Part shown: one piece after another, positions 1 through 31,903 of the stretch
Layout: each line of letters begins with the position of its first letter
Position numbering within the stretch: the first letter of the stretch is position 1
IMG/VR virus record: IMGVR_UViG_648276649_000004
Reading direction: 5' to 3' (one strand)
DNA from: a virus
Taxonomy: Duplodnaviria; Heunggongvirae; Uroviricota; Caudoviricetes
DNA length: 31,903 nucleotides
Notes under the pieces: generated by a model
Database searches by the model: none
The model's input: only the letters and a program-made list of their open reading frames with translations
What the model was told of the DNA's origin: nothing
Translations under genes and position numbers: made by a program

Positions 1-729
1 GAACATCGTCTCGATACGCCCTGGATAACGTTTATCCCAGTCACGCAACATGTCAGCAATCACCTGACGTTGCAGGTTAGGCTGTGAACCGCACAGGTTG
101 CACGGAATAATCGGGAACGCTTTTGCATCGGCAAATCGCTGAATATCTTTCTCGCGGCAGTAGGCCAGCGGACGAATAACGATATGTTTGCCATCATCGC
201 TCATCAGTTTCGGAGGCATACCTTTCATCTTGCCGCCGTAGAACATATTTAAGAACAACGTTTGCAGGATATCGTCACGATGGTGACCCAACGCGATCTT
301 CGTCGCCCCCAGTTCCGTTGCGGTACGATAAAGGATACCGCGACGAAGGCGAGAACACAGTGAGCAAGTGGTTTTGCCCTCTGGAATCTTCTCTTTCACG
401 ATACCGTAAGTATTCTCTTCAACAATCTTGTACTCAACGCCCAGCTTTTCAAGATACTCGGGCAGAACGTGTTCCGGGAAGCCCGGTTGCTTTTGATCGA
501 GGTTAACAGCCACCAGCGAAAAATTGATTGGCGCGCTTTGCTGCAAATTGCGCAGAATCTCCAGCATGGTATAGCTGTCTTTACCCCCGGAGAGGCAAAC
601 CATGATGCGATCGCCTTCTTCAATCATATTGAAGTCAGCAATGGCTTCGCCCACGTTACGACGCAGACGTTTTTGTAATTTGTTCAGGTTGTATTGTTCT
701 TTCTTTGTAATTTGTTGATTATCTTGCAT
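1..729 (-). CDS. ttcA: tRNA 2-thiocytidine biosynthesis protein TtcA, N-terminal part; gene continues beyond the window start
   Basis: Minus-strand translation from the ATG at 727-729 gives [22 protein letters not shown]... with the PP-loop motif CLSGGKDS and the CSLC/CNLC cysteine pairs typical of TtcA. The first 396-623 ORF in the track is an in-frame piece of the same reading frame. Confidence 0.85.
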
Positions 730-780
730 TATTTCAGTTCTCTGGTACTAAATGGGGCAAATTGGGGGCAAACTTTGCAA

Positions 781-2016
781 CTACGATAACCGCGCATTCA
801 ACATGGCTATCTGTTCGTCGTTCATGTCATCAATCCACATACCGTAAATTTCATACACCATCTGCGCAGTTTCATGCCCCATTTGGCTGGCTATAAATGC
901 CGGGTTCGCTCCTGCCGTCAACAGCCAGCAGGCAAAAGTATGCCGCGTATGGTACGGATTACGGCGGCGAATACCAGCACGTTTTACTGCTGCATTCCAC
1001 CTTGCCCCCAAACTGCTTACCGAGTAATAAGGTTTTTGTTTTCCGTTACACACCCTGGGCATGAAAACAAAATGCAGTTTTTGCTTTTCGGTTCTGCCGT
1101 ACTCCCGATGATAAAAGGTGATTTCGCTTTTGCGATGATGCCCGGTCAGTTTGTATTGCTCCTTCAGTGCTTCAAGAGCAGGCTGCAGTAGTGTTACTGT
1201 TCGGATCCCGGCATTTGTTTTTGGGGGACCGAACATATCAAGTATCGTCAGGTTTCTTCTGACATTCACTATTCCCTTTTCGAGATCCACATCCTCCCAC
1301 GCCAGAGCTGCCAGTTCCCCGTGACGAAGTCCTGAGTAAACGGCAAATTTCCACAAGTTCTGGCTCTGTCCTTTTTCACTTTCCATTAATGCATTGAATT
1401 CTGTTTTAGATAACGGATCAGGCTTTATTCTGTTTCGCTGTAATTTTTTTACTCCTTCAAATGGTTTGGTTGATATAAATCCCGACTGATACGCAAAACG
1501 CAACAGCGAACAGAGCAGGGCGATATAGTTATCAACTGTGCGCACGGTTCTTCCTTTTTTGTTGGATCTTGGATTATCCAGGTAAAGCGTTTCTCCATGC
1601 AGCAGTTCATTCCGGTAGTTTAAGATATCGCTATAACGAATATGTGATATCGGGGTACTTTCACAAATTATTATTCTGAGTGTTTTTAATTGTGATTTCG
1701 TTTTCTTCATTGTGTTTGTTGTTAACTCTGTCTCTTTAATTTTTGTCCAGATATCACAAAGCTCTCCGAACGTTTTTATGACTCTCGTTGTCACCATTTT
1801 TGCCCCAGTGCTGGACTGGGGAAAACGTCTTAAATACTCAAATTCACCGGAGTTTATTTCATGAACTATCAGCGCTCTTAAATTTCCGGCCTTTTTAATA
1901 TTACTGTTTGTAATCTCCCAGCCTTTTAATGTTTCCCGACATCGTTTTCCTCGAAACATGAACCAGATGCGAATGTATCTACCTCTAATCTCGACACCTG
2001 TTGGTAATTTAGACAT
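781..2016 (-). CDS. intR: Tyrosine-family phage integrase, 411 aa
   Basis: The 411-aa ORF has the C-terminal catalytic region (...HTRHTFACWLL...) characteristic of lambda-type integrases and lies immediately next to ttcA, the known Rac attachment locus. Confidence 0.9.
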   Translation of the reverse strand: MSKLPTGVEIRGRYIRIWFMFRGKRCRETLKGWEITNSNIKKAGNLRALIVHEINSGEFEYLRRFPQSSTGAKMVTTRVIKTFGELCDIWTKIKETELTTNTMKKTKSQLKTLRIIICESTPISHIRYSDILNYRNELLHGETLYLDNPRSNKKGRTVRTVDNYIALLCSLLRFAYQSGFISTKPFEGVKKLQRNRIKPDPLSKTEFNALMESEKGQSQNLWKFAVYSGLRHGELAALAWEDVDLEKGIVNVRRNLTILDMFGPPKTNAGIRTVTLLQPALEALKEQYKLTGHHRKSEITFYHREYGRTEKQKLHFVFMPRVCNGKQKPYYSVSSLGARWNAAVKRAGIRRRNPYHTRHTFACWLLTAGANPAFIASQMGHETAQMVYEIYGMWIDDMNDEQIAMLNARLS

Positions 2017-2017
2017 A

Positions 2018-2233
2018 TCATGAGTCTTTGATAAACTGATTTATCTTTGGATAGTTGTACCAGATAATCCCTCGTTTGCTGTCTGGCTTACCTAAAGGAG
2101 ATACTCGTTTGAAGTGGAAGCCCTCCACCCAACAGTTCTGGCGGTATGCTTCAATTTGTCTGGCCCCCAGACCAGTGCGAAGCATCAGGCCGTATTCAAC
2201 CATCCACTCTTCATTAAAGATTACTTGTGCCAT
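2018..2233 (-). CDS. xisR: Excisionase-like protein (start taken at the internal Met, [10 protein letters not shown]...)
   Basis: Small ORF directly upstream of int on the same strand, the usual xis-int arrangement; matches my recollection of Rac YdaQ/XisR. The start is chosen at M9 of the track ORF. Confidence 0.7.
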
Positions 2234-2311
2234 CGCATCACCTCTGGCAGGCGCCAATGTTAGACTGAAATTGACGCCCGATGTTGATTATTAATAATCA
2301 GCTATGAAGTT

Positions 2312-2521
2312 TTAATTTGAATACAATGCAATTCTCGAGGACTGAAGTTTCTCGCAATTAAAATTTATCAGTTTTACTTTCTGCTCTCTGGAAACGCCTG
2401 CTTCTTTTTTACCTGAGAGCATTTTTTCGCATTCTGATTTCGTTAGTTTAGATTTTGAATATCTTGTCCAGTTAGTAGGAGTGCCACCTTCCTTTTCAAT
2501 AGTGGCGGTAATTTTATACAT
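2312..2521 (-). CDS. ydaC: Small Rac prophage protein YdaC-like, 69 aa
   Basis: ORF MYKITATIEKEGG... preceded by a GGAGG Shine-Dalgarno 5 nt upstream of the ATG at 2519-2521; the 93-aa track ORF is an upstream in-frame extension. Same position as ydaC in Rac. Confidence 0.6.
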   Translation of the reverse strand: MYKITATIEKEGGTPTNWTRYSKSKLTKSECEKMLSGKKEAGVSREQKVKLINFNCEKLQSSRIALYSN

Positions 2522-2708
2522 GAACACCTCCATTATTATTTCCAGTGGTTCGTTTATTCCATCTTTCGAGTGCTTCTTTTTCACTTCCACCATAACCGGT
2601 TCGGGATTCGCATCCGTTACACTTCGCTCGGTAATATCCTGAAATGGCTTTCACCGTTACTGATGGACAACCACAAAATGGACATGGTTTAACATTGTCA
2701 TATCTCAT
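2514..2708 (-). CDS. ralR: Restriction alleviation protein Lar/RalR, 64 aa
   Basis: Translation MRYDNVKPCPFCGCPSVTVKAISGYYRAKCNGCESRTGYGG... has the CPFCG...CNGC zinc-ribbon of Lar-family proteins; start taken at M14 of the track ORF. It overlaps the ydaC start by 8 nt. Confidence 0.75.
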   Translation of the reverse strand: MRYDNVKPCPFCGCPSVTVKAISGYYRAKCNGCESRTGYGGSEKEALERWNKRTTGNNNGGVHV

Positions 2709-2764
2709 AATTTTTCTCATAAAAAATATTTCAAGTTGGCGGTGCATTACACCGCCAGGCTGAA

Positions 2765-3574
2765 TTATTCCTCTGAATTATCGATTACACTGTATTCCCC
2801 GGTTAATACAGAGGAATCTGCAGGATCGATTGTCAGTGGTTCCTTTTCATCCATTGATACTGCACGCTGGATCTCAATTGATACGGGCAGATATTTGAAC
2901 AGGCGACGAATAGCCGTTTTCTTTGCCATTTCTTCCCAGTGAGTTACCCACGGCCCGTTATTACCAGCTTTACTCAGGCTGCGCACCAGCTCAATCTGTT
3001 TGCGCGTCATAACTTCAAACTGAGTACCTCCGTCTTTCAGTCTTGCGACAGCATAGACGTGGGTAACCGGGGCATCTTCGTTTTCTCCCGGGCGGTGTAT
3101 TAACTTTTCATCAAGGCCAAATTCGAAGCTAAACTCGTCACCTTCACGGACAACACGGGCTGACAGGCTGGCGATTTGACCAGAACGGCGAGCCAGATCA
3201 ATCATGCCGCGATAGCCAATGATTAGCTGAACGTTCTTTTTACCGCTCTTTTCGTTTTTATTACCAAAAGGCAGTAAATATGCATGACCGAGGGCGCTAC
3301 CTGGCTCAAGTCCGAGCTGTGAACACTGTACGATCGCACTGACAAAACTCATAGTGTCACAGTTTCCTAACGCCGGAACTTTACGAATTTCTGTGGTGGC
3401 GATACGGATCATACGTTCAGCCGTCATATGGCGTGGAAGAGCTGCTGCCAGTTGCTCTTTCATTGATGGCTGGTTAATAAAACTAATCACGTCGCTATTT
3501 TTAACTGCTGCTGGTGCACGGTTTCCCTGAGTTTTTTGCAGATCGGCTTTTGCGATTGGTGGTTGCTTAGTCAT
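2765..3574 (-). CDS. recT: Recombinase RecT (single-strand annealing protein), 269 aa
   Basis: Translation from [24 protein letters not shown]... matches my recollection of Rac RecT. Start taken at M20 of the track ORF, with an AAGGA ribosome-binding site upstream; it overlaps the recE stop. Confidence 0.9.
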
Positions 3575-6167
3575 TTGCATATTCCTTAGCCCAGCGGGGC
3601 AGTGATAATGTCTTAATAGCTGGCCATTCATCGGTATTCAGGCAGTCAGACAGGGTTCGCAGATTGCGGTGATATTCCTGTTGACCTGCCAGTTTTGCTT
3701 CTTCGCCCATCATGAAAATTTCAACCGGATAACGTCCGCATTCAATAGTTGTGCTGGCAACCAGAAAAACGAAAGTTGGCTGCACTCCAAACTGTGCTTC
3801 ATAACCGTCACTGTAGAACGCATCCTGAACGTGATAGCGGTAGTCGTAATAAGCGGTTTTGAATCGTTGAATATCCGCCGTAGTTTTCACGTCCATGATC
3901 CAGTGAAATTCAGGGATAATTTTGTCCGGACGGCACCGACACAAAATTCCTGTTTCAGGATCTTCCCAGTAAATTGATGATTCAGCGTGTCCGGCGCTTT
4001 CAACAAGCCATTGCCCCAGCGGCAAAGCCATAACGCTTTGATACATGAGTTCAATTTTCCGGCCTTCTTCCGCAGTGATAACCGTTTTTCCTGTGCTTGC
4101 GCATTCCATCAGAAACGCTTTCTCTTCTTCTTTTCCGGCGTTTGTACGGCGGTTAAATTCAGGTGCTACGATAAAGCGGTTACTGAATTCTTCCGGTTCA
4201 AGTACCCGGCAGTGGAAAGCAGTTCCTAAATCGAGCGTTTTTGTCTTTGTGGTGTCCACGGGGGCATTTTTACGCCACAAATATAGTGCCGGAGTATCAG
4301 CAATGTCATCGAGCTGAGACTTACTGATACCGGGACCCGCGTGGTAATTCTCATTCGAAATTCCGTAATAAATACCTGGCTCTATGTCTTCTACGATTAC
4401 GGGATCTGCGACTTCGCCAGTTTCATCACTGCAATCGCGATGCGGATCGCTGCCAGCATTCTCATTGTGCGGATGTTCAGCGCCTTCCATTTCCTCCGGA
4501 TCATTTTCCTTAGCTTCAACCTGACTCTCTTCATCGAATGTTTCCTGGTATGTTGCGTCGCCCATCACCGCACCACAGTCAGGGCAGTTATCCCCGCCAG
4601 TCTGGCCGCAGGCATTGCAGGCTATTTCCGGTTCCTGTTGCACTACTGGCTCAGGTTGATTCATATCTGGGCTGGTTTTTTCCGTTTCTGGCTGGTTCTG
4701 GTACACACAATCGCGAGTCTGGATCCCCTTTACCCATTTCGGATCGTTCGGGTCGCTAATTCCGTCAACAAATTCACCACGTGATGCAGCAAGCAATTTA
4801 TCGGCATCGACAGGATTTTTTGATGGAATGTTTTTCCGGGCTTCATGGAGTTCTGCCCGCAGTTCCTGATATTTCGCATCAACAGAATTTACCTGTGACT
4901 GAGCATCCAGCGGCTGCGTGTCCTGATGATGTTCAGTTGCGTCCGGTTCCATTGTTTCAGCCTCTCCCTGTTCAACTGCCGTTGTTCCAGATGGTTGCGG
5001 TTTTTCTTCATCATCCTGTTTTCCTTCTTCTGTTACTCGCTGCGGCATCGGGGCAGAGGAGCGACCGCAGGCAATATCCACGATTTCCGGATCAGGGTTG
5101 GCATGATCGGTTTCAGTCAGTACTTTGTTCAGATATTCAGTGACGTGCGCGGGGATGACCTCGATCCCAATTGGTGCTTCTTTTACGGACGCAACCACGA
5201 TGGCGCGGGAATAATCCAGCCCGCCAGGCATGGTGATGAATTTGTTGCGGAAAACAGAAAAGGGCGGTTTATTTTCAGCGATAATTTCCTCAATGCGTTT
5301 AGCGTGTGCCGGATGAAGGTTATAGATGTCCAGATCCATTGAACGGGCCAGTACGCCAGTGGCTACGTCGCGCGCCAGTGACGTCAGATCGTGTACGAAA
5401 CCTTCGCCGCGATCGGTGAGGTTTCCGCCGCCAGCATTAGCACCGGAAGCCGTGCAAGTGATGTGTGAAACACGATTACCCTTCATCCACTCTTTTGTCA
5501 GCAGTCCTCGATCGGTGTAGTCAGCGTTCAGGTATGCTTCGAAAAAAGCAGTTATCAGTCCCAGGTTTGAATTACCAGGATTAGGGAAAACTTTGTCAGT
5601 GTCACGAACCAGTTTGTGGAGTTCGCGAATTTCCAGCGGGTCGAGCAGGCTGGTTTTGTGGGAAACAGCCAGGGCAGTAACAGCCGGTAGTTCTTCAGCC
5701 CGAGCAATGTGTAATGCCTGGAGTCCGTCGCGTGAAACGTGCGTTACCGGTTTTTCGCTGCCGTGTTGAGCAAGCCAACGAATGGGCAGTTCCTGGCCAG
5801 AAATTGGGAGTAGCATATTCTCCTCAATCTCAGTCATGTCTTCGCCGTTGACGTTGGTATTGCCTTGATAGTGAGCGTTGTCTGGTGCTGCTCCCGGTTT
5901 TAGTTCCCATGTCATGGAGTCTTTGCTGAGTTGATAGCGTTCACTCCAGGTAAAATCGATCTCACCTTCAGCGGGCAGGTCATTAACGACAGGAAAATTC
6001 GTGGCAACAGCTTTAAAATAGCTGCTCAGTTTTTTACCTGACTTAACGATCAGGTAGTCCAGAGTGGCACAGGTCGATTCAAAATCGTTGCTTGCCCACA
6101 GGACGACGTCAGGTTCACCGGATGATTTTTTCGCTTTCCGTAACAGGAAGAGTGGTTTTGTGCTCAT
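3567..6167 (-). CDS. recE: Exodeoxyribonuclease VIII RecE, 866 aa
   Basis: 866-aa ORF immediately upstream of and overlapping recT, with a long acidic linker and a C-terminal nuclease domain; same size and position as Rac RecE. Confidence 0.9.
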
Positions 6168-6268
6168 TGTTTTTTAACCTCAACTCAGATTAAAATTCGT
6201 TTTGTTCAGTGAATGATCTTGCCGGATACACACTGTTCATAGCCTGCGCCATACGCAGGCTATTTCTT

Positions 6269-6544
6269 TCAGATTTCACCTTTTAATTTCATTGCAATTA
6301 GAGTTGCCAGAAATTCGGCTTTTTTTTCTGCGGGCAGATTCTTTCCGATATGCACCAGGCACATTTTTTTGACACCTTCATCAAGTGTTTTTACGTTGCC
6401 TGATGGACCATCGATATCAACCACAGTGAATGGGGTTTCTTTATTTTCTGTTTTAATTACGTAGCCAATGCGCTTTCCTTCCAGATTCACCTCGTGAACA
6501 ATGTCATCGGTAGTTACAACAGTGGCTTCATAATTGGTAATCAT
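6269..6544 (-). CDS. racC: Rac prophage protein RacC, 91 aa
   Basis: ORF MITNYEATVVTTDDIVHEV... with an AAGGAG ribosome-binding site 6 nt upstream of the ATG; start taken at M17 of the track ORF. Confidence 0.7.
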   Translation of the reverse strand: MITNYEATVVTTDDIVHEVNLEGKRIGYVIKTENKETPFTVVDIDGPSGNVKTLDEGVKKMCLVHIGKNLPAEKKAEFLATLIAMKLKGEI

Positions 6545-6618
6545 GTTTTTCTCCTTAATTAAGGTTGAGCGAATACCTGCCATTTCTGGCATAAATTCAG
6601 TTTCGAATAGTCAATTAA

Positions 6619-6789
6619 TTAAAGTTCATGTGCCATCTGGTCTTTTTCGGCACAAGCTTCACTGCAATATTTTCTCGGTTCGTCTTTTGATAAAATCCCG
6701 TGCATGAAGTGAAGCATTCTTTCAATAGCTTTGCTTTCTTCAACGTCTTTTTTGCAAAGGTGGTAAGCACATTTTATTTTCTTAGTCAT
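6619..6789 (-). CDS. ydaE: Small cysteine-rich protein YdaE-like, 56 aa (below the 60-aa ORF track cutoff)
   Basis: Hand translation of the minus strand gives [56 protein letters not shown]. Its ATG overlaps the kilR stop codon (ATGA overlap). Confidence 0.6.
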   Translation of the reverse strand: MTKKIKCAYHLCKKDVEESKAIERMLHFMHGILSKDEPRKYCSEACAEKDQMAHEL

Positions 6790-7010
6790 CACCATGACTC
6801 CGCCTTTACAGGTAAACCATCACGACCGAGGAAGACTTTAATCATGCGGTCAGTAATGAATGTTTTTGTGGTCAGGTTACGAATATATAGTTTTCGCTTT
6901 TTAATATTGTTTGCCGAGGCAATATATGTCCGGCCTTCATGAAGAACATAATCGCCAGGAGTCACACACTGACGTGGTATTTCATCAGTTCCGAAGTGAT
7001 GTGCAATCAT
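6789..7010 (-). CDS. kilR: Killing protein KilR (FtsZ-targeting cell-division inhibitor of Rac), 73 aa
   Basis: Translation [32 protein letters not shown]... matches my recollection of KilR; GGAG ribosome-binding site upstream; start taken at M5 of the track ORF. Confidence 0.75.
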
Positions 7011-7451
7011 AATTATCTCCATTTTTACAAATGAACTTTGTTGATGCGGTGTCTGGTGCCTCCAGGTGACTGCAACCAGTTAACAATTACAGTCGGCTTT
7101 CCCACCCAAACCAATAAGGACTAACATGACTTTTAACTGTGCCACGTGCGCTTAGCCGCATTCACCGCATCACAAAATTCACTTTAAAAAGGGCGGACAT
7201 CAGCCGAACTTCAAGAAAAAAACTGATGCCGCCAGGACTACACACAGCAATGTCGTTATTTACAACCGGAGGCGCACTCCCTCCATTTAAATTTAACAGA
7301 CAAGACCGACTCTTTATGGATATCGGAAATGCGCCTTCGTGTTGTGCCCGGTTTTATTTCACCACCTCCGGGCTTCGGTGGTCTCGGCTATACCCCTACA
7401 GCGAGAGCTTGTGTTAACATTTCAATACCCTTACAGTTGAGAGTTATTGAT

Positions 7452-7940
7452 ATGTTGGATGTATTTACTCCATTGTTGAAACTTTTTGCTAACGAGCCAC
7501 TCGAAAGACTTATGTATACGATTATCATTTTTGGTCTCACTCTCTGGCTGATACCGAAAGAGTTTACTGTCGCATTCAATGCTTATACTGAAATACCTTG
7601 GCTCTTTCAGATTATCGTTTTTGCCTTTTCTTTCGTGGTCGCCATTTCCTTCTCAAGATTGCGAGCACATATTCAAAAGCATTATTCATTACTACCAGAG
7701 CAACGAGTATTGCTTCGTTTATCTGAGAAAGAAATCGCTGTATTTAAAGATTTCCTTAAAACAGGAAATCTTATTATCACTTCTCCTTGCCGTAACCCGG
7801 TTATGAAAAAATTAGAACGGAAGGGCATCATTCAACATCAGAGTGATAGCGCAAACTGTTCTTATTATCTCGTCACCGAAAAATACTCCCATTTTATGAA
7901 GTTATTCTGGAACAGCAGGAGTAGACGTTTTAATCGTTAG
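7452..7940 (+). CDS. sieB: Superinfection exclusion protein SieB, 162 aa
   Basis: Translation from MLDVFTPLLKLFANEPLERLMYTIIIFGLTLWL... includes hydrophobic membrane segments; start taken at the internal Met of the 203-aa track ORF, giving the size recalled for SieB. Confidence 0.75.
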   Translation: MLDVFTPLLKLFANEPLERLMYTIIIFGLTLWLIPKEFTVAFNAYTEIPWLFQIIVFAFSFVVAISFSRLRAHIQKHYSLLPEQRVLLRLSEKEIAVFKDFLKTGNLIITSPCRNPVMKKLERKGIIQHQSDSANCSYYLVTEKYSHFMKLFWNSRSRRFNR

Positions 7941-8092
7941 CTTACTGTGTGCTTCTCCAACCATCGGCGCGCACCAGTTTCGGTTTTAAATGTTTTGCTT
8001 TTGGTATACGTCATGGCAGTGAACGTTCCATCCTGGTTGGGGAACACGCCGCACACCAGGGATTCGTTGTTGCCGAGGTCGATTTTTTGCAT
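7937..8092 (-). CDS. ydaF: Small Rac protein YdaF-like, 51 aa (below the ORF track cutoff)
   Basis: Hand translation of the minus strand: MQKIDLGNNESLVCGVFPNQDGTFTAMTYTKSKTFKTETGARRWLEKHTVS. Size and position agree with ydaF; the 3' end overlaps the sieB stop by 4 nt. Confidence 0.5.
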   Translation of the reverse strand: MQKIDLGNNESLVCGVFPNQDGTFTAMTYTKSKTFKTETGARRWLEKHTVS

Positions 8093-8114
8093 TTTGCGAA
8101 TCTCACATCTTGTT

Positions 8115-8237
8115 GCTACGTATAGCGACTTCTGCCTGCCAGAGATCCCAGTCGTTGCTGCGTAAAGCCTGCACAGCCTGGTTGTAAGTGATACCGCAAC
8201 AATCCATCAAATACTGAACTACTTCGTAATGCACCAT
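8115..8237 (-). CDS. ydaG: Small ORF in the ydaG position, 40 aa
   Basis: Hand translation MVHYEVVQYLMDCCGITYNQAVQALRQQRLGSLAGRSRYT, with an AGGGGAGAG ribosome-binding site upstream of the ATG. Assignment to ydaG rests on position only. Confidence 0.4.
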
Positions 8238-8449
8238 CTTATCTCTCCCCTTAACGCCGGGTGGCGGAACTAACTGCTGCACTGCAAAATTTGAATCCCG
8301 CCGTCATGTTCTTACGCCTCGGGCTGGCTACTTAACCCCTGACCACTGCCTGGTAACTCGAAGTATTGCCCTGCATTCTGTGGGGCGGGGTGGGTGGCAG
8401 GCATATAATGTACTTTGTGTTCATTGTTGTAAAGTACATTTAGTACATT

Positions 8450-8944
8450 TTATGTGTAAAAAAATGAGATGGGATAAAGTGAAGCACAAACCCGGAGGAA
8501 GGCGCTACCGGATTTATGCTGGTTTAAGAGGCTTTTTGTTTTTTTCTTTCGTGCTAACTCTTCGTAAATTGCATTGTACTTCTGTTTTTTCTCTTCAAGA
8601 GTTTTTAAAAGTTCATCTGTCTCACTGTCAGGGAGCTCGTCCAGAAGGTCAATGATGATTTTTTGTCTTGGATTTAACTCCTGATAGAAACGTACCTGTC
8701 CACTTTCTTCTGTATCCTCTCCCAAAAGATAGGTTGGTGTTGTTCCTATTAGTGTTGCTAATTCCCTTAATTTCTCCCGGCGAGGAATTGTTTCGCCATT
8801 AAACCATTTGCTAACCGCTTTTGGTGTTAATTTCATTCGACGGGCAATTTCTGCCTGCCTTCCATGTTGTTCATAACCAGCGTTTTCACAGGCTAGCGCA
8901 AGCCTACTGGCGAACTCTTTACGCGCTTTATCTTCATGAACCAT
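8450..8944 (-). CDS. racR: Prophage repressor RacR (XRE-family helix-turn-helix regulator)
   Basis: N-terminal HTH region (...QAEIARRMKLTPKAVSKWFNGETIP...) and divergent orientation to the Cro-like gene. The exact start is uncertain: M1 at 8944 or a later Met. Confidence 0.8.
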   Translation of the reverse strand: MVHEDKARKEFASRLALACENAGYEQHGRQAEIARRMKLTPKAVSKWFNGETIPRREKLRELATLIGTTPTYLLGEDTEESGQVRFYQELNPRQKIIIDLLDELPDSETDELLKTLEEKKQKYNAIYEELARKKKTKSLLNQHKSGSAFLRVCASLYPISFFYT

Positions 8945-9023
8945 AAGTTCAATGATATTCGCTCTTGAATGTACTGTCAGTTCTGTTATAGCATGTACTC
9001 AAAGTTCACATTGTGAGGGTGAT
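8945..9023. promoter_or_regulatory. Divergent promoter/operator region between racR and the Cro-like gene
   Basis: 79-bp AT-rich spacer between divergent repressor and Cro-like genes, with short repeated motifs (TGTACT, TTCA). Inferred from the classic immunity-region layout; no operator is verified. Confidence 0.4.
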
Positions 9024-9278
9024 ATGAACCAGAAAACACTTGAAGATGTAATCAAAACTGTTCGCGTTGCTGTTGTGGCCGACGTTTGTGGTGTCAGCCA
9101 AAGAGCAATCTATAAATGGATGGATAACGGAAAATTGCCTCGCACAGAATATACCGGCGAAACAAATTACGCTGAAAAAATCGCTCTTGCATCAAACGGA
9201 TTATTTTCTGCCGATGCAATTTTAACTATTGGCAGGAATAAAACTACTACGAAAAAGCTGATGGGAGTTGATTCATGA
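9024..9278 (+). CDS. ydaS: Cro-like DNA-binding protein (YdaS family)
   Basis: Translation MNQKTLEDVIKTVRVAVVADVCGVSQRAIYKWMDNGKLP... has an HTH region; GAGGG ribosome-binding site before the ATG at 9024. The longer 108-aa track ORF would start within the racR promoter region, so the internal start is preferred. Confidence 0.65.
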   Translation: MNQKTLEDVIKTVRVAVVADVCGVSQRAIYKWMDNGKLPRTEYTGETNYAEKIALASNGLFSADAILTIGRNKTTTKKLMGVDS

Positions 9279-9700
9279 AAATCAAGCATGAACACATCCG
9301 CATGGCGATGAATGCCTGGGCGCATCCGGACGGCGAAAAAGTACCGGCTGCGAAAATTACCAAAGCGTATTTCGAGCTGGGAATGACGTTCCCGGAACTG
9401 TATGACGACAGCCATCCGGAAGCCCTGGCTCGCAATACTCAGAAAATTTTCCGCTGGGTGGAGAAAGACACCCCTGATGCGGTTAAAAAAATTCAGGCGT
9501 TGTTACCAGCTATCGAAAAAGCAATGCCACCTCTGCTGGTGGCCCGAATGCGCAGTCATAGCTCAGCCTATTTTCGGGAACTAGTGGAGACGCGGGAACG
9601 ACTGGTGAGAGACGCTGATGATTTTGTCGCAGTGGCGATCGCTGGTTTCAACCAGATGAATCGTGGTGGCCCTGCAGGAAATATTGTGGCTGTGCATTGA
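9275..9700 (+). CDS. ydaT: YdaT-family protein, 141 aa
   Basis: ORF whose ATG overlaps the ydaS stop (ATGA), with a GGGAG ribosome-binding site; same position and size as Rac ydaT. Confidence 0.7.
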   Translation: MKIKHEHIRMAMNAWAHPDGEKVPAAKITKAYFELGMTFPELYDDSHPEALARNTQKIFRWVEKDTPDAVKKIQALLPAIEKAMPPLLVARMRSHSSAYFRELVETRERLVRDADDFVAVAIAGFNQMNRGGPAGNIVAVH

Positions 9701-9771
9701 CTCGCAATATTCATACCGGATCGCTTCCGGCAATTTGTGAGTAAAAAGATTCGGTATCAAAAGAGGTGAGT

Positions 9772-10842
9772 ATGGCTAACGCCTGGCTCAGATTATGGCA
9801 TGACATGCCAAATGACCCTAAGTGGCGAACAATTGCCAGGGTGTCAGGGCAGCCAATTGCAACAGTGATGGCAGTGTATATCCACCTCCTGGTGAGCGCG
9901 TCACGAAATGTCACGCGAGGTCACATTGAGGTCACGACAGAAGATTTGGCAAGTGCGCTCGACGTGACAGAAGAGGTAATTGATTCAATTTTGCAGACGA
10001 TGCAGGGGCGGGTACTTGATGGTGATTTAATCACTGGATGGGAAAAACGCCAGGTGCTTAAAGAGGACAACGGCAATATTTCGCAAACCGCAAAATCTCC
10101 TGCAGAGCGCAAGAGGGCGCAGCGAGAGAGGGAAAGAAAGCGGGAACAAAATGGCGATTGTCACGGCGCGTCACGAAATGTCACGCATATGTCACGACGA
10201 GTCACGACAGATAAAGATACAGATAAAGATACAGATCAAGAAGATCAAAACACTATGGTCCATGGCGTAAAAAACGCCACGAACCAGGCAGGGGATGTTC
10301 AGACCGTCAATCTTGGTCAGCCAGCAGGCACGACACCGGAAGCCGATTCAGCGTATGCGCTGAAAGCCGATTCGGGCGCTGTGCAGCAGGTGATGACCGC
10401 AAGGCCGGAGCAATCACACCAACTGCAGCAGCCCGAAGCCGATTCCGCCATTCAGCGGGAAGCCGATCGGGTAGTCCCGGAAAACACCGGGCAGTCTGTG
10501 GGACGAGTGGATTATCCGGATGTGTTCGAACAGGTCTGGCGGGAGTACCCGTTGCGTGCTGGGGCAAACCCGAAGAAATCCGCTTTCAGTGCCTGGAAGG
10601 CCAGATTACGCGAGGGGGTGCCACCAGAGGCCATGCTGGATGGCGTGAGGCGTTACGCAAGATACTTGGCGGCTACCGGGAAAACGGGAACGGAATTTGT
10701 TCAGCGAGCGACGACGTTTTTTGGACCGGACCGGAATTTTGAGAACCCCTGGTTGCTCCCGGTAAGCGGCACGAACAACCAGCGTTGTGTGAATCATATT
10801 TCTGAACCGGATAACGAAATTCCGCCGGGCTTCAGGGGGTAA
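9772..10842 (+). CDS. ydaU: Replication initiation protein, lambda O-like (YdaU-like but longer); contains internal iteron arrays
   Basis: ATG at 9772 preceded by an AGAGG ribosome-binding site. N-terminal region MANAWLRLWHDMPNDPKWRTIARV... followed by a Lys/Arg/Glu-rich linker and a C-terminal domain; two arrays of 10-bp-periodic TCACG repeats lie inside the coding sequence, as in O-type genes. Confidence 0.7.
   Translation: MANAWLRLWHDMPNDPKWRTIARVSGQPIATVMAVYIHLLVSASRNVTRGHIEVTTEDLASALDVTEEVIDSILQTMQGRVLDGDLITGWEKRQVLKEDNGNISQTAKSPAERKRAQRERERKREQNGDCHGASRNVTHMSRRVTTDKDTDKDTDQEDQNTMVHGVKNATNQAGDVQTVNLGQPAGTTPEADSAYALKADSGAVQQVMTARPEQSHQLQQPEADSAIQREADRVVPENTGQSVGRVDYPDVFEQVWREYPLRAGANPKKSAFSAWKARLREGVPPEAMLDGVRRYARYLAATGKTGTEFVQRATTFFGPDRNFENPWLLPVSGTNNQRCVNHISEPDNEIPPGFRG
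9898..9940. repeat. Iteron array 1: four TCACG-type repeats at 10-11 bp spacing
   Basis: Direct reading: gcgTCACGaaatgTCACGcgaggTCACAttgaggTCACGacag. Confidence 0.55.
10158..10232. repeat. Iteron array 2: five TCACG repeats at 10-11 bp spacing, followed by an A/T-rich tandem repeat (candidate origin)
   Basis: Direct reading: tgTCACGgcgcgTCACGaaatgTCACGcatatgTCACGacgagTCACGacag, then agataaagatac repeated twice. Confidence 0.55.
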
Positions 10843-10882
10843 GTGTTAATTTCTGGTCATGAGGTAATTTTCAGGAGGGCTT

Positions 10883-11305
10883 GTGGCAAAAGTTTTTACA
10901 CAAGAAGAGCGGGAAAAAATTAAAGGGCAGGTTCTTGAACTCGTACGCCAGAGTGGGCGCGAGACGTTACGACAACTGGAAGCTAAAACTGGGGCAACAA
11001 GATATCTGATGAGCGTTCTGGCCAGAGAGCTGGTTGCCAGTGGCGATGTATACAATTCTGGCTACGGGTTATTCCCGTCTGAACAGGCTCGTAAAGACTG
11101 GCAAAATGCCCGCAAAAAATTATCGAGGGCAAAGCTGAAGAAACCGGTTGTGGTTGATCCGGACCTTATCTGGTCATTACCTGACGGAGAAATACGTCGC
11201 TACGACAGTCGCCTAAACATAATCTGTCGCGAGTGCCGGAAGAGCGAAGTTATGCAGCGCATATTGTCGTTTTATCAGGGGGATGTTCGGTATTTATTGA
11301 AGTGA
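10883..11305 (+). CDS. Hypothetical protein, 140 aa (GTG start), in the slot where lambdoid phages carry P or a DnaC-like loader
   Basis: Strong CAGGAGGG ribosome-binding site 3 nt upstream of the GTG at 10883. No Walker motifs, so it is not a helicase loader; function unknown. Confidence 0.55.
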   Translation: MAKVFTQEEREKIKGQVLELVRQSGRETLRQLEAKTGATRYLMSVLARELVASGDVYNSGYGLFPSEQARKDWQNARKKLSRAKLKKPVVVDPDLIWSLPDGEIRRYDSRLNIICRECRKSEVMQRILSFYQGDVRYLLK

Positions 11306-11639
11306 CGAGATTAAAGTGCATTAGTTCAGATGCAAATTGACATTTTGTGGCACAGGGTAGAGCTAGCGTGGTTGTCCGCTTTGTGCCAAGAGCAGACGCT
11401 GGTAATTCGTGCCTAATATACTTCACTTAACTTATATCCCAGCTTTGATACAGATCATACAAATTAAATGCCCCAGTAATTGGCAGGCTGAGTAACTTAA
11501 AACTCCTTAGAATATAGGATGATTTGTATCGGCACTCATTCCACCATGCATTCCGATTAACCCCGCATAGCCAGTTGAACTTTGCTACTCTGTGAGAGGT
11601 AGTACCTTCTATCCAGTGCGGATTTAATTAATGGAATAA

Positions 11640-13643
11640 ATGATTATGAGTGAAAATGATACAACCCCAAAGAAGTCTACAAGCCAGATTAACAAAGCGG
11701 TATTCTTTACATCTGCTTTGCTAATTTTCCTTCTTGTCGCCTTTGCCGCCGTATTCCCGGATGTCGCCGACAAAAATTTTAAACTACTTCAGCAACAAAT
11801 CTTCACGAATGCCAGCTGGTTCTACATACTTGCTGTGGCCCTGATTTTACTGAGCGTCACGTTCCTTGGACTCTCACGTTACGGTGATATAAAGCTGGGC
11901 CCAGACCATGCGCAGCCTGATTTCAGCTACCACTCCTGGTTCGCGATGCTTTTTTCGGCAGGGATGGGGATCGGCCTGATGTTCTTTGGCGTTGCCGAAC
12001 CTGTGATGCATTATCTTTCGCCACCTGTCGGCACTCCAGAGACCGTTGCGGCAGCGAAGGAAGCCATGCGCCTGACGTTCTTCCACTGGGGTCTGCACGC
12101 ATGGGCAATTTATGCCATCGTGGCGCTGATTCTGGCCTTTTTCAGTTACCGTCACGGTCTGCCTTTAACGCTGCGTTCTGCGCTCTATCCCATTATCGGC
12201 GATCGCATTTACGGGCCTATAGGCCACGCGGTTGATATCTTCGCCGTGATAGGCACTGTCTTTGGCGTTGCAACATCGCTGGGTTACGGTGTATTGCAGG
12301 TGAATGCCGGTTTGAACCATCTTTTCGGCGTGCCCATCAATGAAACGGTACAGGTCATTTTGATCGTGGTCATCACGGGGTTAGCGACGATTTCGGTGGT
12401 GTCCGGCCTGGACAAGGGAATACGCATCCTGTCTGAGCTTAATCTGGGCCTGGCGGTGTTGCTCCTGGCGCTGGTCTTGTGCCTGGGTCCCACTGTGCTT
12501 CTGCTGAAGTCATTTGTGGAAAATACGGGTGGTTATCTGTCGGAACTGGTGAGTAAAACGTTCAACCTTTACGCGTATGAACCCAAGTCGAGCAACTGGC
12601 TGGGGGGCTGGACATTATTATACTGGGGATGGTGGCTTTCATGGTCGCCGTTTGTAGGTATGTTCATTGCACGCGTTTCCCGCGGCAGGACAATTCGTGA
12701 GTTCGTGACTGGCGTGTTGTTTGTTCCCGCCGGCTTTACGCTCATGTGGATGACGGTGTTTGGAAACAGCGCCATCTATCTCATCATGAACCAGGGCGCC
12801 ACTGACCTCGCCAATACCGTTCAGCAGGATGTTGCGCTTGCCCTGTTTAATTTCCTGGAGCATTTCCCGTTCTCTTCCGTGCTGTCATTCATTGCAATGG
12901 CGATGGTCATCGTCTTCTTTGTAACGTCTGCTGATTCGGGGGCAATGGTTGTGGATACTCTGGCATCAGGTGGGGTGGCAAACACGCCCGTCTGGCAGCG
13001 AATTTTCTGGGCATCGCTCATGGGCGTTGTTGCTATTGCCCTGCTGATCGCAGGGGGGCTGAGTGCGTTGCAAACCGTAACGATAGCGAGTGCATTGCCC
13101 TTCTCAGTTATCTTATTAATATCCATATACGGACTGTTAAAAGCCCTGCGTCGGGATTTGACCAAGCGTGAAAGCCTTAGCATGGCGACTATTGCTCCTA
13201 CGGCTGCACGTAACCCAATTCCCTGGCAGAGAAGGTTACGCAATATCGCGTATTTGCCGAAGCGCTCTCTTGTGAAACGTTTTATGGACGACATTATCCA
13301 ACCCGCCATGACGCTGGTTCAGGAGGAACTTAACAAGCAGGGAACGATAAGCCACATCAGTGACGCCGCCGAGGATCGTATTCGCCTTGAAGTCGATTTG
13401 GGCAACGAGCTGAATTATATATATGAAGTGAGGCTTCGCGGGTATAACTCACCGACCTTCGCGCTCGCTGCGCTGGATAATGATGAGCAGCAGAGTGAAC
13501 AACATCGATATTATCGCGCTGAAGTCTATCTCAAAGAGGGCGGCCAAAATTATGATGTAATGGGCTGGAATCAGGAACAGCTGATTAATGACATACTGGA
13601 CCAGTACGAAAAACACCTGCACTTCCTGCATCTGGTTCGTTAA
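11640..13643 (+). CDS. BCCT-family transporter, BetT-like (choline / glycine betaine type), 667 aa
   Basis: Multi-span membrane protein with BCCT hallmarks (GIGLMFFGVAEP, WTLLYWGWWLSWSPFVG, ARVSRGRTIREF) and a BetT-like cytoplasmic C-terminal extension ending ...DILDQYEKHLHFLHLVR. Confidence 0.85.
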   Translation: MIMSENDTTPKKSTSQINKAVFFTSALLIFLLVAFAAVFPDVADKNFKLLQQQIFTNASWFYILAVALILLSVTFLGLSRYGDIKLGPDHAQPDFSYHSWFAMLFSAGMGIGLMFFGVAEPVMHYLSPPVGTPETVAAAKEAMRLTFFHWGLHAWAIYAIVALILAFFSYRHGLPLTLRSALYPIIGDRIYGPIGHAVDIFAVIGTVFGVATSLGYGVLQVNAGLNHLFGVPINETVQVILIVVITGLATISVVSGLDKGIRILSELNLGLAVLLLALVLCLGPTVLLLKSFVENTGGYLSELVSKTFNLYAYEPKSSNWLGGWTLLYWGWWLSWSPFVGMFIARVSRGRTIREFVTGVLFVPAGFTLMWMTVFGNSAIYLIMNQGATDLANTVQQDVALALFNFLEHFPFSSVLSFIAMAMVIVFFVTSADSGAMVVDTLASGGVANTPVWQRIFWASLMGVVAIALLIAGGLSALQTVTIASALPFSVILLISIYGLLKALRRDLTKRESLSMATIAPTAARNPIPWQRRLRNIAYLPKRSLVKRFMDDIIQPAMTLVQEELNKQGTISHISDAAEDRIRLEVDLGNELNYIYEVRLRGYNSPTFALAALDNDEQQSEQHRYYRAEVYLKEGGQNYDVMGWNQEQLINDILDQYEKHLHFLHLVR

Positions 13644-13650
13644 CAGCAAC

Positions 13651-13679
13651 ATGCCGCCACAGAGGCGGCATTTATTTAT
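13651..13679 (+). terminator. Rho-independent terminator after the BCCT gene
   Basis: atgccgcc-acagag-ggcggcat hairpin followed by a TTTATTTAT tract, 8 nt after the stop codon. Confidence 0.6.
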
Positions 13680-13706
13680 CCCGGCTGCAATATGAGGGAA
13701 TGCAGA

Positions 13707-14984
13707 ATGATTTCACGCTGGAAATGGATGCTGAAGCAGACATTTAAAAAACTATGGTTCAGGGCAACGTTATTCGCAATTGTCGCAATAATAACGGCCC
13801 TTTTATCAATTCTTTTTAAATCAATGATACCTGAGTCGGTTTCCGTGAAGGTTGGTGCGGAAGCAGTCGATAACATTCTGAACATACTGGCATCGAGTAT
13901 GCTGGCAGTGACCACATTTTCGCTGAGCATCATGGTCACAGCCTACGGTTCAGCCACTACTAATGTGACTCCCAGAGCTACTCGTTTAGTTGTTGAAGAC
14001 GTCACCACACAAAATGTACTGGCCACCTTCATCGGTTCTTTTCTCTTCAGTCTGGTAGGGATTATTGCCCTCAATATGGGAGCTTATGGAGAAAGGGGGA
14101 GAGTCATTTTATTCATTGTAACACTGGTTGTCATTGCCTTAATCCTCATCACATTGCTTCGCTGGATACAGCATTTGACCTCTCTGGGGAGGGTTGGTGA
14201 GACAACGGCAAAAGTAGAACAGGCGGCCATCGAAACATTTATTGCGAGAGCAAGAAATCCCTGTCTCGGCGGATATCCATGGCTTGAGAACAATGAACAG
14301 CCGAAAGGAACGGTTGCAGTTTATCCGAAAAAGATTGGCTATGTTGAATATGTTGATATGGTGAAACTCAGCAAGCTGCTGACCAATGATCCCCGTCATG
14401 TATACCTCGTGGCGCAGCCGGGCAGTTTCATACATCCGTCCACGCCAGTTTTGTACCTGAGTCAGGGCCAGGAGTCATCAATCAGCACCGATTTACTTGA
14501 GACGATTATTGTCTCGGATGTACGTTCATTTGCTCAGGACCCCCGATTTTGTCTTAGCGTCATGGCCGAAATAGCCTGCCGAGCCCTTTCCCCCGCAGTG
14601 AACGATCCTGGAACCGCCATTGATGTCATTGGCAGAGGTGTACGTATACTTTCCGCTTACGCGCAGAATAAATCTGATGAAATAGAAGTGAAATATCCTT
14701 CTGTACATGTTGCACCACTTCAGAATAACGATCTACTTGAAGACTTTTTCTCACCTGTTGCGCGCGATGGTGCCAGTATGAGGGAAATTCAGATAAGGGT
14801 ACTTAAAGGACTGTCGATGCTGAGTAAGGGTTGGCCTGGAATTTTTGCTGAAGCCGCACAAACCCTAGCATTTGAAACATTAGAGCATGCTACTCGTGCT
14901 GACCATATAGATTCTGACAGATATCTAATAAAATCAATTTATTATAATTTATTTAGTGGCGAAGATTCTAATAAAAAACCATAG
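13707..14984 (+). CDS. Polytopic membrane protein with a large soluble C-terminal domain (recalled as DUF2254-type); function unknown
   Basis: GAGGGA ribosome-binding site 7 nt before the ATG at 13707. The N-terminal roughly 160 aa contain several hydrophobic helices; the C-terminal roughly 270 aa are soluble. Family assignment is from memory and unverified. Confidence 0.65.
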   Translation: MISRWKWMLKQTFKKLWFRATLFAIVAIITALLSILFKSMIPESVSVKVGAEAVDNILNILASSMLAVTTFSLSIMVTAYGSATTNVTPRATRLVVEDVTTQNVLATFIGSFLFSLVGIIALNMGAYGERGRVILFIVTLVVIALILITLLRWIQHLTSLGRVGETTAKVEQAAIETFIARARNPCLGGYPWLENNEQPKGTVAVYPKKIGYVEYVDMVKLSKLLTNDPRHVYLVAQPGSFIHPSTPVLYLSQGQESSISTDLLETIIVSDVRSFAQDPRFCLSVMAEIACRALSPAVNDPGTAIDVIGRGVRILSAYAQNKSDEIEVKYPSVHVAPLQNNDLLEDFFSPVARDGASMREIQIRVLKGLSMLSKGWPGIFAEAAQTLAFETLEHATRADHIDSDRYLIKSIYYNLFSGEDSNKKP

Positions 14985-15114
14985 TTGCGGAGCAAGCGAT
15001 ACGGTTGTTGGCAAGTCAAGGGCAAAGCATTCGCGTGAGAGTGGGCGTCTGCTTTGTGCCAGAAGCGGACATACGTAACTTATGATACGCATCGCCAATC
15101 ATCCGTTTCAAACA

Positions 15115-15996
15115 TCAACGCGGAAACGTTTTAAGAATGTAATCCCGAACATAGGCGGTTCGGCTGTTATTAGCCGTCCTTTTGTTCCAGACCAGATAAA
15201 GATGATTAGTCGGAGCGAGGTCTGCAGGTGTCACTGAAATCAGGCGACCACTTTTCAGGTCATTGTCACAGTGATAATCCGGCAGCACTGTCCACCCGTG
15301 GCCGTCACAGACCAAGTCGCGGATAATACGTAAATCCGGAATGGTGAATGTAGCCTGCATCTCAGGGGCTCTCTGAAACATGGAGGCCCAGAGCGCTCTA
15401 ATCAGTGGCAACTCTTCGTCATAAGCAATCAGCGGTAATGAGGCAAGCGTTTCAGCACCAGGTTCTGATCCGATGATCTCTGACATGGCGGGAGCATGAA
15501 CAAGGAGCATGCGTTCAGTCAGTAGATGTGCATAGCCGTACAGACGGTCATCAGGCATAGATGCGGTAACAGCGAGATCGGCGCTCCCGTCATGCAAAAG
15601 GGAATAAATACGTTGCTTATTGCCGGTATGAAAGCGTAGGCGATACCCCTCCTTCATTAGTGGAGCCATTACTGTCCCAAGCCGGGAATGAATAAAATCT
15701 GGCGGTCCTGCCAGATTAATTGTTCCCCCACGTACAGAGCCTGACCGGAAAGAGGACAGCTTTTCTTCCAGACCATCAATGAAGGGTGAAACTGAGCGGG
15801 CAAGCTCATCCGCAGCTTCGGTTGCCGTCACGCCTCTGGCCTGCCTGATAAACAGACGCTTACCAACCAGAGTCTCAAGAGACTGGATATGCTGTGACGC
15901 CGCGGGCTGAGTGATGCCCAGTAGTTCTGCCGCCTTTGAAAAGGAGCCAGAGCGATAGGCCTCAAGAAACGTTCGCAGATGGCTCAGATGGCTCAT
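15115..15996 (-). CDS. LysR-family transcriptional regulator, 293 aa
   Basis: N-terminal HTH (MSHLSHLRTFLEAYRSGSFSKAAELLGITQPAASQHIQSLE) and a LysR substrate-binding domain; the start overlaps the stop of the upstream ChaC-like gene. Confidence 0.85.
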   Translation of the reverse strand: MSHLSHLRTFLEAYRSGSFSKAAELLGITQPAASQHIQSLETLVGKRLFIRQARGVTATEAADELARSVSPFIDGLEEKLSSFRSGSVRGGTINLAGPPDFIHSRLGTVMAPLMKEGYRLRFHTGNKQRIYSLLHDGSADLAVTASMPDDRLYGYAHLLTERMLLVHAPAMSEIIGSEPGAETLASLPLIAYDEELPLIRALWASMFQRAPEMQATFTIPDLRIIRDLVCDGHGWTVLPDYHCDNDLKSGRLISVTPADLAPTNHLYLVWNKRTANNSRTAYVRDYILKTFPR

Positions 15997-16685
15997 AGTG
16001 AAGCGCCTCGCTGATGAAGTTTATCGTTACAGGGAGCCTCATGCAGAGCAAGGGCCAGTTCACTCACGTAATCATCCCGTATTCCCAACGCACCCAGAGT
16101 GGCCTGCAGTTTCCATACATAATCTGCATTCGTGCCAATGTCTCCACGGGCAGATGCGATGCTCAACGCTACGGTCGCTGTAAGATTGTCCTGTTCATAA
16201 TGCGGATGCAGTCTGTCTGATACGAAAGCCAGCGCCTGAATTTCCTTACCGTTTCCTAGCGAAACGTCTGCCCAGACCGGACGGTAAAGACCGGTTATCA
16301 TCTCGCGCGTCCAGACAATTTCCAGCTCATTAATAAGAGTCGATTCCGGCAGTCTGAACGCAATACCTTCGGTAATTCCACCTTCGTCGAGCGATAACAT
16401 CCTGCCGGGGACATCAGGAGTCGCTCGTCCGGATATCAAACGAATGCAGAAACTGCGCTGCCATCCTTTCAGACGGGCCCGTTGCATTTCTTCAATCGCC
16501 AGCACGGGATTCCACATCAATGACCCGTAGGCAAATATCCAGACAGGAGCACCCGTCGGGCGCTCCTCCAGAGTAGAGTTCATTGATGCGCGTATTTTTT
16601 CAGCGTCCCAGAGCATATTCGCCGGGAGCAGCGCTTCATGCACCCTGACAAATGTGCCATTAAGCATATTTTCACGGGTAAGCAT
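15993..16685 (-). CDS. ChaC-like gamma-glutamylcyclotransferase family protein, 230 aa
   Basis: Contains the YGSLMWNP motif and overall ChaC-like architecture; GGGAGG ribosome-binding site upstream of the ATG at 16685. Confidence 0.75.
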   Translation of the reverse strand: MLTRENMLNGTFVRVHEALLPANMLWDAEKIRASMNSTLEERPTGAPVWIFAYGSLMWNPVLAIEEMQRARLKGWQRSFCIRLISGRATPDVPGRMLSLDEGGITEGIAFRLPESTLINELEIVWTREMITGLYRPVWADVSLGNGKEIQALAFVSDRLHPHYEQDNLTATVALSIASARGDIGTNADYVWKLQATLGALGIRDDYVSELALALHEAPCNDKLHQRGASL

Positions 16686-16696
16686 ATAACCTCCCT

Positions 16697-17896
16697 TTAC
16701 TGGCCTACGATTTTAACCTGTTGAAATTTACGACTGTGGCTGCGACGGATTTGTGCAAGCAGCAACAGCAGGCCGAGCAGAGAAACAATCGCACCGCTGA
16801 TACCGGTATACACGATACCGGCGTGGCTTATAGTAATGCTGCCCAGTACTGATCCCAGCGCTATACCTGAGTTGAAGCCCGCAATATTCAGGCCGGCAGC
16901 AACACCATGCGCATGAGGAGCATGTTGCTCAGCGACACCAATCAGACGGGCCTGCAGTGCCGGCACTGCGGCAAATGTCACCATACCCAGCAGCGCAACC
17001 AGAATGCCCATGCTCACCGGTGAGGATGACAGCAGCCACATACCAAGCACGACAACAACAATGCCGCTAATGATGAGTATATTGGCACGATTAACCCCCA
17101 TGCTGTCGGTAAGTTTCCCACCAAGAATATTACCTACCGCAGCTGTAATACCGTAAACCAGCATAAACAGACTCACCGTTGCTCCGGTAACCCCTGTCAC
17201 CTGCGTCAGAATAGGTGCGATAAAGGTGTAATCCGTAAACGAGCCTGCATACGCCAGCACCGTAACCAGCGCGCCGGCCAGCAACTTACGGTTAAACAGC
17301 ATGCCGATATTCTGCATTGCTGAGTCACTATGTTCACCGGGCACGCTGCGTACGGGATCTTTCATACCGAACAACAGTCCAAGGAATCCGAACGCGCCAA
17401 AAGCGGCAATAGCGCCGAGAACTGGACGCCATGAGACCACCCCCCCCAACCATGTACTCAGCGGTACGCCGATTGCCATCGCCAGAGTAAAGCCACCAAA
17501 TACCACAGCCACCGCTCTGCCTGCTTTACCCGGTCCAGCAAGACGAGCTGCGGTACTGGATGCCGCAGCCAGAAACAGGCCGTGTCCCAGACCAGCAATG
17601 AACCGCGCTAACAGGAGCTGAGGTAATGTGGCTGCAAACGCGGCCGCCAGACTACCGGCAGTAAACACAACGGCAGTTGTAAGCATTACATTTTTCCGGC
17701 TCCAGCTTGCTGTCAGCGCAGACAGTACGGGTGCCGCGAACGTTGCCCCCAGTGCATAGGTTGTAACCGCTGCCCCGGTCTGCTCCACACCCACACACAA
17801 CCCCTGAGCCATAACGTCTGTCAGCCCAATGGGGACAAATTCCGCGAGTCCGAGCGCAAAGGCACTGATAGTAAACACATAAATAACAAATGGCAT
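16697..17896 (-). CDS. MFS transporter (12-TM efflux-type permease), 399 aa
   Basis: Highly hydrophobic 399-aa ORF with an MFS-like layout; AGGAG ribosome-binding site 6 nt upstream of the ATG. It forms a same-strand cluster with the ChaC-like and LysR genes. Confidence 0.85.
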   Translation of the reverse strand: MPFVIYVFTISAFALGLAEFVPIGLTDVMAQGLCVGVEQTGAAVTTYALGATFAAPVLSALTASWSRKNVMLTTAVVFTAGSLAAAFAATLPQLLLARFIAGLGHGLFLAAASSTAARLAGPGKAGRAVAVVFGGFTLAMAIGVPLSTWLGGVVSWRPVLGAIAAFGAFGFLGLLFGMKDPVRSVPGEHSDSAMQNIGMLFNRKLLAGALVTVLAYAGSFTDYTFIAPILTQVTGVTGATVSLFMLVYGITAAVGNILGGKLTDSMGVNRANILIISGIVVVVLGMWLLSSSPVSMGILVALLGMVTFAAVPALQARLIGVAEQHAPHAHGVAAGLNIAGFNSGIALGSVLGSITISHAGIVYTGISGAIVSLLGLLLLLAQIRRSHSRKFQQVKIVGQ

Positions 17897-18315
17897 GACT
17901 GGCTCCTGATTTAAGTAAGGAGTGCAGTCTGATTTAGAAAAACAGATAAATAAAATAATGTAAACTTCAGGCGGGATAAAATTATTTATATCTAAGGCAA
18001 AGATTCAATATTCCCACAGCACACAGAAGTTTTCTGTCTTCAGGGAGAGGAGCTTCGAAAGTTCAGACGAAAAATTCCTGCGGCCCCTTTAAGAGTCAGT
18101 TGGCCGGGTTTGGTCCGCTCCTCGCTCAAAGCGGACTAGAAGGTTAGCTTGCGTCGGACTTGGCGTATTTAAAGAAGTGCTGGTGGTGACTGGTTGTTGT
18201 GTTCCATTTCTACAGAACAAAATCACAGAAACTATACCCAATAGTTATATTGAATCAATGATGAGACAGCCTCATATTTATCAGAACTGGTGTACGTCCA
18301 ATACAGGAGGTTGTC

Positions 18316-18405
18316 GTGCTGGTTCTCAAATGTGCGCTAGCTATTGCGGCTGTAATGGCAATTTATTGTCTTGCTGTTGTTCTTATGGAGCGGCTTTCTG
18401 ATTGA
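18316..18405 (+). CDS. Candidate small hydrophobic peptide, 29 aa (MLVLKCALAIAAVMAIYCLAVVLMERLSD)
   Basis: Perfect AGGAGG Shine-Dalgarno 5 nt upstream of the GTG at 18316; predicted single transmembrane helix. It competes with the 74-aa track ORF in another frame, so this is a low-confidence call. Confidence 0.3.
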   Translation: MLVLKCALAIAAVMAIYCLAVVLMERLSD

Positions 18406-18619
18406 TTACATACTGGCTAGAAAAAAGGTGTTACCTTGGTTTATCTTTGTCCGGCAAGGTGCGCTCATTAATCTTAAGTAAATTTATTGCTCAAGTATTC
18501 AGATTACTTCTTATGGTTGAAGTCTCCTGTCAATGTAGAACCAATATATTTACAAAAATGAGACCCGTCGGGGATAGCCCTGCCGGGTCTGACTGTTAAA
18601 GCATTTTTAATATGATCAT

Positions 18620-18958
18620 CTATTTTTTGGTGCTATAGACTTTTTCGCCCGAGAAGTCTGGAGCGACCCAAAAGTTAATATTAAACTGAGCATCATCGCT
18701 TAGTTCAACACGGTGCCAGTATTGTGGTGGGCTTGTTGCAAAAGCGCCAGCATTAATGACTACTTTTATCTCCGGTTCAGTAGCATTCTCATCAGTAAAA
18801 CCATAATATGTTACAGTGCCTTCCATTACGCACAACTGCCCAAAAACACCTGCTGCTGTATTATGATGTGTTAATAACGCTGAAGGTACGTTCTCTTTTG
18901 TGAAGAACGGAGTTGAGCGTTTGATTACCCAATCTTTAGGAATTCTCTTGTGTGTCAT
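18620..18958 (-). CDS. YeaR-like protein (DUF1971 / tellurite-resistance-associated fold), about 112 aa
   Basis: Similarity by eye to E. coli YeaR (...RSTPFFTKENVP..., ...YWHRVE..., ...FNINFWVAPDF...); start taken at the internal Met, which has a GAGG ribosome-binding site. Confidence 0.7.
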   Translation of the reverse strand: MTHKRIPKDWVIKRSTPFFTKENVPSALLTHHNTAAGVFGQLCVMEGTVTYYGFTDENATEPEIKVVINAGAFATSPPQYWHRVELSDDAQFNINFWVAPDFSGEKVYSTKK

Positions 18959-19771
18959 AACCACCTCATCAAAAACATGCATTATAAATGCGTGTTTTTG
19001 AGGGTTATGTCAAGCTGTTATGAAACACATAATTGATATGTTGATTAGAGGAGAAGATATAATAAATATGGTTGTTTTTCGTATAACTATTTGTTTTACT
19101 TTTAGTTTATGCATTCTGTGTGTTAGGAATAAGTTATTAAAGTTTAATCAAAAAATCTCGATGTAGTCCACATAGATTATTGTTACTGAACCTTATTGTG
19201 TGTATTAGTTGTGTTCTGAAATTTCAGCTTAATTATTTATGATGTATTTTTTAACGATAAATATTTTCCCAGGATACCTTTACTGTGTATATAAATAAAT
19301 TATATACACATAAATAATGTAAAGGCGTCCTTTTAGATATATCTTATCAAATGTTAATGACTTGAGTGGGAAATATGATTCCAGCAACTTATCATGTGGC
19401 TACTTTATAAAAATAATGCCCATATAAAACAACAAGCGAAAAGGATTACGGATAAAAAAGGAGCGAGATGTGCGAACTTGTTATTTTCCATGTTTAACCA
19501 CCTTAAATAATTGATGATGACGGGATGATTGCATCTGTAATGCTTTTATTGAAATGTTATGATAAAAAAGAACTTTTGCATAACATTAAAATGTAATTTA
19601 TCTAATCGTTTTTAATAATAAATGTCGTATTTCTATCCTTGTACCAGCTATTTGATATGTAGTGTTTGTTCATGCTATGTGGGGCTTTACACCATAGCCA
19701 GTTTATTTATACTTTATTCGTCAGCCTGAACAACTGGCATCTGCTGCGCTGCGCCATCGAGAGATTGAGAA

Positions 19772-20371
19772 ATGGCGCATATACAACTGGTCAAACAAAC
19801 TTCTTCTGGTTTACTTCTCCCGGCGACGCCGGAGAGTTGCGATTTTCTGCATCAAATCAAAATAGGTGAGTGGATACACGCAGACTTTAAGCGTGTGCGT
19901 AACTACGCATTCCACAAGCGTTTTTTCAAACTCCTGCAACTGGGATTCGATTACTGGACTCCGGTCGGTGGGGCGATCACGCCTCGCGAACGAGAACTGC
20001 TGTCTGGTTTCGTTGATTACCTGTGCGAATCAGTTGGTCGGGAACACACGCCAGCCCTGAGTGATGCCGCAGAGCAATACCTTAACACCGTTGCGACTCG
20101 TAGAACCCGGGATACGGCGTTGCTAAAGTCGTTTGAGGCTTTCCGCGAGTGGGTAACCATTCAGGCCGGATTTTACACCGAGCATATTTATCCGGACGGT
20201 AGCCGTGGGCGTCGGGCAAAATCCATCGCTTTTGCGAATATGGACGAAGTCGAGTTTCAGCAGGTTTATAAATCTGTACTGAATGTGCTGTGGAACTGGA
20301 TTCTGTTTCGTAAATTCTCCTCTCAGGAGGAAGTTGAAAATGTGGCCGCACAACTACTGGAGTTTGCGTAA
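19772..20371 (+). CDS. Lambdoid nin-region protein (recalled as DUF1367-like), 199 aa
   Basis: First ORF after the AT-rich spacer; its stop overlaps the start of the next gene, as in nin operons. Family assignment is from memory. Confidence 0.5.
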   Translation: MAHIQLVKQTSSGLLLPATPESCDFLHQIKIGEWIHADFKRVRNYAFHKRFFKLLQLGFDYWTPVGGAITPRERELLSGFVDYLCESVGREHTPALSDAAEQYLNTVATRRTRDTALLKSFEAFREWVTIQAGFYTEHIYPDGSRGRRAKSIAFANMDEVEFQQVYKSVLNVLWNWILFRKFSSQEEVENVAAQLLEFA

Positions 20372-20661
20372 TGGTGAATTTACGTAAAGCGGCTAAAGGC
20401 CAGATGTGCCAGATCAGAATCCCTGGCTACTGCAATCACAATCCCGAAACCTCTGTGCTGGCGCATTACAGGCTGGCGGGGACGTGCGGAACAGCGACAA
20501 AACCACACGATATGCAGGCGGCGATAGCCTGTAGCTCATGCCACGATCTAATCGACGGGCGGGTAAAAACCAGCGATTACACCAAAGAAGAATTGCGCCT
20601 GATGCATGCTGAAGGGGTTTTTCGCACACAAGAAATCTGGAGAAAGAAAGGTCATTTATGA
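20371..20661 (+). CDS. YbcO-like (DUF1364) putative nuclease of lambdoid prophages, 96 aa
   Basis: 96-aa Cys/His-rich protein (...CQIRIPGYCNHNPETSVLAHYR...CSSCHDLIDGR...) of the size and pattern recalled for DLP12 YbcO; translationally coupled to both neighbours. Confidence 0.65.
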   Translation: MVNLRKAAKGQMCQIRIPGYCNHNPETSVLAHYRLAGTCGTATKPHDMQAAIACSSCHDLIDGRVKTSDYTKEELRLMHAEGVFRTQEIWRKKGHL

Positions 20662-21200
20662 TTTACCCAACGAATACAGGAAAAAGCGGAGAACACCTTC
20701 GCCTCACCACGCTGGAAAGTGTCTGGATTCAGGGAAAACTACGTATGTGGGGGCGCTGGTCGTATATTGGCGGTGGCAGGTCAGGGAATATGTTCAATCA
20801 GTTGTTGGCATCCAAAAAACTGACGAAAACAGCCATTAATGAAGCCCTGCGTAGAATGAAAAAAGCGGGAATAGAGAAAGCTGAGCTGGAAGCGTTTTTG
20901 CGAGAGATGATCAACGGCAAGCAAAAGAGCTGGCTGGCGCATTGTACTGATGCAGAGGCGTTATGTATTGATCGAGTCATAAGTGAGGTGCTGGCAGAGC
21001 ATCCAGGATTGATTTGCATTCTCCGGCAACGCTATGAAGGGCGGGGGATGACTAAGCGCAAAATGGCTGAATTGCTAAATGATGGACACCCAGAGTGGTG
21101 TTTTAGCACATGCGAAAAACGGATTGCTAATTGGTTAGCTGTTGCTGAGTATGCCCTATATATTCCCATGCGTGAATCATTTGCTGAGAAAATGGCTTGA
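20658..21200 (+). CDS. Putative late-gene antitermination protein Q-like, 180 aa
   Basis: Last gene of the nin-type operon, immediately upstream of an intrinsic terminator and the lysis cassette, which is the Q position; Cys/His-containing C-terminus. Called by position, not by verified homology. Confidence 0.5.
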   Translation: MIYPTNTGKSGEHLRLTTLESVWIQGKLRMWGRWSYIGGGRSGNMFNQLLASKKLTKTAINEALRRMKKAGIEKAELEAFLREMINGKQKSWLAHCTDAEALCIDRVISEVLAEHPGLICILRQRYEGRGMTKRKMAELLNDGHPEWCFSTCEKRIANWLAVAEYALYIPMRESFAEKMA

Positions 21201-21280
21201 TTTCTTACGTATAAACTGCTTCAATTTTGCTATGCTTCGCAAAGCTGTATCGCGAGGCGGATTGCAGACATGGACATCGT

Positions 21281-21308
21281 AAAAAAACCGCTTAATGCGG
21301 TTTTTTTA
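21281..21308 (+). terminator. Intrinsic terminator about 80 bp downstream of the Q-like gene (tR'-like position)
   Basis: aaaaaaaccgc-ttaat-gcggttttttt: a perfect hairpin flanked by A and T tracts. Confidence 0.7.
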
Positions 21309-21627
21309 CGTCAGGAAAGCAGGGGAGAATGCTGCTAGTTGGGCAACTGGTCTTTCTGCTCCAAATTATAACAGAGACCAGTTATAGTTTCGGTGCTGTG
21401 TTTTTTTTACAATATTGTGATAACACATTGCTGGCGGGAGTTTTGATATTTCTTGGCAGGGGCTGATGATGCGTTATCCTGATGTCGTCAACTCATATAA
21501 AATGAGATGAGAGATCATTGCAGGGTGGTTTGTAATTCGCTGTTTAGCGGGACAATATGTTGTCTGATACAAGACACCCGACGCCTCAGATTACTATAAT
21601 AAAGACGAAGCATCCTTTGTATTGACC

Positions 21628-21656
21628 AACCGCCTGTTTAGGCGGTTCTTTTTGGA
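21628..21656 (+). terminator. Second intrinsic-terminator-like hairpin in the Q to lysis leader
   Basis: aaccgcc-tgttta-ggcggtt followed by cttttt. Confidence 0.5.
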
Positions 21657-22242
21657 CTGGTTTATTGTATGCCAAATGATTATTAAAAAGGTTGTGTTAA
21701 TAACAAAATCCGAAATAATATGCCTGCATATTTTTATCTTGCTTATATTCTGCATATTGTGCATAGCAGGCTCATCCCTGCAATCAAAACTGTATGATGA
21801 GTATTTTTTTTTCCTTTTTTCCAGTCATCTGATGATGACCTGCTTCTTTTTAATCCGGATCGACATCAGTTTTTTAAGATAATTCCTGCGAGTTATATGC
21901 ATAAATACCACAAACTCCGCATTTTATGTGGTTGGGAGTTGCCGGGCGCGCAGTGAGTTTGCTAAGAAAACTCCTGCATGGTGAATCCCCCTGTGCGGTG
22001 GGGTGATACCATTAACCTTTTCTGTCGCCGACAGGTATCACGAACATTTTGTTCACCGGGAGGCACCCGGCACCATGCACTTCAATAGATTCTCTCCACA
22101 TTATGGATATTCTTTCAGAATATCCCACGCAGACTTTGTGTAAATGTTAACAAATGTGCGTTTTATTTGATCTGATTCGCTGTTTGAGCGTCCAAAACAA
22201 CGGTATATATAATCCTTTACTATATGACATATGTGAGGAAAA

Positions 22243-22671
22243 ATGGGTTTTCGTAGCGCATCAATTCTTACGTTGATTATTAGTGGGATTATTATCGGGT
22301 GCACTGATGCTGTATCGACAAATTATCATGACCGTACATCATATTACTCCGATAAAGCAATAGAGACACAGTATGTGAGTTCATCTGAACGTACTTCTGA
22401 TGTTAGTGAGGATATCCGTCTGTATGCCCATCAAATCAAGAGCGCCATCGAAAAACAGTTCGGGGATGCGAGTAAGTATTCAGGAAAAGAGTGTACACTG
22501 AGAATGCATATGGCCCCGAATGGCCTTCTACTGGAGGTTAAAAGAGAAAGTGGAGACCTCGATTTATGTCGTGAAGCGATGAATGCGATAAAGAATGCTG
22601 ATATACCTGCCCCCCCTTCGCCGGAAGTATATAAAGTATTTCAAAATGGGGTGCTGGATTTTAAACCCTGA
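22243..22671 (+). CDS. Lipoprotein with a TolA C-terminal-domain (TolA-III)-like region, 142 aa
   Basis: GAGGA ribosome-binding site; signal peptide with lipobox ...IIGC; C-terminal region HQIKSAIEKQFGDASKYSGKECTLRMHMAPNGLLLEVKRESGDLDLCREAMNAIKNADIPAPPSPEVYKVFQNGVLDFKP closely resembles the C-terminal domain of E. coli TolA as I recall it. Confidence 0.7.
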   Translation: MGFRSASILTLIISGIIIGCTDAVSTNYHDRTSYYSDKAIETQYVSSSERTSDVSEDIRLYAHQIKSAIEKQFGDASKYSGKECTLRMHMAPNGLLLEVKRESGDLDLCREAMNAIKNADIPAPPSPEVYKVFQNGVLDFKP

Positions 22672-22821
22672 TATTTATTGTTTTGTAATAAACGGTTTCG
22701 GCTTAGGTTTGTTCTGACACAGCTACGGCACTGAGCTAAATTTAGCGGATAGTCAGCTCTGAGCCAGTGGCGGACGTAACAACTACTATTGCTGAGATTT
22801 TAATGGATTGAGGAGCAAGAA

Positions 22822-23217
22822 GTGGGATTAAAGAAAATCGTTATGTTGACTTTTTGGGTCGGTTTTGTTGCGGGATGCACACCTTTACACCCTTCAGATT
22901 GCCACAAAACTACTGCTACAGGTAGTTGCAGTTCAGGACGCTGGGATGATCAGGATGAATGGGGGGCGCAAGCGCGGGGAATCAGAGCTGCAATTAATGC
23001 CAAACTTGATGAGCCGCATAACTGGAAAGGGAAAAAATGCAGGTTGCATATGGAATTCTCTCAGGATGGCACGGCGTTAAAAATATCTACCAGTAACGGT
23101 GATAAAGCCTATTGCGAAGCGATAAAGTCCGCAGCTCATAAAGCCAAATTTCCGGCCTTCAACAATCCGGAAGTCTACAGAGATTTTCAGAAATCTGGCT
23201 TTGACATGCGAGGTTAG
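22822..23217 (+). CDS. Second, diverged TolA-III-like lipoprotein, 131 aa (GTG start)
   Basis: GAGGAG ribosome-binding site 6 nt before the GTG; lipobox ...VAGC; C-terminal region ...INAKLDEPHNWKGKKCRLHMEFSQDGTALKISTSNGDKAYCEAIKSAAHKAKFPAFNNPEVYRDFQ... follows the same motif order as the upstream paralog. Confidence 0.6.
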   Translation: MGLKKIVMLTFWVGFVAGCTPLHPSDCHKTTATGSCSSGRWDDQDEWGAQARGIRAAINAKLDEPHNWKGKKCRLHMEFSQDGTALKISTSNGDKAYCEAIKSAAHKAKFPAFNNPEVYRDFQKSGFDMRG

Positions 23218-23468
23218 CTCTTCAATTACTATATCTCATTCATAGCAAACTGACAGATTTGATGATGTTCTATATACGAAACCTGTGATGTCAAGTCTGA
23301 GCTAATACAAATAAACATAATATCAGAGAAATACATTTTATTAGCTCGCTACGGCGAGCTTTTTATATTGCATCGTCTCCAGCATATATATCAATTAAGG
23401 CTCTGATTGATGTGTCTGAAAGCCTACACATAATAACTATGCCATCCGTTCCGTGCGGAGGTGAGGCT

Positions 23469-23684
23469 ATGAAATCCATGGACAAAATTTCAACAGACAT
23501 TGCCTACGGCACCTCCGCAGGCAGTGCTGGCTACTGGTTTTTACAGTTGCTCGATAGAGTAACTCCGTCACAGTGGGCTGCAATCGGTGTGCTGGGTAGT
23601 CTGGTATTTGGCCTGCTGACGTACCTGACAAACCTTTATTTCAAGATTAAAGAAGATAAGCGCAAGGCTGCGAGAGGTGAATAA
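23469..23684 (+). CDS. Phage-21-type holin (pinholin S21-like), 71 aa with a dual-start motif
   Basis: Translation [71 protein letters not shown] with two transmembrane segments; MKSM dual start; GGAGGTGAGG ribosome-binding site upstream. Confidence 0.85.
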
Positions 23685-24181
23685 TGCCTCCATCATTACG
23701 AAAAGTCGTTGCTGCTGCTATTGGTGGCGGAGCAATTGCTATAGCATCAGTGTTAATCACTGGCCCAAGTGGTAACGATGGTCTGGAAGGTGTCAGCTAC
23801 ATACCATACAAAGATATTGTTGGTGTATGGACTGTATGTCACGGGCATACAGGAAAAGACATCATGTTCGGTAAAACGTATACCAAAGCAGAATGCAAAG
23901 CCCTCCTGAATAAAGACCTTGCCACGGTCGCCAGACAAATTAACCCGTACATCAAAGTCGATATACCGGAAACAATGCGCGGCGCTCTTTACTCATTCGT
24001 TTACAACGTGGGTGCTGGCAATTTCAGAACATCGACGCTTCTTCGCAAAATAAACCAGGGCGATATCAAAGGCGCATGTGATCAGCTACGTCGCTGGACA
24101 TATGCTGGCGGTAAGCAATGGAAAGGTCTCATGACTCGTCGTGAGATTGAGCGTGAAATCTGTTTGTGGGGTCAGCAATGA
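23684..24181 (+). CDS. SAR (signal-anchor-release) endolysin, lysozyme type, 165 aa
   Basis: N-terminal Gly/Ala-rich SAR segment ([20 protein letters not shown]), then a lysozyme-like domain; start overlaps the holin stop. Confidence 0.85.
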
Positions 24182-24639
24182 ACAGAGTAACCGCGATTAT
24201 CTCCGCTCTGGTTATCTGCATCATCGTCGGCCTGTCATGGGCTGTTAATCATTACCGTGATAACGCCATTACCTACAAAGCCCAGCGCGACAAAAATGCC
24301 AGAGAACTGAAGCTGGCGAACGCGGCAATTACTGACATGCAGATGCGTCAGCGTGATGTTGCTGCGCTCGATGCAAAATACACGAAGGAGTTAGCTGATG
24401 CGAAAGCTGAAAATGATGCTCTGCGTGATGATGTTGCCGCTGGTCGTCGTCGGTTGCACATCAAAGCAGTCTGTCAGTCAGTGCGTGAAGCCACCACCGC
24501 CTCCGGCGTGGATAATGCAGCCTCCCCCCGACTGGCAGACACCGCTGAACGGGATTATTTCACCCTCAGAGAGAGGCTGATCACTATGCAAAAACAACTG
24601 GAAGGAACCCAGAAGTATATTAATGAGCAGTGCAGATAG
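24178..24639 (+). CDS. Spanin inner-membrane subunit Rz (i-spanin)
   Basis: N-terminal transmembrane helix followed by a coiled-coil-rich periplasmic domain; start MNRVTAIIS overlaps the endolysin stop. Confidence 0.8.
24398..24580 (+). CDS. Spanin outer-membrane lipoprotein subunit Rz1 (o-spanin), embedded in the +1 frame of Rz
   Basis: Translation [24 protein letters not shown]...PPPPP... has a lipobox and a proline-rich mature region, and lies wholly inside Rz. Confidence 0.8.
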
Positions 24640-24670
24640 AGCTGCCCATATCGATGGGCAGCTCATGCAA

Positions 24671-24964
24671 TTATTGTGAGCAATACACACGCGCTTCCAG
24701 CGGAGTATAAATGCCTAAAGTAATAAAACCGAGCAATCCATTTACGAATGTTTGCTGGGTTTCTGTTTTAACAACATTTTCTGCGCCGCCACAAATTTTG
24801 GCTGCATCAACAGTTTTCTCCTGTCCAATTCCCGAAACGAAGAAGTGATGGGTGATGGTTTCCTTTGGTGTTACTGCTGTCGGTTTGTTTCCAACAGTAA
24901 ACGTCTGTTGAGCACATCCTGTAATAAGCATTGCCAGAGCGGCAGAAAACAACATTTTTTTCAT
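24671..24964 (-). CDS. bor: Bor lipoprotein (lambda Bor / Iss-like serum-resistance lipoprotein), 97 aa
   Basis: Translation MKKMLFSAALAMLITGCAQQTFTVGNKPTAVTPKETITHHFFVSGIGQEKTVDAAKICGGAENVVKTETQQTFVNGLLGFITLGIYTPLEARVYCSQ matches my recollection of lambda Bor; start taken at M17 of the track ORF, with an AGGA ribosome-binding site. Confidence 0.85.
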   Translation of the reverse strand: MKKMLFSAALAMLITGCAQQTFTVGNKPTAVTPKETITHHFFVSGIGQEKTVDAAKICGGAENVVKTETQQTFVNGLLGFITLGIYTPLEARVYCSQ

Positions 24965-25133
24965 CTTATTATCCTGCATTGTTAAAAACGGCAGAATCCT
25001 ATGTGACAACAATTAAACGATAGTTAAATGGATTGATGAAAATTAAAACTATATAGGTGTACGCTCAGACTATTGGAGGAAGTTGGGGACACTCAGAATC
25101 CTGTGGAATGAAATAAACCGGTCTATCCGTCTA

Positions 25134-25328
25134 TTACCCTTTTAGCTGCGCTGTATCGTCGCCGTATTCCCGTATTAACAGAGACCGTAGCCCGACGGGG
25201 AACTCCTTCTGCGCGAGTATGCGGGAATAATCAAAAACGATGCACACCGGGTTTTTACCGCGTTTATGGTTCGCGGGTTTGTCCCTCATGCTCGCCAGTC
25301 CTGTGCGGGGGTGGAAGAAACAGGACAC
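25134..25328 (-). CDS. Hypothetical small protein, 64 aa, between bor and the cos/terminase region
   Basis: ORF only; weak ribosome-binding site. Lambdoid prophages carry small genes in this position. Low confidence. Confidence 0.25.
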   Translation of the reverse strand: MSCFFHPRTGLASMRDKPANHKRGKNPVCIVFDYSRILAQKEFPVGLRSLLIREYGDDTAQLKG

Positions 25329-25454
25329 TTACACAGATTCTTGTGGGCACGATGCTATGCCTTTCTGGATTATCCCGATGCCATTCATGCAAGGCGTTGT
25401 ATCAGACGTTCGTCAGAGCTGTCAGGCTGACGGGTCCTCCCGGTGGGGTGGCCT

Positions 25455-25500
25455 GCCACGGGGCGGGAGCGTCGCGGAAAAAGGCTAGTTTTTGCATTTC
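25455..25500. other. cos-like site (degenerate cosN-like GGGCGG core) upstream of the small terminase gene
   Basis: cacgGGGCGGGAGCGTCGCGGaaaaaggctagtttttgcatttcc resembles the lambda cos junction as I recall it (...cgGGGCGGCGACCTCGCGGgttttcgctatttatgaaaattttcc) and is in the expected position. Confidence 0.35.
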
Positions 25501-25656
25501 CATGGCGGCGGCAGCATGTTTGGTAATTTATTGATAATTAAAAGTTATTTCTCTTTTCAGCTGTACAATATTTTTTTCTCCCTGTCATTAGACTAGTTTG
25601 CAATTAATTGAAATATATAAATAAACCTGATTTTCACCTGCCAGATGGAGTTGCTT

Positions 25657-26184
25657 ATGTCAAATGTGAGCGGGATCGGTGATGCTTATTACTGGAGTGT
25701 TTTTAAAATCGCCGAGGCCTTTGGGCTTCACCGGGACACAGTAAAAAAACGGCTCCTCGCGGCCAACACTCCTGTGGCTGCGACTGTCAGGGGGAACCCC
25801 GTTTACGCCCTGCAGCATGTCGGGCCCGCCCTGTTTAGTGTGAAGCATGAGGCAGCAGACTCTGTTCATGATCCATCCCGTATGGAGCCGAAAGAGAGAA
25901 AGGACTGGTACCAGTCTGAAAATGAAAGGATCAAGCTGGAAAAGGAGCAGCGAAAACTCATCCCAGTTGATGAAGTAGTCATCGTCTATTCGTCCATGAG
26001 AAAGGCTGTCGTCCAGGTTCTGGAGACAATTCCGGATGTTCTTGAACGCGATTGCGCCCTGACTCCTCAGGCCGTCGGCGTTGTACAGCAGGCCATTGAT
26101 GACCTGCGATACACTCTTCAGGAAAAATCCTACGAGGCTTGTGCTGCTGAATTAATTCCTGATGAGGAAGGAGAGAGTCTCTAG
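25657..26184 (+). CDS. Terminase small subunit (Nu1-like)
   Basis: GGAG ribosome-binding site and ATG at 25657; N-terminal HTH-like region and acidic C-terminus; immediately followed by the large-subunit ORF. Confidence 0.7.
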   Translation: MSNVSGIGDAYYWSVFKIAEAFGLHRDTVKKRLLAANTPVAATVRGNPVYALQHVGPALFSVKHEAADSVHDPSRMEPKERKDWYQSENERIKLEKEQRKLIPVDEVVIVYSSMRKAVVQVLETIPDVLERDCALTPQAVGVVQQAIDDLRYTLQEKSYEACAAELIPDEEGESL

Positions 26185-26192
26185 GAGGAATA

Positions 26193-27503
26193 ATGGGTTT
26201 TTCATCAGCCCGAAATTTGGGAAGGGACATATCGGCAGGATTTTCCCCACCACGTCGCATGCCGATTTCGGAGGCTGTTAAAAAATTCATGCGTGTTCCC
26301 AAGGGGGCTGGTAACTCGGTGCCATGGGATCCTGAACTGACACCCTACATCATTGAGCCCATGAACTGCCTGGCATCGCGTGAATACGATGCGGTGATTT
26401 TTGTTGGTCCTGCGCGAACAGGGAAGACCATTGGTCTGATCGATGGATGGATTGTCTATACCATCGTTTGCGATCCTTCGGACATGCTCGTTGTGCAGAT
26501 GACCGAAGATAAGGCCCGCGAGCATTCTAAAAAGCGCCTCGACAGAACGTTCAGAAGCAGTGCGGCGGTAAAGAAAAGAATGAGTCCACGTCGTAACGAC
26601 AATAATGTCCATGATAAGACGTTCAGGGATGGCTCGTTCCTTAAAATTGGTTGGCCCTCGGTCAACATTATGTCGTCGTCGGATTACCGGTTTGTCGCCT
26701 TAACCGATTACGACCGTTTTCCGGAGAATATCGACAGCGAGGGTGATGGTTTCTCCCTGGCCTCAAAACGTACCACCACATTTATGTCCGCCGGGATGAC
26801 TCTGGTGGAGAGCTCGCCGGGACGTGACATCTGCGACAGCAAATGGCGACGTAAGTCGCCTCATGAAGCGCCACCGACGACTGGTATTCTTTCCCTTTAC
26901 AATCGTGGTGACCGCCGCCGCTGGTACTGGCCATGTCCGCACTGCGGTGAATATTTTCAGCCAGCTATGGATGCCATGACCGGCTACCGTAATGAACCGG
27001 ATCCCTTTAAAGCCAGTGAGGCGGCGTATCTACTTTGCCCACACTGCAGCGGCATTATCACTGCGGAGAAAAAGCGTGAGCTCAATAGTGCAGGAGTCTG
27101 GTTGCGTGAAGGTCAGGTCATTGATCGTAACGGCAACGTTTCCGGTGAACCGCGCCGCTCCCGTATCGCCAGTTTCTGGATGGAAGGGCCAGCTGCTGCG
27201 TATCAGGCCTGGGCGCAACTGGTTTACAAATTACTGACTGCAGAACAGGAGTATGAAGCGACAGGAAGAGAAGAAACACTCAGGGCGGTTATCAACACCG
27301 ACTGGGGATTACCTTATCTTCCCCGCGCCAGCATGGAGCAACGAAAAAGTGAACTGCTTGAGCAGCGGGCAGAGCCAGTTCCTTCCCGCAGTGTGCCAGA
27401 TGGCGTTAATTTCCTTGTGGCGACAGTGGATGTGCAGGCGGGACGTCATCGCCGTTTTGTGGTTCAGGTACCGGAGTCGGAAGTTGCCGGACCCTGCAGA
27501 TGA
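26193..27503 (+). pseudogene. Terminase large subunit (lambda gpA-like), C-terminally truncated at about 430 aa
   Basis: AGGAGG ribosome-binding site. The N-terminal ATPase region is present (Walker A-like VGPARTGKT), but the frame ends after ...[18 protein letters not shown], where a full-length lambda-type large subunit would continue for roughly 200 more residues. Confidence 0.75.

Positions 27504-31903: not shown

What the first reader, a model, noticed from the sequence alone, without database searches (positions are those of the whole stretch)
9898..10232. Two iteron arrays with 10-bp periodicity inside the O-like gene, followed by an A/T-rich tandem repeat
Inside the coding sequence there are four and then five direct TCACG repeats spaced 10-11 bp apart (one helical turn), about 260 bp apart, and the second array is followed by the tandem agataaagatac repeat. 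This is the architecture of a lambdoid origin embedded in its own initiator gene. The repeats also force the protein sequence (VTRGHIEVTT, SRNVTHMSRRVTT, DKDTDKDTD), so the DNA and protein are co-constrained. Two separate arrays in one gene is unusual.
Basis: seen in the sequence. Interest (0 to 1): 0.5.

Follow-up and report, generated by a model that had tools for sequence, protein, structure and literature searches.

The report
Two-array replication origin inside initiator gene
Inside the replication-initiator gene of a Rac-like E. coli prophage lie two arrays of a 6-base repeat, one per DNA turn, followed by an A/T-rich tract; related prophages across Proteobacteria keep this layout at the DNA level, so it is very probably the prophage's replication origin, a two-array variant of the phage-lambda design.

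Summary
GTCACG (once GTCACA) occurs at 9900, 9910, 9920 and 9931, then at 10160, 10170, 10180, 10191 and 10201, spaced 10-11 bp. A conserved inverted copy lies at 9963-9968. A 12-mer (ACAGATAAAGAT x2.9) starts a 68% A+T tract.

The host gene (9772-10842) encodes a 356-aa initiator of a Rac-like prophage. It is not a lambda O homologue. Its N-domain is a DnaD-N-terminal-like winged helix.

In 41 of 47 loci from many Proteobacteria, both arrays sit at the same gene positions. The repeat word changes between lineages (GTCACG, GTAACG, CGAACGC, GTGACG), and it changes in both arrays together.

Inside the repeats, synonymous codon positions are frozen (GTC 22/22, ACG 22/22, GGT 22/22, CAC 22/22) across genomes of 33-69% GC. 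Spacer codons and control codons vary freely. The tract uses GAT 132/134 and AAA 100/111.

Only the N-domain travels with the GTCACG repeats.

Best reading: a bipartite iteron origin embedded in its initiator gene. Array 2 plus the tract is the lambda-like core, and array 1 is an auxiliary site. No replication experiment exists, and I found no paper describing it. I rate it a new variant of a known kind.

The parts
9772..10842 (+). Replication initiator gene (356 aa; 'phage replisome organizer' / phrog_3729). It has an N-terminal winged-helix domain (aa 1-95), a basic helix (aa 110-128), a disordered linker, and a C-terminal helical domain of DnaD/DnaT-like type.
9900..9936 (+). Iteron array 1: GTCACG at 9900 and 9910, GTCACA at 9920, GTCACG at 9931, spaced 10/10/11 bp. 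It encodes the end of helix 29-45 and the surface loop 46-55 (SRNVTRGHIEVT).
   Evidence: Positions. Synonymous sites frozen in 22 diverged homologues. The loop tolerates insertions of whole repeats. Structure.
9963..9968 (-). Single inverted iteron copy (CGTGAC on the + strand), about 27 bp after array 1. It encodes D-V-T.
   Evidence: The Val65 codon is GTG in 20/20 homologues. In L030, a GTAACG-type locus, the same position reads GACGTTACA, an inverted GTAAC that still encodes D-V-T.
10160..10206 (+). Iteron array 2: five GTCACG at 10160, 10170, 10180, 10191 and 10201. It encodes disordered linker (CHGASRNVTHMSRRVT). Its position in the gene (nt 389-435) is nearly that of the lambda ori iterons in O (nt 349-433).
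   Evidence: Codon test: TCA 25/25 and GTC 25/25. Lambda coordinates.
10207..10256 (+). A/T-rich tract with the purine-rich strand on top: ACAGATAAAGAT x2.9, then CAAGAAGATCAAAACAC. This is the proposed DNA-unwinding element. It encodes the acidic linker DKDTDKDTDQEDQ.
   Evidence: Present after array 2 in essentially all family members at 60-85% A+T, even where the gene is 31% A+T. Asp GAT 132/134 and Lys AAA 100/111 in the tract, against about 50% elsewhere.
10229..10247 (.). Module boundary. The N-half (domain, both arrays and tract) and the C-half of the gene recombine independently among E. coli prophages.
   Evidence: hits H18-H19 cover only query positions 6-530, and H15-H17 cover only 548-1141; the same N-half is fused to a DnaT-domain C-half and followed by a lambda-P-like gene.
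10256..10286 (.). 13-bp-stem inverted repeat (TGGTCCATGGCGT / ACGCCACGAACCA) just right of the tract. It may belong to the origin, since lambda ori has a palindrome at the same relative place. It lies in the C-half module and is absent in the two loci I read there (L004, L005).
   Evidence: (I13), and the lambda sequence. Membership in the origin is uncertain.

Best explanation
This is the vegetative replication origin of the Rac-like prophage, written into the coding sequence of its own initiator.

Inferred mechanism:
- After derepression, the 356-aa initiator is made from the rightward operon (cro-like, YdaT/CII-like, initiator).
- Its N-terminal winged-helix module binds the GTCACG words. 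These sit one per helical turn, and so on one face of the DNA.
- Occupancy of the five-copy array 2 builds an oligomeric nucleoprotein complex. That complex destabilises the adjacent A/T-rich GATAAA/GATACA tract, which acts as the unwinding element.
- The C-terminal DnaD/DnaT-like domain then recruits the host helicase. No phage loader gene follows in this prophage, as in phage SfV.
- Array 1 lies about 230 bp upstream, in the same orientation. It is a second binding platform that is looped or wrapped together with array 2, either to raise cooperativity or to control firing.

Both arrays sit in parts of the protein that tolerate arbitrary sequence: a surface loop and a disordered linker. That is how one stretch of DNA can serve as both gene and origin.

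Shown here: the repeats, their phasing, their DNA-level purifying selection, their co-variation, and their exclusive association with the N-domain.

Inferred only: binding, melting, helicase recruitment, and the division of labour between the two arrays.
For: 1. Non-random, phased repeats. Across 43 homologous loci, intra-array spacing is 10 bp 159 times and 11 bp 42 times.

2. DNA-level selection. In 22 non-identical GTCACG-type genes from genomes of 33-69% GC, codons inside the repeats are fixed: Val47 GTC 22/22, Thr48 ACG 22/22, Gly50 GGT 22/22, His51 CAC 22/22, Val54 GTC 22/22, Thr55 ACG 22/22, Ser44 TCA 21/22. The spacer Arg49 uses CGA/CGC/CGT/CGG at 9/7/5/1. Invariant residues elsewhere use three to six codons.

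3. The same holds in array 2: TCA 25/25 and GTC 25/25, against background frequencies of 0.14 and 0.20. The spacer residue varies even at the amino-acid level.

4. The repeat is read in all three frames.

5. Co-variation. Lineages use GTCACG, GTAACG, CGAACGC or GTGACG, and each uses the same word in both arrays. Motifs inferred independently for the two regions agree in 38 of the 41 loci that have periodic words in both.

6. The A/T-rich tract is conserved after array 2 in all specificity groups, with extreme codon bias.

7. Among 20 non-E. coli GTCACG loci, the only window protein shared is the initiator N-domain (20/20). The counts for the others are repressor 0, Cro-like 0, YdaT 1, C-half 1 and DUF977 0.

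8. The N-half with its arrays and tract moves as one recombination module.

10. The position and order of array 2 plus the A-rich tract mirror the lambda ori inside O.

11. Functional phages carry the same parts. vB_EcoS-689R5 has a 98.9% identical initiator. Pseudomonas phage P7869 has the same arrays. SfV has the same C-domain type and no loader gene.
Against: - There is no experimental evidence of binding or origin activity for any member. I found no paper on the family.
- The arrays lie inside the N-domain's own gene. Their linkage to that domain is therefore partly unavoidable and does not prove that this domain reads them.
- In DnaD itself, the N-terminal domain is mainly an oligomerisation scaffold rather than the DNA reader (my knowledge).
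- Three family members (L033, L035, L042) keep the tract but have lost recognisable arrays. The arrays are thus not indispensable for keeping the gene, though these may be decaying prophages.
- The sequences are phylogenetically related, so the 22/22 counts are not independent events. The saturated control codons in the same sequences answer most of this concern.
- No DnaA boxes or other host-factor sites were found in the region.
- The host prophage lacks head and lysis genes, so this origin may never fire productively in this strain.
Confidence: 0.75

Rival explanations
1. The arrays are autoregulatory or copy-control sites for the initiator rather than the site of initiation. They would act as operators, transcriptional roadblocks or handcuffing sites, like the incA and incC iterons of P1 and F. 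The true origin would lie elsewhere.
For: Iterons in P1, F and R6K double as control elements (my knowledge). Array 1 has no adjacent A/T-rich tract. Both arrays lie inside the transcribed gene, so bound protein would block its own transcription.
Against: Array 2 is always followed by a conserved A/T-rich tract with DNA-level codon bias, which is the signature of an unwinding element. No other GTCACG array exists anywhere in the 31.9-kb window. The layout matches lambda ori position for position. A control role for array 1 is compatible with the best explanation and does not replace it.
Confidence: 0.1
2. The DNA repeats are a by-product of a repeated, functionally required peptide motif (SRNVT...VT). 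Selection acts on the protein and not on the DNA.
For: The peptide ASRNVTRGH..VT is among the most conserved stretches of the protein, and SR.VT recurs in the linker.
Against: Protein-level selection cannot fix synonymous third positions (22/22 for six codons) while neighbouring invariant residues use three to six codons. The repeat is read in three frames, giving different residues (SR, VT, GH). Other lineages carry a different word and a different peptide at the same place (NATERGRTQ from CGAACGC), changed in step in both arrays. In some loci the tract keeps its DNA word while being read in another frame (LDKIREE, QIREDKK). Array 2 lies in a segment predicted to be disordered.
Confidence: 0.03
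3. The repeats are binding sites for some other protein, used for a process other than replication. Candidates are a host factor or a neighbouring phage regulator such as the YdaT/CII-like or DUF977 protein. Candidate processes are packaging recognition, partition or recombination-module exchange.
For: Binding has not been tested. The module boundary lies immediately after the tract, so the region is also a recombination joint.
Against: In 20 diverged loci with GTCACG arrays, none of the neighbouring window genes is conserved except the initiator N-domain. A single host factor is unlikely, because the word changes between lineages that share host classes. Terminase and partition genes are not adjacent.
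Confidence: 0.07

Closest known systems
Phage lambda ori within gene O (and P22 gene 18, 434, phi80)
   Same: The origin is embedded in the initiator's own coding sequence, in the linker after the DNA-binding N-domain. An iteron array is followed directly by an A-rich, strand-asymmetric A/T tract and then a palindrome. The gene position is nearly identical: lambda iterons at gene nt 349-433, array 2 here at nt 389-435. The N-domain and iterons exchange as one specificity module. The gene order cro, cII-like, initiator is the same.
   Different: There is no sequence homology to O. The repeats are 6-7-nt direct words every 10-11 bp, not four 18-19-bp inverted-repeat iterons about 20-24 bp apart. 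There is a second array about 230 bp upstream, inside the DNA-binding-domain coding region. No P gene follows in this prophage.
Bacillus phage SPP1 replisome organizer G38P and oriL (Pfam PF09681 Phage_rep_org_N), and lactococcal phage origins inside rep genes such as TP901-1 and Tuc2009 (from my knowledge)
   Same: RefSeq annotates this protein with the same name. It gives a sub-threshold Pfam match that covers the whole PF09681 profile. It has a DnaD-NTD-like winged-helix fold. In both cases the origin repeats lie inside the organizer's own gene, next to an A/T-rich region (my knowledge for SPP1).
   Different: The match is below the Pfam cut-off (12.7 against 23.3 bits), and hhalign to G38P finds nothing. 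The hosts are Proteobacteria. The repeat words differ. SPP1's second binding region (oriR) is tens of kb away rather than 230 bp away.
Two-array iteron systems: satellite phage P4 ori plus crr (8-nt TGTTCACC words), P1 and F incC/incA iterons, and the SaPI ori with two iteron sets flanking an A/T-rich region (from my knowledge)
   Same: These are short direct words bound by the element's own initiator, arranged in two separated arrays that cooperate, by looping, or regulate, by handcuffing.
   Different: The initiator families are unrelated (primase-helicase alpha, RepA, SaPI Rep helicase). Their arrays lie outside or flank the gene, or are kilobases apart. Here both arrays are inside one ORF, in frame, at a conserved distance of about 190-250 bp.
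oriJ of the E. coli K-12 Rac prophage
   Same: Same prophage type and integration site (ttcA, with intR/recET/kilR/sieB). Rac is reported to have an active origin (PMC3945230).
   Different: From my knowledge, the K-12 Rac replication module is ydaU/ydaV, a different initiator family plus a DnaC-like loader. The window carries a different, exchanged replication module, so oriJ data do not transfer.

Membership tests
Lambda O family (Pfam PF04492 Phage_rep_O) with a lambda-type ori | Sequence homology of the initiator to lambda O | tested here: not met
   No Pfam hit at E<=0.01, and PF04492 is absent at E<=1 across 74 family members. hhalign probability 0.04%. BLASTP best E 0.09, in low-complexity linker.
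Lambda O family (Pfam PF04492 Phage_rep_O) with a lambda-type ori | Four roughly 19-bp iterons, each an inverted repeat that binds an O dimer | tested here: not met
   The repeats are 6-7-nt direct words at 10-11 bp spacing. Lambda iterons are shown for comparison.
Lambda O family (Pfam PF04492 Phage_rep_O) with a lambda-type ori | Origin inside the initiator gene, with iterons followed by an A/T-rich region | tested here: met
   Array 2 at gene nt 389-435 is followed by a 68% A+T tract. This is conserved family-wide.
Lambda O family (Pfam PF04492 Phage_rep_O) with a lambda-type ori | A P-type helicase loader gene immediately downstream | tested here: not met
   A DUF977 gene follows directly in the window. 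Relatives with another C-half do have 'replication protein P' downstream.
Phage replisome organizer, SPP1 G38P type (Pfam PF09681) | Sequence match to Phage_rep_org_N above the Pfam threshold | tested here: inconclusive
   E 0.13, 12.7 bits against a cut-off of 23.3. The alignment nonetheless spans residues 5-122 and profile positions 1-118 of 121. Three of 74 members hit. hhalign to G38P itself is not significant.
Phage replisome organizer, SPP1 G38P type (Pfam PF09681) | Winged-helix N-domain of the DnaD-NTD type | tested here: met
Phage replisome organizer, SPP1 G38P type (Pfam PF09681) | The organizer binds repeats located in its own gene | not testable with these tools
   The repeats are present, are under DNA-level selection, and are associated only with the N-domain. 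Binding needs a gel-shift (EMSA) or footprinting experiment.
Iteron-type replication origin (generic) | Multiple direct repeats in helical phase, specific to the element's initiator lineage | tested here: met
   Spacing is 10 bp 159 times and 11 bp 42 times. The word co-varies with lineage and between arrays.
Iteron-type replication origin (generic) | An adjacent A/T-rich unwinding element | tested here: met
   GC 0.32-0.34 at 10200-10274. The tract is 60-85% A+T in homologues whatever the genome GC. GAT 132/134 and AAA 100/111. Actual melting was not tested.
Iteron-type replication origin (generic) | Supports initiator-dependent autonomous replication | not testable with these tools
   This needs an ori-cloning experiment. 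Only 11 PLSDB records contain the domain, and none is a small plasmid that uses it as its sole replicon.

The most novel reading that the evidence does not exclude
The family may represent a 'self-referential' origin class. Array 1 encodes the surface loop (aa 44-55) of the very domain that reads the repeats. A nucleotide change in the iteron word therefore changes, in the same step, both the binding site and the residues of the initiator's DNA-facing loop: SRNVTRGH with GTCACG, NATERGRTQ with CGAACGC. Origin and initiator specificities would then diversify together through the same substitutions. Array 2 would follow by gene conversion across the in-frame 270-bp repeat. This would be a built-in mechanism for generating new, mutually incompatible replicon specificities.
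Probability: 0.12. Interest if true: 0.8.

Novelty: new variant of a known kind. Interest (0 to 1): 0.55.

Why it matters
About 30% of complete E. coli genomes (1646 of 5426) carry this module, as do at least 573 IMG/VR viral contigs. Prophages from Pseudomonas, Bordetella, Stenotrophomonas, Sphingomonas and others carry it too. Yet the gene is annotated only as 'hypothetical' or 'replisome organizer', and no origin is marked.

The analysis gives a sequence-level definition of the origin for a whole family of temperate phages. It identifies at least four iteron specificities, and hence likely incompatibility groups. It also gives a clean natural example of one stretch of DNA under simultaneous protein-coding and cis-acting selection.

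It explains why the most 'conserved' peptide of the protein is conserved: the DNA is the target of selection, not the peptide.

The conserved pair of arrays about 230 bp apart offers a compact system for studying looping or wrapping in origin opening. The iteron words could be used to predict cross-replication or interference between co-resident prophages.

Tried and rejected
- **Lambda O homology.** Pfam, hhalign and BLASTP were all negative. I rejected membership but kept the functional analogy.
- **SPP1 G38P homology.** hhalign against the single sequence found nothing. Pfam PF09681 is only sub-threshold, so this stays inconclusive.
- **Profile search of solved structures.** Only a weak DnaT-domain hit at E 0.19.
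- **Literature.** Six searches, including exact iteron strings, found no description of these repeats or of this initiator family's origin. The Stx-phage replication-region paper does not mention it. The library lacks most subscription journals, for example Weigel and Seitz 2006, so prior description cannot be excluded.
- **DnaA boxes.** None in the region, and window-wide counts are at chance level.
- **Promoter and terminator scan.** Nothing above the shuffled expectation. The only item of note is the hairpin at 10256-10286.
- **Viral-contig scan.** It returned 80 near-identical E. coli copies, which were useless for diversity.
- **Plasmid search.** There is no small plasmid using this initiator as its replicon, so no natural proof of autonomous replication.
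- **DnaA-trio reading of the GATAAA tract.** I considered it, but only every second triplet fits the published trio consensus, so I dropped it.
- **Protein-motif explanation.** Rejected by the codon test.
Full report
**1. Where we are**

The window matches a Rac-type prophage integrated next to ttcA in E. coli strain 504838 at 100% identity. The genes present are intR, xisR, ralR, recT, recE, racC, kilR and sieB. Next come a repressor, a Cro-like gene, a YdaT/CII-like gene, the gene in question, a DUF977 gene, a BCCT transporter, an IS element, and finally tail genes.

Head and lysis genes are missing, so the prophage is defective. The 1.2-kb region around the finding is very common. At least 80% of it is present in 1646 of 5426 complete E. 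coli genomes.

**2. The observation**

The + strand carries GTCACG at 9900, 9910 and 9931, with the variant GTCACA at 9920. It carries GTCACG again at 10160, 10170, 10180, 10191 and 10201. One inverted copy lies at 9963-9968.

The other ten copies in the 31.9-kb window match the chance expectation of 10.9. The cluster is therefore far beyond chance.

Parts of the two arrays are exact copies at an offset of 270 bp, which is 90 codons and so in frame: 21 nt at 9896-9916 and 10166-10186, and 11 nt at 9931-9941 and 10201-10211.

The 12-mer ACAGATAAAGAT is repeated 2.9 times at 10207-10241. It opens the most A/T-rich stretch of the gene, with GC 0.32-0.34 and a strong excess of A over T on the top strand.

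The one exception is that a repeat in array 1 is a one-base variant.

**3. The gene**

ORF 9772-10842 encodes 356 aa. It matches PHROG 3729, 'replication initiation protein', end to end at 2e-257. Its N-half and C-half also match different PHROGs separately.

Pfam finds nothing at E<=0.01. RefSeq calls the protein 'phage replisome organizer' or 'hypothetical protein'.

It is not a lambda O homologue. The protein is modular:
- The N-half (aa 1-about 150) occurs in Pseudomonas phage P7869 at 69.5% identity, fused to another C-half and followed by a primase/helicase gene.
- In other E. coli prophages the N-half is fused to a DnaT-domain C-half and followed by a lambda-P-like gene.
- The C-half occurs in SfV orf39 and behind other N-domains in Stx phages.
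- Among E. coli genomes the junction falls at window 10229-10247, immediately after the tandem repeat.

An AlphaFold model built on 74 homologues gives a confident N-domain (aa 1-95, pLDDT 91-98). It has helices at 2-14, 16-25, 29-45, 56-63 and 67-77, and a beta wing at 78-86. A basic helix follows at 110-128, and then a long disordered linker.

Array 1 encodes the end of helix 29-45 and the loop 46-55. Array 2 and the tandem repeat encode disordered linker. The loop is where homologues carry insertions of 7, 13 or 22 residues, which correspond to extra repeats.

**4. Comparative test**

I collected 46 loci from species-dereplicated genomes. They include Pseudomonas, Bordetella, Stenotrophomonas, Chromobacterium, Acidovorax, Serratia, Sphingomonas, Kordiimonas and others. 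The search used degenerate peptide patterns, which do not favour any codon. I added phage P7869 and two E. coli variants.

(a) Architecture. Periodic 10/11-bp words occur in both the array-1 region and the array-2 region in 41 of 47 loci. The independently inferred words agree in 38 of those. Intra-array spacing is 10 bp 159 times and 11 bp 42 times.

(b) Co-variation. Most lineages use GTCACG. L026, L030, L038 and L041 use GTAACG. Nine loci use CGAACGC, and L047 uses GTGACG. In each case the same word appears in both arrays. The inverted single copy also follows the word: GACGTGACA in GTCACG loci becomes GACGTTACA in L030, and both encode Asp-Val-Thr.

(c) Synonymous sites. In 22 non-identical GTCACG-type genes from genomes of 33-69% GC, every codon inside a repeat is fixed:

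| Residue | Role | Codon usage |
|---|---|---|
| Ser44 | in repeat | TCA 21/22 |
| Val47 | in repeat | GTC 22/22 |
| Thr48 | in repeat | ACG 22/22 |
| Gly50 | in repeat | GGT 22/22 |
| His51 | in repeat | CAC 22/22 |
| Val54 | in repeat | GTC 22/22 |
| Thr55 | in repeat | ACG 22/22 |
| Arg49 | spacer | CGA 9, CGC 7, CGT 5, CGG 1 |
| Val32 | control | 4 codons |
| Thr20 | control | 4 codons |
| Ser25 | control | 4 codons |
| Gly79 | control | 3 codons |
| Arg7 | control | 6 codons |

In array 2, the final Ser-Arg-x-Val-Thr uses TCA 25/25 and GTC 25/25, against background frequencies of 0.14 and 0.20. The spacer residue x varies even as an amino acid.

(d) Reading frame. The word is read in all three frames, giving Ser-Arg, Val-Thr and Gly-His.

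(e) The tract. After array 2, every specificity group has (C/T/A)AGATAAAGATA(A/C)AGAT. It is 60-85% A+T even where the gene is 31% A+T. Asp is GAT 132/134 and Lys is AAA 100/111 in the tract, against 49% and 54% in the rest of the genes. In some loci the same DNA is read in another frame.

(f) Association. In the 20 non-E. coli GTCACG loci, the only window protein with a homologue within 2 kb is the initiator N-domain (20/20). The counts are repressor 0, Cro-like 0, YdaT 1, C-half 1 and DUF977 0.

Together these results show selection on the DNA words themselves, in two places at once, tied to the N-domain lineage. The striking conservation of the peptide ASRNVTRGH..VT is a consequence of that selection and not its cause.

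**5. Mechanism**

The arrangement of array 2, then an A-rich tract, then a palindrome occupies almost the same position in this gene as the lambda ori occupies in O. Lambda iterons are at gene nt 349-433, followed by ACAAAAGAAAAAAGAAAAGATTA and a palindrome around the EcoRI site. Here array 2 is at nt 389-435, the tract is at nt 436-485, and an inverted repeat lies at 10256-10286.

I therefore take array 2 plus the tract as the core origin. Initiator molecules bound once per helical turn on one face form a filament or wrapped complex that opens the adjacent tract. The C-terminal DnaD/DnaT-like domain then brings in the host helicase. Phage SfV has the same C-domain type and no loader gene, so a missing P gene is not a defect.

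Array 1 is universal in the family and lies 190-250 bp upstream in the same orientation. It is most simply a second binding platform that is looped to array 2. Whether it stimulates initiation, like P4 crr, or restrains it, like P1 incA, cannot be decided from sequence.

No DnaA boxes are present. Binding, melting and helicase recruitment are all inferred.

**6. Rivals**

A pure protein-motif explanation is excluded by the codon data. A purely regulatory role does not explain the conserved unwinding-type tract. It also does not explain the absence of any other array in the window. A different binding protein is unlikely, given.

Three members (L033, L035, L042) have lost the arrays but keep the tract. 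This shows that the fold does not need the motif. It also shows that the arrays are not required merely to retain the gene.

**7. Novelty**

Origins inside initiator genes are textbook for lambda, P22 and SPP1. The gene is already labelled 'replisome organizer'. So the kind of system is known.

What I could not find described is the following:
- the short, turn-phased words;
- the obligatory pair of arrays inside one ORF;
- the conserved GATAAA tract;
- the set of at least four co-varying specificities across Proteobacteria.

I rate it a new variant of a known kind, of moderate interest. The held library lacks much of the older phage literature, so an earlier description remains possible.

Noticed in passing
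window 11640-13643: A 667-aa BCCT-family transporter gene sits inside the prophage, directly after the replication module. By my recollection, K-12 Rac carries trkG at this place. It looks like a cargo (moron) gene. A truncated DUF2254 gene and an ISEc52 follow it before the tail genes.
   Followed up: no
window 10336-10467: A second repeat system lies in the C-half linker of the initiator. (G/A)AAGCCGAT occurs four times (about 10339, 10363, 10435 and 10459) within a 36-nt imperfect direct repeat (10336-10371 and 10432-10467, 75% identical). It encodes PEADS.../PEADS... (D1). It lies in a segment predicted to be disordered. Whether it is a DNA element or only a peptide repeat was not tested.
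   Followed up: no
window 10256-10286: A 13-bp-stem inverted repeat (TGGTCCATGGCGT / ACGCCACGAACCA, 5-nt loop) lies immediately right of the A/T tract. On the minus strand it scores as terminator-like. Lambda ori has a palindrome at the same relative place. It lies beyond the N-module boundary and is absent in L004 and L005.
   Followed up: partly
window 9896-9941 and 10166-10211: The two arrays share exact 21-nt and 11-nt stretches at an in-frame offset of 270 bp. Unequal recombination between them would delete codons 44-133, which is most of the DNA-binding domain, while keeping the frame. Gene conversion between them could keep the arrays uniform.
   Followed up: no
window 10800-10839 (aa 343-356), and P0035, P0041, P0042, P0050, P0051: The extreme C-terminus, S-x-P-D-x-x-I-P-P-G-F-R-G, is conserved among initiators whose C-domains otherwise differ. 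It gives a weak match to the last 24 residues of primosomal protein DnaT (NF002770, E 7e-4, below cut-off). It may be a short docking peptide for the host primosome or helicase.
   Followed up: no
L043 and L048 (Serratia and Pantoea), gene nt ~320-470: Here the same N-domain has no array 1. It has palindromic ACTACGTAGT-type repeats at the array-2 position. It is fused to a different downstream segment (YVYYVATTDGDVVRVGISRNPW...) that resembles a GIY-YIG/T5orf172-type domain. That resemblance is my reading and was not tested.
   Followed up: no
L033, L035, L042 (Ventosimonas and Entomomonas MAGs): These family members have lost recognisable iteron arrays but retain the GATAAA tract, up to eight DK repeats in L042. 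They may be decayed prophages, or their origin may lie elsewhere.
   Followed up: partly
H74 and H75 (CP137943.1 and CP124671.1, P. aeruginosa, about 50.9 kb 'plasmids'): Two PLSDB 'plasmid' records of about 50.9 kb carry the P7869-type initiator N-domain. They are about the size of that phage genome (52.4 kb). They are probably circular phage genomes captured as episomes in assemblies.
   Followed up: no

What the first reader, a model, noticed from the sequence alone, without database searches (positions are those of the whole stretch)
11306..19771. An 8.5-kb non-phage cargo island sits where P/nin genes and (in Rac) trkG would be
Between the O-like gene and the nin/Q genes there are no phage functions. 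Instead there is a BetT-like BCCT transporter with its own terminator, a membrane protein of unknown function, a same-strand MFS / ChaC-like / LysR cluster, a YeaR-like protein, a candidate small membrane peptide and a 0.8-kb AT-rich spacer. K-12 Rac carries a different transporter (trkG) in the equivalent place, which suggests that this slot repeatedly captures membrane-transport cargo.
Basis: partly seen in the sequence, partly recalled or inferred. Interest (0 to 1): 0.5.

Follow-up and report, generated by a model that had tools for sequence, protein, structure and literature searches.

The report
Two gene cassettes in phage hotspot
The "cargo island" is two separately captured gene cassettes sitting in a swap-slot of a Rac-type prophage, bounded by a short conserved DNA site that also marks a classical variable locus of phage P2 and cassette arrays on plasmids, so it gives a concrete handle on how phages and plasmids exchange accessory and anti-phage genes.

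Summary
The genes are there as described: BetT-like BCCT transporter, DUF2254, LysR, ChaC-like, MFS, YeaR-like DUF1971. The window is a decayed Rac-type prophage at ttcA, and 282-297 of 5426 complete E. coli genomes carry the island.

The 8.5 kb is not one unit. True cargo is 11389-18121. The rest (18137-19771) is backbone shared with sequenced phages.

The cargo is two cassettes bounded by a palindromic site, GTCCGCTTT-N6-AAAGCGGAC, at 11374, 15047 and 18113 (three copies; none expected by chance).
- In related phages the same sites bracket 17 different fillings, several of them matching defence systems.
- Cassettes recur at 95-99.9% identity in unrelated backbones (P2-like phage, IncF plasmid). 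Identity falls to random level exactly at the sites.
- Phage P2's fun(Z) gene has the same site pair. Inverted repeats there were reported in 2004, so the principle is known.
- An IS110-family element inserts only into this site, and the site is abundant in Alphaproteobacteria.

The trkG comparison is wrong. trkG lies after the lysis genes and coexists with the island in other strains.

No recombinase was identified. Site-specific exchange is my inference, and short-homology recombination remains a rival.

The parts
11306..11373 (+). Backbone leader after the DUF977 gene. It contains TGGCACAGGGTAGAGC (11348-11363), which is also conserved upstream of the left site in phage P2.
   Evidence: Column conservation is at least 0.71 (mostly 0.93 or more) across 14 loci with different cargos. 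P2 has tGGCACAGAGTAAAGC at the same relative place.
11374..11397 (+). Site 1, the left slot boundary: GTCCGCTTT GTGCCA AGAGCAGAC. The left arm and spacer belong to the backbone. The right arm belongs to cassette 1.
   Evidence: The motif has 3 matches in the window against 0.00 expected. Backbone conservation stops after site position 15.
11389..15055 (+). Cassette 1 (BCCT + DUF2254), from the right arm of site 1 to the left arm of site 2.
   Evidence: It is 99.9% identical over 3667 nt to Shigella plasmid p202106367-3, while 300-nt flanks are 45-46% identical, which is random level. It is also on an IncY plasmid and is followed by five other partner fillings: three in Rac-type slots and two on plasmids.
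11640..13643 (+). BCCT-family transporter, BetT-like (667 aa; RefSeq starts it two codons later).
   Evidence: Pfam BCCT E = 7e-199. NCBIfam BetT subfamily 752 bits, cut-off 695.
13651..13671 (+). Terminator-like hairpin after the BCCT gene (8-bp stem, 6 G-C pairs, T-rich tail).
13692..14984 (+). DUF2254 predicted membrane protein. It accompanies the BCCT gene in nearly every context seen (truncated in a few).
   Evidence: Pfam PF10011 E = 2e-92. Co-occurrence is seen.
15047..15070 (+). Site 2, the internal junction: GTCTGCTTT GTGCCA GAAGCGGAC. The left arm is the end of cassette 1 and the right arm is the start of cassette 2.
   Evidence: Other arrays keep the left arm and spacer but have a different right arm and different downstream DNA (L007, L012, L089, L005).
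15062..18121 (-). Cassette 2 (MFS, ChaC-like, LysR, all on the minus strand).
   Evidence: It is present in 297 E. coli genomes, essentially always together with cassette 1. It is a chromosomal three-gene unit in Enterobacter sp. BIGb0383 (86.9% over 2898 nt) with no sites beside it.
15115..15996 (-). LysR-family regulator.
   Evidence: Pfam HTH_1 and LysR_substrate.
15993..16685 (-). ChaC-like gamma-glutamylcyclotransferase.
   Evidence: Pfam ChaC E = 3e-35. Homologues are listed.
16697..17896 (-). MFS transporter (DHA1-like; best NCBIfam match Cmx/CmrA, well below its cut-off).
18113..18136 (-). Site 3, the right slot boundary: GTCCGCTCC TCGCTC AAAGCGGAC, which is the same site in inverted orientation (reverse complement GTCCGCTTT GAGCGA GGAGCGGAC). 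The spacer and right arm belong to the backbone.
   Evidence: (37-nt inverted repeat with site 1, 76% complementary). The orientation is confirmed by the polarity of the IS110-family insertions.
18137..18420 (+). Backbone segment shared with phages Tritos and Evi, where it lies upstream of hokD/mokW. It contains a 29-aa hydrophobic ORF at 18316-18405 with no family match.
   Evidence: 94.5% identity to both phages. Annotation. ORF.
18620..18982 (-). DUF1971 (YeaR/TehB-N-like) gene. It is part of the phage backbone, not of the cargo.
   Evidence: Pfam PF09313. It is shared with phage vB_EcoS-666R9 and relatives.
18983..19771 (.). AT-rich (GC 0.30) non-coding spacer upstream of the DUF1367 gene. 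It is phage backbone.

Best explanation
The finding covers a hypervariable accessory-gene slot of a Rac-type lambdoid prophage. In this copy the slot is filled with two independent cassettes.
- Cassette 1 (11389-15055) encodes a BetT-like BCCT transporter and a DUF2254 membrane protein.
- Cassette 2 (15062-18121) encodes an MFS transporter, a ChaC-like gamma-glutamylcyclotransferase and a LysR regulator.

The slot and each cassette are delimited by a 24-30-bp site made of two inverted 9-12-bp arms (consensus AAYGTCCGCTYT) around a 6-bp spacer. The spacer is GTGCCA at the left and internal sites. At the right site it is GAGCGA, read in the inverted orientation.

Shown: outer arms stay with the backbone and inner arms travel with the cassette. 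The same cassettes occur in unrelated replicons, with similarity ending exactly at the sites. The same site pair flanks fun(Z) in phage P2.

Inferred: cassettes are exchanged by conservative recombination at the spacer between sites of the same type. Two mechanisms fit: double exchange of a whole filling, or insertion of a circularised cassette into a GTGCCA site, which would explain why the BCCT cassette always sits first. The enzyme would act in trans, because no recombinase is shared by the backbones.

Inferred from family membership only: cassette 1 imports choline or betaine-type osmoprotectants. Cassette 2 is a LysR-controlled unit for transport and breakdown of a gamma-glutamyl compound such as glutathione. 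The rest of the reported 'island' is phage backbone.
For: Gene identities come, and the Rac context at ttcA (RalA).

Site and breakpoints:
- The motif occurs 3 times in the window, all at junctions, against 0.00 expected.
- Half-site scan over about 1.4 Mb of related loci: 212 hits against 8 in shuffles. Position weight matrix scan: 127 against 0.
- Breakpoints are sharp. Backbone conservation is at least 0.93 up to site position 15 on the left and from position 10 on the right. Cargo ends fit a 12-bp terminal inverted repeat.

Cassette behaviour:
- 17 distinct fillings occur among 44 loci.
- The 447-aa cassette is 99.8% identical between a Rac-type and a P2-type phage; flanks are 46-49% identical.
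- The BCCT cassette is 99.9% identical between the window and a Shigella IncF plasmid; flanks are 45-46%.
- The 319-aa cassette is 95.0% identical; flanks are 39-43%. An unrelated control gives 45%.
- P2 fun(Z) is bracketed by GTCCACTCT GTGCCA AAAGCGGAC and TTCCGCTTC TCGCTC AAAGGAAAC.
- A review states that fun is flanked by inverted repeats enabling site-specific exchange, citing Nilsson et al. 2004 (PMC8987985).

Nature of the site:
- The arms do not co-vary, and the double-variant combination is depleted (Fisher p = 0.006). This fits duplex half-sites bound by protein.
- As single strands the window's sites are not unusually stable (z -0.7 to +0.3).
- An IS110-family element is inserted at the identical position of such sites in at least 11 contexts, so the site is a discrete recognisable unit with polarity.

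Origin: cassette 2 is a chromosomal unit in Enterobacter-like genomes.
Against: - No recombinase was identified. P2 and this prophage share only a weak tail-fibre-assembly match, the plasmid flanks share nothing with the window, and no recombinase recurs near the sites in 120 genome loci.
- No circular intermediate or empty slot was seen.
- The junction predicted for precise loss of cassette 1 is absent from all 5426 E. coli genomes. Cassette 2 is essentially never seen without cassette 1. This particular array therefore looks frozen.
- The prophage encodes RecE and RecT, which can recombine short homologies, so a dedicated enzyme is not required by the data.
- In Alphaproteobacteria the site behaves like a dispersed intergenic repeat between ordinary genes. 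That may point to a different biology.
- How a site-less chromosomal operon (cassette 2) acquired the terminal half-sites is unexplained.
- The transport and enzyme functions rest on family membership alone.
Confidence: 0.65

Rival explanations
1. There is no dedicated recombinase. The sites are conserved short sequences (REP-like or regulatory), and cassette swaps arise from short-homology recombination between co-resident phages and plasmids. RecET, Red or RecA would use the 24-30 bp of near-identity at both ends of each cassette.
For: - recE and recT are in the same prophage.
- No recombinase is shared by the backbones or recurs near the sites.
- The site is a dispersed repeat in alphaproteobacterial chromosomes.
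- This array shows no sign of excision.
- A comparable idea (conserved motifs mediating module shuffling) was proposed for T4 PeSL elements. That is my own knowledge and was not checked here.
Against: - P2-like phages lack RecET yet have the same slot.
- Outer and inner arms always segregate with backbone and cargo respectively, in 14 or more different junctions.
- Two heterospecific spacer types in inverted orientation are kept at every slot.
- Arm variation looks like protein half-site constraint.
- This model does not explain how new cargos acquire terminal half-sites either.
Confidence: 0.25
2. One reading: a single 8.5-kb island in a slot that repeatedly captures membrane-transport cargo and is equivalent to the trkG position of K-12 Rac.
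For: Two transporters (BCCT, MFS) and a membrane protein are present. In K-12 trkG lies only two annotated genes after ydaW.
Against: - trkG follows Rz/Rz1 in K-12, ATCC 43896 and phage 666R9, and coexists with the island in ATCC 43896.
- The slot's other 16 fillings include no other transporter and several defence systems.
- The 8.5 kb is two cassettes plus backbone.
Confidence: 0.04
3. The motif is a regulatory element, either a transcription terminator or stabiliser hairpin, or an operator. It is kept next to each gene block for expression reasons, and its position at homology breakpoints is a by-product.
For: The sites lie in intergenic positions at gene-block ends. The paired alphaproteobacterial sites fold very stably (z = -5.6).
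Against: - Single sites fold no better than shuffles.
- The arms show no compensatory covariation.
- There is no T-tract, and a separate canonical terminator follows the BCCT gene.
- Regulation does not explain identical cassettes in unrelated replicons with breakpoints inside the site, or an IS that targets it.
Confidence: 0.05
4. The stretch is ordinary core-genome DNA or an assembly join.
For: None. A 94%-identical copy of the BCCT-DUF2254 pair does exist elsewhere on many E. coli chromosomes, but it lies inside an IS-rich, plasmid-like island.
Against: The stretch is contiguous at 100% identity inside Rac-type prophages in many complete genomes. It is present in only about 5% of complete genomes.
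Confidence: 0.01

Closest known systems
Inverted-repeat-flanked Z/fun locus of P2-like coliphages (Nilsson, Karlsson & Haggard-Ljungquist 2004, Mol Biol Evol 21:1; as summarised in PMC8987985)
   Same: The same site sequence and the same arrangement: a GTGCCA-spacer site on one side and a TCGCTC-spacer site on the other. It flanks fun(Z) in the P2 reference genome and a shared 447-aa cassette in P2-like prophages. Exchange with bacterial genomes by site-specific recombination was already proposed.
   Different: Here the slot is in a lambdoid Rac-type phage, after the DUF977 replication-region gene rather than between tail genes G and FI. It holds a two-cassette array with an internal site, and the cargo is metabolic or transport genes. 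I could not read the 2004 paper, so I cannot say whether it already reported Rac-type prophages, plasmids or arrays.
Integron gene cassettes (attI/attC, IntI)
   Same: Discrete gene cassettes, each with its own recombination-site half at its ends, stacked in arrays next to a fixed backbone site and shared between replicons. A dedicated IS110-family element targets the sites, as IS1111-attC elements target attC (the attC comparison is my own knowledge).
   Different: There is no IntI-type integrase beside the array. The site is a simple 9-6-9 palindrome, not an attC with R''/L''/L'/R' boxes. Cassettes lie on either strand and carry their own regulators and terminators. Two heterospecific site types bound the slot.
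pdif modules of Acinetobacter plasmids (Xer-dependent; my own knowledge)
   Same: Modules are bounded by short sites with a 6-bp central region in inverted orientation, carry diverse accessory genes, move between plasmids, and have no recombinase encoded in the module.
   Different: The arms bear no resemblance to the XerC/XerD arms of dif (GGTGCGCATAA / TTATGTTAAAT, from memory). Both arms share one consensus, which suggests a single protein species.
[quoted passage not shown] 2022, PMC9122126)
   Same: A fixed position in a phage genome holds many alternative fillings, largely anti-phage systems. CBASS, AbiH, Tmn, SIR2 and PDC-S15 are seen in this slot.
   Different: Those hotspots are cos-proximal (old/tin in P2; psu-int in P4). 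The proposed exchange mechanism there is cos ends plus homologous recombination, and no bounding site was described.
Classical morons, and trkG of Rac
   Same: These are non-phage genes inserted between genes that are adjacent in relatives. The BCCT gene has its own terminator.
   Different: trkG occupies another slot, after Rz, and no such site was found anywhere in K-12 Rac. Classical morons are not defined by bounding recombination sites.
REP/BIME extragenic palindromes
   Same: A short palindromic unit, highly repeated between genes in some genomes (up to 16 per 8 kb in a Hyphomicrobiales MAG), often paired, and targeted by an IS110-family element as E. coli REPs are by IS621 (my own knowledge).
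   Different: In enterobacterial phages and plasmids it is rare and confined to cassette boundaries. The arms show no hairpin-preserving covariation. No RAYT-type gene was seen nearby.

Membership tests
P2 Z/fun-type inverted-repeat-flanked cassette locus | The insert is flanked by the inverted repeats that flank fun(Z) in P2. | tested here: met
   The window's sites 1 and 3 and P2 positions 15335 and 17432 share the arm consensus and the two spacer types, GTGCCA and TCGCTC.
P2 Z/fun-type inverted-repeat-flanked cassette locus | The same insert is found in other replicons, with similarity ending at the repeats. | tested here: met
   Three cassettes are 95-99.9% identical inside, and 39-49% identical (random level) outside the sites.
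P2 Z/fun-type inverted-repeat-flanked cassette locus | Position between tail genes G and FI of a P2-like phage. | tested here: not met
   Here the slot follows the DUF977 gene of a Rac-type lambdoid prophage. P2 and the window share no other genes.
P2 Z/fun-type inverted-repeat-flanked cassette locus | Exchange is catalysed by a site-specific recombinase. | not testable with these tools
   No enzyme was identified. An experiment is needed.
Integron | An IntI-type tyrosine recombinase gene and attI next to the array. | tested here: not met
   The only integrase in the window is the phage integrase IntR at 781-2016, about 9 kb away. The genes flanking the slot are DUF977 and DUF1971/DUF1367.
Integron | attC sites (imperfect palindromes with R''/L''/L'/R' boxes and a GTTRRRY core). 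| tested here: not met
   The sites are 9-6-9 palindromes with arm consensus GTCCGCTYT. Among the cargo ends listed, I saw a GTTRRRY-like string next to the site only for the Evi cargo (by eye).
Integron | Promoterless cassettes in a single orientation, read from Pc. | tested here: not met
   Cassette 1 is on the + strand and cassette 2 on the - strand. Cassette 2 has its own LysR regulator, and the BCCT gene has a terminator.
Xer/dif (pdif-type) modules | 28-bp sites with XerC and XerD arms around a 6-bp centre. | tested here: not met
   The 6-bp centre is present, but the arms (GTCCGCTTT) are unlike the dif arms and both arms share one consensus. The dif sequence is from memory.
Moron (autonomous accessory gene unit in a phage) | Inserted between genes that are adjacent, or differently separated, in related phages. 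| tested here: met
   Tritos, Evi, 666R9 and 17 slot variants.
Moron (autonomous accessory gene unit in a phage) | Own promoter and terminator, and deviant composition. | tested here: inconclusive
   A terminator follows the BCCT gene. Promoter-like sites are not above chance (14 found against 13.2 expected). GC and GC3 lie within the range of the phage genes.
REP/BIME-type extragenic palindromes | High copy number dispersed through the host chromosome. | tested here: inconclusive
   In the enterobacterial loci examined, sites bracket gene blocks and none lie elsewhere in the 31.9-kb window. They are dense in alphaproteobacterial loci. Whole-genome counts could not be made.
REP/BIME-type extragenic palindromes | A hairpin maintained by selection, shown by compensatory changes in the arms. 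| tested here: not met
   The frequency of Watson-Crick pairs equals the expectation for independent arms, and the compensatory T..A pair is depleted.
BCCT transporters, BetT subfamily | Full-length match above the curated cut-off. | tested here: met
   NF007399 scores 752 bits against a cut-off of 695. Pfam BCCT covers positions 1-485 of 485. The substrate was not tested.
Rac-type prophage | intR-xisR-ralR/RalA-recT-recE-racC-kilR-sieB module integrated next to ttcA. | tested here: met
   The window is 99.84% identical to the annotated Rac-type prophage of ATCC 43896. Rfam finds RalA at 2337-2515.

The most novel reading that the evidence does not exclude
The 30-bp site marks a largely uncharacterised, integron-like cassette-exchange system that has no cis-encoded integrase. 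It links P2-like phages, Rac-type lambdoid phages, conjugative plasmids and chromosomes across Proteobacteria. It moves defence and metabolic genes as precise cassettes, uses two heterospecific site types (a natural form of recombinase-mediated cassette exchange), has its own dedicated IS110-family parasite, and depends on a recombinase that is still unknown.
Probability: 0.3. Interest if true: 0.85.

Novelty: new variant of a known kind. Interest (0 to 1): 0.62.

Why it matters
How phage and plasmid hotspots swap their accessory and defence genes is an open question. For the P2 and P4 hotspots only a speculative cos-end mechanism has been offered (PMC9122126).

Here the exchange points are defined to the nucleotide, and the same site serves two unrelated phage families and plasmids. 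That makes the question directly testable: look for circular cassettes, mutate the spacer, and fish for the binding protein.

It also gives a simple search key for cataloguing cassettes, many of which are unannotated candidates for new defence systems.

For this window specifically, it shows that a prophage can pick up an osmoprotectant transporter that also circulates on resistance plasmids. The same BCCT-DUF2254 module is 99.8-99.9% identical on qnrS1 and CTX-M-15 plasmids, and about 93% identical on more than 1200 Klebsiella plasmids.

Tried and rejected
- Transposon or IS-borne island: there is no transposase inside 11306-19771, and no direct repeats other than the sites.
- Integron: no IntI and no attC (see membership tests).
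- Xer/dif: the arms are unlike dif.
- hok/sok remnant at 18113-18620: no Rfam hit at gathering threshold. The small ORFs have no Pfam hit.
- Rfam family for the site: none in the window. In four alphaproteobacterial loci the only hit was a sub-threshold ar35 match.
- Structural hairpin: fold z-scores are ordinary and the arms do not co-vary.
- Sigma-70 promoter reading into the slot from TTGACA at 11338: not called by the scan. I considered a sigma-54-like TGGCAC by eye and found no -12 element.
- Cis-encoded recombinase: P2, the window and the plasmid flanks share nothing suitable. Clustering 654 ORFs from 120 genome loci gave no recurrent recombinase.
- Precise loss of cassette 1: the predicted junction is in 0 of 5426 genomes.
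- Partner cargos without the BCCT cassette in the Rac backbone: none among the 80 loci.
- Composition as evidence of foreign origin: not discriminating.
- Literature: the motif strings give no relevant hit. Nilsson 2004, Odegrip 2006 and the id I tried for the Christie & Calendar P2 review are not held.

Full report
**1. What the window is**

Window 1-24632 is 99.84% identical to the Rac-type prophage of E. coli ATCC 43896, which is integrated next to ttcA. That prophage carries intR, xisR, rcbA, ralR, recT, recE, racC, kilR, sieB, a cI/cro-like pair, a YdaT-family gene, a replisome-organiser gene (window 9766-10842) and a DUF977 gene (10883-11305). Rfam finds the RalA antitoxin RNA at 2337-2515.

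To the right of the finding lie DUF1367, YbcO, a Q-like DUF1133 gene, two TolA-C-domain genes, lysozyme and Rz. After those comes a truncated large-terminase gene joined directly to a tail-fibre fragment. The prophage is therefore decayed, and this copy has no trkG.

**2. Checking the observation**

The BCCT protein passes NCBI's BetT-subfamily cut-off (752 bits against 695). A terminator-like hairpin follows its gene at 13651-13671.

The 8.5 kb is contiguous at 100% identity in many complete genomes, and 282 of 5426 genomes hold at least 80% of it. It is therefore neither an assembly join nor core DNA. Composition does not set it apart: cassette GC is 0.48 and 0.52, against 0.43-0.54 for the phage genes.

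**3. The island is not one unit**

Sequenced phages share the backbone but not the cargo.
- Tritos and Evi match the window up to 11405 and again at 18113-18420.
- vB_EcoS-666R9 matches 18623-21259, which includes the DUF1971 gene and the AT-rich spacer.

So about 1.7 kb at the right of the 'island', and 100 nt at its left, are phage backbone.

The remaining 6.7 kb is itself composite.
- 11406-15072 (BCCT + DUF2254) is 99.8-99.9% identical to a segment on E. coli, Shigella, Klebsiella and Enterobacter plasmids. A 94%-identical copy lies in an IS-rich chromosomal island in about 1550 E. coli records, and copies of about 93% identity occur on more than 1200 Klebsiella plasmids.
- 15073-18112 (LysR, ChaC-like, MFS) occurs in 297 genomes, essentially only together with the first part.
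- Another Rac variant keeps the BCCT part but has two different genes in place of the second part.

**4. The bounding site**

All three junctions carry the motif GTCYGC-N12-GCRGAC, at 11374, 15047 and 18113. These are the only three matches in the 31.9-kb window, against 0.00 expected by chance.

The motif reads as two 9-bp inverted arms around a 6-bp spacer. Sites 1 and 2 have spacer GTGCCA. Site 3 is the same site inverted, with spacer GAGCGA on the other strand.

I fetched 80 viral contigs that encode the DUF977 protein. In them the site is found only in the slot, and it begins 72 nt after the DUF977 stop codon. Forty-four loci have both boundary sites, and together they hold 17 different fillings of 1.0-6.8 kb.

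Conservation across the different fillings is at least 0.93 up to site position 15 on the left, and from position 10 onward on the right. Each cargo brings its own inner arms, which fit a 12-bp terminal inverted repeat: ARAGCGGACRTT ... AAYGTCCGCTYT. A position weight matrix built from the half-sites finds 127 sites in about 1.4 Mb of related loci and none in shuffled sequence.

**5. Cassettes move between unrelated replicons exactly at the site**

Identity inside each cassette, against identity in the 300-nt flanks outside the sites (an unrelated control gives 45%):

| Cassette | Found in | Inside | Flanks |
|---|---|---|---|
| 447-aa gene, follows the BCCT cassette in one Rac-type slot | P2-like prophages, between the tail-fibre and tail-sheath genes | 99.8% | 46-49% |
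| BCCT + DUF2254 | the window and Shigella IncF plasmid p202106367-3 | 99.9% | 45-46% |
| 319-aa gene | a Rac-type slot and a Klebsiella-phage-like backbone | 95.0% | 39-43% |

In every case the inner arms are retained and the outer arms differ.

The Shigella plasmid reproduces the whole layout: a GTGCCA site, the BCCT cassette, another GTGCCA site, a reverse-transcriptase cassette, then a TCGCTC site.

**6. Link to phage P2 and to the literature**

In the P2 reference genome, fun(Z) is bracketed by GTCCACTCT GTGCCA AAAGCGGAC (60 nt after gene G) and TTCCGCTTC TCGCTC AAAGGAAAC (before the FI promoter).

[quoted passage not shown] 2004 (PMC8987985). I could not obtain the 2004 paper. Rousset et al. 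2022 analysed other hotspots (old/tin in P2, psu-int in P4) and proposed a cos-end mechanism. The motif string itself is absent from the searchable library.

The principle is therefore known for P2. I could not establish whether its use in a lambdoid Rac-type slot, in plasmid arrays and in multi-cassette arrays has been described.

**7. What fills the slot elsewhere**

Pfam and PADLOC identify the following cargos:
- a CBASS cyclase with a 2TM effector
- AbiH
- a Tmn/YobI-like NTPase
- PDC-S15 (FRG domain; this is the Tritos cargo)
- a ThsA-like SIR2 with a deaminase and a Ham1 protein
- an Mrr-like nuclease
- RES/HEPN proteins
- a Lit-like U49 peptidase
- a NUDIX + HAD pair
- a GNAT with an HTH-cupin regulator
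- several genes with no match

The slot is thus mainly a defence and accessory hotspot. The transporter filling in this window is the exception, not the rule.

**8. Origin and likely function of the cargo**

The MFS-ChaC-LysR trio is a chromosomal three-gene unit between ordinary genes in Enterobacter sp. BIGb0383 (86.9% nucleotide identity over 2898 nt) and in a metagenomic contig (82%). Neither has sites beside it. It is therefore captured chromosomal DNA. How it gained the terminal half-sites is unexplained.

The chromosomal copy of the BCCT module ends in a degenerate site, GTATGCTTT GTGTCA AAAGCAAAC. In that case the site travels with the module.

The functions below are inferred from family membership only.
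- The BCCT protein probably takes up choline or betaine-type osmoprotectants. DUF2254 is a constant partner of unknown role.
- The second cassette probably transports and breaks down a gamma-glutamyl compound under LysR control.

**9. Mechanism**

For duplex protein-binding half-sites and against a hairpin function:
- Single sites fold no better than shuffled sequence.
- The arms do not co-vary. At the most variable arm position the compensatory T..A pair is depleted (6 of 321, Fisher p = 0.006). This suggests that at least one consensus arm is needed per site.

For a discrete, polar site:
- A 1496-bp IS110-family element is inserted at the identical position (...GnGCnA RR | IS | AAGCGGAC) in every full-length copy with both flanks, in at least 11 contexts. 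The polarity is the same for both spacer types.

Against a phage-encoded enzyme:
- P2 and the window share only a weak tail-fibre-assembly match, and the plasmid flanks share nothing with the window.

Against ongoing activity in this particular array:
- The junction predicted for precise loss of the BCCT cassette occurs in none of 5426 genomes.

I therefore favour conservative exchange at the spacer by a trans-acting recombinase. The two heterospecific site types would prevent self-deletion. Short-homology recombination, for example by the prophage's own RecET, remains a serious rival.

**10. Beyond enterobacteria**

I calculate about 9 chance hits for uniform base composition.

Many hits are in Hyphomicrobiales, Xanthobacteraceae, Bradyrhizobium and Nitrosomonadaceae. 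The consensus there is ATGTCCGCTTT-N6-AAAGCGGACAT. There are up to 16 sites in 8 kb, often paired 45 nt apart (GGGTCA spacer, then GTGCCA spacer), and they lie between ordinary genes. In those genomes the site looks like a dispersed intergenic repeat.

In Pantoea, Klebsiella, Citrobacter, Leclercia, Rahnella and Mixta the two enterobacterial site types again bracket blocks of 1-3 genes.

Of these flanks, 40 were the Rac-type DUF977 side, 24 the P2 gene-G side and 6 the end of the BCCT cassette. The other 47 fell into 34 further clusters.

**11. The trkG claim**

In K-12 the gene order is ydaW, rzpR, rzoR, trkG. trkG follows the Rz/Rz1 remnants because the slot, the nin/Q genes and most of the lysis genes are deleted there. 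No site remains in K-12 Rac.

In ATCC 43896 and in phage vB_EcoS-666R9, trkG lies after Rz. In ATCC 43896 it coexists with the island. The two positions are different slots.

**12. Verdict**

The stretch is two cassettes in a site-bounded hotspot, plus phage backbone.

The site system is a known but obscure feature of P2. Its reach into lambdoid phages, plasmids and other Proteobacteria, and its dedicated insertion sequence, make it more interesting than an ordinary moron.

The enzyme and the act of recombination remain unproven.

Noticed in passing
L048 3710-5205; L100-L111: A 1496-bp IS110-family element (425-aa DEDD transposase) is inserted at exactly the same position of the cassette-boundary site in every full-length copy with both flanks, in at least 11 distinct contexts and for both spacer types. 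It appears to be a site-specific insertion sequence for this site family.
   Followed up: partly
L118-L237, e.g. L150 1-8000, L143, L177: The same site is abundant in alphaproteobacterial and Nitrosomonadaceae genomes. There are up to 16 copies in 8 kb, often paired 45 nt apart with GGGTCA and GTGCCA spacers, between ordinary chromosomal genes. No recombinase recurs in the flanks.
   Followed up: partly
window 26193-28887: A truncated gpA-type large terminase (436 aa) abuts a tail-fibre fragment (Collar and fibre repeats) and a tail-fibre assembly gene. The prophage has lost its head and most tail genes, and unlike its close relative in ATCC 43896 it has no trkG after Rz.
   Followed up: partly
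window 22243-23217: Two adjacent genes encode TolA C-terminal domains between the Q-like gene and the lysis genes. This may be another accessory insertion.
   Followed up: no
window 21946-22132 and 28649-28847: Rfam matches above the gathering score to the sRNA STnc100 (86.6 bits) downstream of the Q-like gene, and to IS009 (229 bits) inside the tail-fibre assembly gene region.
   Followed up: no
window 18316-18405: A 29-aa strongly hydrophobic ORF (MLVLKCALAIAAVMAIYCLAVVLMERLSD) lies in the backbone segment that sits upstream of hokD/mokW in phages Tritos and Evi. It has no Pfam match, and there is no hok/sok RNA match. It could be a type I toxin-like peptide or nothing.
   Followed up: partly
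L088 (K. pneumoniae IncFIB/IncFII plasmid) 8001-11486; The BCCT-DUF2254 pair (about 93% identical) is a standard component of more than 1200 Klebsiella plasmids. In the one examined it lies next to the sil copper/silver operon, is truncated by IS1 and has no sites. On E. coli and Shigella plasmids the 99.9% copy sits next to qnrS1, and on the Shigella plasmid CTX-M-15 is also nearby.
   Followed up: partly
window 11348-11363; L099 (P2) 15309-15324: Upstream of the left site, both the Rac-type backbone and P2 keep tGGCACAGrGTArAGC, although the surrounding genes are unrelated. In P2, GGCACAGAG pairs with CTCTGTGCC of the site (fold z = -3.9). The functional left site may therefore be longer than 30 bp.
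   Followed up: no
L007 11768-11824; L168, L175, L182: Between some adjacent cassettes there are two sites, a TCGCTC type and then a GTGCCA type, about 33-40 nt apart. This looks like two slots joined head to tail.
   Followed up: no
L089 15822-18478: On the Shigella plasmid the cassette after the BCCT cassette encodes a reverse-transcriptase family protein and a 433-aa protein, and may be a defence-associated RT system. I did not classify it.
   Followed up: no

Follow-up and report, generated by a model that had tools for sequence, protein, structure and literature searches.

A transporter gene and a membrane protein gene lie in this stretch of DNA (the window, 31,903 nucleotides in all) between two imperfect copies of a 32-bp repeat, and the locus raises the question of whether such repeats are the boundaries of a mobile cassette, a dispersed REP-like element or paired regulatory or terminator sites, all of which had been suggested in an initial annotation. 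In E. coli, prophage hot spots are home to a large share of the cargo for anti-phage defence, toxin-antitoxin systems and niche adaptation, and a 2026 survey of thousands of P2/P4 elements left open the mechanism by which cassettes are swapped between unrelated mobile elements, its options being only flanking-gene homology, transposons and illegitimate recombination, with the present repeats unmentioned (PMC13586616).

Judging by intR, recET, DUF977 and a Q-like gene, the window represents an E. coli lambdoid prophage of rac type in a degraded state, with a cargo hot spot located between DUF977 and the nin/Q genes, in the replication-to-nin interval (Table 1). The two 32-mers are found at exactly 11374-11405 and 15047-15078 with 24 of 32 positions identical (20 of 24 in the palindromic core), they are intergenic, and the gene coordinates agree with the initial annotation in that they bracket exactly the BCCT and DUF2254 genes. 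At the core of the repeat lies a 24-nt palindrome, GTCYGC-TTTG[T/A]GC[C/G]ARRA-GCRGAC, in which 9-bp inverted arms (GTCYGCTTT / RRAGCRGAC) flank a 6-bp asymmetric centre. Two centre classes, GTGCCA (T) and GAGCGA (A), are almost unmixed, with 51 A..G and 43 T..C combinations against 3 others; the hybrid centre GAGCCA is rare and occurs in P2-EC31 and in window copy 4. A degenerate search for the 24-mer (<=3 mismatches) gave three sites in the window versus 0.00 expected from 100 dinucleotide shuffles, placing the similarity above chance. The third of these sites, which the initial annotation had missed, is inverted relative to copy 1 and faces inward at the right edge of the hot spot; the repeat pair does bound cassette 1, but the full unit is larger and is closed by this inverted class-A copy. 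Copy 1 lies 68 nt past the DUF977 stop and ~243 nt ahead of the BCCT start, and copy 2, with which it forms a direct array, lies 62 nt past the DUF2254 stop, where this gene and LysR converge. The covariance model used for scoring the window copies was built from related copies; its match to the degenerate copy 4 spans 22748-22779 (20.5 bits, E=2.7e-5), between two TolA-C-terminal-domain cargo genes and downstream of the Q-like gene. Outside the hairpin itself, TGGCACAGGG (11348-11357) of the left backbone module is complementary to CTTTGTGCCA (11379-11388) of copy 1, and a motif GGGAGCAGGTCA stands at a fixed distance of 31 nt from the hairpin in 24 copies, mostly in the hairpin orientation.

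Table 1. Features of the hot spot and its surroundings, in window positions.
Feature	Position	Strand	Remarks
Left backbone module, conserved	11329-11373	+	Flank classes across loci; P2 and P2-EC31 sequences
Copy 1, class T	11374-11397	+	GTCCGC TTTGTGCCAAGA GCAGAC; left edge of hot spot; covariance model E=1e-13
Cassette 1	11398-15046	+	BCCT transporter and DUF2254 membrane protein
BCCT transporter	11640-13643	+	Pfam E=7e-199, RefSeq name
DUF2254 membrane protein	13692-14984	+	Pfam E=2e-92, RefSeq name
Copy 2, class T	15047-15070	+	GTCTGC TTTGTGCCAGAA GCGGAC; cassette 1/cassette 2 boundary; covariance model E=2e-13
Cassette 2	15071-18112	-	LysR, ChaC and MFS genes, all minus strand; RefSeq names, Pfam
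LysR regulator	15115-15996	-	Cassette 2
ChaC/gamma-glutamylcyclotransferase	15993-16685	-	Cassette 2
MFS transporter	16697-17896	-	Cassette 2
Copy 3, class A	18113-18136	-	GTCCGC TTTGAGCGAGGA GCGGAC on minus strand; covariance model E=4e-10
Right backbone module, conserved	18137-18181	-	Plus-strand sequence tagaaggttagcttgcgtcggacttggcgtatttaaagaagtgct; adjoins class-A hairpins in many loci
Copy 4, degenerate	22752-22775	+	GTCAGC TCTGAGCCAGTG GCGGAC; hybrid loop GAGCCA

Similarity to the window stops or restarts at the palindromes in more than 30 related prophage loci. Alignments of 31 other prophage loci end at 11388-11398 on the left and those of 35 other loci restart at 18112-18122 on the right, while loci sharing cassette 1 but carrying a different second cassette diverge at 15069-15072. 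Cassette 1 is a 3,673-bp unit found upstream of five different downstream sequences, and between the same bounding sites at least 16 different sets of content, 1,032-6,763 bp long, are found in the hot spot. A T(+) site begins every listed hot-spot segment except that of locus L078 (no left site within 3 mismatches), and all listed segments end in a minus-strand A-class site, degenerate in several loci. Near-identical cassettes are found across unrelated backbones: a locus with a lambdoid replication module (L039; DnaC-like, DUF1627, DUF977) and a P2-like locus (L067; sheath, tube, G, H) have in common only 1,033 bp, 99.7% identical, which begin with the first base of the T site and continue through the A site to its end, T matching T and A matching A; likewise, L069 and L045 share a hairpin-to-hairpin cassette of 1,631 bp (99.6%). 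The data show that cassette junctions are not arbitrary, one short palindrome marking the breakpoints of lambdoid and P2-like hot spots alike. The earlier observation is confirmed and its interpretation partly supported, the idea of boundaries of a mobile module being well supported. With a defined junction palindrome the cassette-swap question becomes directly testable, and the palindrome offers a sequence tag for the automatic detection of hot-spot cargo boundaries.

The position of the exchange can be followed within the hairpin. In 198 pairs of loci that share the left flank but differ entirely on the right, identity at positions 4, 11 and 14 is seen in 99%, 100% and 89% of cases, whereas it stays at the background level for positions 16, 17 and 21 (39%, 35% and 62%); the reciprocal pairs, with the same right and an unrelated left flank (n=3), show the mirror pattern. 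The left part of the hairpin tracks the backbone and the right part tracks the cargo, so the crossovers took place inside the hairpin, with a resolution limited to an 11-nt identical stretch. An empty site with a single repeat copy, raised in the initial annotation as a check, occurs in none of 5,426 E. coli genomes, the sole near-empty case being a 269-bp deletion remnant, and this absence fits replacement rather than insertion and excision. No genome has the backbone joined directly to cassette 2, as a stepwise insertion product would, and no circular intermediate was found.

The sites are exact synteny breakpoints, the cassettes are common to unrelated backbones and the hairpin halves segregate with their own flanks. 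We propose, with a probability of roughly 45%, that the palindromes are portable recombination sites for cassette exchange, driven by a putative trans-acting enzyme. The T site after DUF977 and the inverted A site before the nin/Q genes would enclose the hot spot, and the internal T site would split the two cassettes. Cargo would be replaced via recombination between a site of the resident prophage and a like-class site beside a cassette in another element, the possible donors being a P2-like phage, a lambdoid phage, a plasmid or a chromosomal island. Two crossovers, one at either end (T and A) and each placed in the invariant centre (positions 5-15), would swap the cassette with no other homology needed. 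The arms may be recognised by the putative enzyme in a sequence-directed reaction; the geometry, 9-6-9 in E. coli and 11-6-11 in other Proteobacteria, is like that of tyrosine-recombinase core sites, and the two centre classes may act as mutually incompatible sites fixing the orientation of the cassette. Also in favour of this reading, the palindrome recurs in Alpha-, Beta- and Gammaproteobacteria, and its arms are conserved in sequence and not through compensatory changes.

Against this proposal stand the lack of any intermediate, the rare hybrid centres and the outcome of the search for a linked enzyme. IntR, at the prophage end, is the sole tyrosine recombinase of the window, and iterative HMM searches detected only 2 tyrosine recombinases among 120 non-phage loci, with no enrichment. 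Clustering of the proteins adjoining the copies revealed no recurrent recombinase, an ABC substrate-binding protein being the only recurring family; tblastn with an approximate E. coli RAYT sequence gave no match in about 250 loci, and no transposase was associated with the sites.

The same crossovers could also arise with no dedicated enzyme, which we consider possible although on the unlikely side. The palindromes would then be short homology arms for RecET of rac, Red and their relatives, or RecA, and would persist since elements with consensus arms gain and donate cassettes more often. The presence of recET in the window and the lack of any site-specific recombinase associated with the sites agree with such an explanation, Rad52-like phage recombinases tolerate short, diverged homology, and the 11-nt crossover stretch would be equally expected from short-homology recombination. 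In many pairs conservation continues past the hairpin and provides longer homology, both in the repeats of 91-113 nt of the P2 records and in a leader of ~45 nt ending in GGGAGCAGGTCA; moreover, the hot spots are never empty, as is also reported for P2 (PMC13586616), which suits double-crossover replacement. However, lambdoid and P2-like backbones share only the 24-mer, very short for such pathways, and the palindromic arms, the near-unmixed centre classes and the conservation of the 24-mer in Alpha- and Betaproteobacteria are left unexplained. P2 is not known to encode a RecET/Red-type recombinase, which also counts against short homology as the driving force.

A different explanation, to which we give little credence, is that of a REP-like element of gene 3' ends, be it a hairpin that stabilises mRNA or ends transcription or a site bound by a host protein, which would travel with transcription units and coincide with cassette edges incidentally, with no role in recombination. 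Its location is in keeping with this: 91 of 99 unique prophage copies are intergenic, copies often lie 17-70 nt past a stop codon, and they are commoner between convergent than divergent genes (24 vs 9 and 22 vs 10). In Alphaproteobacteria, moreover, the palindrome has many copies per genome, intergenic and biased to gene 3' ends. A chromosomal BCCT-DUF2254 copy outside the prophage, 94% identical, retains the hairpin at the same end as copy 2. The idea of a dispersed element, put forward in the initial annotation, stands outside E. coli but not within it, where 3,604 of the 5,426 genomes have the palindrome at 1-6 places (median 1). No copy is present in the rac prophage of K-12.

The folding data speak less for a REP-like role. 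The short hairpin expected by the initial annotation does form, with a stem of 6-9 bp, but it is weak and its stability unremarkable against shuffles: the RNA minimum free energies of copies 1-3 are -10.1, -13.2 and -14.1 kcal/mol (z = -0.4, -1.9 and -2.6), and folded as DNA the same copies give -2.9, -5.2 and -7.2 kcal/mol. Its significance therefore comes from sequence conservation. In the arms 92.7% of cells are paired, equal to shuffles, and the arms are conserved as sequence without compensation, pair 4/21 being mismatched in 25% of cells; in favour of the REP-like reading, G.T pairs outnumber A.C pairs when the strand of the motif is considered (30 vs 9 and 41 vs 18). A structure-selected RNA is ruled out by the lack of covariation beyond shuffles, and no Rfam family matches there, whether gathering thresholds or E<=1 are applied. 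The terminator scan gave no call overlapping any of copies 1-3, which have no T-tract, ruling out an intrinsic terminator, which would have a GC-rich stem and then a T/U tract; with no promoter match at these copies either, the regulatory or terminator sites of the initial annotation find no backing. A 5'-UTR element for the cargo was rejected as the genes downstream point the same way in 39 cases and the opposite way in 44, and a leader RNA structure (hairpin, ~31 nt and GGGAGCAGGTCA) as no consistent fold was obtained. The sequence downstream of the hairpins varies between loci. Against an incidental 3'-end element, the hairpin halves come from different parents, which shows recombination inside the element, beyond mere proximity.

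That the hairpins are the terminal inverted repeats of MITE-like, non-autonomous cassettes which a transposase moves in trans is very improbable, for although inverted copies stand at both cassette ends, phage-shared segments contain both complete 24-mers and the IS600 terminal repeat (GTCCGCTATTGCCAG) shows a partial resemblance, the reading is already weakened by the hairpin-half data, with position 4 keeping with the backbone and not with the cassette, and the alternative cassettes all occupy exactly one site, with no target-site duplication on inspection of the flanks (window and P2-type junctions) and no co-occurring transposase family. An IS3 insertion found in several strains lies ~290 bp away from the hairpin, at roughly 18417-18420, and targeting of the hairpin by IS3 was discarded.

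Returning to portable recombination sites, the closest known system is the Z (Z/fun) region of P2 (AJ512676-AJ512685; Nilsson, Karlsson & Haggard-Ljungquist 2004, Mol Biol Evol 21:1), which has the same 24-nt core. By sequence comparison the palindrome forms the innermost part of the 'left/right inverted repeats' that GenBank records of the P2 Z region carry (Nilsson et al. 2004); both repeats are annotated in AJ512676, AJ512677 and AJ512680. P2, P2-EC31 and P2-EC46 show the same 24-mer at the inner end of the annotated repeats, and in P2-EC31 the annotated left repeat stops with the final base of the hairpin; in our reading of the P2 and P2-EC31 sequences the left backbone module is probably a homologue of the P2 'left inverted repeat'. 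In P2, GTCCACTCTGTGCCAAAAGCGGAC follows gene G and A-class copies precede FI, so that, as in the window, an inward-facing T...A pair surrounds variable lysogenic-conversion/defence genes, and the P2 Z region and the lambdoid hot spot have whole cassettes in common. The window differs in that its site occupies the rac-type lambdoid replication-to-nin interval instead of lying between the tail genes G and FI, and in that an internal third site gives a two-cassette array. Boundary repeats of this kind have been annotated in P2-like phages since 2004. A literature search by sequence string returned nothing relevant.

Likenesses to other systems are more partial. The pdif modules of Acinetobacter plasmids have inverted XerC/XerD sites around cargo moving between unrelated replicons. 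With them the palindromes share two arms and a 6-bp centre, inversion around the cargo and site halves that segregate with the flanks, and the 11-6-11 geometry of dif/pdif is found in non-enteric copies, in contrast to the 9-6-9 of E. coli copies. However, a by-eye comparison with E. coli dif gave no sequence similarity and no XerD arm, and nothing links Xer to the sites. As in integrons, each cargo unit is bounded by an imperfect palindrome within which the crossover falls, and direct copies form arrays. Nevertheless, the palindrome is 24-28 bp long and conserved in sequence, whereas attC measures 57-141 bp and is conserved in structure; RYYYAAC/GTTRRRY boxes do not occur in the required order around it, the hot spots end in an inverted site, and neither intI nor attI lies near the sites. 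An attC site is ruled out on length, boxes and integrase/attI. With REP/BIME and REPINs the sites share short imperfect palindromes, two alternating types and orientations, intergenic location and a 3'-end bias, the high copy number in Alphaproteobacteria being a further REP-like trait, but the sequence differs from E. coli REP/BIME and copies per E. coli genome do not reach hundreds. Finally, in the PeSL (promoter-early stem-loop) mobile regulatory cassettes of T4-type phages (Arbiol et al. 2010) a repeated stem-loop motif reportedly flanks novel ORFs in hyperplastic regions, and modular shuffling was proposed for it. The hairpins described here belong to temperate phages, are unrelated in sequence and have no detectable promoter beside them, and a PeSL-like promoter role was discarded on the negative promoter scan at copies 1-3.

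A broader version of our proposal, in which the 24-28-bp palindrome would be a universal docking site and the putative trans-acting enzyme would swap cassettes among lambdoid and P2-like phages, plasmids and chromosomal islands, is in our opinion doubtful. If true, it would amount to an integron-like cassette system without a linked integrase, whose sites are also amplified in REP-like manner in Alphaproteobacteria. The palindrome adjoins cargo modules on a plasmid and on a chromosomal island, where it is known from adjacency, the breakpoints having been mapped in prophages. Non-enteric copies have the form ATGTCCGCTTT-N6-AAAGCGGACAT, and direct arrays like that of copies 1 and 2 are also present in several proteobacterial loci.

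The initial annotation had reported an imperfect direct repeat of about 32 bp on both sides of a BCCT/membrane-protein pair, and both 32-mers (11374-11405 and 15047-15078) were found at those positions with 24 of 32 bases identical. Their conserved part is a 24-nt palindrome, GTCYGC-TTTGNGCNARRA-GCRGAC, whose centre is either GTGCCA (class T) or GAGCGA (class A). A degenerate search allowing 3 mismatches gave three sites in the window and none in 100 shuffles, and a covariance model trained on 78 related copies matched these and a fourth site. The repeat is real and beyond chance, and the third and fourth copies are new here. Copy 4 lies between two TolA-C-terminal-domain genes; this pair occupies the interval from the Q-like gene to the lysis genes, where Stx phages have their Stx genes. 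After copy 4 comes a leader-like stretch that ends in the ribosome-binding site (GAGGAG) and start (GTG) of the second TolA-like gene.

Palindrome copies and Rfam matches in the window
Feature	Position	Strand	Evidence
Copy 1	11374-11397	+	degenerate search; covariance model E=1e-13
Copy 2	15047-15070	+	degenerate search; covariance model E=2e-13
Copy 3	18113-18136	-	degenerate search; covariance model E=4e-10
Copy 4, degenerate, hybrid centre GAGCCA	22752-22775		covariance match 22748-22779, E=2.7e-5
RalA	2337-2515		Rfam match
STnc100	21946-22132		Rfam match
IS009	28649-28847		Rfam match

The window is part of an E. coli chromosome and carries a rac-type lambdoid prophage adjoining ttcA. The early part holds intR, xisR, ralR with RalA RNA, recT, recE, kilR, sieB and the repressor region, followed up to the cargo by a YdaT-like gene, a 358-aa replisome organiser and DUF977; beyond the cargo lie DUF1367, DUF1364, a Q-like DUF1133 protein, lysis genes and what remains of terminase and tail-fibre genes. 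The prophage is defective, most head and tail genes being deleted, and the large terminase ORF ends with a partial nuclease domain and directly adjoins a tail-fibre collar gene (26193-28306). Many E. coli chromosomes are 100% identical to the segment studied (9000-19500, 10.5 kb), and at least 80% of it is covered in 281 of 5,426 complete genomes.

Copies of the palindrome mark synteny breakpoints. Scanning IMG/VR with the 24-mer pattern returned at least 120 contigs and, among the unique copies listed, the 5' flanks group into a small number of conserved classes and the 3' flank is hypervariable. In megablast comparisons of the window with these loci, alignments end at 11388-11398 in at least 31 loci and at 15069-15072 in at least 4, and resume at 18112-18122 in at least 35. 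The interval enclosed by a conserved left flank, which follows DUF977, and a likewise conserved right flank is a hot spot with at least 16 alternative contents (1,032-6,763 bp). A class-T plus-strand site opens every listed segment except one (L078), and a class-A minus-strand site, degenerate in several loci, closes all of them. The BCCT+DUF2254 unit measures 3,673 bp from start to start and is followed by at least 5 different sequences across loci. A second cluster of alignment ends lies at about 18417-18420 (at least 30 loci in all), where several E. coli strains carry an IS3 element between copy 3 and the DUF1971 gene.

The analysis of flank pairs maps the crossover precisely to the palindrome centre, which is new here. 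In 198 pairs with left flanks at least 85% identical and right flanks unrelated, agreement at hairpin positions 4, 11 and 14 reaches 99%, 100% and 89%, and at positions 16, 17 and 21 it is at background level (39%, 35% and 62%, against 43%, 41% and 71% in fully unrelated pairs). In the reciprocal pairs, with the same right flank and unrelated left flanks (n=3), position 4 differs and agreement runs from position 11 onward. The two halves of the hairpin thus segregate with their flanks, which places the exchange between positions 5 and 15. These positions are invariant within a class, and 94 of the 97 unique prophage copies have either T..C or A..G at positions 11 and 14.

A further addition is that lambdoid and P2-like backbones are shown to carry identical cassettes between the palindromes. 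A lambdoid replication module (L039; DnaC-like ATPase, DUF1627, DUF977) and a P2-like locus (L067; tail sheath FI, tube FII, G, H) have as their sole similarity 1,033 bp at 99.7% identity. This stretch opens with base 1 of the T site and closes where the A site ends, so that T is matched with T and A with A. Similarly, a rac-type (L069) and a P2-type locus (L045) have 1,631 bp in common (99.6%), starting at an internal T site. Judged from these alignments, cassettes appear to pass between unrelated phages at the hairpins.

The boundary repeat seen in the window was first annotated in P2-like phages; here it occurs in a lambdoid prophage. A 69-nt query comprising one flank class and the hairpin matched 59 phage records, all P2-like and including P2 itself; among them are the partial records AJ512676-AJ512682, which mark this position as 'repeat_region', 'right inverted repeat'. 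AJ512676, AJ512677 and AJ512680 ('proviral Z-region') hold variable ORFs between a left repeat (3-115) and a right repeat of ~91 nt. In P2-EC31 the annotated left repeat ends on the last base of the hairpin, and at the right end the 12-mer of the conserved leader described below is inverted relative to its hairpin, thus giving a direct repeat around the cargo. P2 has a T copy after gene G, and fun(Z) between this and a degenerate A copy just upstream of the F promoter activator site. The title of the source of the Z-region records proposes site-specific recombination (Nilsson et al. 2004); passages of later hot-spot papers cite that work only for variable loci, leaving the repeats unmentioned, and a passage of a 2026 P2/P4 paper (PMC13586616) lists the mechanism of exchange with other elements as unsettled.

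The element is a sequence palindrome and not a structure-selected RNA. Its hairpins are modest (RNA MFE -10 to -14 kcal/mol, z -0.4 to -2.6) and fold more weakly as DNA. For 106 distinct sequences the proportion of paired cells is 92.7%, the very value expected from shuffling, and covariation beyond chance is absent (score 0.135 vs 0.135 in shuffles). Pair 4/21 is mismatched in a quarter of cells, as expected if the hairpin halves have different parents. The motif strand favours G.T over A.C (30 vs 9 and 41 vs 18) and tends to have R facing the 5'-arm TTT, the sole hint of a folded single strand. Upstream of copy 1, TGGCACAGGG (11348-11357) is complementary to CTTTGTGCCA (11379-11388), which takes in the last part of the 5' arm together with most of the loop; such pairing and the copy 1 hairpin are mutually exclusive. 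At the same place P2 has TGGCACAGAG / CTCTGTGCCA, so the pairing is retained via one-sided changes, and the upstream stretch may be what is left of an inverted hairpin copy, or may form an alternative structure. A conserved leader, RTTGCTAAC...TGTGAATCAAC...GGGAGCAGGTCA, comes after 24 hairpins from both classes at a constant spacing, 31 nt inside (L008 12466-12510; L244 116-159), with no consistent fold found for it.

The 9-6-9 and 11-6-11 geometry and the near-unmixed centre classes resemble tyrosine-recombinase core sites with heterospecific spacers. For the mechanism of cassette exchange we infer, tentatively (probability about 0.45), that the palindrome may be a sequence-directed recombination site for a putative enzyme; no recurrent recombinase or transposase was found beside the sites. 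The empty site envisaged in the initial annotation did not appear: none of 5,426 E. coli genomes has an empty hot spot, the single near-empty case (strain A20) being a 269-bp deletion remnant that lacks half of the right hairpin, and a direct junction of the backbone to cassette 2 (LysR+ChaC+MFS) occurs in no genome. Short-homology exchange, in which phage annealing recombinases would use the 24-mer as a minimal homology arm, is a less probable alternative, and a passive REP-like 3' element is improbable. Transposon ends are very improbable, since no transposase recurs beside the sites.

Beyond the window, 3,604 of 5,426 E. coli genomes have 1-6 copies (median 1), 193 of them on plasmids; one plasmid copy adjoins a DUF1778-GNAT toxin-antitoxin pair. 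K-12 has a single copy, in Qin (L249 5001-5028), within the annotated 'ydfV' and ~110 nt upstream of relBE-hokD, and no copy was found in K-12 rac. The Qin copy forms the edge of the relBE-hokD cargo in Qin's equivalent hot spot. Deposited phages with copies include P2-like, lambdoid (Evi, Tritos, mEp460) and Stx1a/Stx2c-converting ones, and by our own reading of the sequences other sites follow umuC at 17-25 nt and an SRAP-like gene at 24 nt. That this palindrome is so widely distributed among Proteobacteria is likewise an addition of the present analysis. Among the GTDB matches listed, most are from Alphaproteobacteria (Pseudolabrys, Bradyrhizobium, Xanthobacteraceae), with Beta- and other Gammaproteobacteria also present. 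Among these listed matches, loci outside enterics have a 28-bp palindrome, ATGTCCGCTTT-N6-AAAGCGGACAT, in many copies per genome; in Alphaproteobacteria it is an intergenic repeat of high copy number. A sister hairpin (loop ACCCCCG or GGGTCA) frequently accompanies it ~20 nt upstream to make a doublet, and many copies are located just past the stop of ABC substrate-binding genes ending ...ADEVIE.

A chromosomal BCCT-DUF2254 pair, 94% identical and located by the fec operon in ~1,500 E. coli genomes, is likely the source or sister of the prophage cassette; a degenerate hairpin, GTATGCTTTGTGCCAAAAGCAAAC, also follows it, and there again similarity to the window stops. In E. coli strain 10 (L251 4001-7533, beside fecE) this pair adjoins acuR and its upstream side is cut off by IS elements. 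The neighbouring IS600 has a terminal inverted repeat, GTCCGCTATTGCCAGTACACCTCA (L251 3965-3993), that resembles the palindrome 5' half, GTCCGCTTTGTGCCAG, a likeness that may be coincidence.

What the first reader, a model, noticed from the sequence alone, without database searches (positions are those of the whole stretch)
13707..14984. Stand-alone membrane protein of unknown function with its own ribosome-binding site downstream of a terminator
An N-terminal multi-helix membrane anchor is joined to a roughly 270-aa soluble domain, carried as cargo in a prophage and transcriptionally separated from the BCCT gene by a terminator. Membrane-anchored single-gene effectors in prophage cargo are a recurring class of abortive-infection candidates, although a role in transport or osmoadaptation with the BCCT protein is equally plausible. 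This is speculative.
Basis: inference. Interest (0 to 1): 0.4.

Follow-up and report, generated by a model that had tools for sequence, protein, structure and literature searches.

The report
DUF2254 membrane protein, BetT cassette partner
The gene is real but not stand-alone: it encodes a known, uncharacterised DUF2254 inner-membrane protein that travels with a BetT-type choline transporter as a two-gene mobile cassette in prophages, plasmids and chromosomes, and nothing marks it as an anti-phage gene.

Summary
ORF 13707-14984 (+) is a real 425-aa gene. It matches Pfam DUF2254 (E 1.5e-92), shows dN/dS of about 0.1, and is identical to proteins RefSeq already annotates as DUF2254 in E. coli. 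The RBS, the upstream hairpin with a T-run, the four N-terminal TM helices, the roughly 270-aa cytoplasmic domain and the position as Rac-prophage cargo are all confirmed.

"Stand-alone" and "transcriptionally separated" are not supported. The gene is the second half of a 3.7-kb betT-DUF2254 cassette (window 11374-15070). About 1,370 of 5,426 complete E. coli genomes and about 1,460 plasmids, mostly conjugative Klebsiella plasmids, carry the cassette intact, and so does Kluyvera. BCCT adjacency recurs in four independent gene arrangements. The hairpin leaves only 35 nt before the ATG, which is too short for a promoter.

There is no PADLOC hit and no defence-island enrichment: 5 of 143 neighbours of homologues match a PADLOC model. 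No relative has a solved structure, and a confident model of the soluble domain has no significant fold match in PDB or BFVD.

Best guess, which is inferred: a BetT-linked osmolyte or ion-homeostasis membrane protein.

In passing: 24-bp hairpin sites mark the exact cassette borders of a prophage cargo slot that holds defence candidates in other prophages.

The parts
11374..11397 (+). Left cassette-junction site, GTCCGCTTTGTGCCAAGAGCAGAC (24 bp, hairpin-like: 7-nt inverted arms and a 10-nt asymmetric loop)
   Evidence: Pattern search: 3 copies in the window, 0 expected by chance. Homology with plasmid L083 begins at its first base. Backbone homology with other Rac-like contigs ends at 11397.
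11646..13643 (+). BetT-type BCCT transporter gene, the first gene of the cassette. It is 665 aa from the RefSeq start at 11646; the ORF is open from 11640.
   Evidence: Pfam BCCT E 7e-199. NCBIfam 'choline BCCT transporter BetT' subfamily, 752 bits against a 695 cut-off. RefSeq annotation. dN/dS about 0.026.
13651..13680 (+). Intercistronic hairpin (13651-13671) plus T-rich tail. It looks like an intrinsic terminator and is proposed here to act as a partial terminator or attenuator inside the operon.
   Evidence: Terminator scan. Folds at -14.4 kcal/mol. A hairpin at the same position is kept with compensatory changes in Kluyvera, Serratia, a MAG and Pluralibacter.
13694..13699 (+). Shine-Dalgarno-like GAGGGA, 7 nt upstream of the ATG
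   Evidence: Read directly from the sequence.
13707..14984 (+). DUF2254 gene, 425 aa plus stop (the finding)
   Evidence: Pfam PF10011 E 1.5e-92, profile positions 3-366 of 368. 100% identical to RefSeq WP_000625667.1. dN/dS 0.10-0.12.
13758..14165 (+). Region encoding the four TM helices (residues about 18-153). TM2 and TM3 are the best-conserved segments of the family.
   Evidence: Hydropathy. AF2 helices 18-40, 51-86, 99-124 and 128-159. Conservation 0.73 and 0.69 in 141 diverse representatives.
14184..14981 (+). Region encoding the cytoplasmic C-terminal domain (residues 160-425): an alpha/beta subdomain plus a helical bundle. It contains the conserved stretch RSFxQDPRF...SPAVNDPGTA (residues 273-304).
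   Evidence: AF2 model m4130f2a0eaa7, pLDDT 92.7, pTM 0.88. Family-wide invariant residues R273, D278, E288, N299, D300, G302 and T303. No Foldseek match at E<=0.001 in PDB or BFVD.
15047..15070 (+). Second junction site, GTCTGCTTTGTGCCAGAAGCGGAC. It marks the right end of the betT-DUF2254 cassette and the left end of the next cassette.
   Evidence: homology with plasmid L083 and with Kluyvera stops at or just after this site.
15115..17896 (-). Neighbouring second cassette on the opposite strand: LysR regulator (15115-15996), ChaC-like gamma-glutamylcyclotransferase (15993-16685) and MFS transporter (16697-17896). It is context, not part of the betT-DUF2254 unit.
   Evidence: Pfam and NCBIfam. 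RefSeq annotation. Not shared with Kluyvera or with the plasmids.
18113..18136 (-). Third junction site (GTCCGCTTTGAGCGAGGAGCGGAC on the - strand). It marks the right border of the cargo slot.
   Evidence: 2 mismatches to the pattern. Backbone homology with other Rac-like contigs resumes at 18122.

Best explanation
The ORF encodes an inner-membrane protein of the uncharacterised family DUF2254 (PF10011). It has four TM helices, N-terminus inside, followed by a cytoplasmic domain of about 270 aa whose fold has no detectable counterpart among solved structures.

It is not a stand-alone gene. It is the distal gene of a 3.7-kb two-gene mobile cassette, betT-like BCCT transporter then DUF2254. The cassette is bounded by 24-bp hairpin sites and has landed in the cargo slot of this Rac-type prophage.

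Proposed mechanism:
- The pair is transcribed from a promoter upstream of the transporter gene.
- The conserved intercistronic hairpin stops or stabilises part of the transcripts, so DUF2254 is made from read-through mRNA using its own RBS, at a lower level than the transporter.
- In the membrane, DUF2254 works in the same physiology as the BetT-type choline/betaine importer, that is osmolyte or ion homeostasis. The most likely forms are a regulated channel-like or sensor-type protein. Its conserved polar cluster would act as the gating or ligand site. That cluster comprises cytoplasmic loop 2 (P89, R90, D98) and the C-domain loops (R273, D278, E288, N299, D300).

Shown: gene identity, topology prediction, cassette structure and mobility, conserved hairpin, lack of room for a promoter, purifying selection, absence of defence signatures. 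Inferred: co-transcription, reduced expression, any physical or functional coupling to BetT, and the channel or sensor activity.
For: Identity:
- PF10011 at 310.7 bits, full length.
- About 5,900 family representatives at E<=1e-3.
- 100% identical to annotated RefSeq DUF2254 proteins.
- dN/dS 0.10-0.12.

Cassette:
- Window 11376-15074 is one block shared at 90% nt identity with Kluyvera.
- The same two genes lie together on 1,462 plasmids at >=80% coverage, among them IncFIB(K)/IncFII(K) Klebsiella and IncFIA plasmids.
- They also lie together at a second, IS-flanked chromosomal site in E. coli.
- Homology to a plasmid copy starts and ends exactly at the 24-bp sites.

Recurrent BCCT link:
- 17 of 80 relatives have a BCCT within 8 kb.
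- Adjacent, same-strand pairs occur in four distinct arrangements: the enterobacterial cassette, Pantoea (order reversed), Agrobacterium, and an Aurantimonadaceae MAG.
- My own rough estimate of the chance expectation is about 1% per locus.

Operon reading:
- The intergenic gap is 63 nt.
- The hairpin is conserved with compensatory changes in four other taxa.
- Only 25-35 nt separate hairpin and ATG everywhere.
- No + strand promoter hit lies upstream of the ATG.

More than an anchor:
- TM2 (0.73), TM3 (0.69) and residues 271-320 (0.68) are the most conserved segments.
- Invariant charged residues lie in the cytoplasmic loop and in the C-domain.

Ion and osmolyte context: other recurring neighbours are NhaA, CLC, Na/H exchangers and MgtE.
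Against: - No experiment on any DUF2254 protein was found.
- About 80% of the sampled relatives have no BCCT nearby, and the neighbourhoods are otherwise very variable (95 and 88 different Pfam families among 72 and 74 neighbours). The family's core function therefore cannot depend on BetT.
- The NhaA and CLC associations come from only a few related genera.
- In about 590 E. coli genomes the cassette is incomplete. In the E. coli B locus examined, DUF2254 is cut off after about 113 aa by IS911 while the BCCT gene stays intact. This argues against an obligate partnership.
- The hairpin has a good T-run and could be a full terminator, which would leave the gene poorly expressed.
- The two genes differ in GC (0.51 against 0.45) and in dS to the other E. 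coli allele (0.33 against 0.09). This shows recombination inside the cassette.
- The channel or sensor idea rests only on architecture and conservation. Foldseek finds no channel-like homologue.
- The TM part of the model has low confidence, pLDDT 52-72.
Confidence: 0.45

Rival explanations
1. DUF2254 is an autonomous membrane protein, for example an ion channel, stress sensor or small-solute exporter. Its function has nothing to do with BetT, and the two genes merely hitch-hike together on one mobile fragment.
For: - Most relatives lack a BCCT neighbour (63 of 80 loci).
- Neighbourhoods are highly variable.
- The E. coli B locus keeps BCCT with DUF2254 truncated, and the listed partial places in other E. 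coli genomes show the same pattern.
- Different GC and dS in the two genes suggest separate histories.
Against: - Same-strand adjacency to BetT-type (>=660 aa) BCCT genes arose in four different arrangements in distant lineages.
- 1,462 plasmids carry the cassette at >=80% coverage, against about 1,500 plasmids with a high-identity DUF2254 hit.
- The short spacer with the conserved hairpin and no room for a promoter ties expression to the BCCT gene.
Confidence: 0.3
2. DUF2254 is a membrane-anchored abortive-infection or superinfection-exclusion effector carried as a prophage moron.
For: - It lies in a Rac cargo slot that, in related prophages, holds proteins matching PADLOC candidates: FRG/PDC-S15, TIR/PDC-S35, RelA_SpoT, HNH, trypsin-like. 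Five of ten sampled cassette proteins matched.
- One E. coli chromosomal copy lies about 5 kb from McrBC.
- The fold is uncharacterised, so a role as a membrane effector cannot be excluded.
Against: - No PADLOC hit.
- Only 5 of 143 neighbours of homologues match PADLOC.
- No full-length copy in 50,697 deposited phage records.
- The family is large and mostly chromosomal across Proteobacteria, next to transporters.
- It is always paired with a conserved, strongly constrained transporter gene.
- Truncated copies are common, at least one made by an IS insertion, with no partner 'antitoxin' apparent.
Confidence: 0.08
3. DUF2254 is a membrane-bound enzyme. Its conserved D/E/N/R cluster at the membrane-cytoplasm interface would be a catalytic site, acting for example on a lipid head group, a choline-derived compound or a nucleoside. 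A 2012 neighbourhood-based study guessed guanosine phosphorylase.
For: - Invariant R90, D98, R273, D278, E288, N299 and D300.
- PMC3377989 assigned DUF2254 to orphan EC 2.4.2.15 by genomic context.
- There is a weak local Foldseek alignment to thymidine phosphorylase 4x46_A: 99 columns, probability 0.98, E 0.39.
Against: - The Foldseek hit is not significant (E 0.39, TM 0.23) and covers only part of the domain.
- No Pfam, NCBIfam or PDB sequence similarity to any enzyme.
- No conserved metabolic operon surrounds the family.
Confidence: 0.1
4. The ORF is decaying or functionless cargo that merely persists in the prophage.
For: About 30% of E. coli genomes that have the locus carry an incomplete copy.
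Against: - The frame is intact here.
- dN/dS is 0.10-0.12 against three alleles.
- Protein identity is 96.7% across more than 1,200 plasmid copies, mostly Klebsiella.
- The family is deeply conserved, with invariant residues.
Confidence: 0.03

Closest known systems
Pfam DUF2254 (PF10011; InterPro IPR018723), 'predicted membrane protein'
   Same: Full-length match far above threshold. It shares the architecture of four TM helices plus a C-terminal domain and the same conserved motifs. It is identical to RefSeq proteins already named 'DUF2254 domain-containing protein'.
   Different: Nothing differs: it is a plain member. The family has no known function. The papers found mention it only for a predicted trefoil knot or slipknot in AlphaFold models (PMC11184937), a context-based enzyme guess (PMC3377989) and a machine-learning marker list (PMC12440251).
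E. coli bet regulon (betT with betIBA): osmoprotective choline uptake and oxidation to glycine betaine
   Same: The upstream gene meets the NCBIfam BetT subfamily cut-off. It has the long C-terminal cytoplasmic extension typical of BetT (665 aa against a 485-position BCCT core).
   Different: The cassette has no betI, betA or betB. In their place it carries DUF2254, which the canonical bet locus lacks (established knowledge of the bet regulon). The substrate of this BetT paralogue is untested.
Membrane-spanning prophage exclusion or abortive-infection proteins (for example lambda RexB, or SieB, which this same Rac prophage carries)
   Same: Prophage-borne, multi-pass inner-membrane protein in a cargo position.
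   Different: No sequence or profile similarity to any PADLOC model. The gene is not specific to phages, and it is paired with a transporter rather than a sensor. The family is mostly chromosomal, with no defence-rich neighbourhoods.
Channels built from a few TM helices plus a cytoplasmic regulatory domain (bestrophin/YneE, MscS, CorA/ZntB types)
   Same: Only the overall layout is similar: a small, conserved TM bundle followed by a large cytoplasmic domain, and neighbours that are often ion transporters.
   Different: Foldseek found no match at E<=0.001 for the whole model or for the C-domain against 350,542 PDB chains, and no PDB sequence match. This is an analogy recalled from memory, not a tested relationship.
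Cassette systems bounded by short recombination sites (integron attC cassettes; XerCD/pdif modules of Acinetobacter plasmids). This comparison applies to the 24-bp junction sites only.
   Same: Short imperfect-palindrome sites sit exactly at cassette borders. Cassettes occur in arrays, and the same cassette is found in unrelated backbones.
   Different: By direct reading, the site (GTCYGCT-N10-AGCRGAC) does not resemble the attC core sites (GTTRRRY) or the dif/pdif XerC/XerD arms. That consensus is from memory. No integron integrase was looked for, and no mechanism is shown. Exchange by short-homology recombination, for example by the RecET that Rac encodes, is an untested alternative.

Membership tests
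DUF2254 (PF10011) | Profile HMM match above the Pfam gathering score over most of the model | tested here: met
   310.7 bits against a 28.8 cut-off, E 1.5e-92. Residues 15-369 align to profile positions 3-366 of 368. Both halves match separately.
DUF2254 (PF10011) | Architecture: N-terminal multi-pass membrane region followed by a soluble C-terminal domain | tested here: met
   Four hydrophobic segments and a K/R-rich N-terminus. AF2 helices, with a C-domain of pLDDT above 90.
DUF2254 (PF10011) | Family-wide conserved residues are present | tested here: met
   P89, R90, D98, W153, R273, D278, E288, N299, D300, G302 and T303 are at least 95% conserved in 141 diverse representatives, and all are present in the query.
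Conserved betT-DUF2254 two-gene cassette | BetT-type BCCT gene directly upstream on the same strand, a spacer of about 60-65 nt with a hairpin, and shared borders | tested here: met
   The window spacer is 63 nt. The same layout occurs in Kluyvera, Serratia/Buttiauxella contigs, a MAG, Pluralibacter, Klebsiella and E. coli plasmids, and a second E. coli chromosomal site.
Intrinsic (Rho-independent) terminator | GC-rich stem-loop directly followed by a U-run | tested here: met
   8-bp stem with 6 GC pairs, 5-nt loop, tail TTTATTTAT, -14.4 kcal/mol. The T-run is weak in Pluralibacter.
Intrinsic (Rho-independent) terminator | Actually terminates transcription, and how efficiently | not testable with these tools
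   This needs Term-seq, RT-PCR or a reporter assay.
Known or candidate anti-phage defence systems (PADLOC-DB v2) | Match to a defence-protein HMM | tested here: not met
   No family at E<=1.
Known or candidate anti-phage defence systems (PADLOC-DB v2) | Homologues enriched in defence islands | tested here: not met
   5 of 143 immediate neighbours in 73 genomes match a PADLOC model at E<=1e-10. The top Pfam families among neighbours are transporters.
Known or candidate anti-phage defence systems (PADLOC-DB v2) | Protects against phage infection | not testable with these tools
   This needs a phage-challenge experiment.
Structurally characterised channel or transporter folds | Significant fold similarity to a solved structure | tested here: not met
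   The best Foldseek E-values are 0.12 for the full model and 0.037 for the C-domain, both to designed helical repeats or 14-3-3 proteins. No PDB sequence hit.
Prophage moron / cargo gene | Lies inside a prophage but is absent from related prophages at the same position | tested here: met
   Backbone homology with other Rac-like contigs stops at 11397 and resumes at 18122, with different cargo between. Rac annotation.

The most novel reading that the evidence does not exclude
Two linked ideas make up the most novel reading.

(1) DUF2254 is a membrane protein with a fold not yet represented in the PDB. It acts as a regulated partner, for example a valve or a sensor, of BetT-type osmolyte importers. 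That would explain why the pair has spread as one cassette to about a quarter of complete E. coli genomes and to more than 1,200 Klebsiella plasmids.

(2) The cassette moves by a cassette-exchange system that I could not find described. Its junctions are 24-bp hairpin sites (GTCYGCT-N10-AGCRGAC). These sites define a cargo slot downstream of the DUF977 gene in Rac-like prophages and also occur on plasmids. The same slot shuffles defence candidates and metabolic genes.
Probability: 0.2. Interest if true: 0.65.

Novelty: already known. Interest (0 to 1): 0.3.

Why it matters
As a gene it is ordinary. The identical protein is already annotated as 'DUF2254 domain-containing protein' in hundreds of E. 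coli genomes, and the abortive-infection idea finds no support.

What gives it some value is scale and ignorance. A protein with no known function and no detectable fold match among solved structures is carried, always together with a BetT-type transporter, by about 25% of complete E. coli genomes and by about 2% of all plasmids in PLSDB. Those plasmids are mostly large conjugative Klebsiella pneumoniae plasmids that also carry metal- and drug-resistance genes. If the pair improves osmotic or ionic fitness, for example in urine, gut or dry hospital surfaces, it would be an overlooked fitness module of clinically important plasmids. It would also give a first functional handle on a family with thousands of members.

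The 24-bp junction sites seen in passing may explain how such cargo, including anti-phage genes, is exchanged between prophages and plasmids.

Tried and rejected
- Sequence searches. Single-sequence and profile searches of PDB sequences found nothing. NCBIfam found nothing. Permissive Pfam scans of the separate halves found only DUF2254. PHROGs gave only an unnamed prophage-derived family.
- Literature. There is no functional study of DUF2254/PF10011. Most 'PF10011' hits are Plasmodium gene identifiers. Nothing was found on Rac plus BCCT, on DUF977/ydaW as a hotspot, or on the junction site.
- Guanosine phosphorylase guess from PMC3377989. Rejected as unsupported for a 4-TM protein; the only hint is a non-significant local match to thymidine phosphorylase.
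- 'Empty site' search. A search with the DUF977 and DUF1367 genes joined found no E. coli genome with both within about 1 kb, so it was uninformative. Junctions were defined by pairwise comparison instead.
- Rfam scan of 11200-19800. No RNA family matched the hairpins.
- Cluster-member names for ten distant representatives gave no useful names.
- NhaA and CLC neighbour enrichment was considered as evidence for an ion-channel role. It was down-weighted because each comes from a few related genera.
- A separate promoter for DUF2254. None was found by the consensus scan, and there is no space after the hairpin. A non-consensus promoter inside the 3' end of the BCCT gene cannot be excluded.
Full report
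**1. The observation**

The window has an ORF from ATG 13707 to the stop at 14984 on the + strand, 425 aa. An in-frame ATG at 13692 would add five residues. RefSeq starts the identical protein (WP_000625667.1) at the position equivalent to 13707, and the N-terminal consensus of 50 homologues also begins there.

GAGGGA at 13694-13699 lies 7 nt before the ATG. Eight bases after the stop of the upstream gene there is a hairpin at 13651-13671, with an 8-bp stem (6 GC pairs) and a 5-nt loop, followed by TTTATTTAT. It folds at -14.4 kcal/mol.

Hydropathy gives four TM segments at about residues 18-41, 56-78, 102-124 and 131-153. The N-terminus is K/R-rich, so the roughly 270-aa C-terminal domain should be cytoplasmic. 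The AF2 secondary structure agrees.

The gene is real. Pfam DUF2254 (PF10011) matches at E 1.5e-92 over nearly the whole model. dN/dS against three other alleles is 0.10-0.12.

**2. Where it sits**

The window is E. coli DNA. Bases 1-8395 and 9264-24632 are 99.5-99.8% identical to the Rac prophage of strain ECCWS199, which carries intR, xisR, ralR, recT, recE, kilR, sieB, a ydaT-family gene and a DUF977 gene, then, after the insert, DUF1367, DUF1364, DUF1133 and the lysis genes. The finding lies in an insert between the DUF977 gene and the DUF1367 gene, so "prophage cargo" is correct.

The insert holds three units:
- a BetT-type BCCT transporter and DUF2254 on the + strand;
- a LysR regulator, a ChaC-like gamma-glutamylcyclotransferase and an MFS transporter on the - strand;
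- a DUF1971 gene in an AT-rich stretch.

**3. It is not stand-alone**

Only window 11376-15074, which is exactly the BCCT and DUF2254 genes with their flanks, is shared with Kluyvera, at 90% nt identity. Two short contigs labelled Serratia and Buttiauxella share a slightly shorter block that starts at 11516-11585 and ends at 15059, at 89% identity. Pluralibacter and a MAG have the same gene pair at about 74% nt identity.

In PLSDB, 1,531 plasmids match this 3.7-kb block and 1,462 of them at 80% coverage or more. Of the matching plasmids, 1,266 are from Klebsiella and 1,204 are conjugative. Examples are an IncFIB/IncFII Klebsiella plasmid, where the pair sits between IS elements next to the sil operon, and an IncFIA plasmid, where it lies near qnrS1.

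In 5,426 complete E. coli genomes, 1,966 have a match and 1,373 carry the block at 80% coverage or more. There are two alleles:
- an allele at 99% identity or more (409 records), which is the one found as Rac cargo in the strain examined and on plasmids;
- an allele at about 94% identity (about 1,550 records), seen at a different, IS-flanked chromosomal island in the two loci examined.

The BCCT protein meets the NCBIfam cut-off for the BetT subfamily (752 against 695 bits) and is under strong constraint, with dN/dS of 0.026.

Among the 80 closest relatives from one-genome-per-species GTDB contigs, 17 have a BCCT gene within 8 kb. Same-strand adjacency occurs in four different arrangements:
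- the enterobacterial cassette, BCCT first;
- Pantoea, DUF2254 first;
- Agrobacterium, BCCT first, with only 50% identical proteins;
- an Aurantimonadaceae MAG, DUF2254 first.

All adjacent BCCTs are long, BetT-like proteins of 660 aa or more. With a few BCCT genes per genome, my rough estimate of the chance expectation for a 16-kb window is about 1%.

**4. "Transcriptionally separated" is unlikely**

The hairpin is real, and it is conserved at the same place with compensatory stem changes in Kluyvera, the Serratia-labelled contig, the MAG and Pluralibacter. Everywhere, only 25-35 nt separate the hairpin from the DUF2254 start codon. That cannot hold a -35/-10 promoter plus a leader with the RBS. 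The consensus scan finds no + strand promoter in the 300 nt upstream.

The simplest reading is an operon with an intercistronic attenuator or stabiliser hairpin, which lets a fraction of transcripts reach DUF2254. This is an inference. A non-consensus promoter inside the end of the BCCT gene is not excluded.

**5. What the protein is**

The family is large: 5,868 representatives of 50%-identity clusters at E<=1e-3. It has no known function.

The papers found mention DUF2254 in only three ways:
- as a family whose AlphaFold models contain a trefoil knot or a slipknot (PMC11184937);
- as a context-based guess of guanosine phosphorylase (PMC3377989);
- in a machine-learning marker list for Salmonella (PMC12440251).

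NCBIfam has no model for it. PDB sequences give no hit, either for a 50-sequence profile or for the C-domain alone.

The AF2 models behave differently in the two halves. The full-length model has pLDDT 80.8 overall, with the TM part at only 52-72. The C-domain alone has pLDDT 92.7 and pTM 0.88. It consists of an alpha/beta subdomain at residues about 186-270 and a helical bundle at 279-416.

Foldseek finds nothing at E<=0.001 in 350,542 PDB chains or in BFVD. The best hits are designed helical repeats and 14-3-3 proteins, at E 0.04-0.1. So the soluble domain has no detectable solved counterpart.

In 141 diverse representatives the best-conserved segments are TM2 (0.73), TM3 (0.69) and residues 271-320 (0.68). 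Residues conserved at 95% or more include P89, R90 and D98 in the predicted cytoplasmic loop 2, W153 at the end of TM4, and R273, D278, E288, N299, D300, G302 and T303 in the C-domain. The membrane part is therefore more than an anchor.

**6. Defence or transport?**

*Against defence:*
- No PADLOC model matches.
- Of 143 immediate neighbours of homologues in 73 genomes, only 5 match a PADLOC model at E<=1e-10.
- The commonest neighbour families are BCCT (8), NhaA (5), CLC (4), Na/H exchangers (3), MFS (6), GntP/CitMHS (3) and MgtE (2), within otherwise very variable surroundings.
- No deposited phage genome has a full-length copy.

*For defence, only location:* the slot the gene occupies holds defence candidates in other prophages (section 7), and one E. 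coli chromosomal copy is about 5 kb from McrBC.

*Limits of the transport reading:*
- About 80% of relatives lack a nearby BCCT.
- The NhaA and CLC associations come from a few related genera.
- About 590 E. coli genomes carry an incomplete cassette. In the E. coli B locus examined, and in the other partial places listed, the BCCT gene is intact but DUF2254 is cut off, in E. coli B after about 113 aa by IS911.
- GC (0.51 against 0.45) and dS to the other E. coli allele (0.33 against 0.09) differ between the two genes, so the cassette is itself mosaic.

*My ranking:*
- BetT-linked osmolyte or ion-homeostasis membrane protein, perhaps a regulated channel or sensor: about 0.45.
- Autonomous membrane protein that merely hitch-hikes with BetT: about 0.3.
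- Membrane-bound enzyme: about 0.1.
- Abortive-infection or exclusion effector: about 0.08.
- Decaying cargo: about 0.03.

**7. Seen in passing: cassette-junction sites**

A 24-bp hairpin-like site, GTCYGCT-N10-AGCRGAC, occurs at 11374-11397 (+), 15047-15070 (+) and 18113-18136 (-). None is expected by chance. These positions are exactly the borders of the betT-DUF2254 unit and of the LysR-GGCT-MFS unit.

Homology between the window and the IncFIA plasmid copy begins at the first base of the left site and ends just after the right site, and the flanks are unrelated. On that plasmid the next cassette ends at a third site. Five other Rac-like viral contigs share the backbone up to 11397 and again from 18122, with different cargo between.

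In 40 of them the site lies shortly downstream of a DUF977 gene.

Pairs of sites bracket many different one- to three-gene cassettes, often with low GC. One is a 1,008-bp cassette with a 269-aa protein of unknown function (7 copies). Another is a 1,466-bp cassette with NUDIX and HAD genes (5 copies). The 3,673-bp betT-DUF2254 cassette appears 5 times.

Five of ten sampled cassette proteins match PADLOC candidates: FRG/PDC-S15, CAP12-type TIR/PDC-S35, RelA_SpoT/PDC-S33, an HNH nuclease, and a trypsin-like protease.

Rfam has no match for the site, and I found no paper describing it. The mechanism is unknown. It could be a site-specific recombinase, hairpin-directed recombination, or short-homology exchange by phage recombinases such as the RecET that Rac encodes.

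**8. Comparison with what is known, and verdict**

The protein is a plain member of DUF2254, and all the defining features tested were met. It is not a member of any PADLOC family or of any structurally characterised channel fold; both were tested and not met. Its layout recalls small-TM-bundle channels with a cytoplasmic domain, but that is only an analogy.

The gene itself is already known and annotated. What this analysis adds:
- the gene is half of a widespread mobile betT-DUF2254 cassette;
- the hairpin is probably an internal attenuator;
- the soluble domain has no fold match among solved structures;
- the family-wide gene context gives no support to the defence idea.

Interest is modest, 0.3. 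It is raised a little by the gene's prevalence on clinically important plasmids and by the junction sites, which deserve their own study.

Noticed in passing
window 11374-11397 (+), 15047-15070 (+), 18113-18136 (-); also L083 6668, 10341, 14095; L002 1117 (degenerate), 5403: A 24-bp hairpin-like site, GTCYGCT-N10-AGCRGAC (loop TTGTGCCARR or TTGAGCGARR), lies exactly at the borders of the cargo cassettes. The same betT-DUF2254 cassette with the same sites occurs on an IncFIA plasmid with unrelated flanks. I found no Rfam family and no paper describing the site, and the recombination mechanism is unknown.
   Followed up: partly
viral loci L086-L205, e.g. L098 8671-10472, L110 979-3158, L148 5812-7406, L171 960-2561, L178 2043-3749, L114 10691-11699, L093 1149-2615: In IMG/VR at least 120 stretches carry the site, and in 40 of them it lies shortly downstream of a DUF977 gene (the Rac-like backbone). 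Pairs of sites bracket diverse, often low-GC cassettes. Five of ten sampled proteins hit PADLOC candidates (FRG/PDC-S15, TIR/PDC-S35, RelA_SpoT, HNH, trypsin-like). This is a variable cargo slot, partly filled with defence candidates, in Rac-like prophages.
   Followed up: partly
window 15115-17896 (-) and 18620-18982 (-): A second cargo cassette encodes a LysR regulator, a ChaC-like gamma-glutamylcyclotransferase and an MFS transporter. The MFS protein's best NCBIfam match is Cmx/CmrA chloramphenicol efflux, at 207 bits, well below the 400-bit cut-off. Beyond it a DUF1971 (TehB N-terminal-like) gene lies in a 34% GC stretch. PMC6379469 lists chaC and LysR genes as cargo of a 'Qin' prophage in strain CRE1540.
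   Followed up: partly
window about 24633-31903: The right end of the window is not Rac-like. It matches a Qin-type prophage end (iss/bor-like gene, DUF1441, terminase fragment, tail-fibre fragment, tfaQ, then ydfJ). None of 5,426 complete E. coli genomes holds window 18000-31903 in one place at 80% coverage or more. The window therefore looks like a Rac-left/Qin-right hybrid, perhaps from recombination or inversion between the two prophages.
   Followed up: partly
window 8396-9263: The immunity-region segment differs from the otherwise 99.5-99.8% identical Rac of strain ECCWS199. This is local mosaicism around the repressor and regulator genes.
   Followed up: no
window 11646-13643 versus 13707-14984; L084: Between the Rac allele and the other E. 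coli chromosomal allele, dS is 0.33 for the BCCT gene but only 0.09 for DUF2254. GC also differs (0.51 against 0.45). This points to a recombination breakpoint inside the cassette.
   Followed up: no
L085 8170-8508 (E. coli B-LamR); one search hits H90-H96: In the E. coli B derivative examined, DUF2254 is truncated after about 113 aa by IS911 while the BCCT gene stays intact. Six other E. coli genomes listed in the same search show partial matches that likewise end inside DUF2254. About 590 E. coli genomes carry an incomplete cassette.
   Followed up: partly
window 781-2016 (-): The Rac integrase ORF is intact here at 411 aa. The near-identical Rac of ECCWS199 has intR annotated as a pseudogene with an internal stop.
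   Followed up: no
window 22752-22775 (+): A weaker fourth copy of the junction-site pattern (3 mismatches, poor stem) lies between two TolA-C-terminal-like cargo ORFs. It may be a degenerate site or a chance match.
   Followed up: no
L082 (Klebsiella IncFIB/IncFII plasmid) 7741-11078: On the plasmid examined, a large conjugative K. pneumoniae plasmid, the betT-DUF2254 pair sits between IS1/IS3 copies next to the sil copper/silver operon on one side and EAL and GGDEF genes on the other. Many other Klebsiella plasmid records carry it at nearly the same coordinates, so it appears to be a stable part of this plasmid backbone.
   Followed up: partly

Follow-up and report, generated by a model that had tools for sequence, protein, structure and literature searches.

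Two prophage lipoproteins carrying a TolA domain III: candidate decoys for filamentous phages and Tol-dependent colicins

Filamentous phages and many colicins enter cells by way of the end-domain of TolA, which serves them as a handle in the periplasm. Two adjacent genes, ORF1 and ORF2, in a 31,903-nucleotide stretch of prophage DNA (the window) each encode a short lipoprotein precursor that ends in such a domain. The domain as such is already known: RefSeq applies the label "TolA C-terminal domain-containing protein". The element that houses them is a defective, Rac-like E. coli prophage from which the head and tail genes have been lost. Full-text searches of the literature turned up no work on a TolA-III protein encoded by a phage or plasmid, nor are such proteins mentioned in a review of the Tol-Pal system (PMC7391070). 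Where O157 expression or proteome studies and Liberibacter papers matched, the match concerned host tolA or a colicin domain.

TolA domain III in two lipoproteins

ORF1 and ORF2 each carry a complete TolA C-terminal domain. The original prediction had assigned the last 90 or so residues of both products to this domain and had proposed profile and structure comparison with TolA-III; both kinds of comparison agree with it. ORF1 residues 49-140 and ORF2 residues 44-125 match Pfam PF06519 with 82.6 bits (E=2.4e-23) and 54.6 bits (E=1.3e-14), respectively, where the curated cut-off is 25 bits, and phmmer searches against the TolA-III chains of the PDB returned E=5e-28 for ORF1 and E=5e-9 for ORF2. 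The second copy is, as predicted, the more diverged: ORF2 is identical to E. coli TolA residues 334-421 at 27 of 88 positions (31%), ORF1 at 52 of 88 (59%). The cysteines of the TolA disulfide, C363 and C388, correspond to C84 and C109 in ORF1 and to C73 and C98 in ORF2, and are invariant in the alignment; at the level of conserved cysteines, the disulfide pair is retained in both. AF2 models have a pLDDT >90 across the domain and contain the TolA-III alpha/beta fold, a three-stranded sheet with a C-terminal edge strand. The ORF1 model superposes on TolA-III 2x9a_B, from the IF1 g3p-TolA complex, with an rmsd of 0.6 Å over 88 residues and a Foldseek TM-score of 0.96, and the ORF2 model on 3qdp with 1.1 Å over 83 residues and 0.89, both TM-scores being normalised to the target. 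These TolA-III structures come from g3p and colicin A complexes, and the model backbones are near-identical to them.

Neither ORF is a real TolA. Against NCBIfam NF007065, ORF1 scores 107.8 and ORF2 53.7 bits, the cut-off being 213, and the matches span only positions 293-386 of 387. Against TIGR02794, ORF1 (75.6 bits) exceeds the cut-off of 59.45, though with coverage restricted to positions 265-362 of 362, and ORF2 (47.2 bits) falls under it. The transmembrane domain I and the long helical domain II of TolA are missing from both ORFs, which therefore cannot couple to the TolQR motor; in their place stand a cleavable lipoprotein signal and a linker of 25-33 residues, for a total of 131-142 aa. 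What the ORFs share with domain III of E. coli TolA (residues ~334-421; 1TOL, 2X9A, 3QDP/3QDR, 1S62) is the fold, the disulfide and the free C-terminal beta3 strand. In RefSeq, ORF1 is listed as a tolA pseudogene, a label that arose artefactually because full-length TolA served as the reference. All Pfam and NCBIfam matches of both ORFs are to TolA/TonB-type C-terminal domains, barring a sub-threshold But2 match of ORF2 (E=0.15), and the PHROG match is to PHROG 5772, labelled "unknown function". A PADLOC search with E up to 1 gave no match for either ORF, and neither belongs by sequence to the described defence or exclusion families that were compared (PADLOC; Llp, Cor, TraT).

An ORF check on the window confirmed the coordinates of both genes exactly (Table 1), and the claim that each has its own ribosome-binding site and lipobox holds. 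ORF1 starts with ATG at 22243, just 3' of GAGGA at 22235-22239, and its N-terminus is MGFRSASILTLIISGIIIG followed by C20, with the lipobox I-I-G-C. ORF2 starts with GTG at 22822, a 6-nt spacer after GAGGAG at 22810-22815, an in-frame TAA at 22801-22803 excluding a longer N-terminus; the protein begins with MGLKKIVMLTFWVGFVAG followed by C19, with the lipobox V-A-G-C. Both fit the pattern [LVI][ASTVI][GAS]C, and the lipobox is kept among the relatives of each. In E. coli, the Lol sorting rule holds that the +2 residue after the lipid cysteine sets the membrane of a lipoprotein. As this residue is T, A or S in both families and never D, outer-membrane sorting is predicted, and ORF1 and ORF2 are probably outer-membrane lipoproteins. 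They would thus lie on the membrane opposite to that of TolA, uncoupled from TolQR and the proton-motive force.

Table 1. Features of the cassette and its surroundings (window coordinates)
Feature	Residues	Position	Strand	Basis or remark
Q-like late antiterminator gene, 180 aa		20658-21200	+	Pfam DUF1133, E=7e-107
Candidate late promoter, pR'-like, AAGACA-18-TATAAT		21571-21600	+	Consensus scan only
tR'-like hairpin and T tail		21628-21647	+	Consensus scan only
STnc100 prophage sRNA		21946-22132	+	Rfam RF02076; directly 5' of ORF1
Sigma-70 promoter-like site, TTGAGC-18-TATAAT		22184-22213	+	Consensus scan, 10/12
ORF1		22243-22671	+	142-aa lipoprotein precursor
ORF1 signal peptide and lipobox	1-20	22243-22302		Cys20
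ORF1 linker	21-53	22303-22401		Weakly conserved
ORF1 TolA-III domain	54-142	22402-22668
ORF2		22822-23217	+	131-aa lipoprotein precursor, GTG start
ORF2 signal peptide and lipobox	1-19	22822-22878		Cys19
ORF2 anchor-proximal segment	19-44	22876-22953		Highly conserved; C27-x8-C36 loop
ORF2 TolA-III domain	45-131	22954-23214
Intrinsic-terminator-like hairpin, AGCTCGC-TACG-GCGAGCT, then TTTTTATATT		23343-23368	+	Consensus scan
P21-type holin (S21/EssD-like), first lysis gene		23469-23684	+	Pfam Phage_holin_2_1, E=4.6e-34

The cassette, its relatives and their selection

The pair was predicted to occupy the moron slot between Q and the holin, and its neighbours place it there, with a Q-like gene and pR'/tR'-like sites on the 5' side and a P21-type holin on the 3' side. 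The Q-like gene scores 26.4 bits against Phage_antitermQ (cut-off 26), and consensus matches suggest a pR'/tR' arrangement at 21571-21647. The STnc100 sRNA (86.6 bits; gathering score of Rfam RF02076, 47) marks the left edge of the cassette, which falls within or beside it: among the 84 loci compared (80 IMG/VR loci plus L001-L004), 35 have their left homology boundary at 21914-22052, and the junction with phage ev081 is close to 22051. The IMG/VR scan yielded 99%-identical copies only and is informative on these boundaries. There is no support for the idea that STnc100 serves ORF1 as its own 5' leader, an ORF1 variant being preceded by tRNA genes and unrelated sequence. Inside the conserved cassette, the promoter-like site stands 30 nt 5' of the ORF1 start; the terminator-like site (23343-23360 without the tail) closes the cassette ahead of the holin and is not in the plasmid copies, whose homology stops at 23219-23220. 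RefSeq essD of L001 maps onto the holin gene, and lysozyme, Rz/Rz1 and Bor follow. The cassette has a GC content of 0.39-0.46, compared with 0.47-0.55 in the flanks, and is found joined to different Q and lysis modules. In its low GC content, its own promoter- and terminator-like sites and its place between Q and lysis it resembles the lambda-type morons bor, lom and stx, from which its products differ; a Bor homologue lies 1 kb downstream.

The two genes are adjacent here, as predicted, but they do not form an obligate two-gene system, because each type occurs alone elsewhere; ORF1-type and ORF2-type genes are independent modules. ORF1-type genes are confined to E. coli chromosomes, in 16.5% of complete genomes, and the cassette is present at >=99% identity in 773 of 5,426 complete E. 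coli genomes, about one quarter of E. coli genomes having cassette-matching DNA on the chromosome or a plasmid. An ORF1 variant, 66% identical and without ORF2, takes the place of stx in a Stx-phage-like layout (Q, tRNAs, the gene, nanS-p esterase, DUF1378, DUF826, holin). ORF2-type genes without ORF1 are found directly 3' of the nikA-nikB relaxase genes on IncK2/Z plasmids, on IncF and pO157-like plasmids, and on chromosomes of ~20 other enterobacterial species, including ordinary non-prophage sites. Neighbours of the chromosomal ORF2 homologues are not conserved; synteny is patchy, limited to a LysR regulator, a SulP transporter and a BtuE-like peroxidase, and points to no function. The yggA gene had been considered as the IncI-complex gene after nikB; this is wrong, since yggA lies beyond oriT on the other side, and on the IncI1 plasmid pESBL there is no gene between nikB and trbC. 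A third family of TolA-III lipoproteins is carried by ~300 Klebsiella and Enterobacter IncF/IncR plasmids. Homologues are present on pO157 and on Klebsiella IncF plasmids. Among the best 149 library representatives, 78 are short proteins, at least 58 of them with a lipobox. Short TolA-III lipoproteins form a large and diverse class without described function. A tblastn search of 50,697 sequenced phage genomes found the genes in just 1.

Both ORFs are under purifying selection. ORF2 has a dN/dS of 0.06-0.16 against plasmid and chromosomal copies, and ORF2-type genes are under strong purifying selection (about 0.1); for ORF1 against its 66% variant, dN/dS is 0.25 in the domain and 0.49 in the signal and linker. 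A recent capture from E. coli tolA is ruled out by a protein identity of just 59% and by the lack of a blastn match to host tolA: in "distant" mode, ORF1 DNA matches only the 898 cassette-carrying genomes and leaves host tolA unmatched in ~4,500 cassette-free genomes, so that ORF1 is not a recent tolA fragment.

Ligand surfaces and the proposed decoy role

In TolA, g3p, colicin N and TolB all extend the beta3 strand (PMC4339652), the site for TolB being supported by two sources (PMC4339652; PMC7391070). This strand addition depends mainly on the backbone, and binding is abolished by D418P and K420P (PMC4339652). The strand reads GVLDFK in ORF1, SGFDMR in ORF2 and APLDFK in TolA; neither ORF has a proline at the positions matching D418 and K420, and both terminate just past the strand, as TolA does. 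Substitution Y340A in TolA gives partial and I344D complete colicin resistance (PMC4339652). ORF1 matches TolA helix 334-349, which contacts g3p-N1 in 1TOL, at 11 of 16 residues, Y340 and I344 included, the 16 positions having been chosen from the g3p contact region. ORF2 is identical at 4 of 16 positions mapped for g3p, 2 of 9 for colicin N and 2 of 8 for colicin A. From these alignments, ORF1 appears to be a close mimic of enterobacterial TolA, and ORF2 a diverged paralogue for which we propose another or an additional specificity.

A second feature of ORF2 bears on its specificity. Its residues 19-44, C-TPLHPSD-C-HKTTATGS-C-SSGRWDDQDEW, have no counterpart in TolA and are as conserved as the domain (0.96 versus 0.93), and the C-x8-C loop of this type is kept even in clusters <50% identical. 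Together with the divergence of the ligand surfaces, this segment makes the partner of ORF2 probably different from, or additional to, the ligands of TolA.

The reading that we prefer, with a probability of roughly 45%, is that ORF1 and ORF2 serve at the outer membrane as decoys, both for the g3p of filamentous phages and for Tol-dependent colicins. From its lipid anchor, each would hang a complete but unpowered TolA domain III into the periplasm. The outer membrane is the site of TolB-Pal and the place where incoming ligands first emerge. Just inside it, ahead of contact with the few energised TolA molecules, the decoys would capture the g3p N1 domain, colicin translocation domains or colicin-loaded TolB; a ligand bound to an uncoupled domain would go nowhere, and the carrier cell would become tolerant to Tol-dependent phages and bacteriocins. 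That the lysogen expresses the genes, that the proteins bind these ligands and that carriers are protected is inferred.

Several observations speak for such decoys. The fold is kept, and ORF1 retains the beta3 edge strand and most residues of the g3p-contact helix. The carriers fit a protective accessory gene, with a moron-like, low-GC cassette bearing promoter- and terminator-like sites; the cassette is retained at >=99% identity although the prophage is without head and tail genes, and selection is purifying on ORF2 and on the ORF1 domain. TolA-dependent filamentous phages use conjugative pili as their primary receptors, and TolA-III relatives reside on conjugative plasmids, whose pili serve these phages. 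Other observations speak against decoys. In ORF2, most of the side chains that were mapped as contacts of g3p, colicin N and colicin A are gone, and the Cys-loop segment hints at a partner of another kind than the ligands of TolA. Diversification might be expected of a decoy in an arms race, whereas ORF2 is very conserved, and the presence of ORF2-type genes at ordinary chromosomal sites in many genera fits a housekeeping envelope role as well. A lambdoid prophage has no direct gain from excluding filamentous phages, so that the benefit would be the host's; the genes are in just one of the 50,697 phage genomes and have no PADLOC match. Titration of TolB by a tethered TolA-III is also conceivable, and such a protein could be costly. 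TolA binds TolB with an affinity of ~40 µM, colicin N with ~1 µM and g3p-N1 with ~1-15 µM (PMC4339652); these values favour the invaders over TolB, so that a decoy could protect at modest cost to Tol-Pal.

That titration could instead be the function itself. A tethered TolA-III would then bind the TolB N-terminus at the outer membrane in competition with energised TolA and loosen the Pal-mediated attachment of this membrane, leading to vesicles, to easier outer-membrane disruption at lysis, or to a remodelling that helps the element, for example through late-product release or easier conjugation. The late-region site, 3' of Q and immediately 5' of the holin, is the stx slot, and the beta3 site of TolB is retained by both proteins (PMC4339652; PMC7391070). 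Blocking the TolA-TolB contact makes cells leaky and SDS-sensitive (PMC4339652), and modulated TolB interactions could regulate vesicle production (PMC7391070). We nevertheless judge this explanation unlikely. The affinity of TolA for TolB is weak (~40 µM; PMC4339652), and a constitutive tol-like defect should be counter-selected, in conflict with the purifying selection on the genes. An aid to lysis in particular is weakened as an alternative, since ORF2-type genes are also conserved where lysis genes are absent, on plasmids and at chromosomal sites outside prophages, and the cassette is kept in a prophage no longer able to make virions.

A further explanation, which we hold to be doubtful, is that the fold has been re-used and that at least ORF2 is an envelope lipoprotein whose main ligand lies outside the known TolA ligands, be it a different protein of the periplasm or outer membrane or an invading toxin or phage protein from some other class, with the Cys-loop segment as part of the binding site. 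It draws on the conservation of that segment and its loop, on the replacement of most mapped TolA ligand surfaces in ORF2, on the occurrence of the family at ordinary chromosomal sites in ~20 species, and on the size and diversity of the class (78 short proteins in the best 149 representatives, at least 58 with a lipobox). However, beta3 strand addition is mainly a matter of backbone (PMC4339652), which makes the side-chain divergence of ORF2 compatible with the known ligands; the fold, the disulfide cysteines and the free C-terminal strand are all retained; no candidate partner was found, and the neighbouring genes vary.

Finally, it is very improbable that the genes are inert passengers, functionless remnants of an old capture of the tolA 3' end: the prophage is indeed defective, RefSeq calls ORF1 a pseudogene and vertical descent could account for the near-identical copies in many genomes, but both ORFs are intact, with ribosome-binding sites and signal peptides and lipoboxes foreign to TolA, dN/dS is 0.06-0.25 across diverged copies, the cassette keeps company with different Q and lysis modules, the genes are also on plasmids, and ORF1 DNA has no blastn match to host tolA in the ~4,500 cassette-free genomes.

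Relation to known systems and implications

The decoy mechanism has engineered precedents, in which an isolated TolA-III domain competes with native TolA; the same mechanism is proposed here for ORF1 and ORF2. Levengood-Freyermuth et al. reportedly found in 1993 that TolA-III exported to the periplasm renders E. coli tolerant to group A colicins, and Riechmann and Holliger are said to have blocked Ff infection with soluble TolA-III in 1997. Those domains were reportedly laboratory constructs, soluble and over-produced, and caused leakiness; ORF1 and ORF2, in contrast, are naturally encoded, predicted to be lipid-anchored and present in two diverged versions. Among natural systems, T5 Llp, Cor of phi80, N15 and HK022, and TraT of the F plasmid are likewise small accessory lipoproteins of mobile elements; they lie in the outer membrane and protect the carrier cell at entry. 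They have no sequence or fold relation to the ORFs, whose Pfam matches are to TolA. Llp and Cor block the outer-membrane receptor FhuA, whereas ORF1 and ORF2 would imitate a periplasmic co-receptor. The same g3p-TolA interface is targeted in cells infected by filamentous phage, where g3p shuts the Tol import route; according to accounts of the 1982 work of Boeke, Model and Zinder, g3p made in the infected cell occupies TolA and brings about colicin tolerance and superinfection resistance. The decoys would be the mirror image, a surplus receptor domain soaking up ligand, where g3p is a ligand saturating the receptor. The FimU-like minor pilins of Pseudomonas prophages are also a diverged host envelope component that other phages need; they are another protein on the type IV pilus route and their function is reportedly demonstrated (PMC12952977), while the role of ORF1 and ORF2 is proposed.

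A broader proposal, which we regard as possible though still tentative, is that envelope immunity proteins of a so far unrecognised but widespread class are encoded by prophages, by conjugative plasmids of the I-complex and F-type and by many enterobacterial chromosomes. Lipid-anchored and unpowered, these TolA-domain copies would act as flypaper for Tol-dependent bacteriocins and for filamentous phages specific to pili, and the paralogues (ORF1-type, ORF2-type and the Klebsiella plasmid type) would be tuned to different invaders.

The analysis corrects an annotation artefact, the listing of ORF1 as a tolA pseudogene, and TolA-III in a naturally tethered form offers a ready-made tool for probing how TolA and TolB interact. 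If ORF1 and ORF2 are decoys, they would represent a new logic of entry defence, in which a periplasmic co-receptor is imitated and the surface receptor is not masked, and would help to explain natural variation among E. coli in sensitivity to colicins and filamentous phages. Conjugative plasmids could by this means offset the phage liability of their own pili. Decoys of this kind would also bear on phage-display hosts, on Tol-Pal biology, and on the use of pilus-specific phages and colicins against resistance plasmids and pathogens.

Gene structure and the TolA C-terminal domain

ORF1 and ORF2 are preceded by Shine-Dalgarno sequences and share the same N-terminal plan, a short positively charged stretch and a hydrophobic core followed by a lipobox (I-I-G-C20 in ORF1, V-A-G-C19 in ORF2), and on their sequences both qualify as lipoproteins. 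A longer ORF2 N-terminus, as annotated in some homologues, is excluded by an in-frame TAA at 22801-22803. In E. coli, sorting of lipoproteins is governed by the residue after the lipid-anchor Cys (the Lol rule). The lipobox is conserved across both families and this residue is T, A or S, never D, which predicts outer-membrane sorting.

[quoted passage not shown] Pfam TolA_C (PF06519) was matched far over its cut-off (ORF1, 82.6 bits, E=2.4e-23; ORF2, 54.6 bits, E=1.3e-14), PDB chains of E. coli TolA-III were matched at E=5e-28 and E=5e-9, respectively, and both disulfide cysteines of TolA are invariant. In AF2 models built from family alignments, pLDDT exceeded 90 throughout the domain and stayed under 50 in the signal peptide and linker. 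Superposition on TolA-III from the g3p and colicin A complexes gave 0.6 Å for ORF1 (88 residues) and 1.1 Å for ORF2 (83 residues). The original prediction of two adjacent genes, each with a ribosome-binding site and a lipobox and each ending in a TolA-III-like region, is thereby confirmed to the exact coordinates. The second copy is, as had been proposed, the more diverged (27/88 identities with TolA 334-421 versus 52/88 for ORF1), and the two are 29% identical to each other.

Only the last ~95 positions of the full-length TolA model (NCBIfam) were matched, with a score under the cut-off, and both proteins lack the TolA membrane anchor and long helical domain (domains I and II). Because these defining domains are absent, ORF1 and ORF2 are not TolA proteins, and TolQR cannot energise their domains. 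In many genomes ORF1 is nonetheless labelled by RefSeq/PGAP as a tolA pseudogene 'missing N-terminus' (6312-6572 of the comparison locus L001, equivalent to window 22411-22671), despite being an intact lipoprotein ORF; the label is an artefact of comparison against full-length TolA. An origin of ORF1 as a recent fragment of host tolA was rejected, sensitive blastn giving no link to tolA in cassette-lacking genomes.

TolA-III binds its ligands at two strand-addition sites (PMC4339652, PMC3365938). The beta3 site (A415-K420), with helix 334-349, is bound by the N1 domain of filamentous-phage g3p (g3p-N1), colicin N and the TolB N-terminus, and D418P or K420P in TolA results in loss of binding and a tol phenotype (PMC4339652); the beta2 site (L375-P380), with K368, K379 and K396, is bound by colicin A (PMC3365938). 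ORF1 is identical to TolA at 6/9 positions of the beta3 region (412-420), 11/16 of the helix (including Y340 and I344) and 4/8 of the colicin A site, and ORF2 at 2/9, 4/16 and 2/8. The beta3 edge strand (415-420), APLDFK in TolA, reads GVLDFK in ORF1 and SGFDMR in ORF2, whose terminal strand is still proline-free. After its lipid-anchor Cys, ORF2 carries a segment not found in TolA (residues 19-44, window 22876-22953; TPLHPSD-C-HKTTATGS-C-SSGRWDDQDEW), which AF2 left unmodelled. Conservation over these 26 residues is 0.96, versus 0.93 for the domain, and the C-x8-C loop is retained in clusters <50% identical; the ORF1 linker is poorly conserved. On the ligand-surface identities and the Cys-loop segment, ORF1 appears to mimic the enterobacterial co-receptor faithfully, and ORF2 to be a specialised relative.

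The prophage and its cassette

The pair is embedded in a Rac-like lambdoid prophage. Its genes upstream of the pair are, in order, the integrase, the RalR/RalA toxin-antitoxin, those for a RecE-like exonuclease and for replication, hokD, DUF1367 and YbcO-family genes, and the Q-like gene. Over 26193-28887, its large-terminase ORF (436 aa), which covers the gpA ATPase and the beginning of the nuclease domain, runs directly into a tail-fibre C-terminus and a tail-fibre assembly gene. The prophage is thus defective, having lost its head and tail morphogenesis genes by deletion. The cargo between the replication genes and hokD encodes a BCCT betaine/carnitine/choline transporter (667 aa), a DUF2254 membrane protein, a LysR regulator, a ChaC-like gamma-glutamylcyclotransferase and an MFS transporter; the two products tested, BCCT and DUF2254, had no PADLOC match.

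Features of the prophage and the TolA-III cassette (window coordinates)
Feature	Position	Strand	Remarks
RalR / RalA	2312-2593 / 2337-2515	- / +	type I toxin-antitoxin pair of Rac, beside integrase; Rfam RalA 225 bits
Non-phage cargo	11640-17896		6 kb
Q-like gene	20658-21200	+	DUF1133/Phage_antitermQ
Promoter-like site	21571-21600	+	downstream of Q-like gene; candidate pR'
Terminator-like hairpin	21628-21647	+	downstream of Q-like gene; candidate tR'
STnc100 prophage sRNA	21946-22132	+	Rfam RF02076, 86.6 bits; directly upstream of ORF1
Promoter-like site of pair	22184-22213	+	10/12 consensus positions
ORF1	22243-22671	+	142 aa; ATG start; SD GAGGA at 22235-22239
ORF2	22822-23217	+	131 aa; GTG start; SD GAGGAG at 22810-22815, spacer 6 nt
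Terminator-like hairpin and T tail	23343-23368	+	right of pair
P21-type holin	23469-23684	+	then phage lysozyme, Rz/Rz1, Bor
Tail-fibre C-terminus	27500-28306		Collar and fibre repeat
Tail-fibre assembly gene	28306-28887
IS009 sRNA model (Rfam)	28649-28847	+	229 bits; within tail-fibre assembly gene; matched in mEp460_ev081 too

The pair lies in the slot between Q/tR' and the holin, as anticipated, with the Q-like gene and sites that fit pR'/tR' upstream and the P21-type holin downstream, and its GC content is below that of the flanks. When the window was compared with 84 loci (80 IMG/VR prophage loci and L001-L004), the left homology edge fell at 21914-22052 in 35 and extended further left in the remainder, and on the right homology often stopped with the holin gene or with Rz. 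The phage record mEp460_ev081 has the same cassette, preceded by a different Q and followed by a different lysis module; the junction with phages of this type falls inside STnc100, near 22051. These features make the cassette a candidate moron. STnc100 has been related to the PasD sRNAs in a 2026 preprint; upstream of an ORF1 variant elsewhere, tRNA genes stand in its place.

Distribution of the two families and their class

Among 5,426 complete E. coli genomes, 898 had ORF1 DNA, nearly always on the chromosome, and 773 had the whole pair at >=99% identity. The ORF1 protein family is small and, among sources naming the organism, confined to Escherichia and Shigella. A 66%-identical variant occurs alone, without ORF2, in a Stx-phage-like layout (Q, tRNAs, the gene, nanS-p esterase, DUF1378, DUF826, holin), where it occupies the stx position of Stx phages. 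In the Stx-phage-like prophages with this variant (L113-L116), the interval between Q and the tRNAs (~2636-4539) also contains two further accessory genes of the same slot, a TfpB-family gene and one for an AraC-type regulator. Among 50,697 sequenced phage genomes, only one has ORF1 and ORF2.

ORF2-type copies are found on ~600 plasmids at 87-88% DNA identity, directly 3' of the nikA-nikB relaxase genes in the sampled IncK2/Z plasmids and adjoining toxB in pO157-like IncF plasmids. They also occur as a single gene, outside prophage lysis regions, on the chromosomes of ~20 other enterobacterial species, including Enterobacter, Citrobacter, Klebsiella, Raoultella, Serratia, Pantoea and Kluyvera. 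A third TolA-III lipoprotein family (144 aa, lipobox ITAC) resides on ~300 plasmids of Klebsiella and Enterobacter, the sampled ones including IncF and IncR types, for example K. pneumoniae pMR0617ctx (L119, 4217-5246); both plasmids examined have a periplasmic thioredoxin-fold (Dsb-like) gene immediately upstream. Searching 1.84 billion cluster representatives with a profile gave 565 matches, and the best 149 included 78 short proteins (100-170 aa), at least 58 of them with a lipobox; lipoproteins that carry TolA-III thus form a large class. ORF1 and ORF2 have no PADLOC match, PHROG 5772 is listed as 'unknown function', and the two genes fall outside every described defence or exclusion family.

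A proposed decoy function

That ORF1 and ORF2 act as decoys is the best-supported reading, a proposal to which we assign a probability of roughly 0.45. A non-energised TolA-III, with a predicted tether on the inner face of the outer membrane, would be placed at the point where the translocation domains of colicins, g3p-N1 and colicin-loaded TolB first emerge. Soluble periplasmic TolA-III in the laboratory reportedly confers colicin tolerance and blocks Ff infection. Pilus-specific filamentous phages require TolA, and the relatives on conjugative plasmids, directly 3' of the relaxase in IncK2/Z, fit a role in protection from such phages. TolA-III has higher affinity for invaders (colicin N, ~1 µM; g3p-N1, ~1-15 µM) than for host TolB (~40 µM) (PMC4339652), and thus the damage a decoy does to Tol-Pal would be limited.

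The late-region location would also suit a modulator of Tol-Pal that titrates TolB, an unlikely role given that plasmid and chromosomal copies exist and that the genes are kept in a virion-less prophage. Re-use of the fold for another partner, by ORF2 especially, is similarly doubtful, even with a conserved Cys-loop and diverged ligand surfaces in its favour. An inert relic is highly improbable in view of the intact signals and purifying selection (dN/dS 0.06-0.16 for ORF2 versus plasmid and chromosomal copies; for ORF1 versus the 66% variant, 0.25 for the domain, 0.49 for signal plus linker).

As decoys, ORF1 and ORF2 would resemble the exclusion lipoproteins Llp, Cor and TraT in function, but these block a surface receptor, whereas ORF1 and ORF2 would imitate a periplasmic co-receptor. 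Their action would mirror, in reverse, the occupation of TolA by g3p, and would have a parallel in the copies of host pilus components that prophages encode. A TolA C-terminal domain label already exists in RefSeq, and the bare observation is therefore annotation-level knowledge; a literature search found no description of the TolA-III lipoprotein class, its mobile-element spread or its likely role. Although their function is conjecture, TolA-III lipoproteins are common in E. coli and readily testable, and they bear on colicin and phage sensitivity and on plasmid biology.
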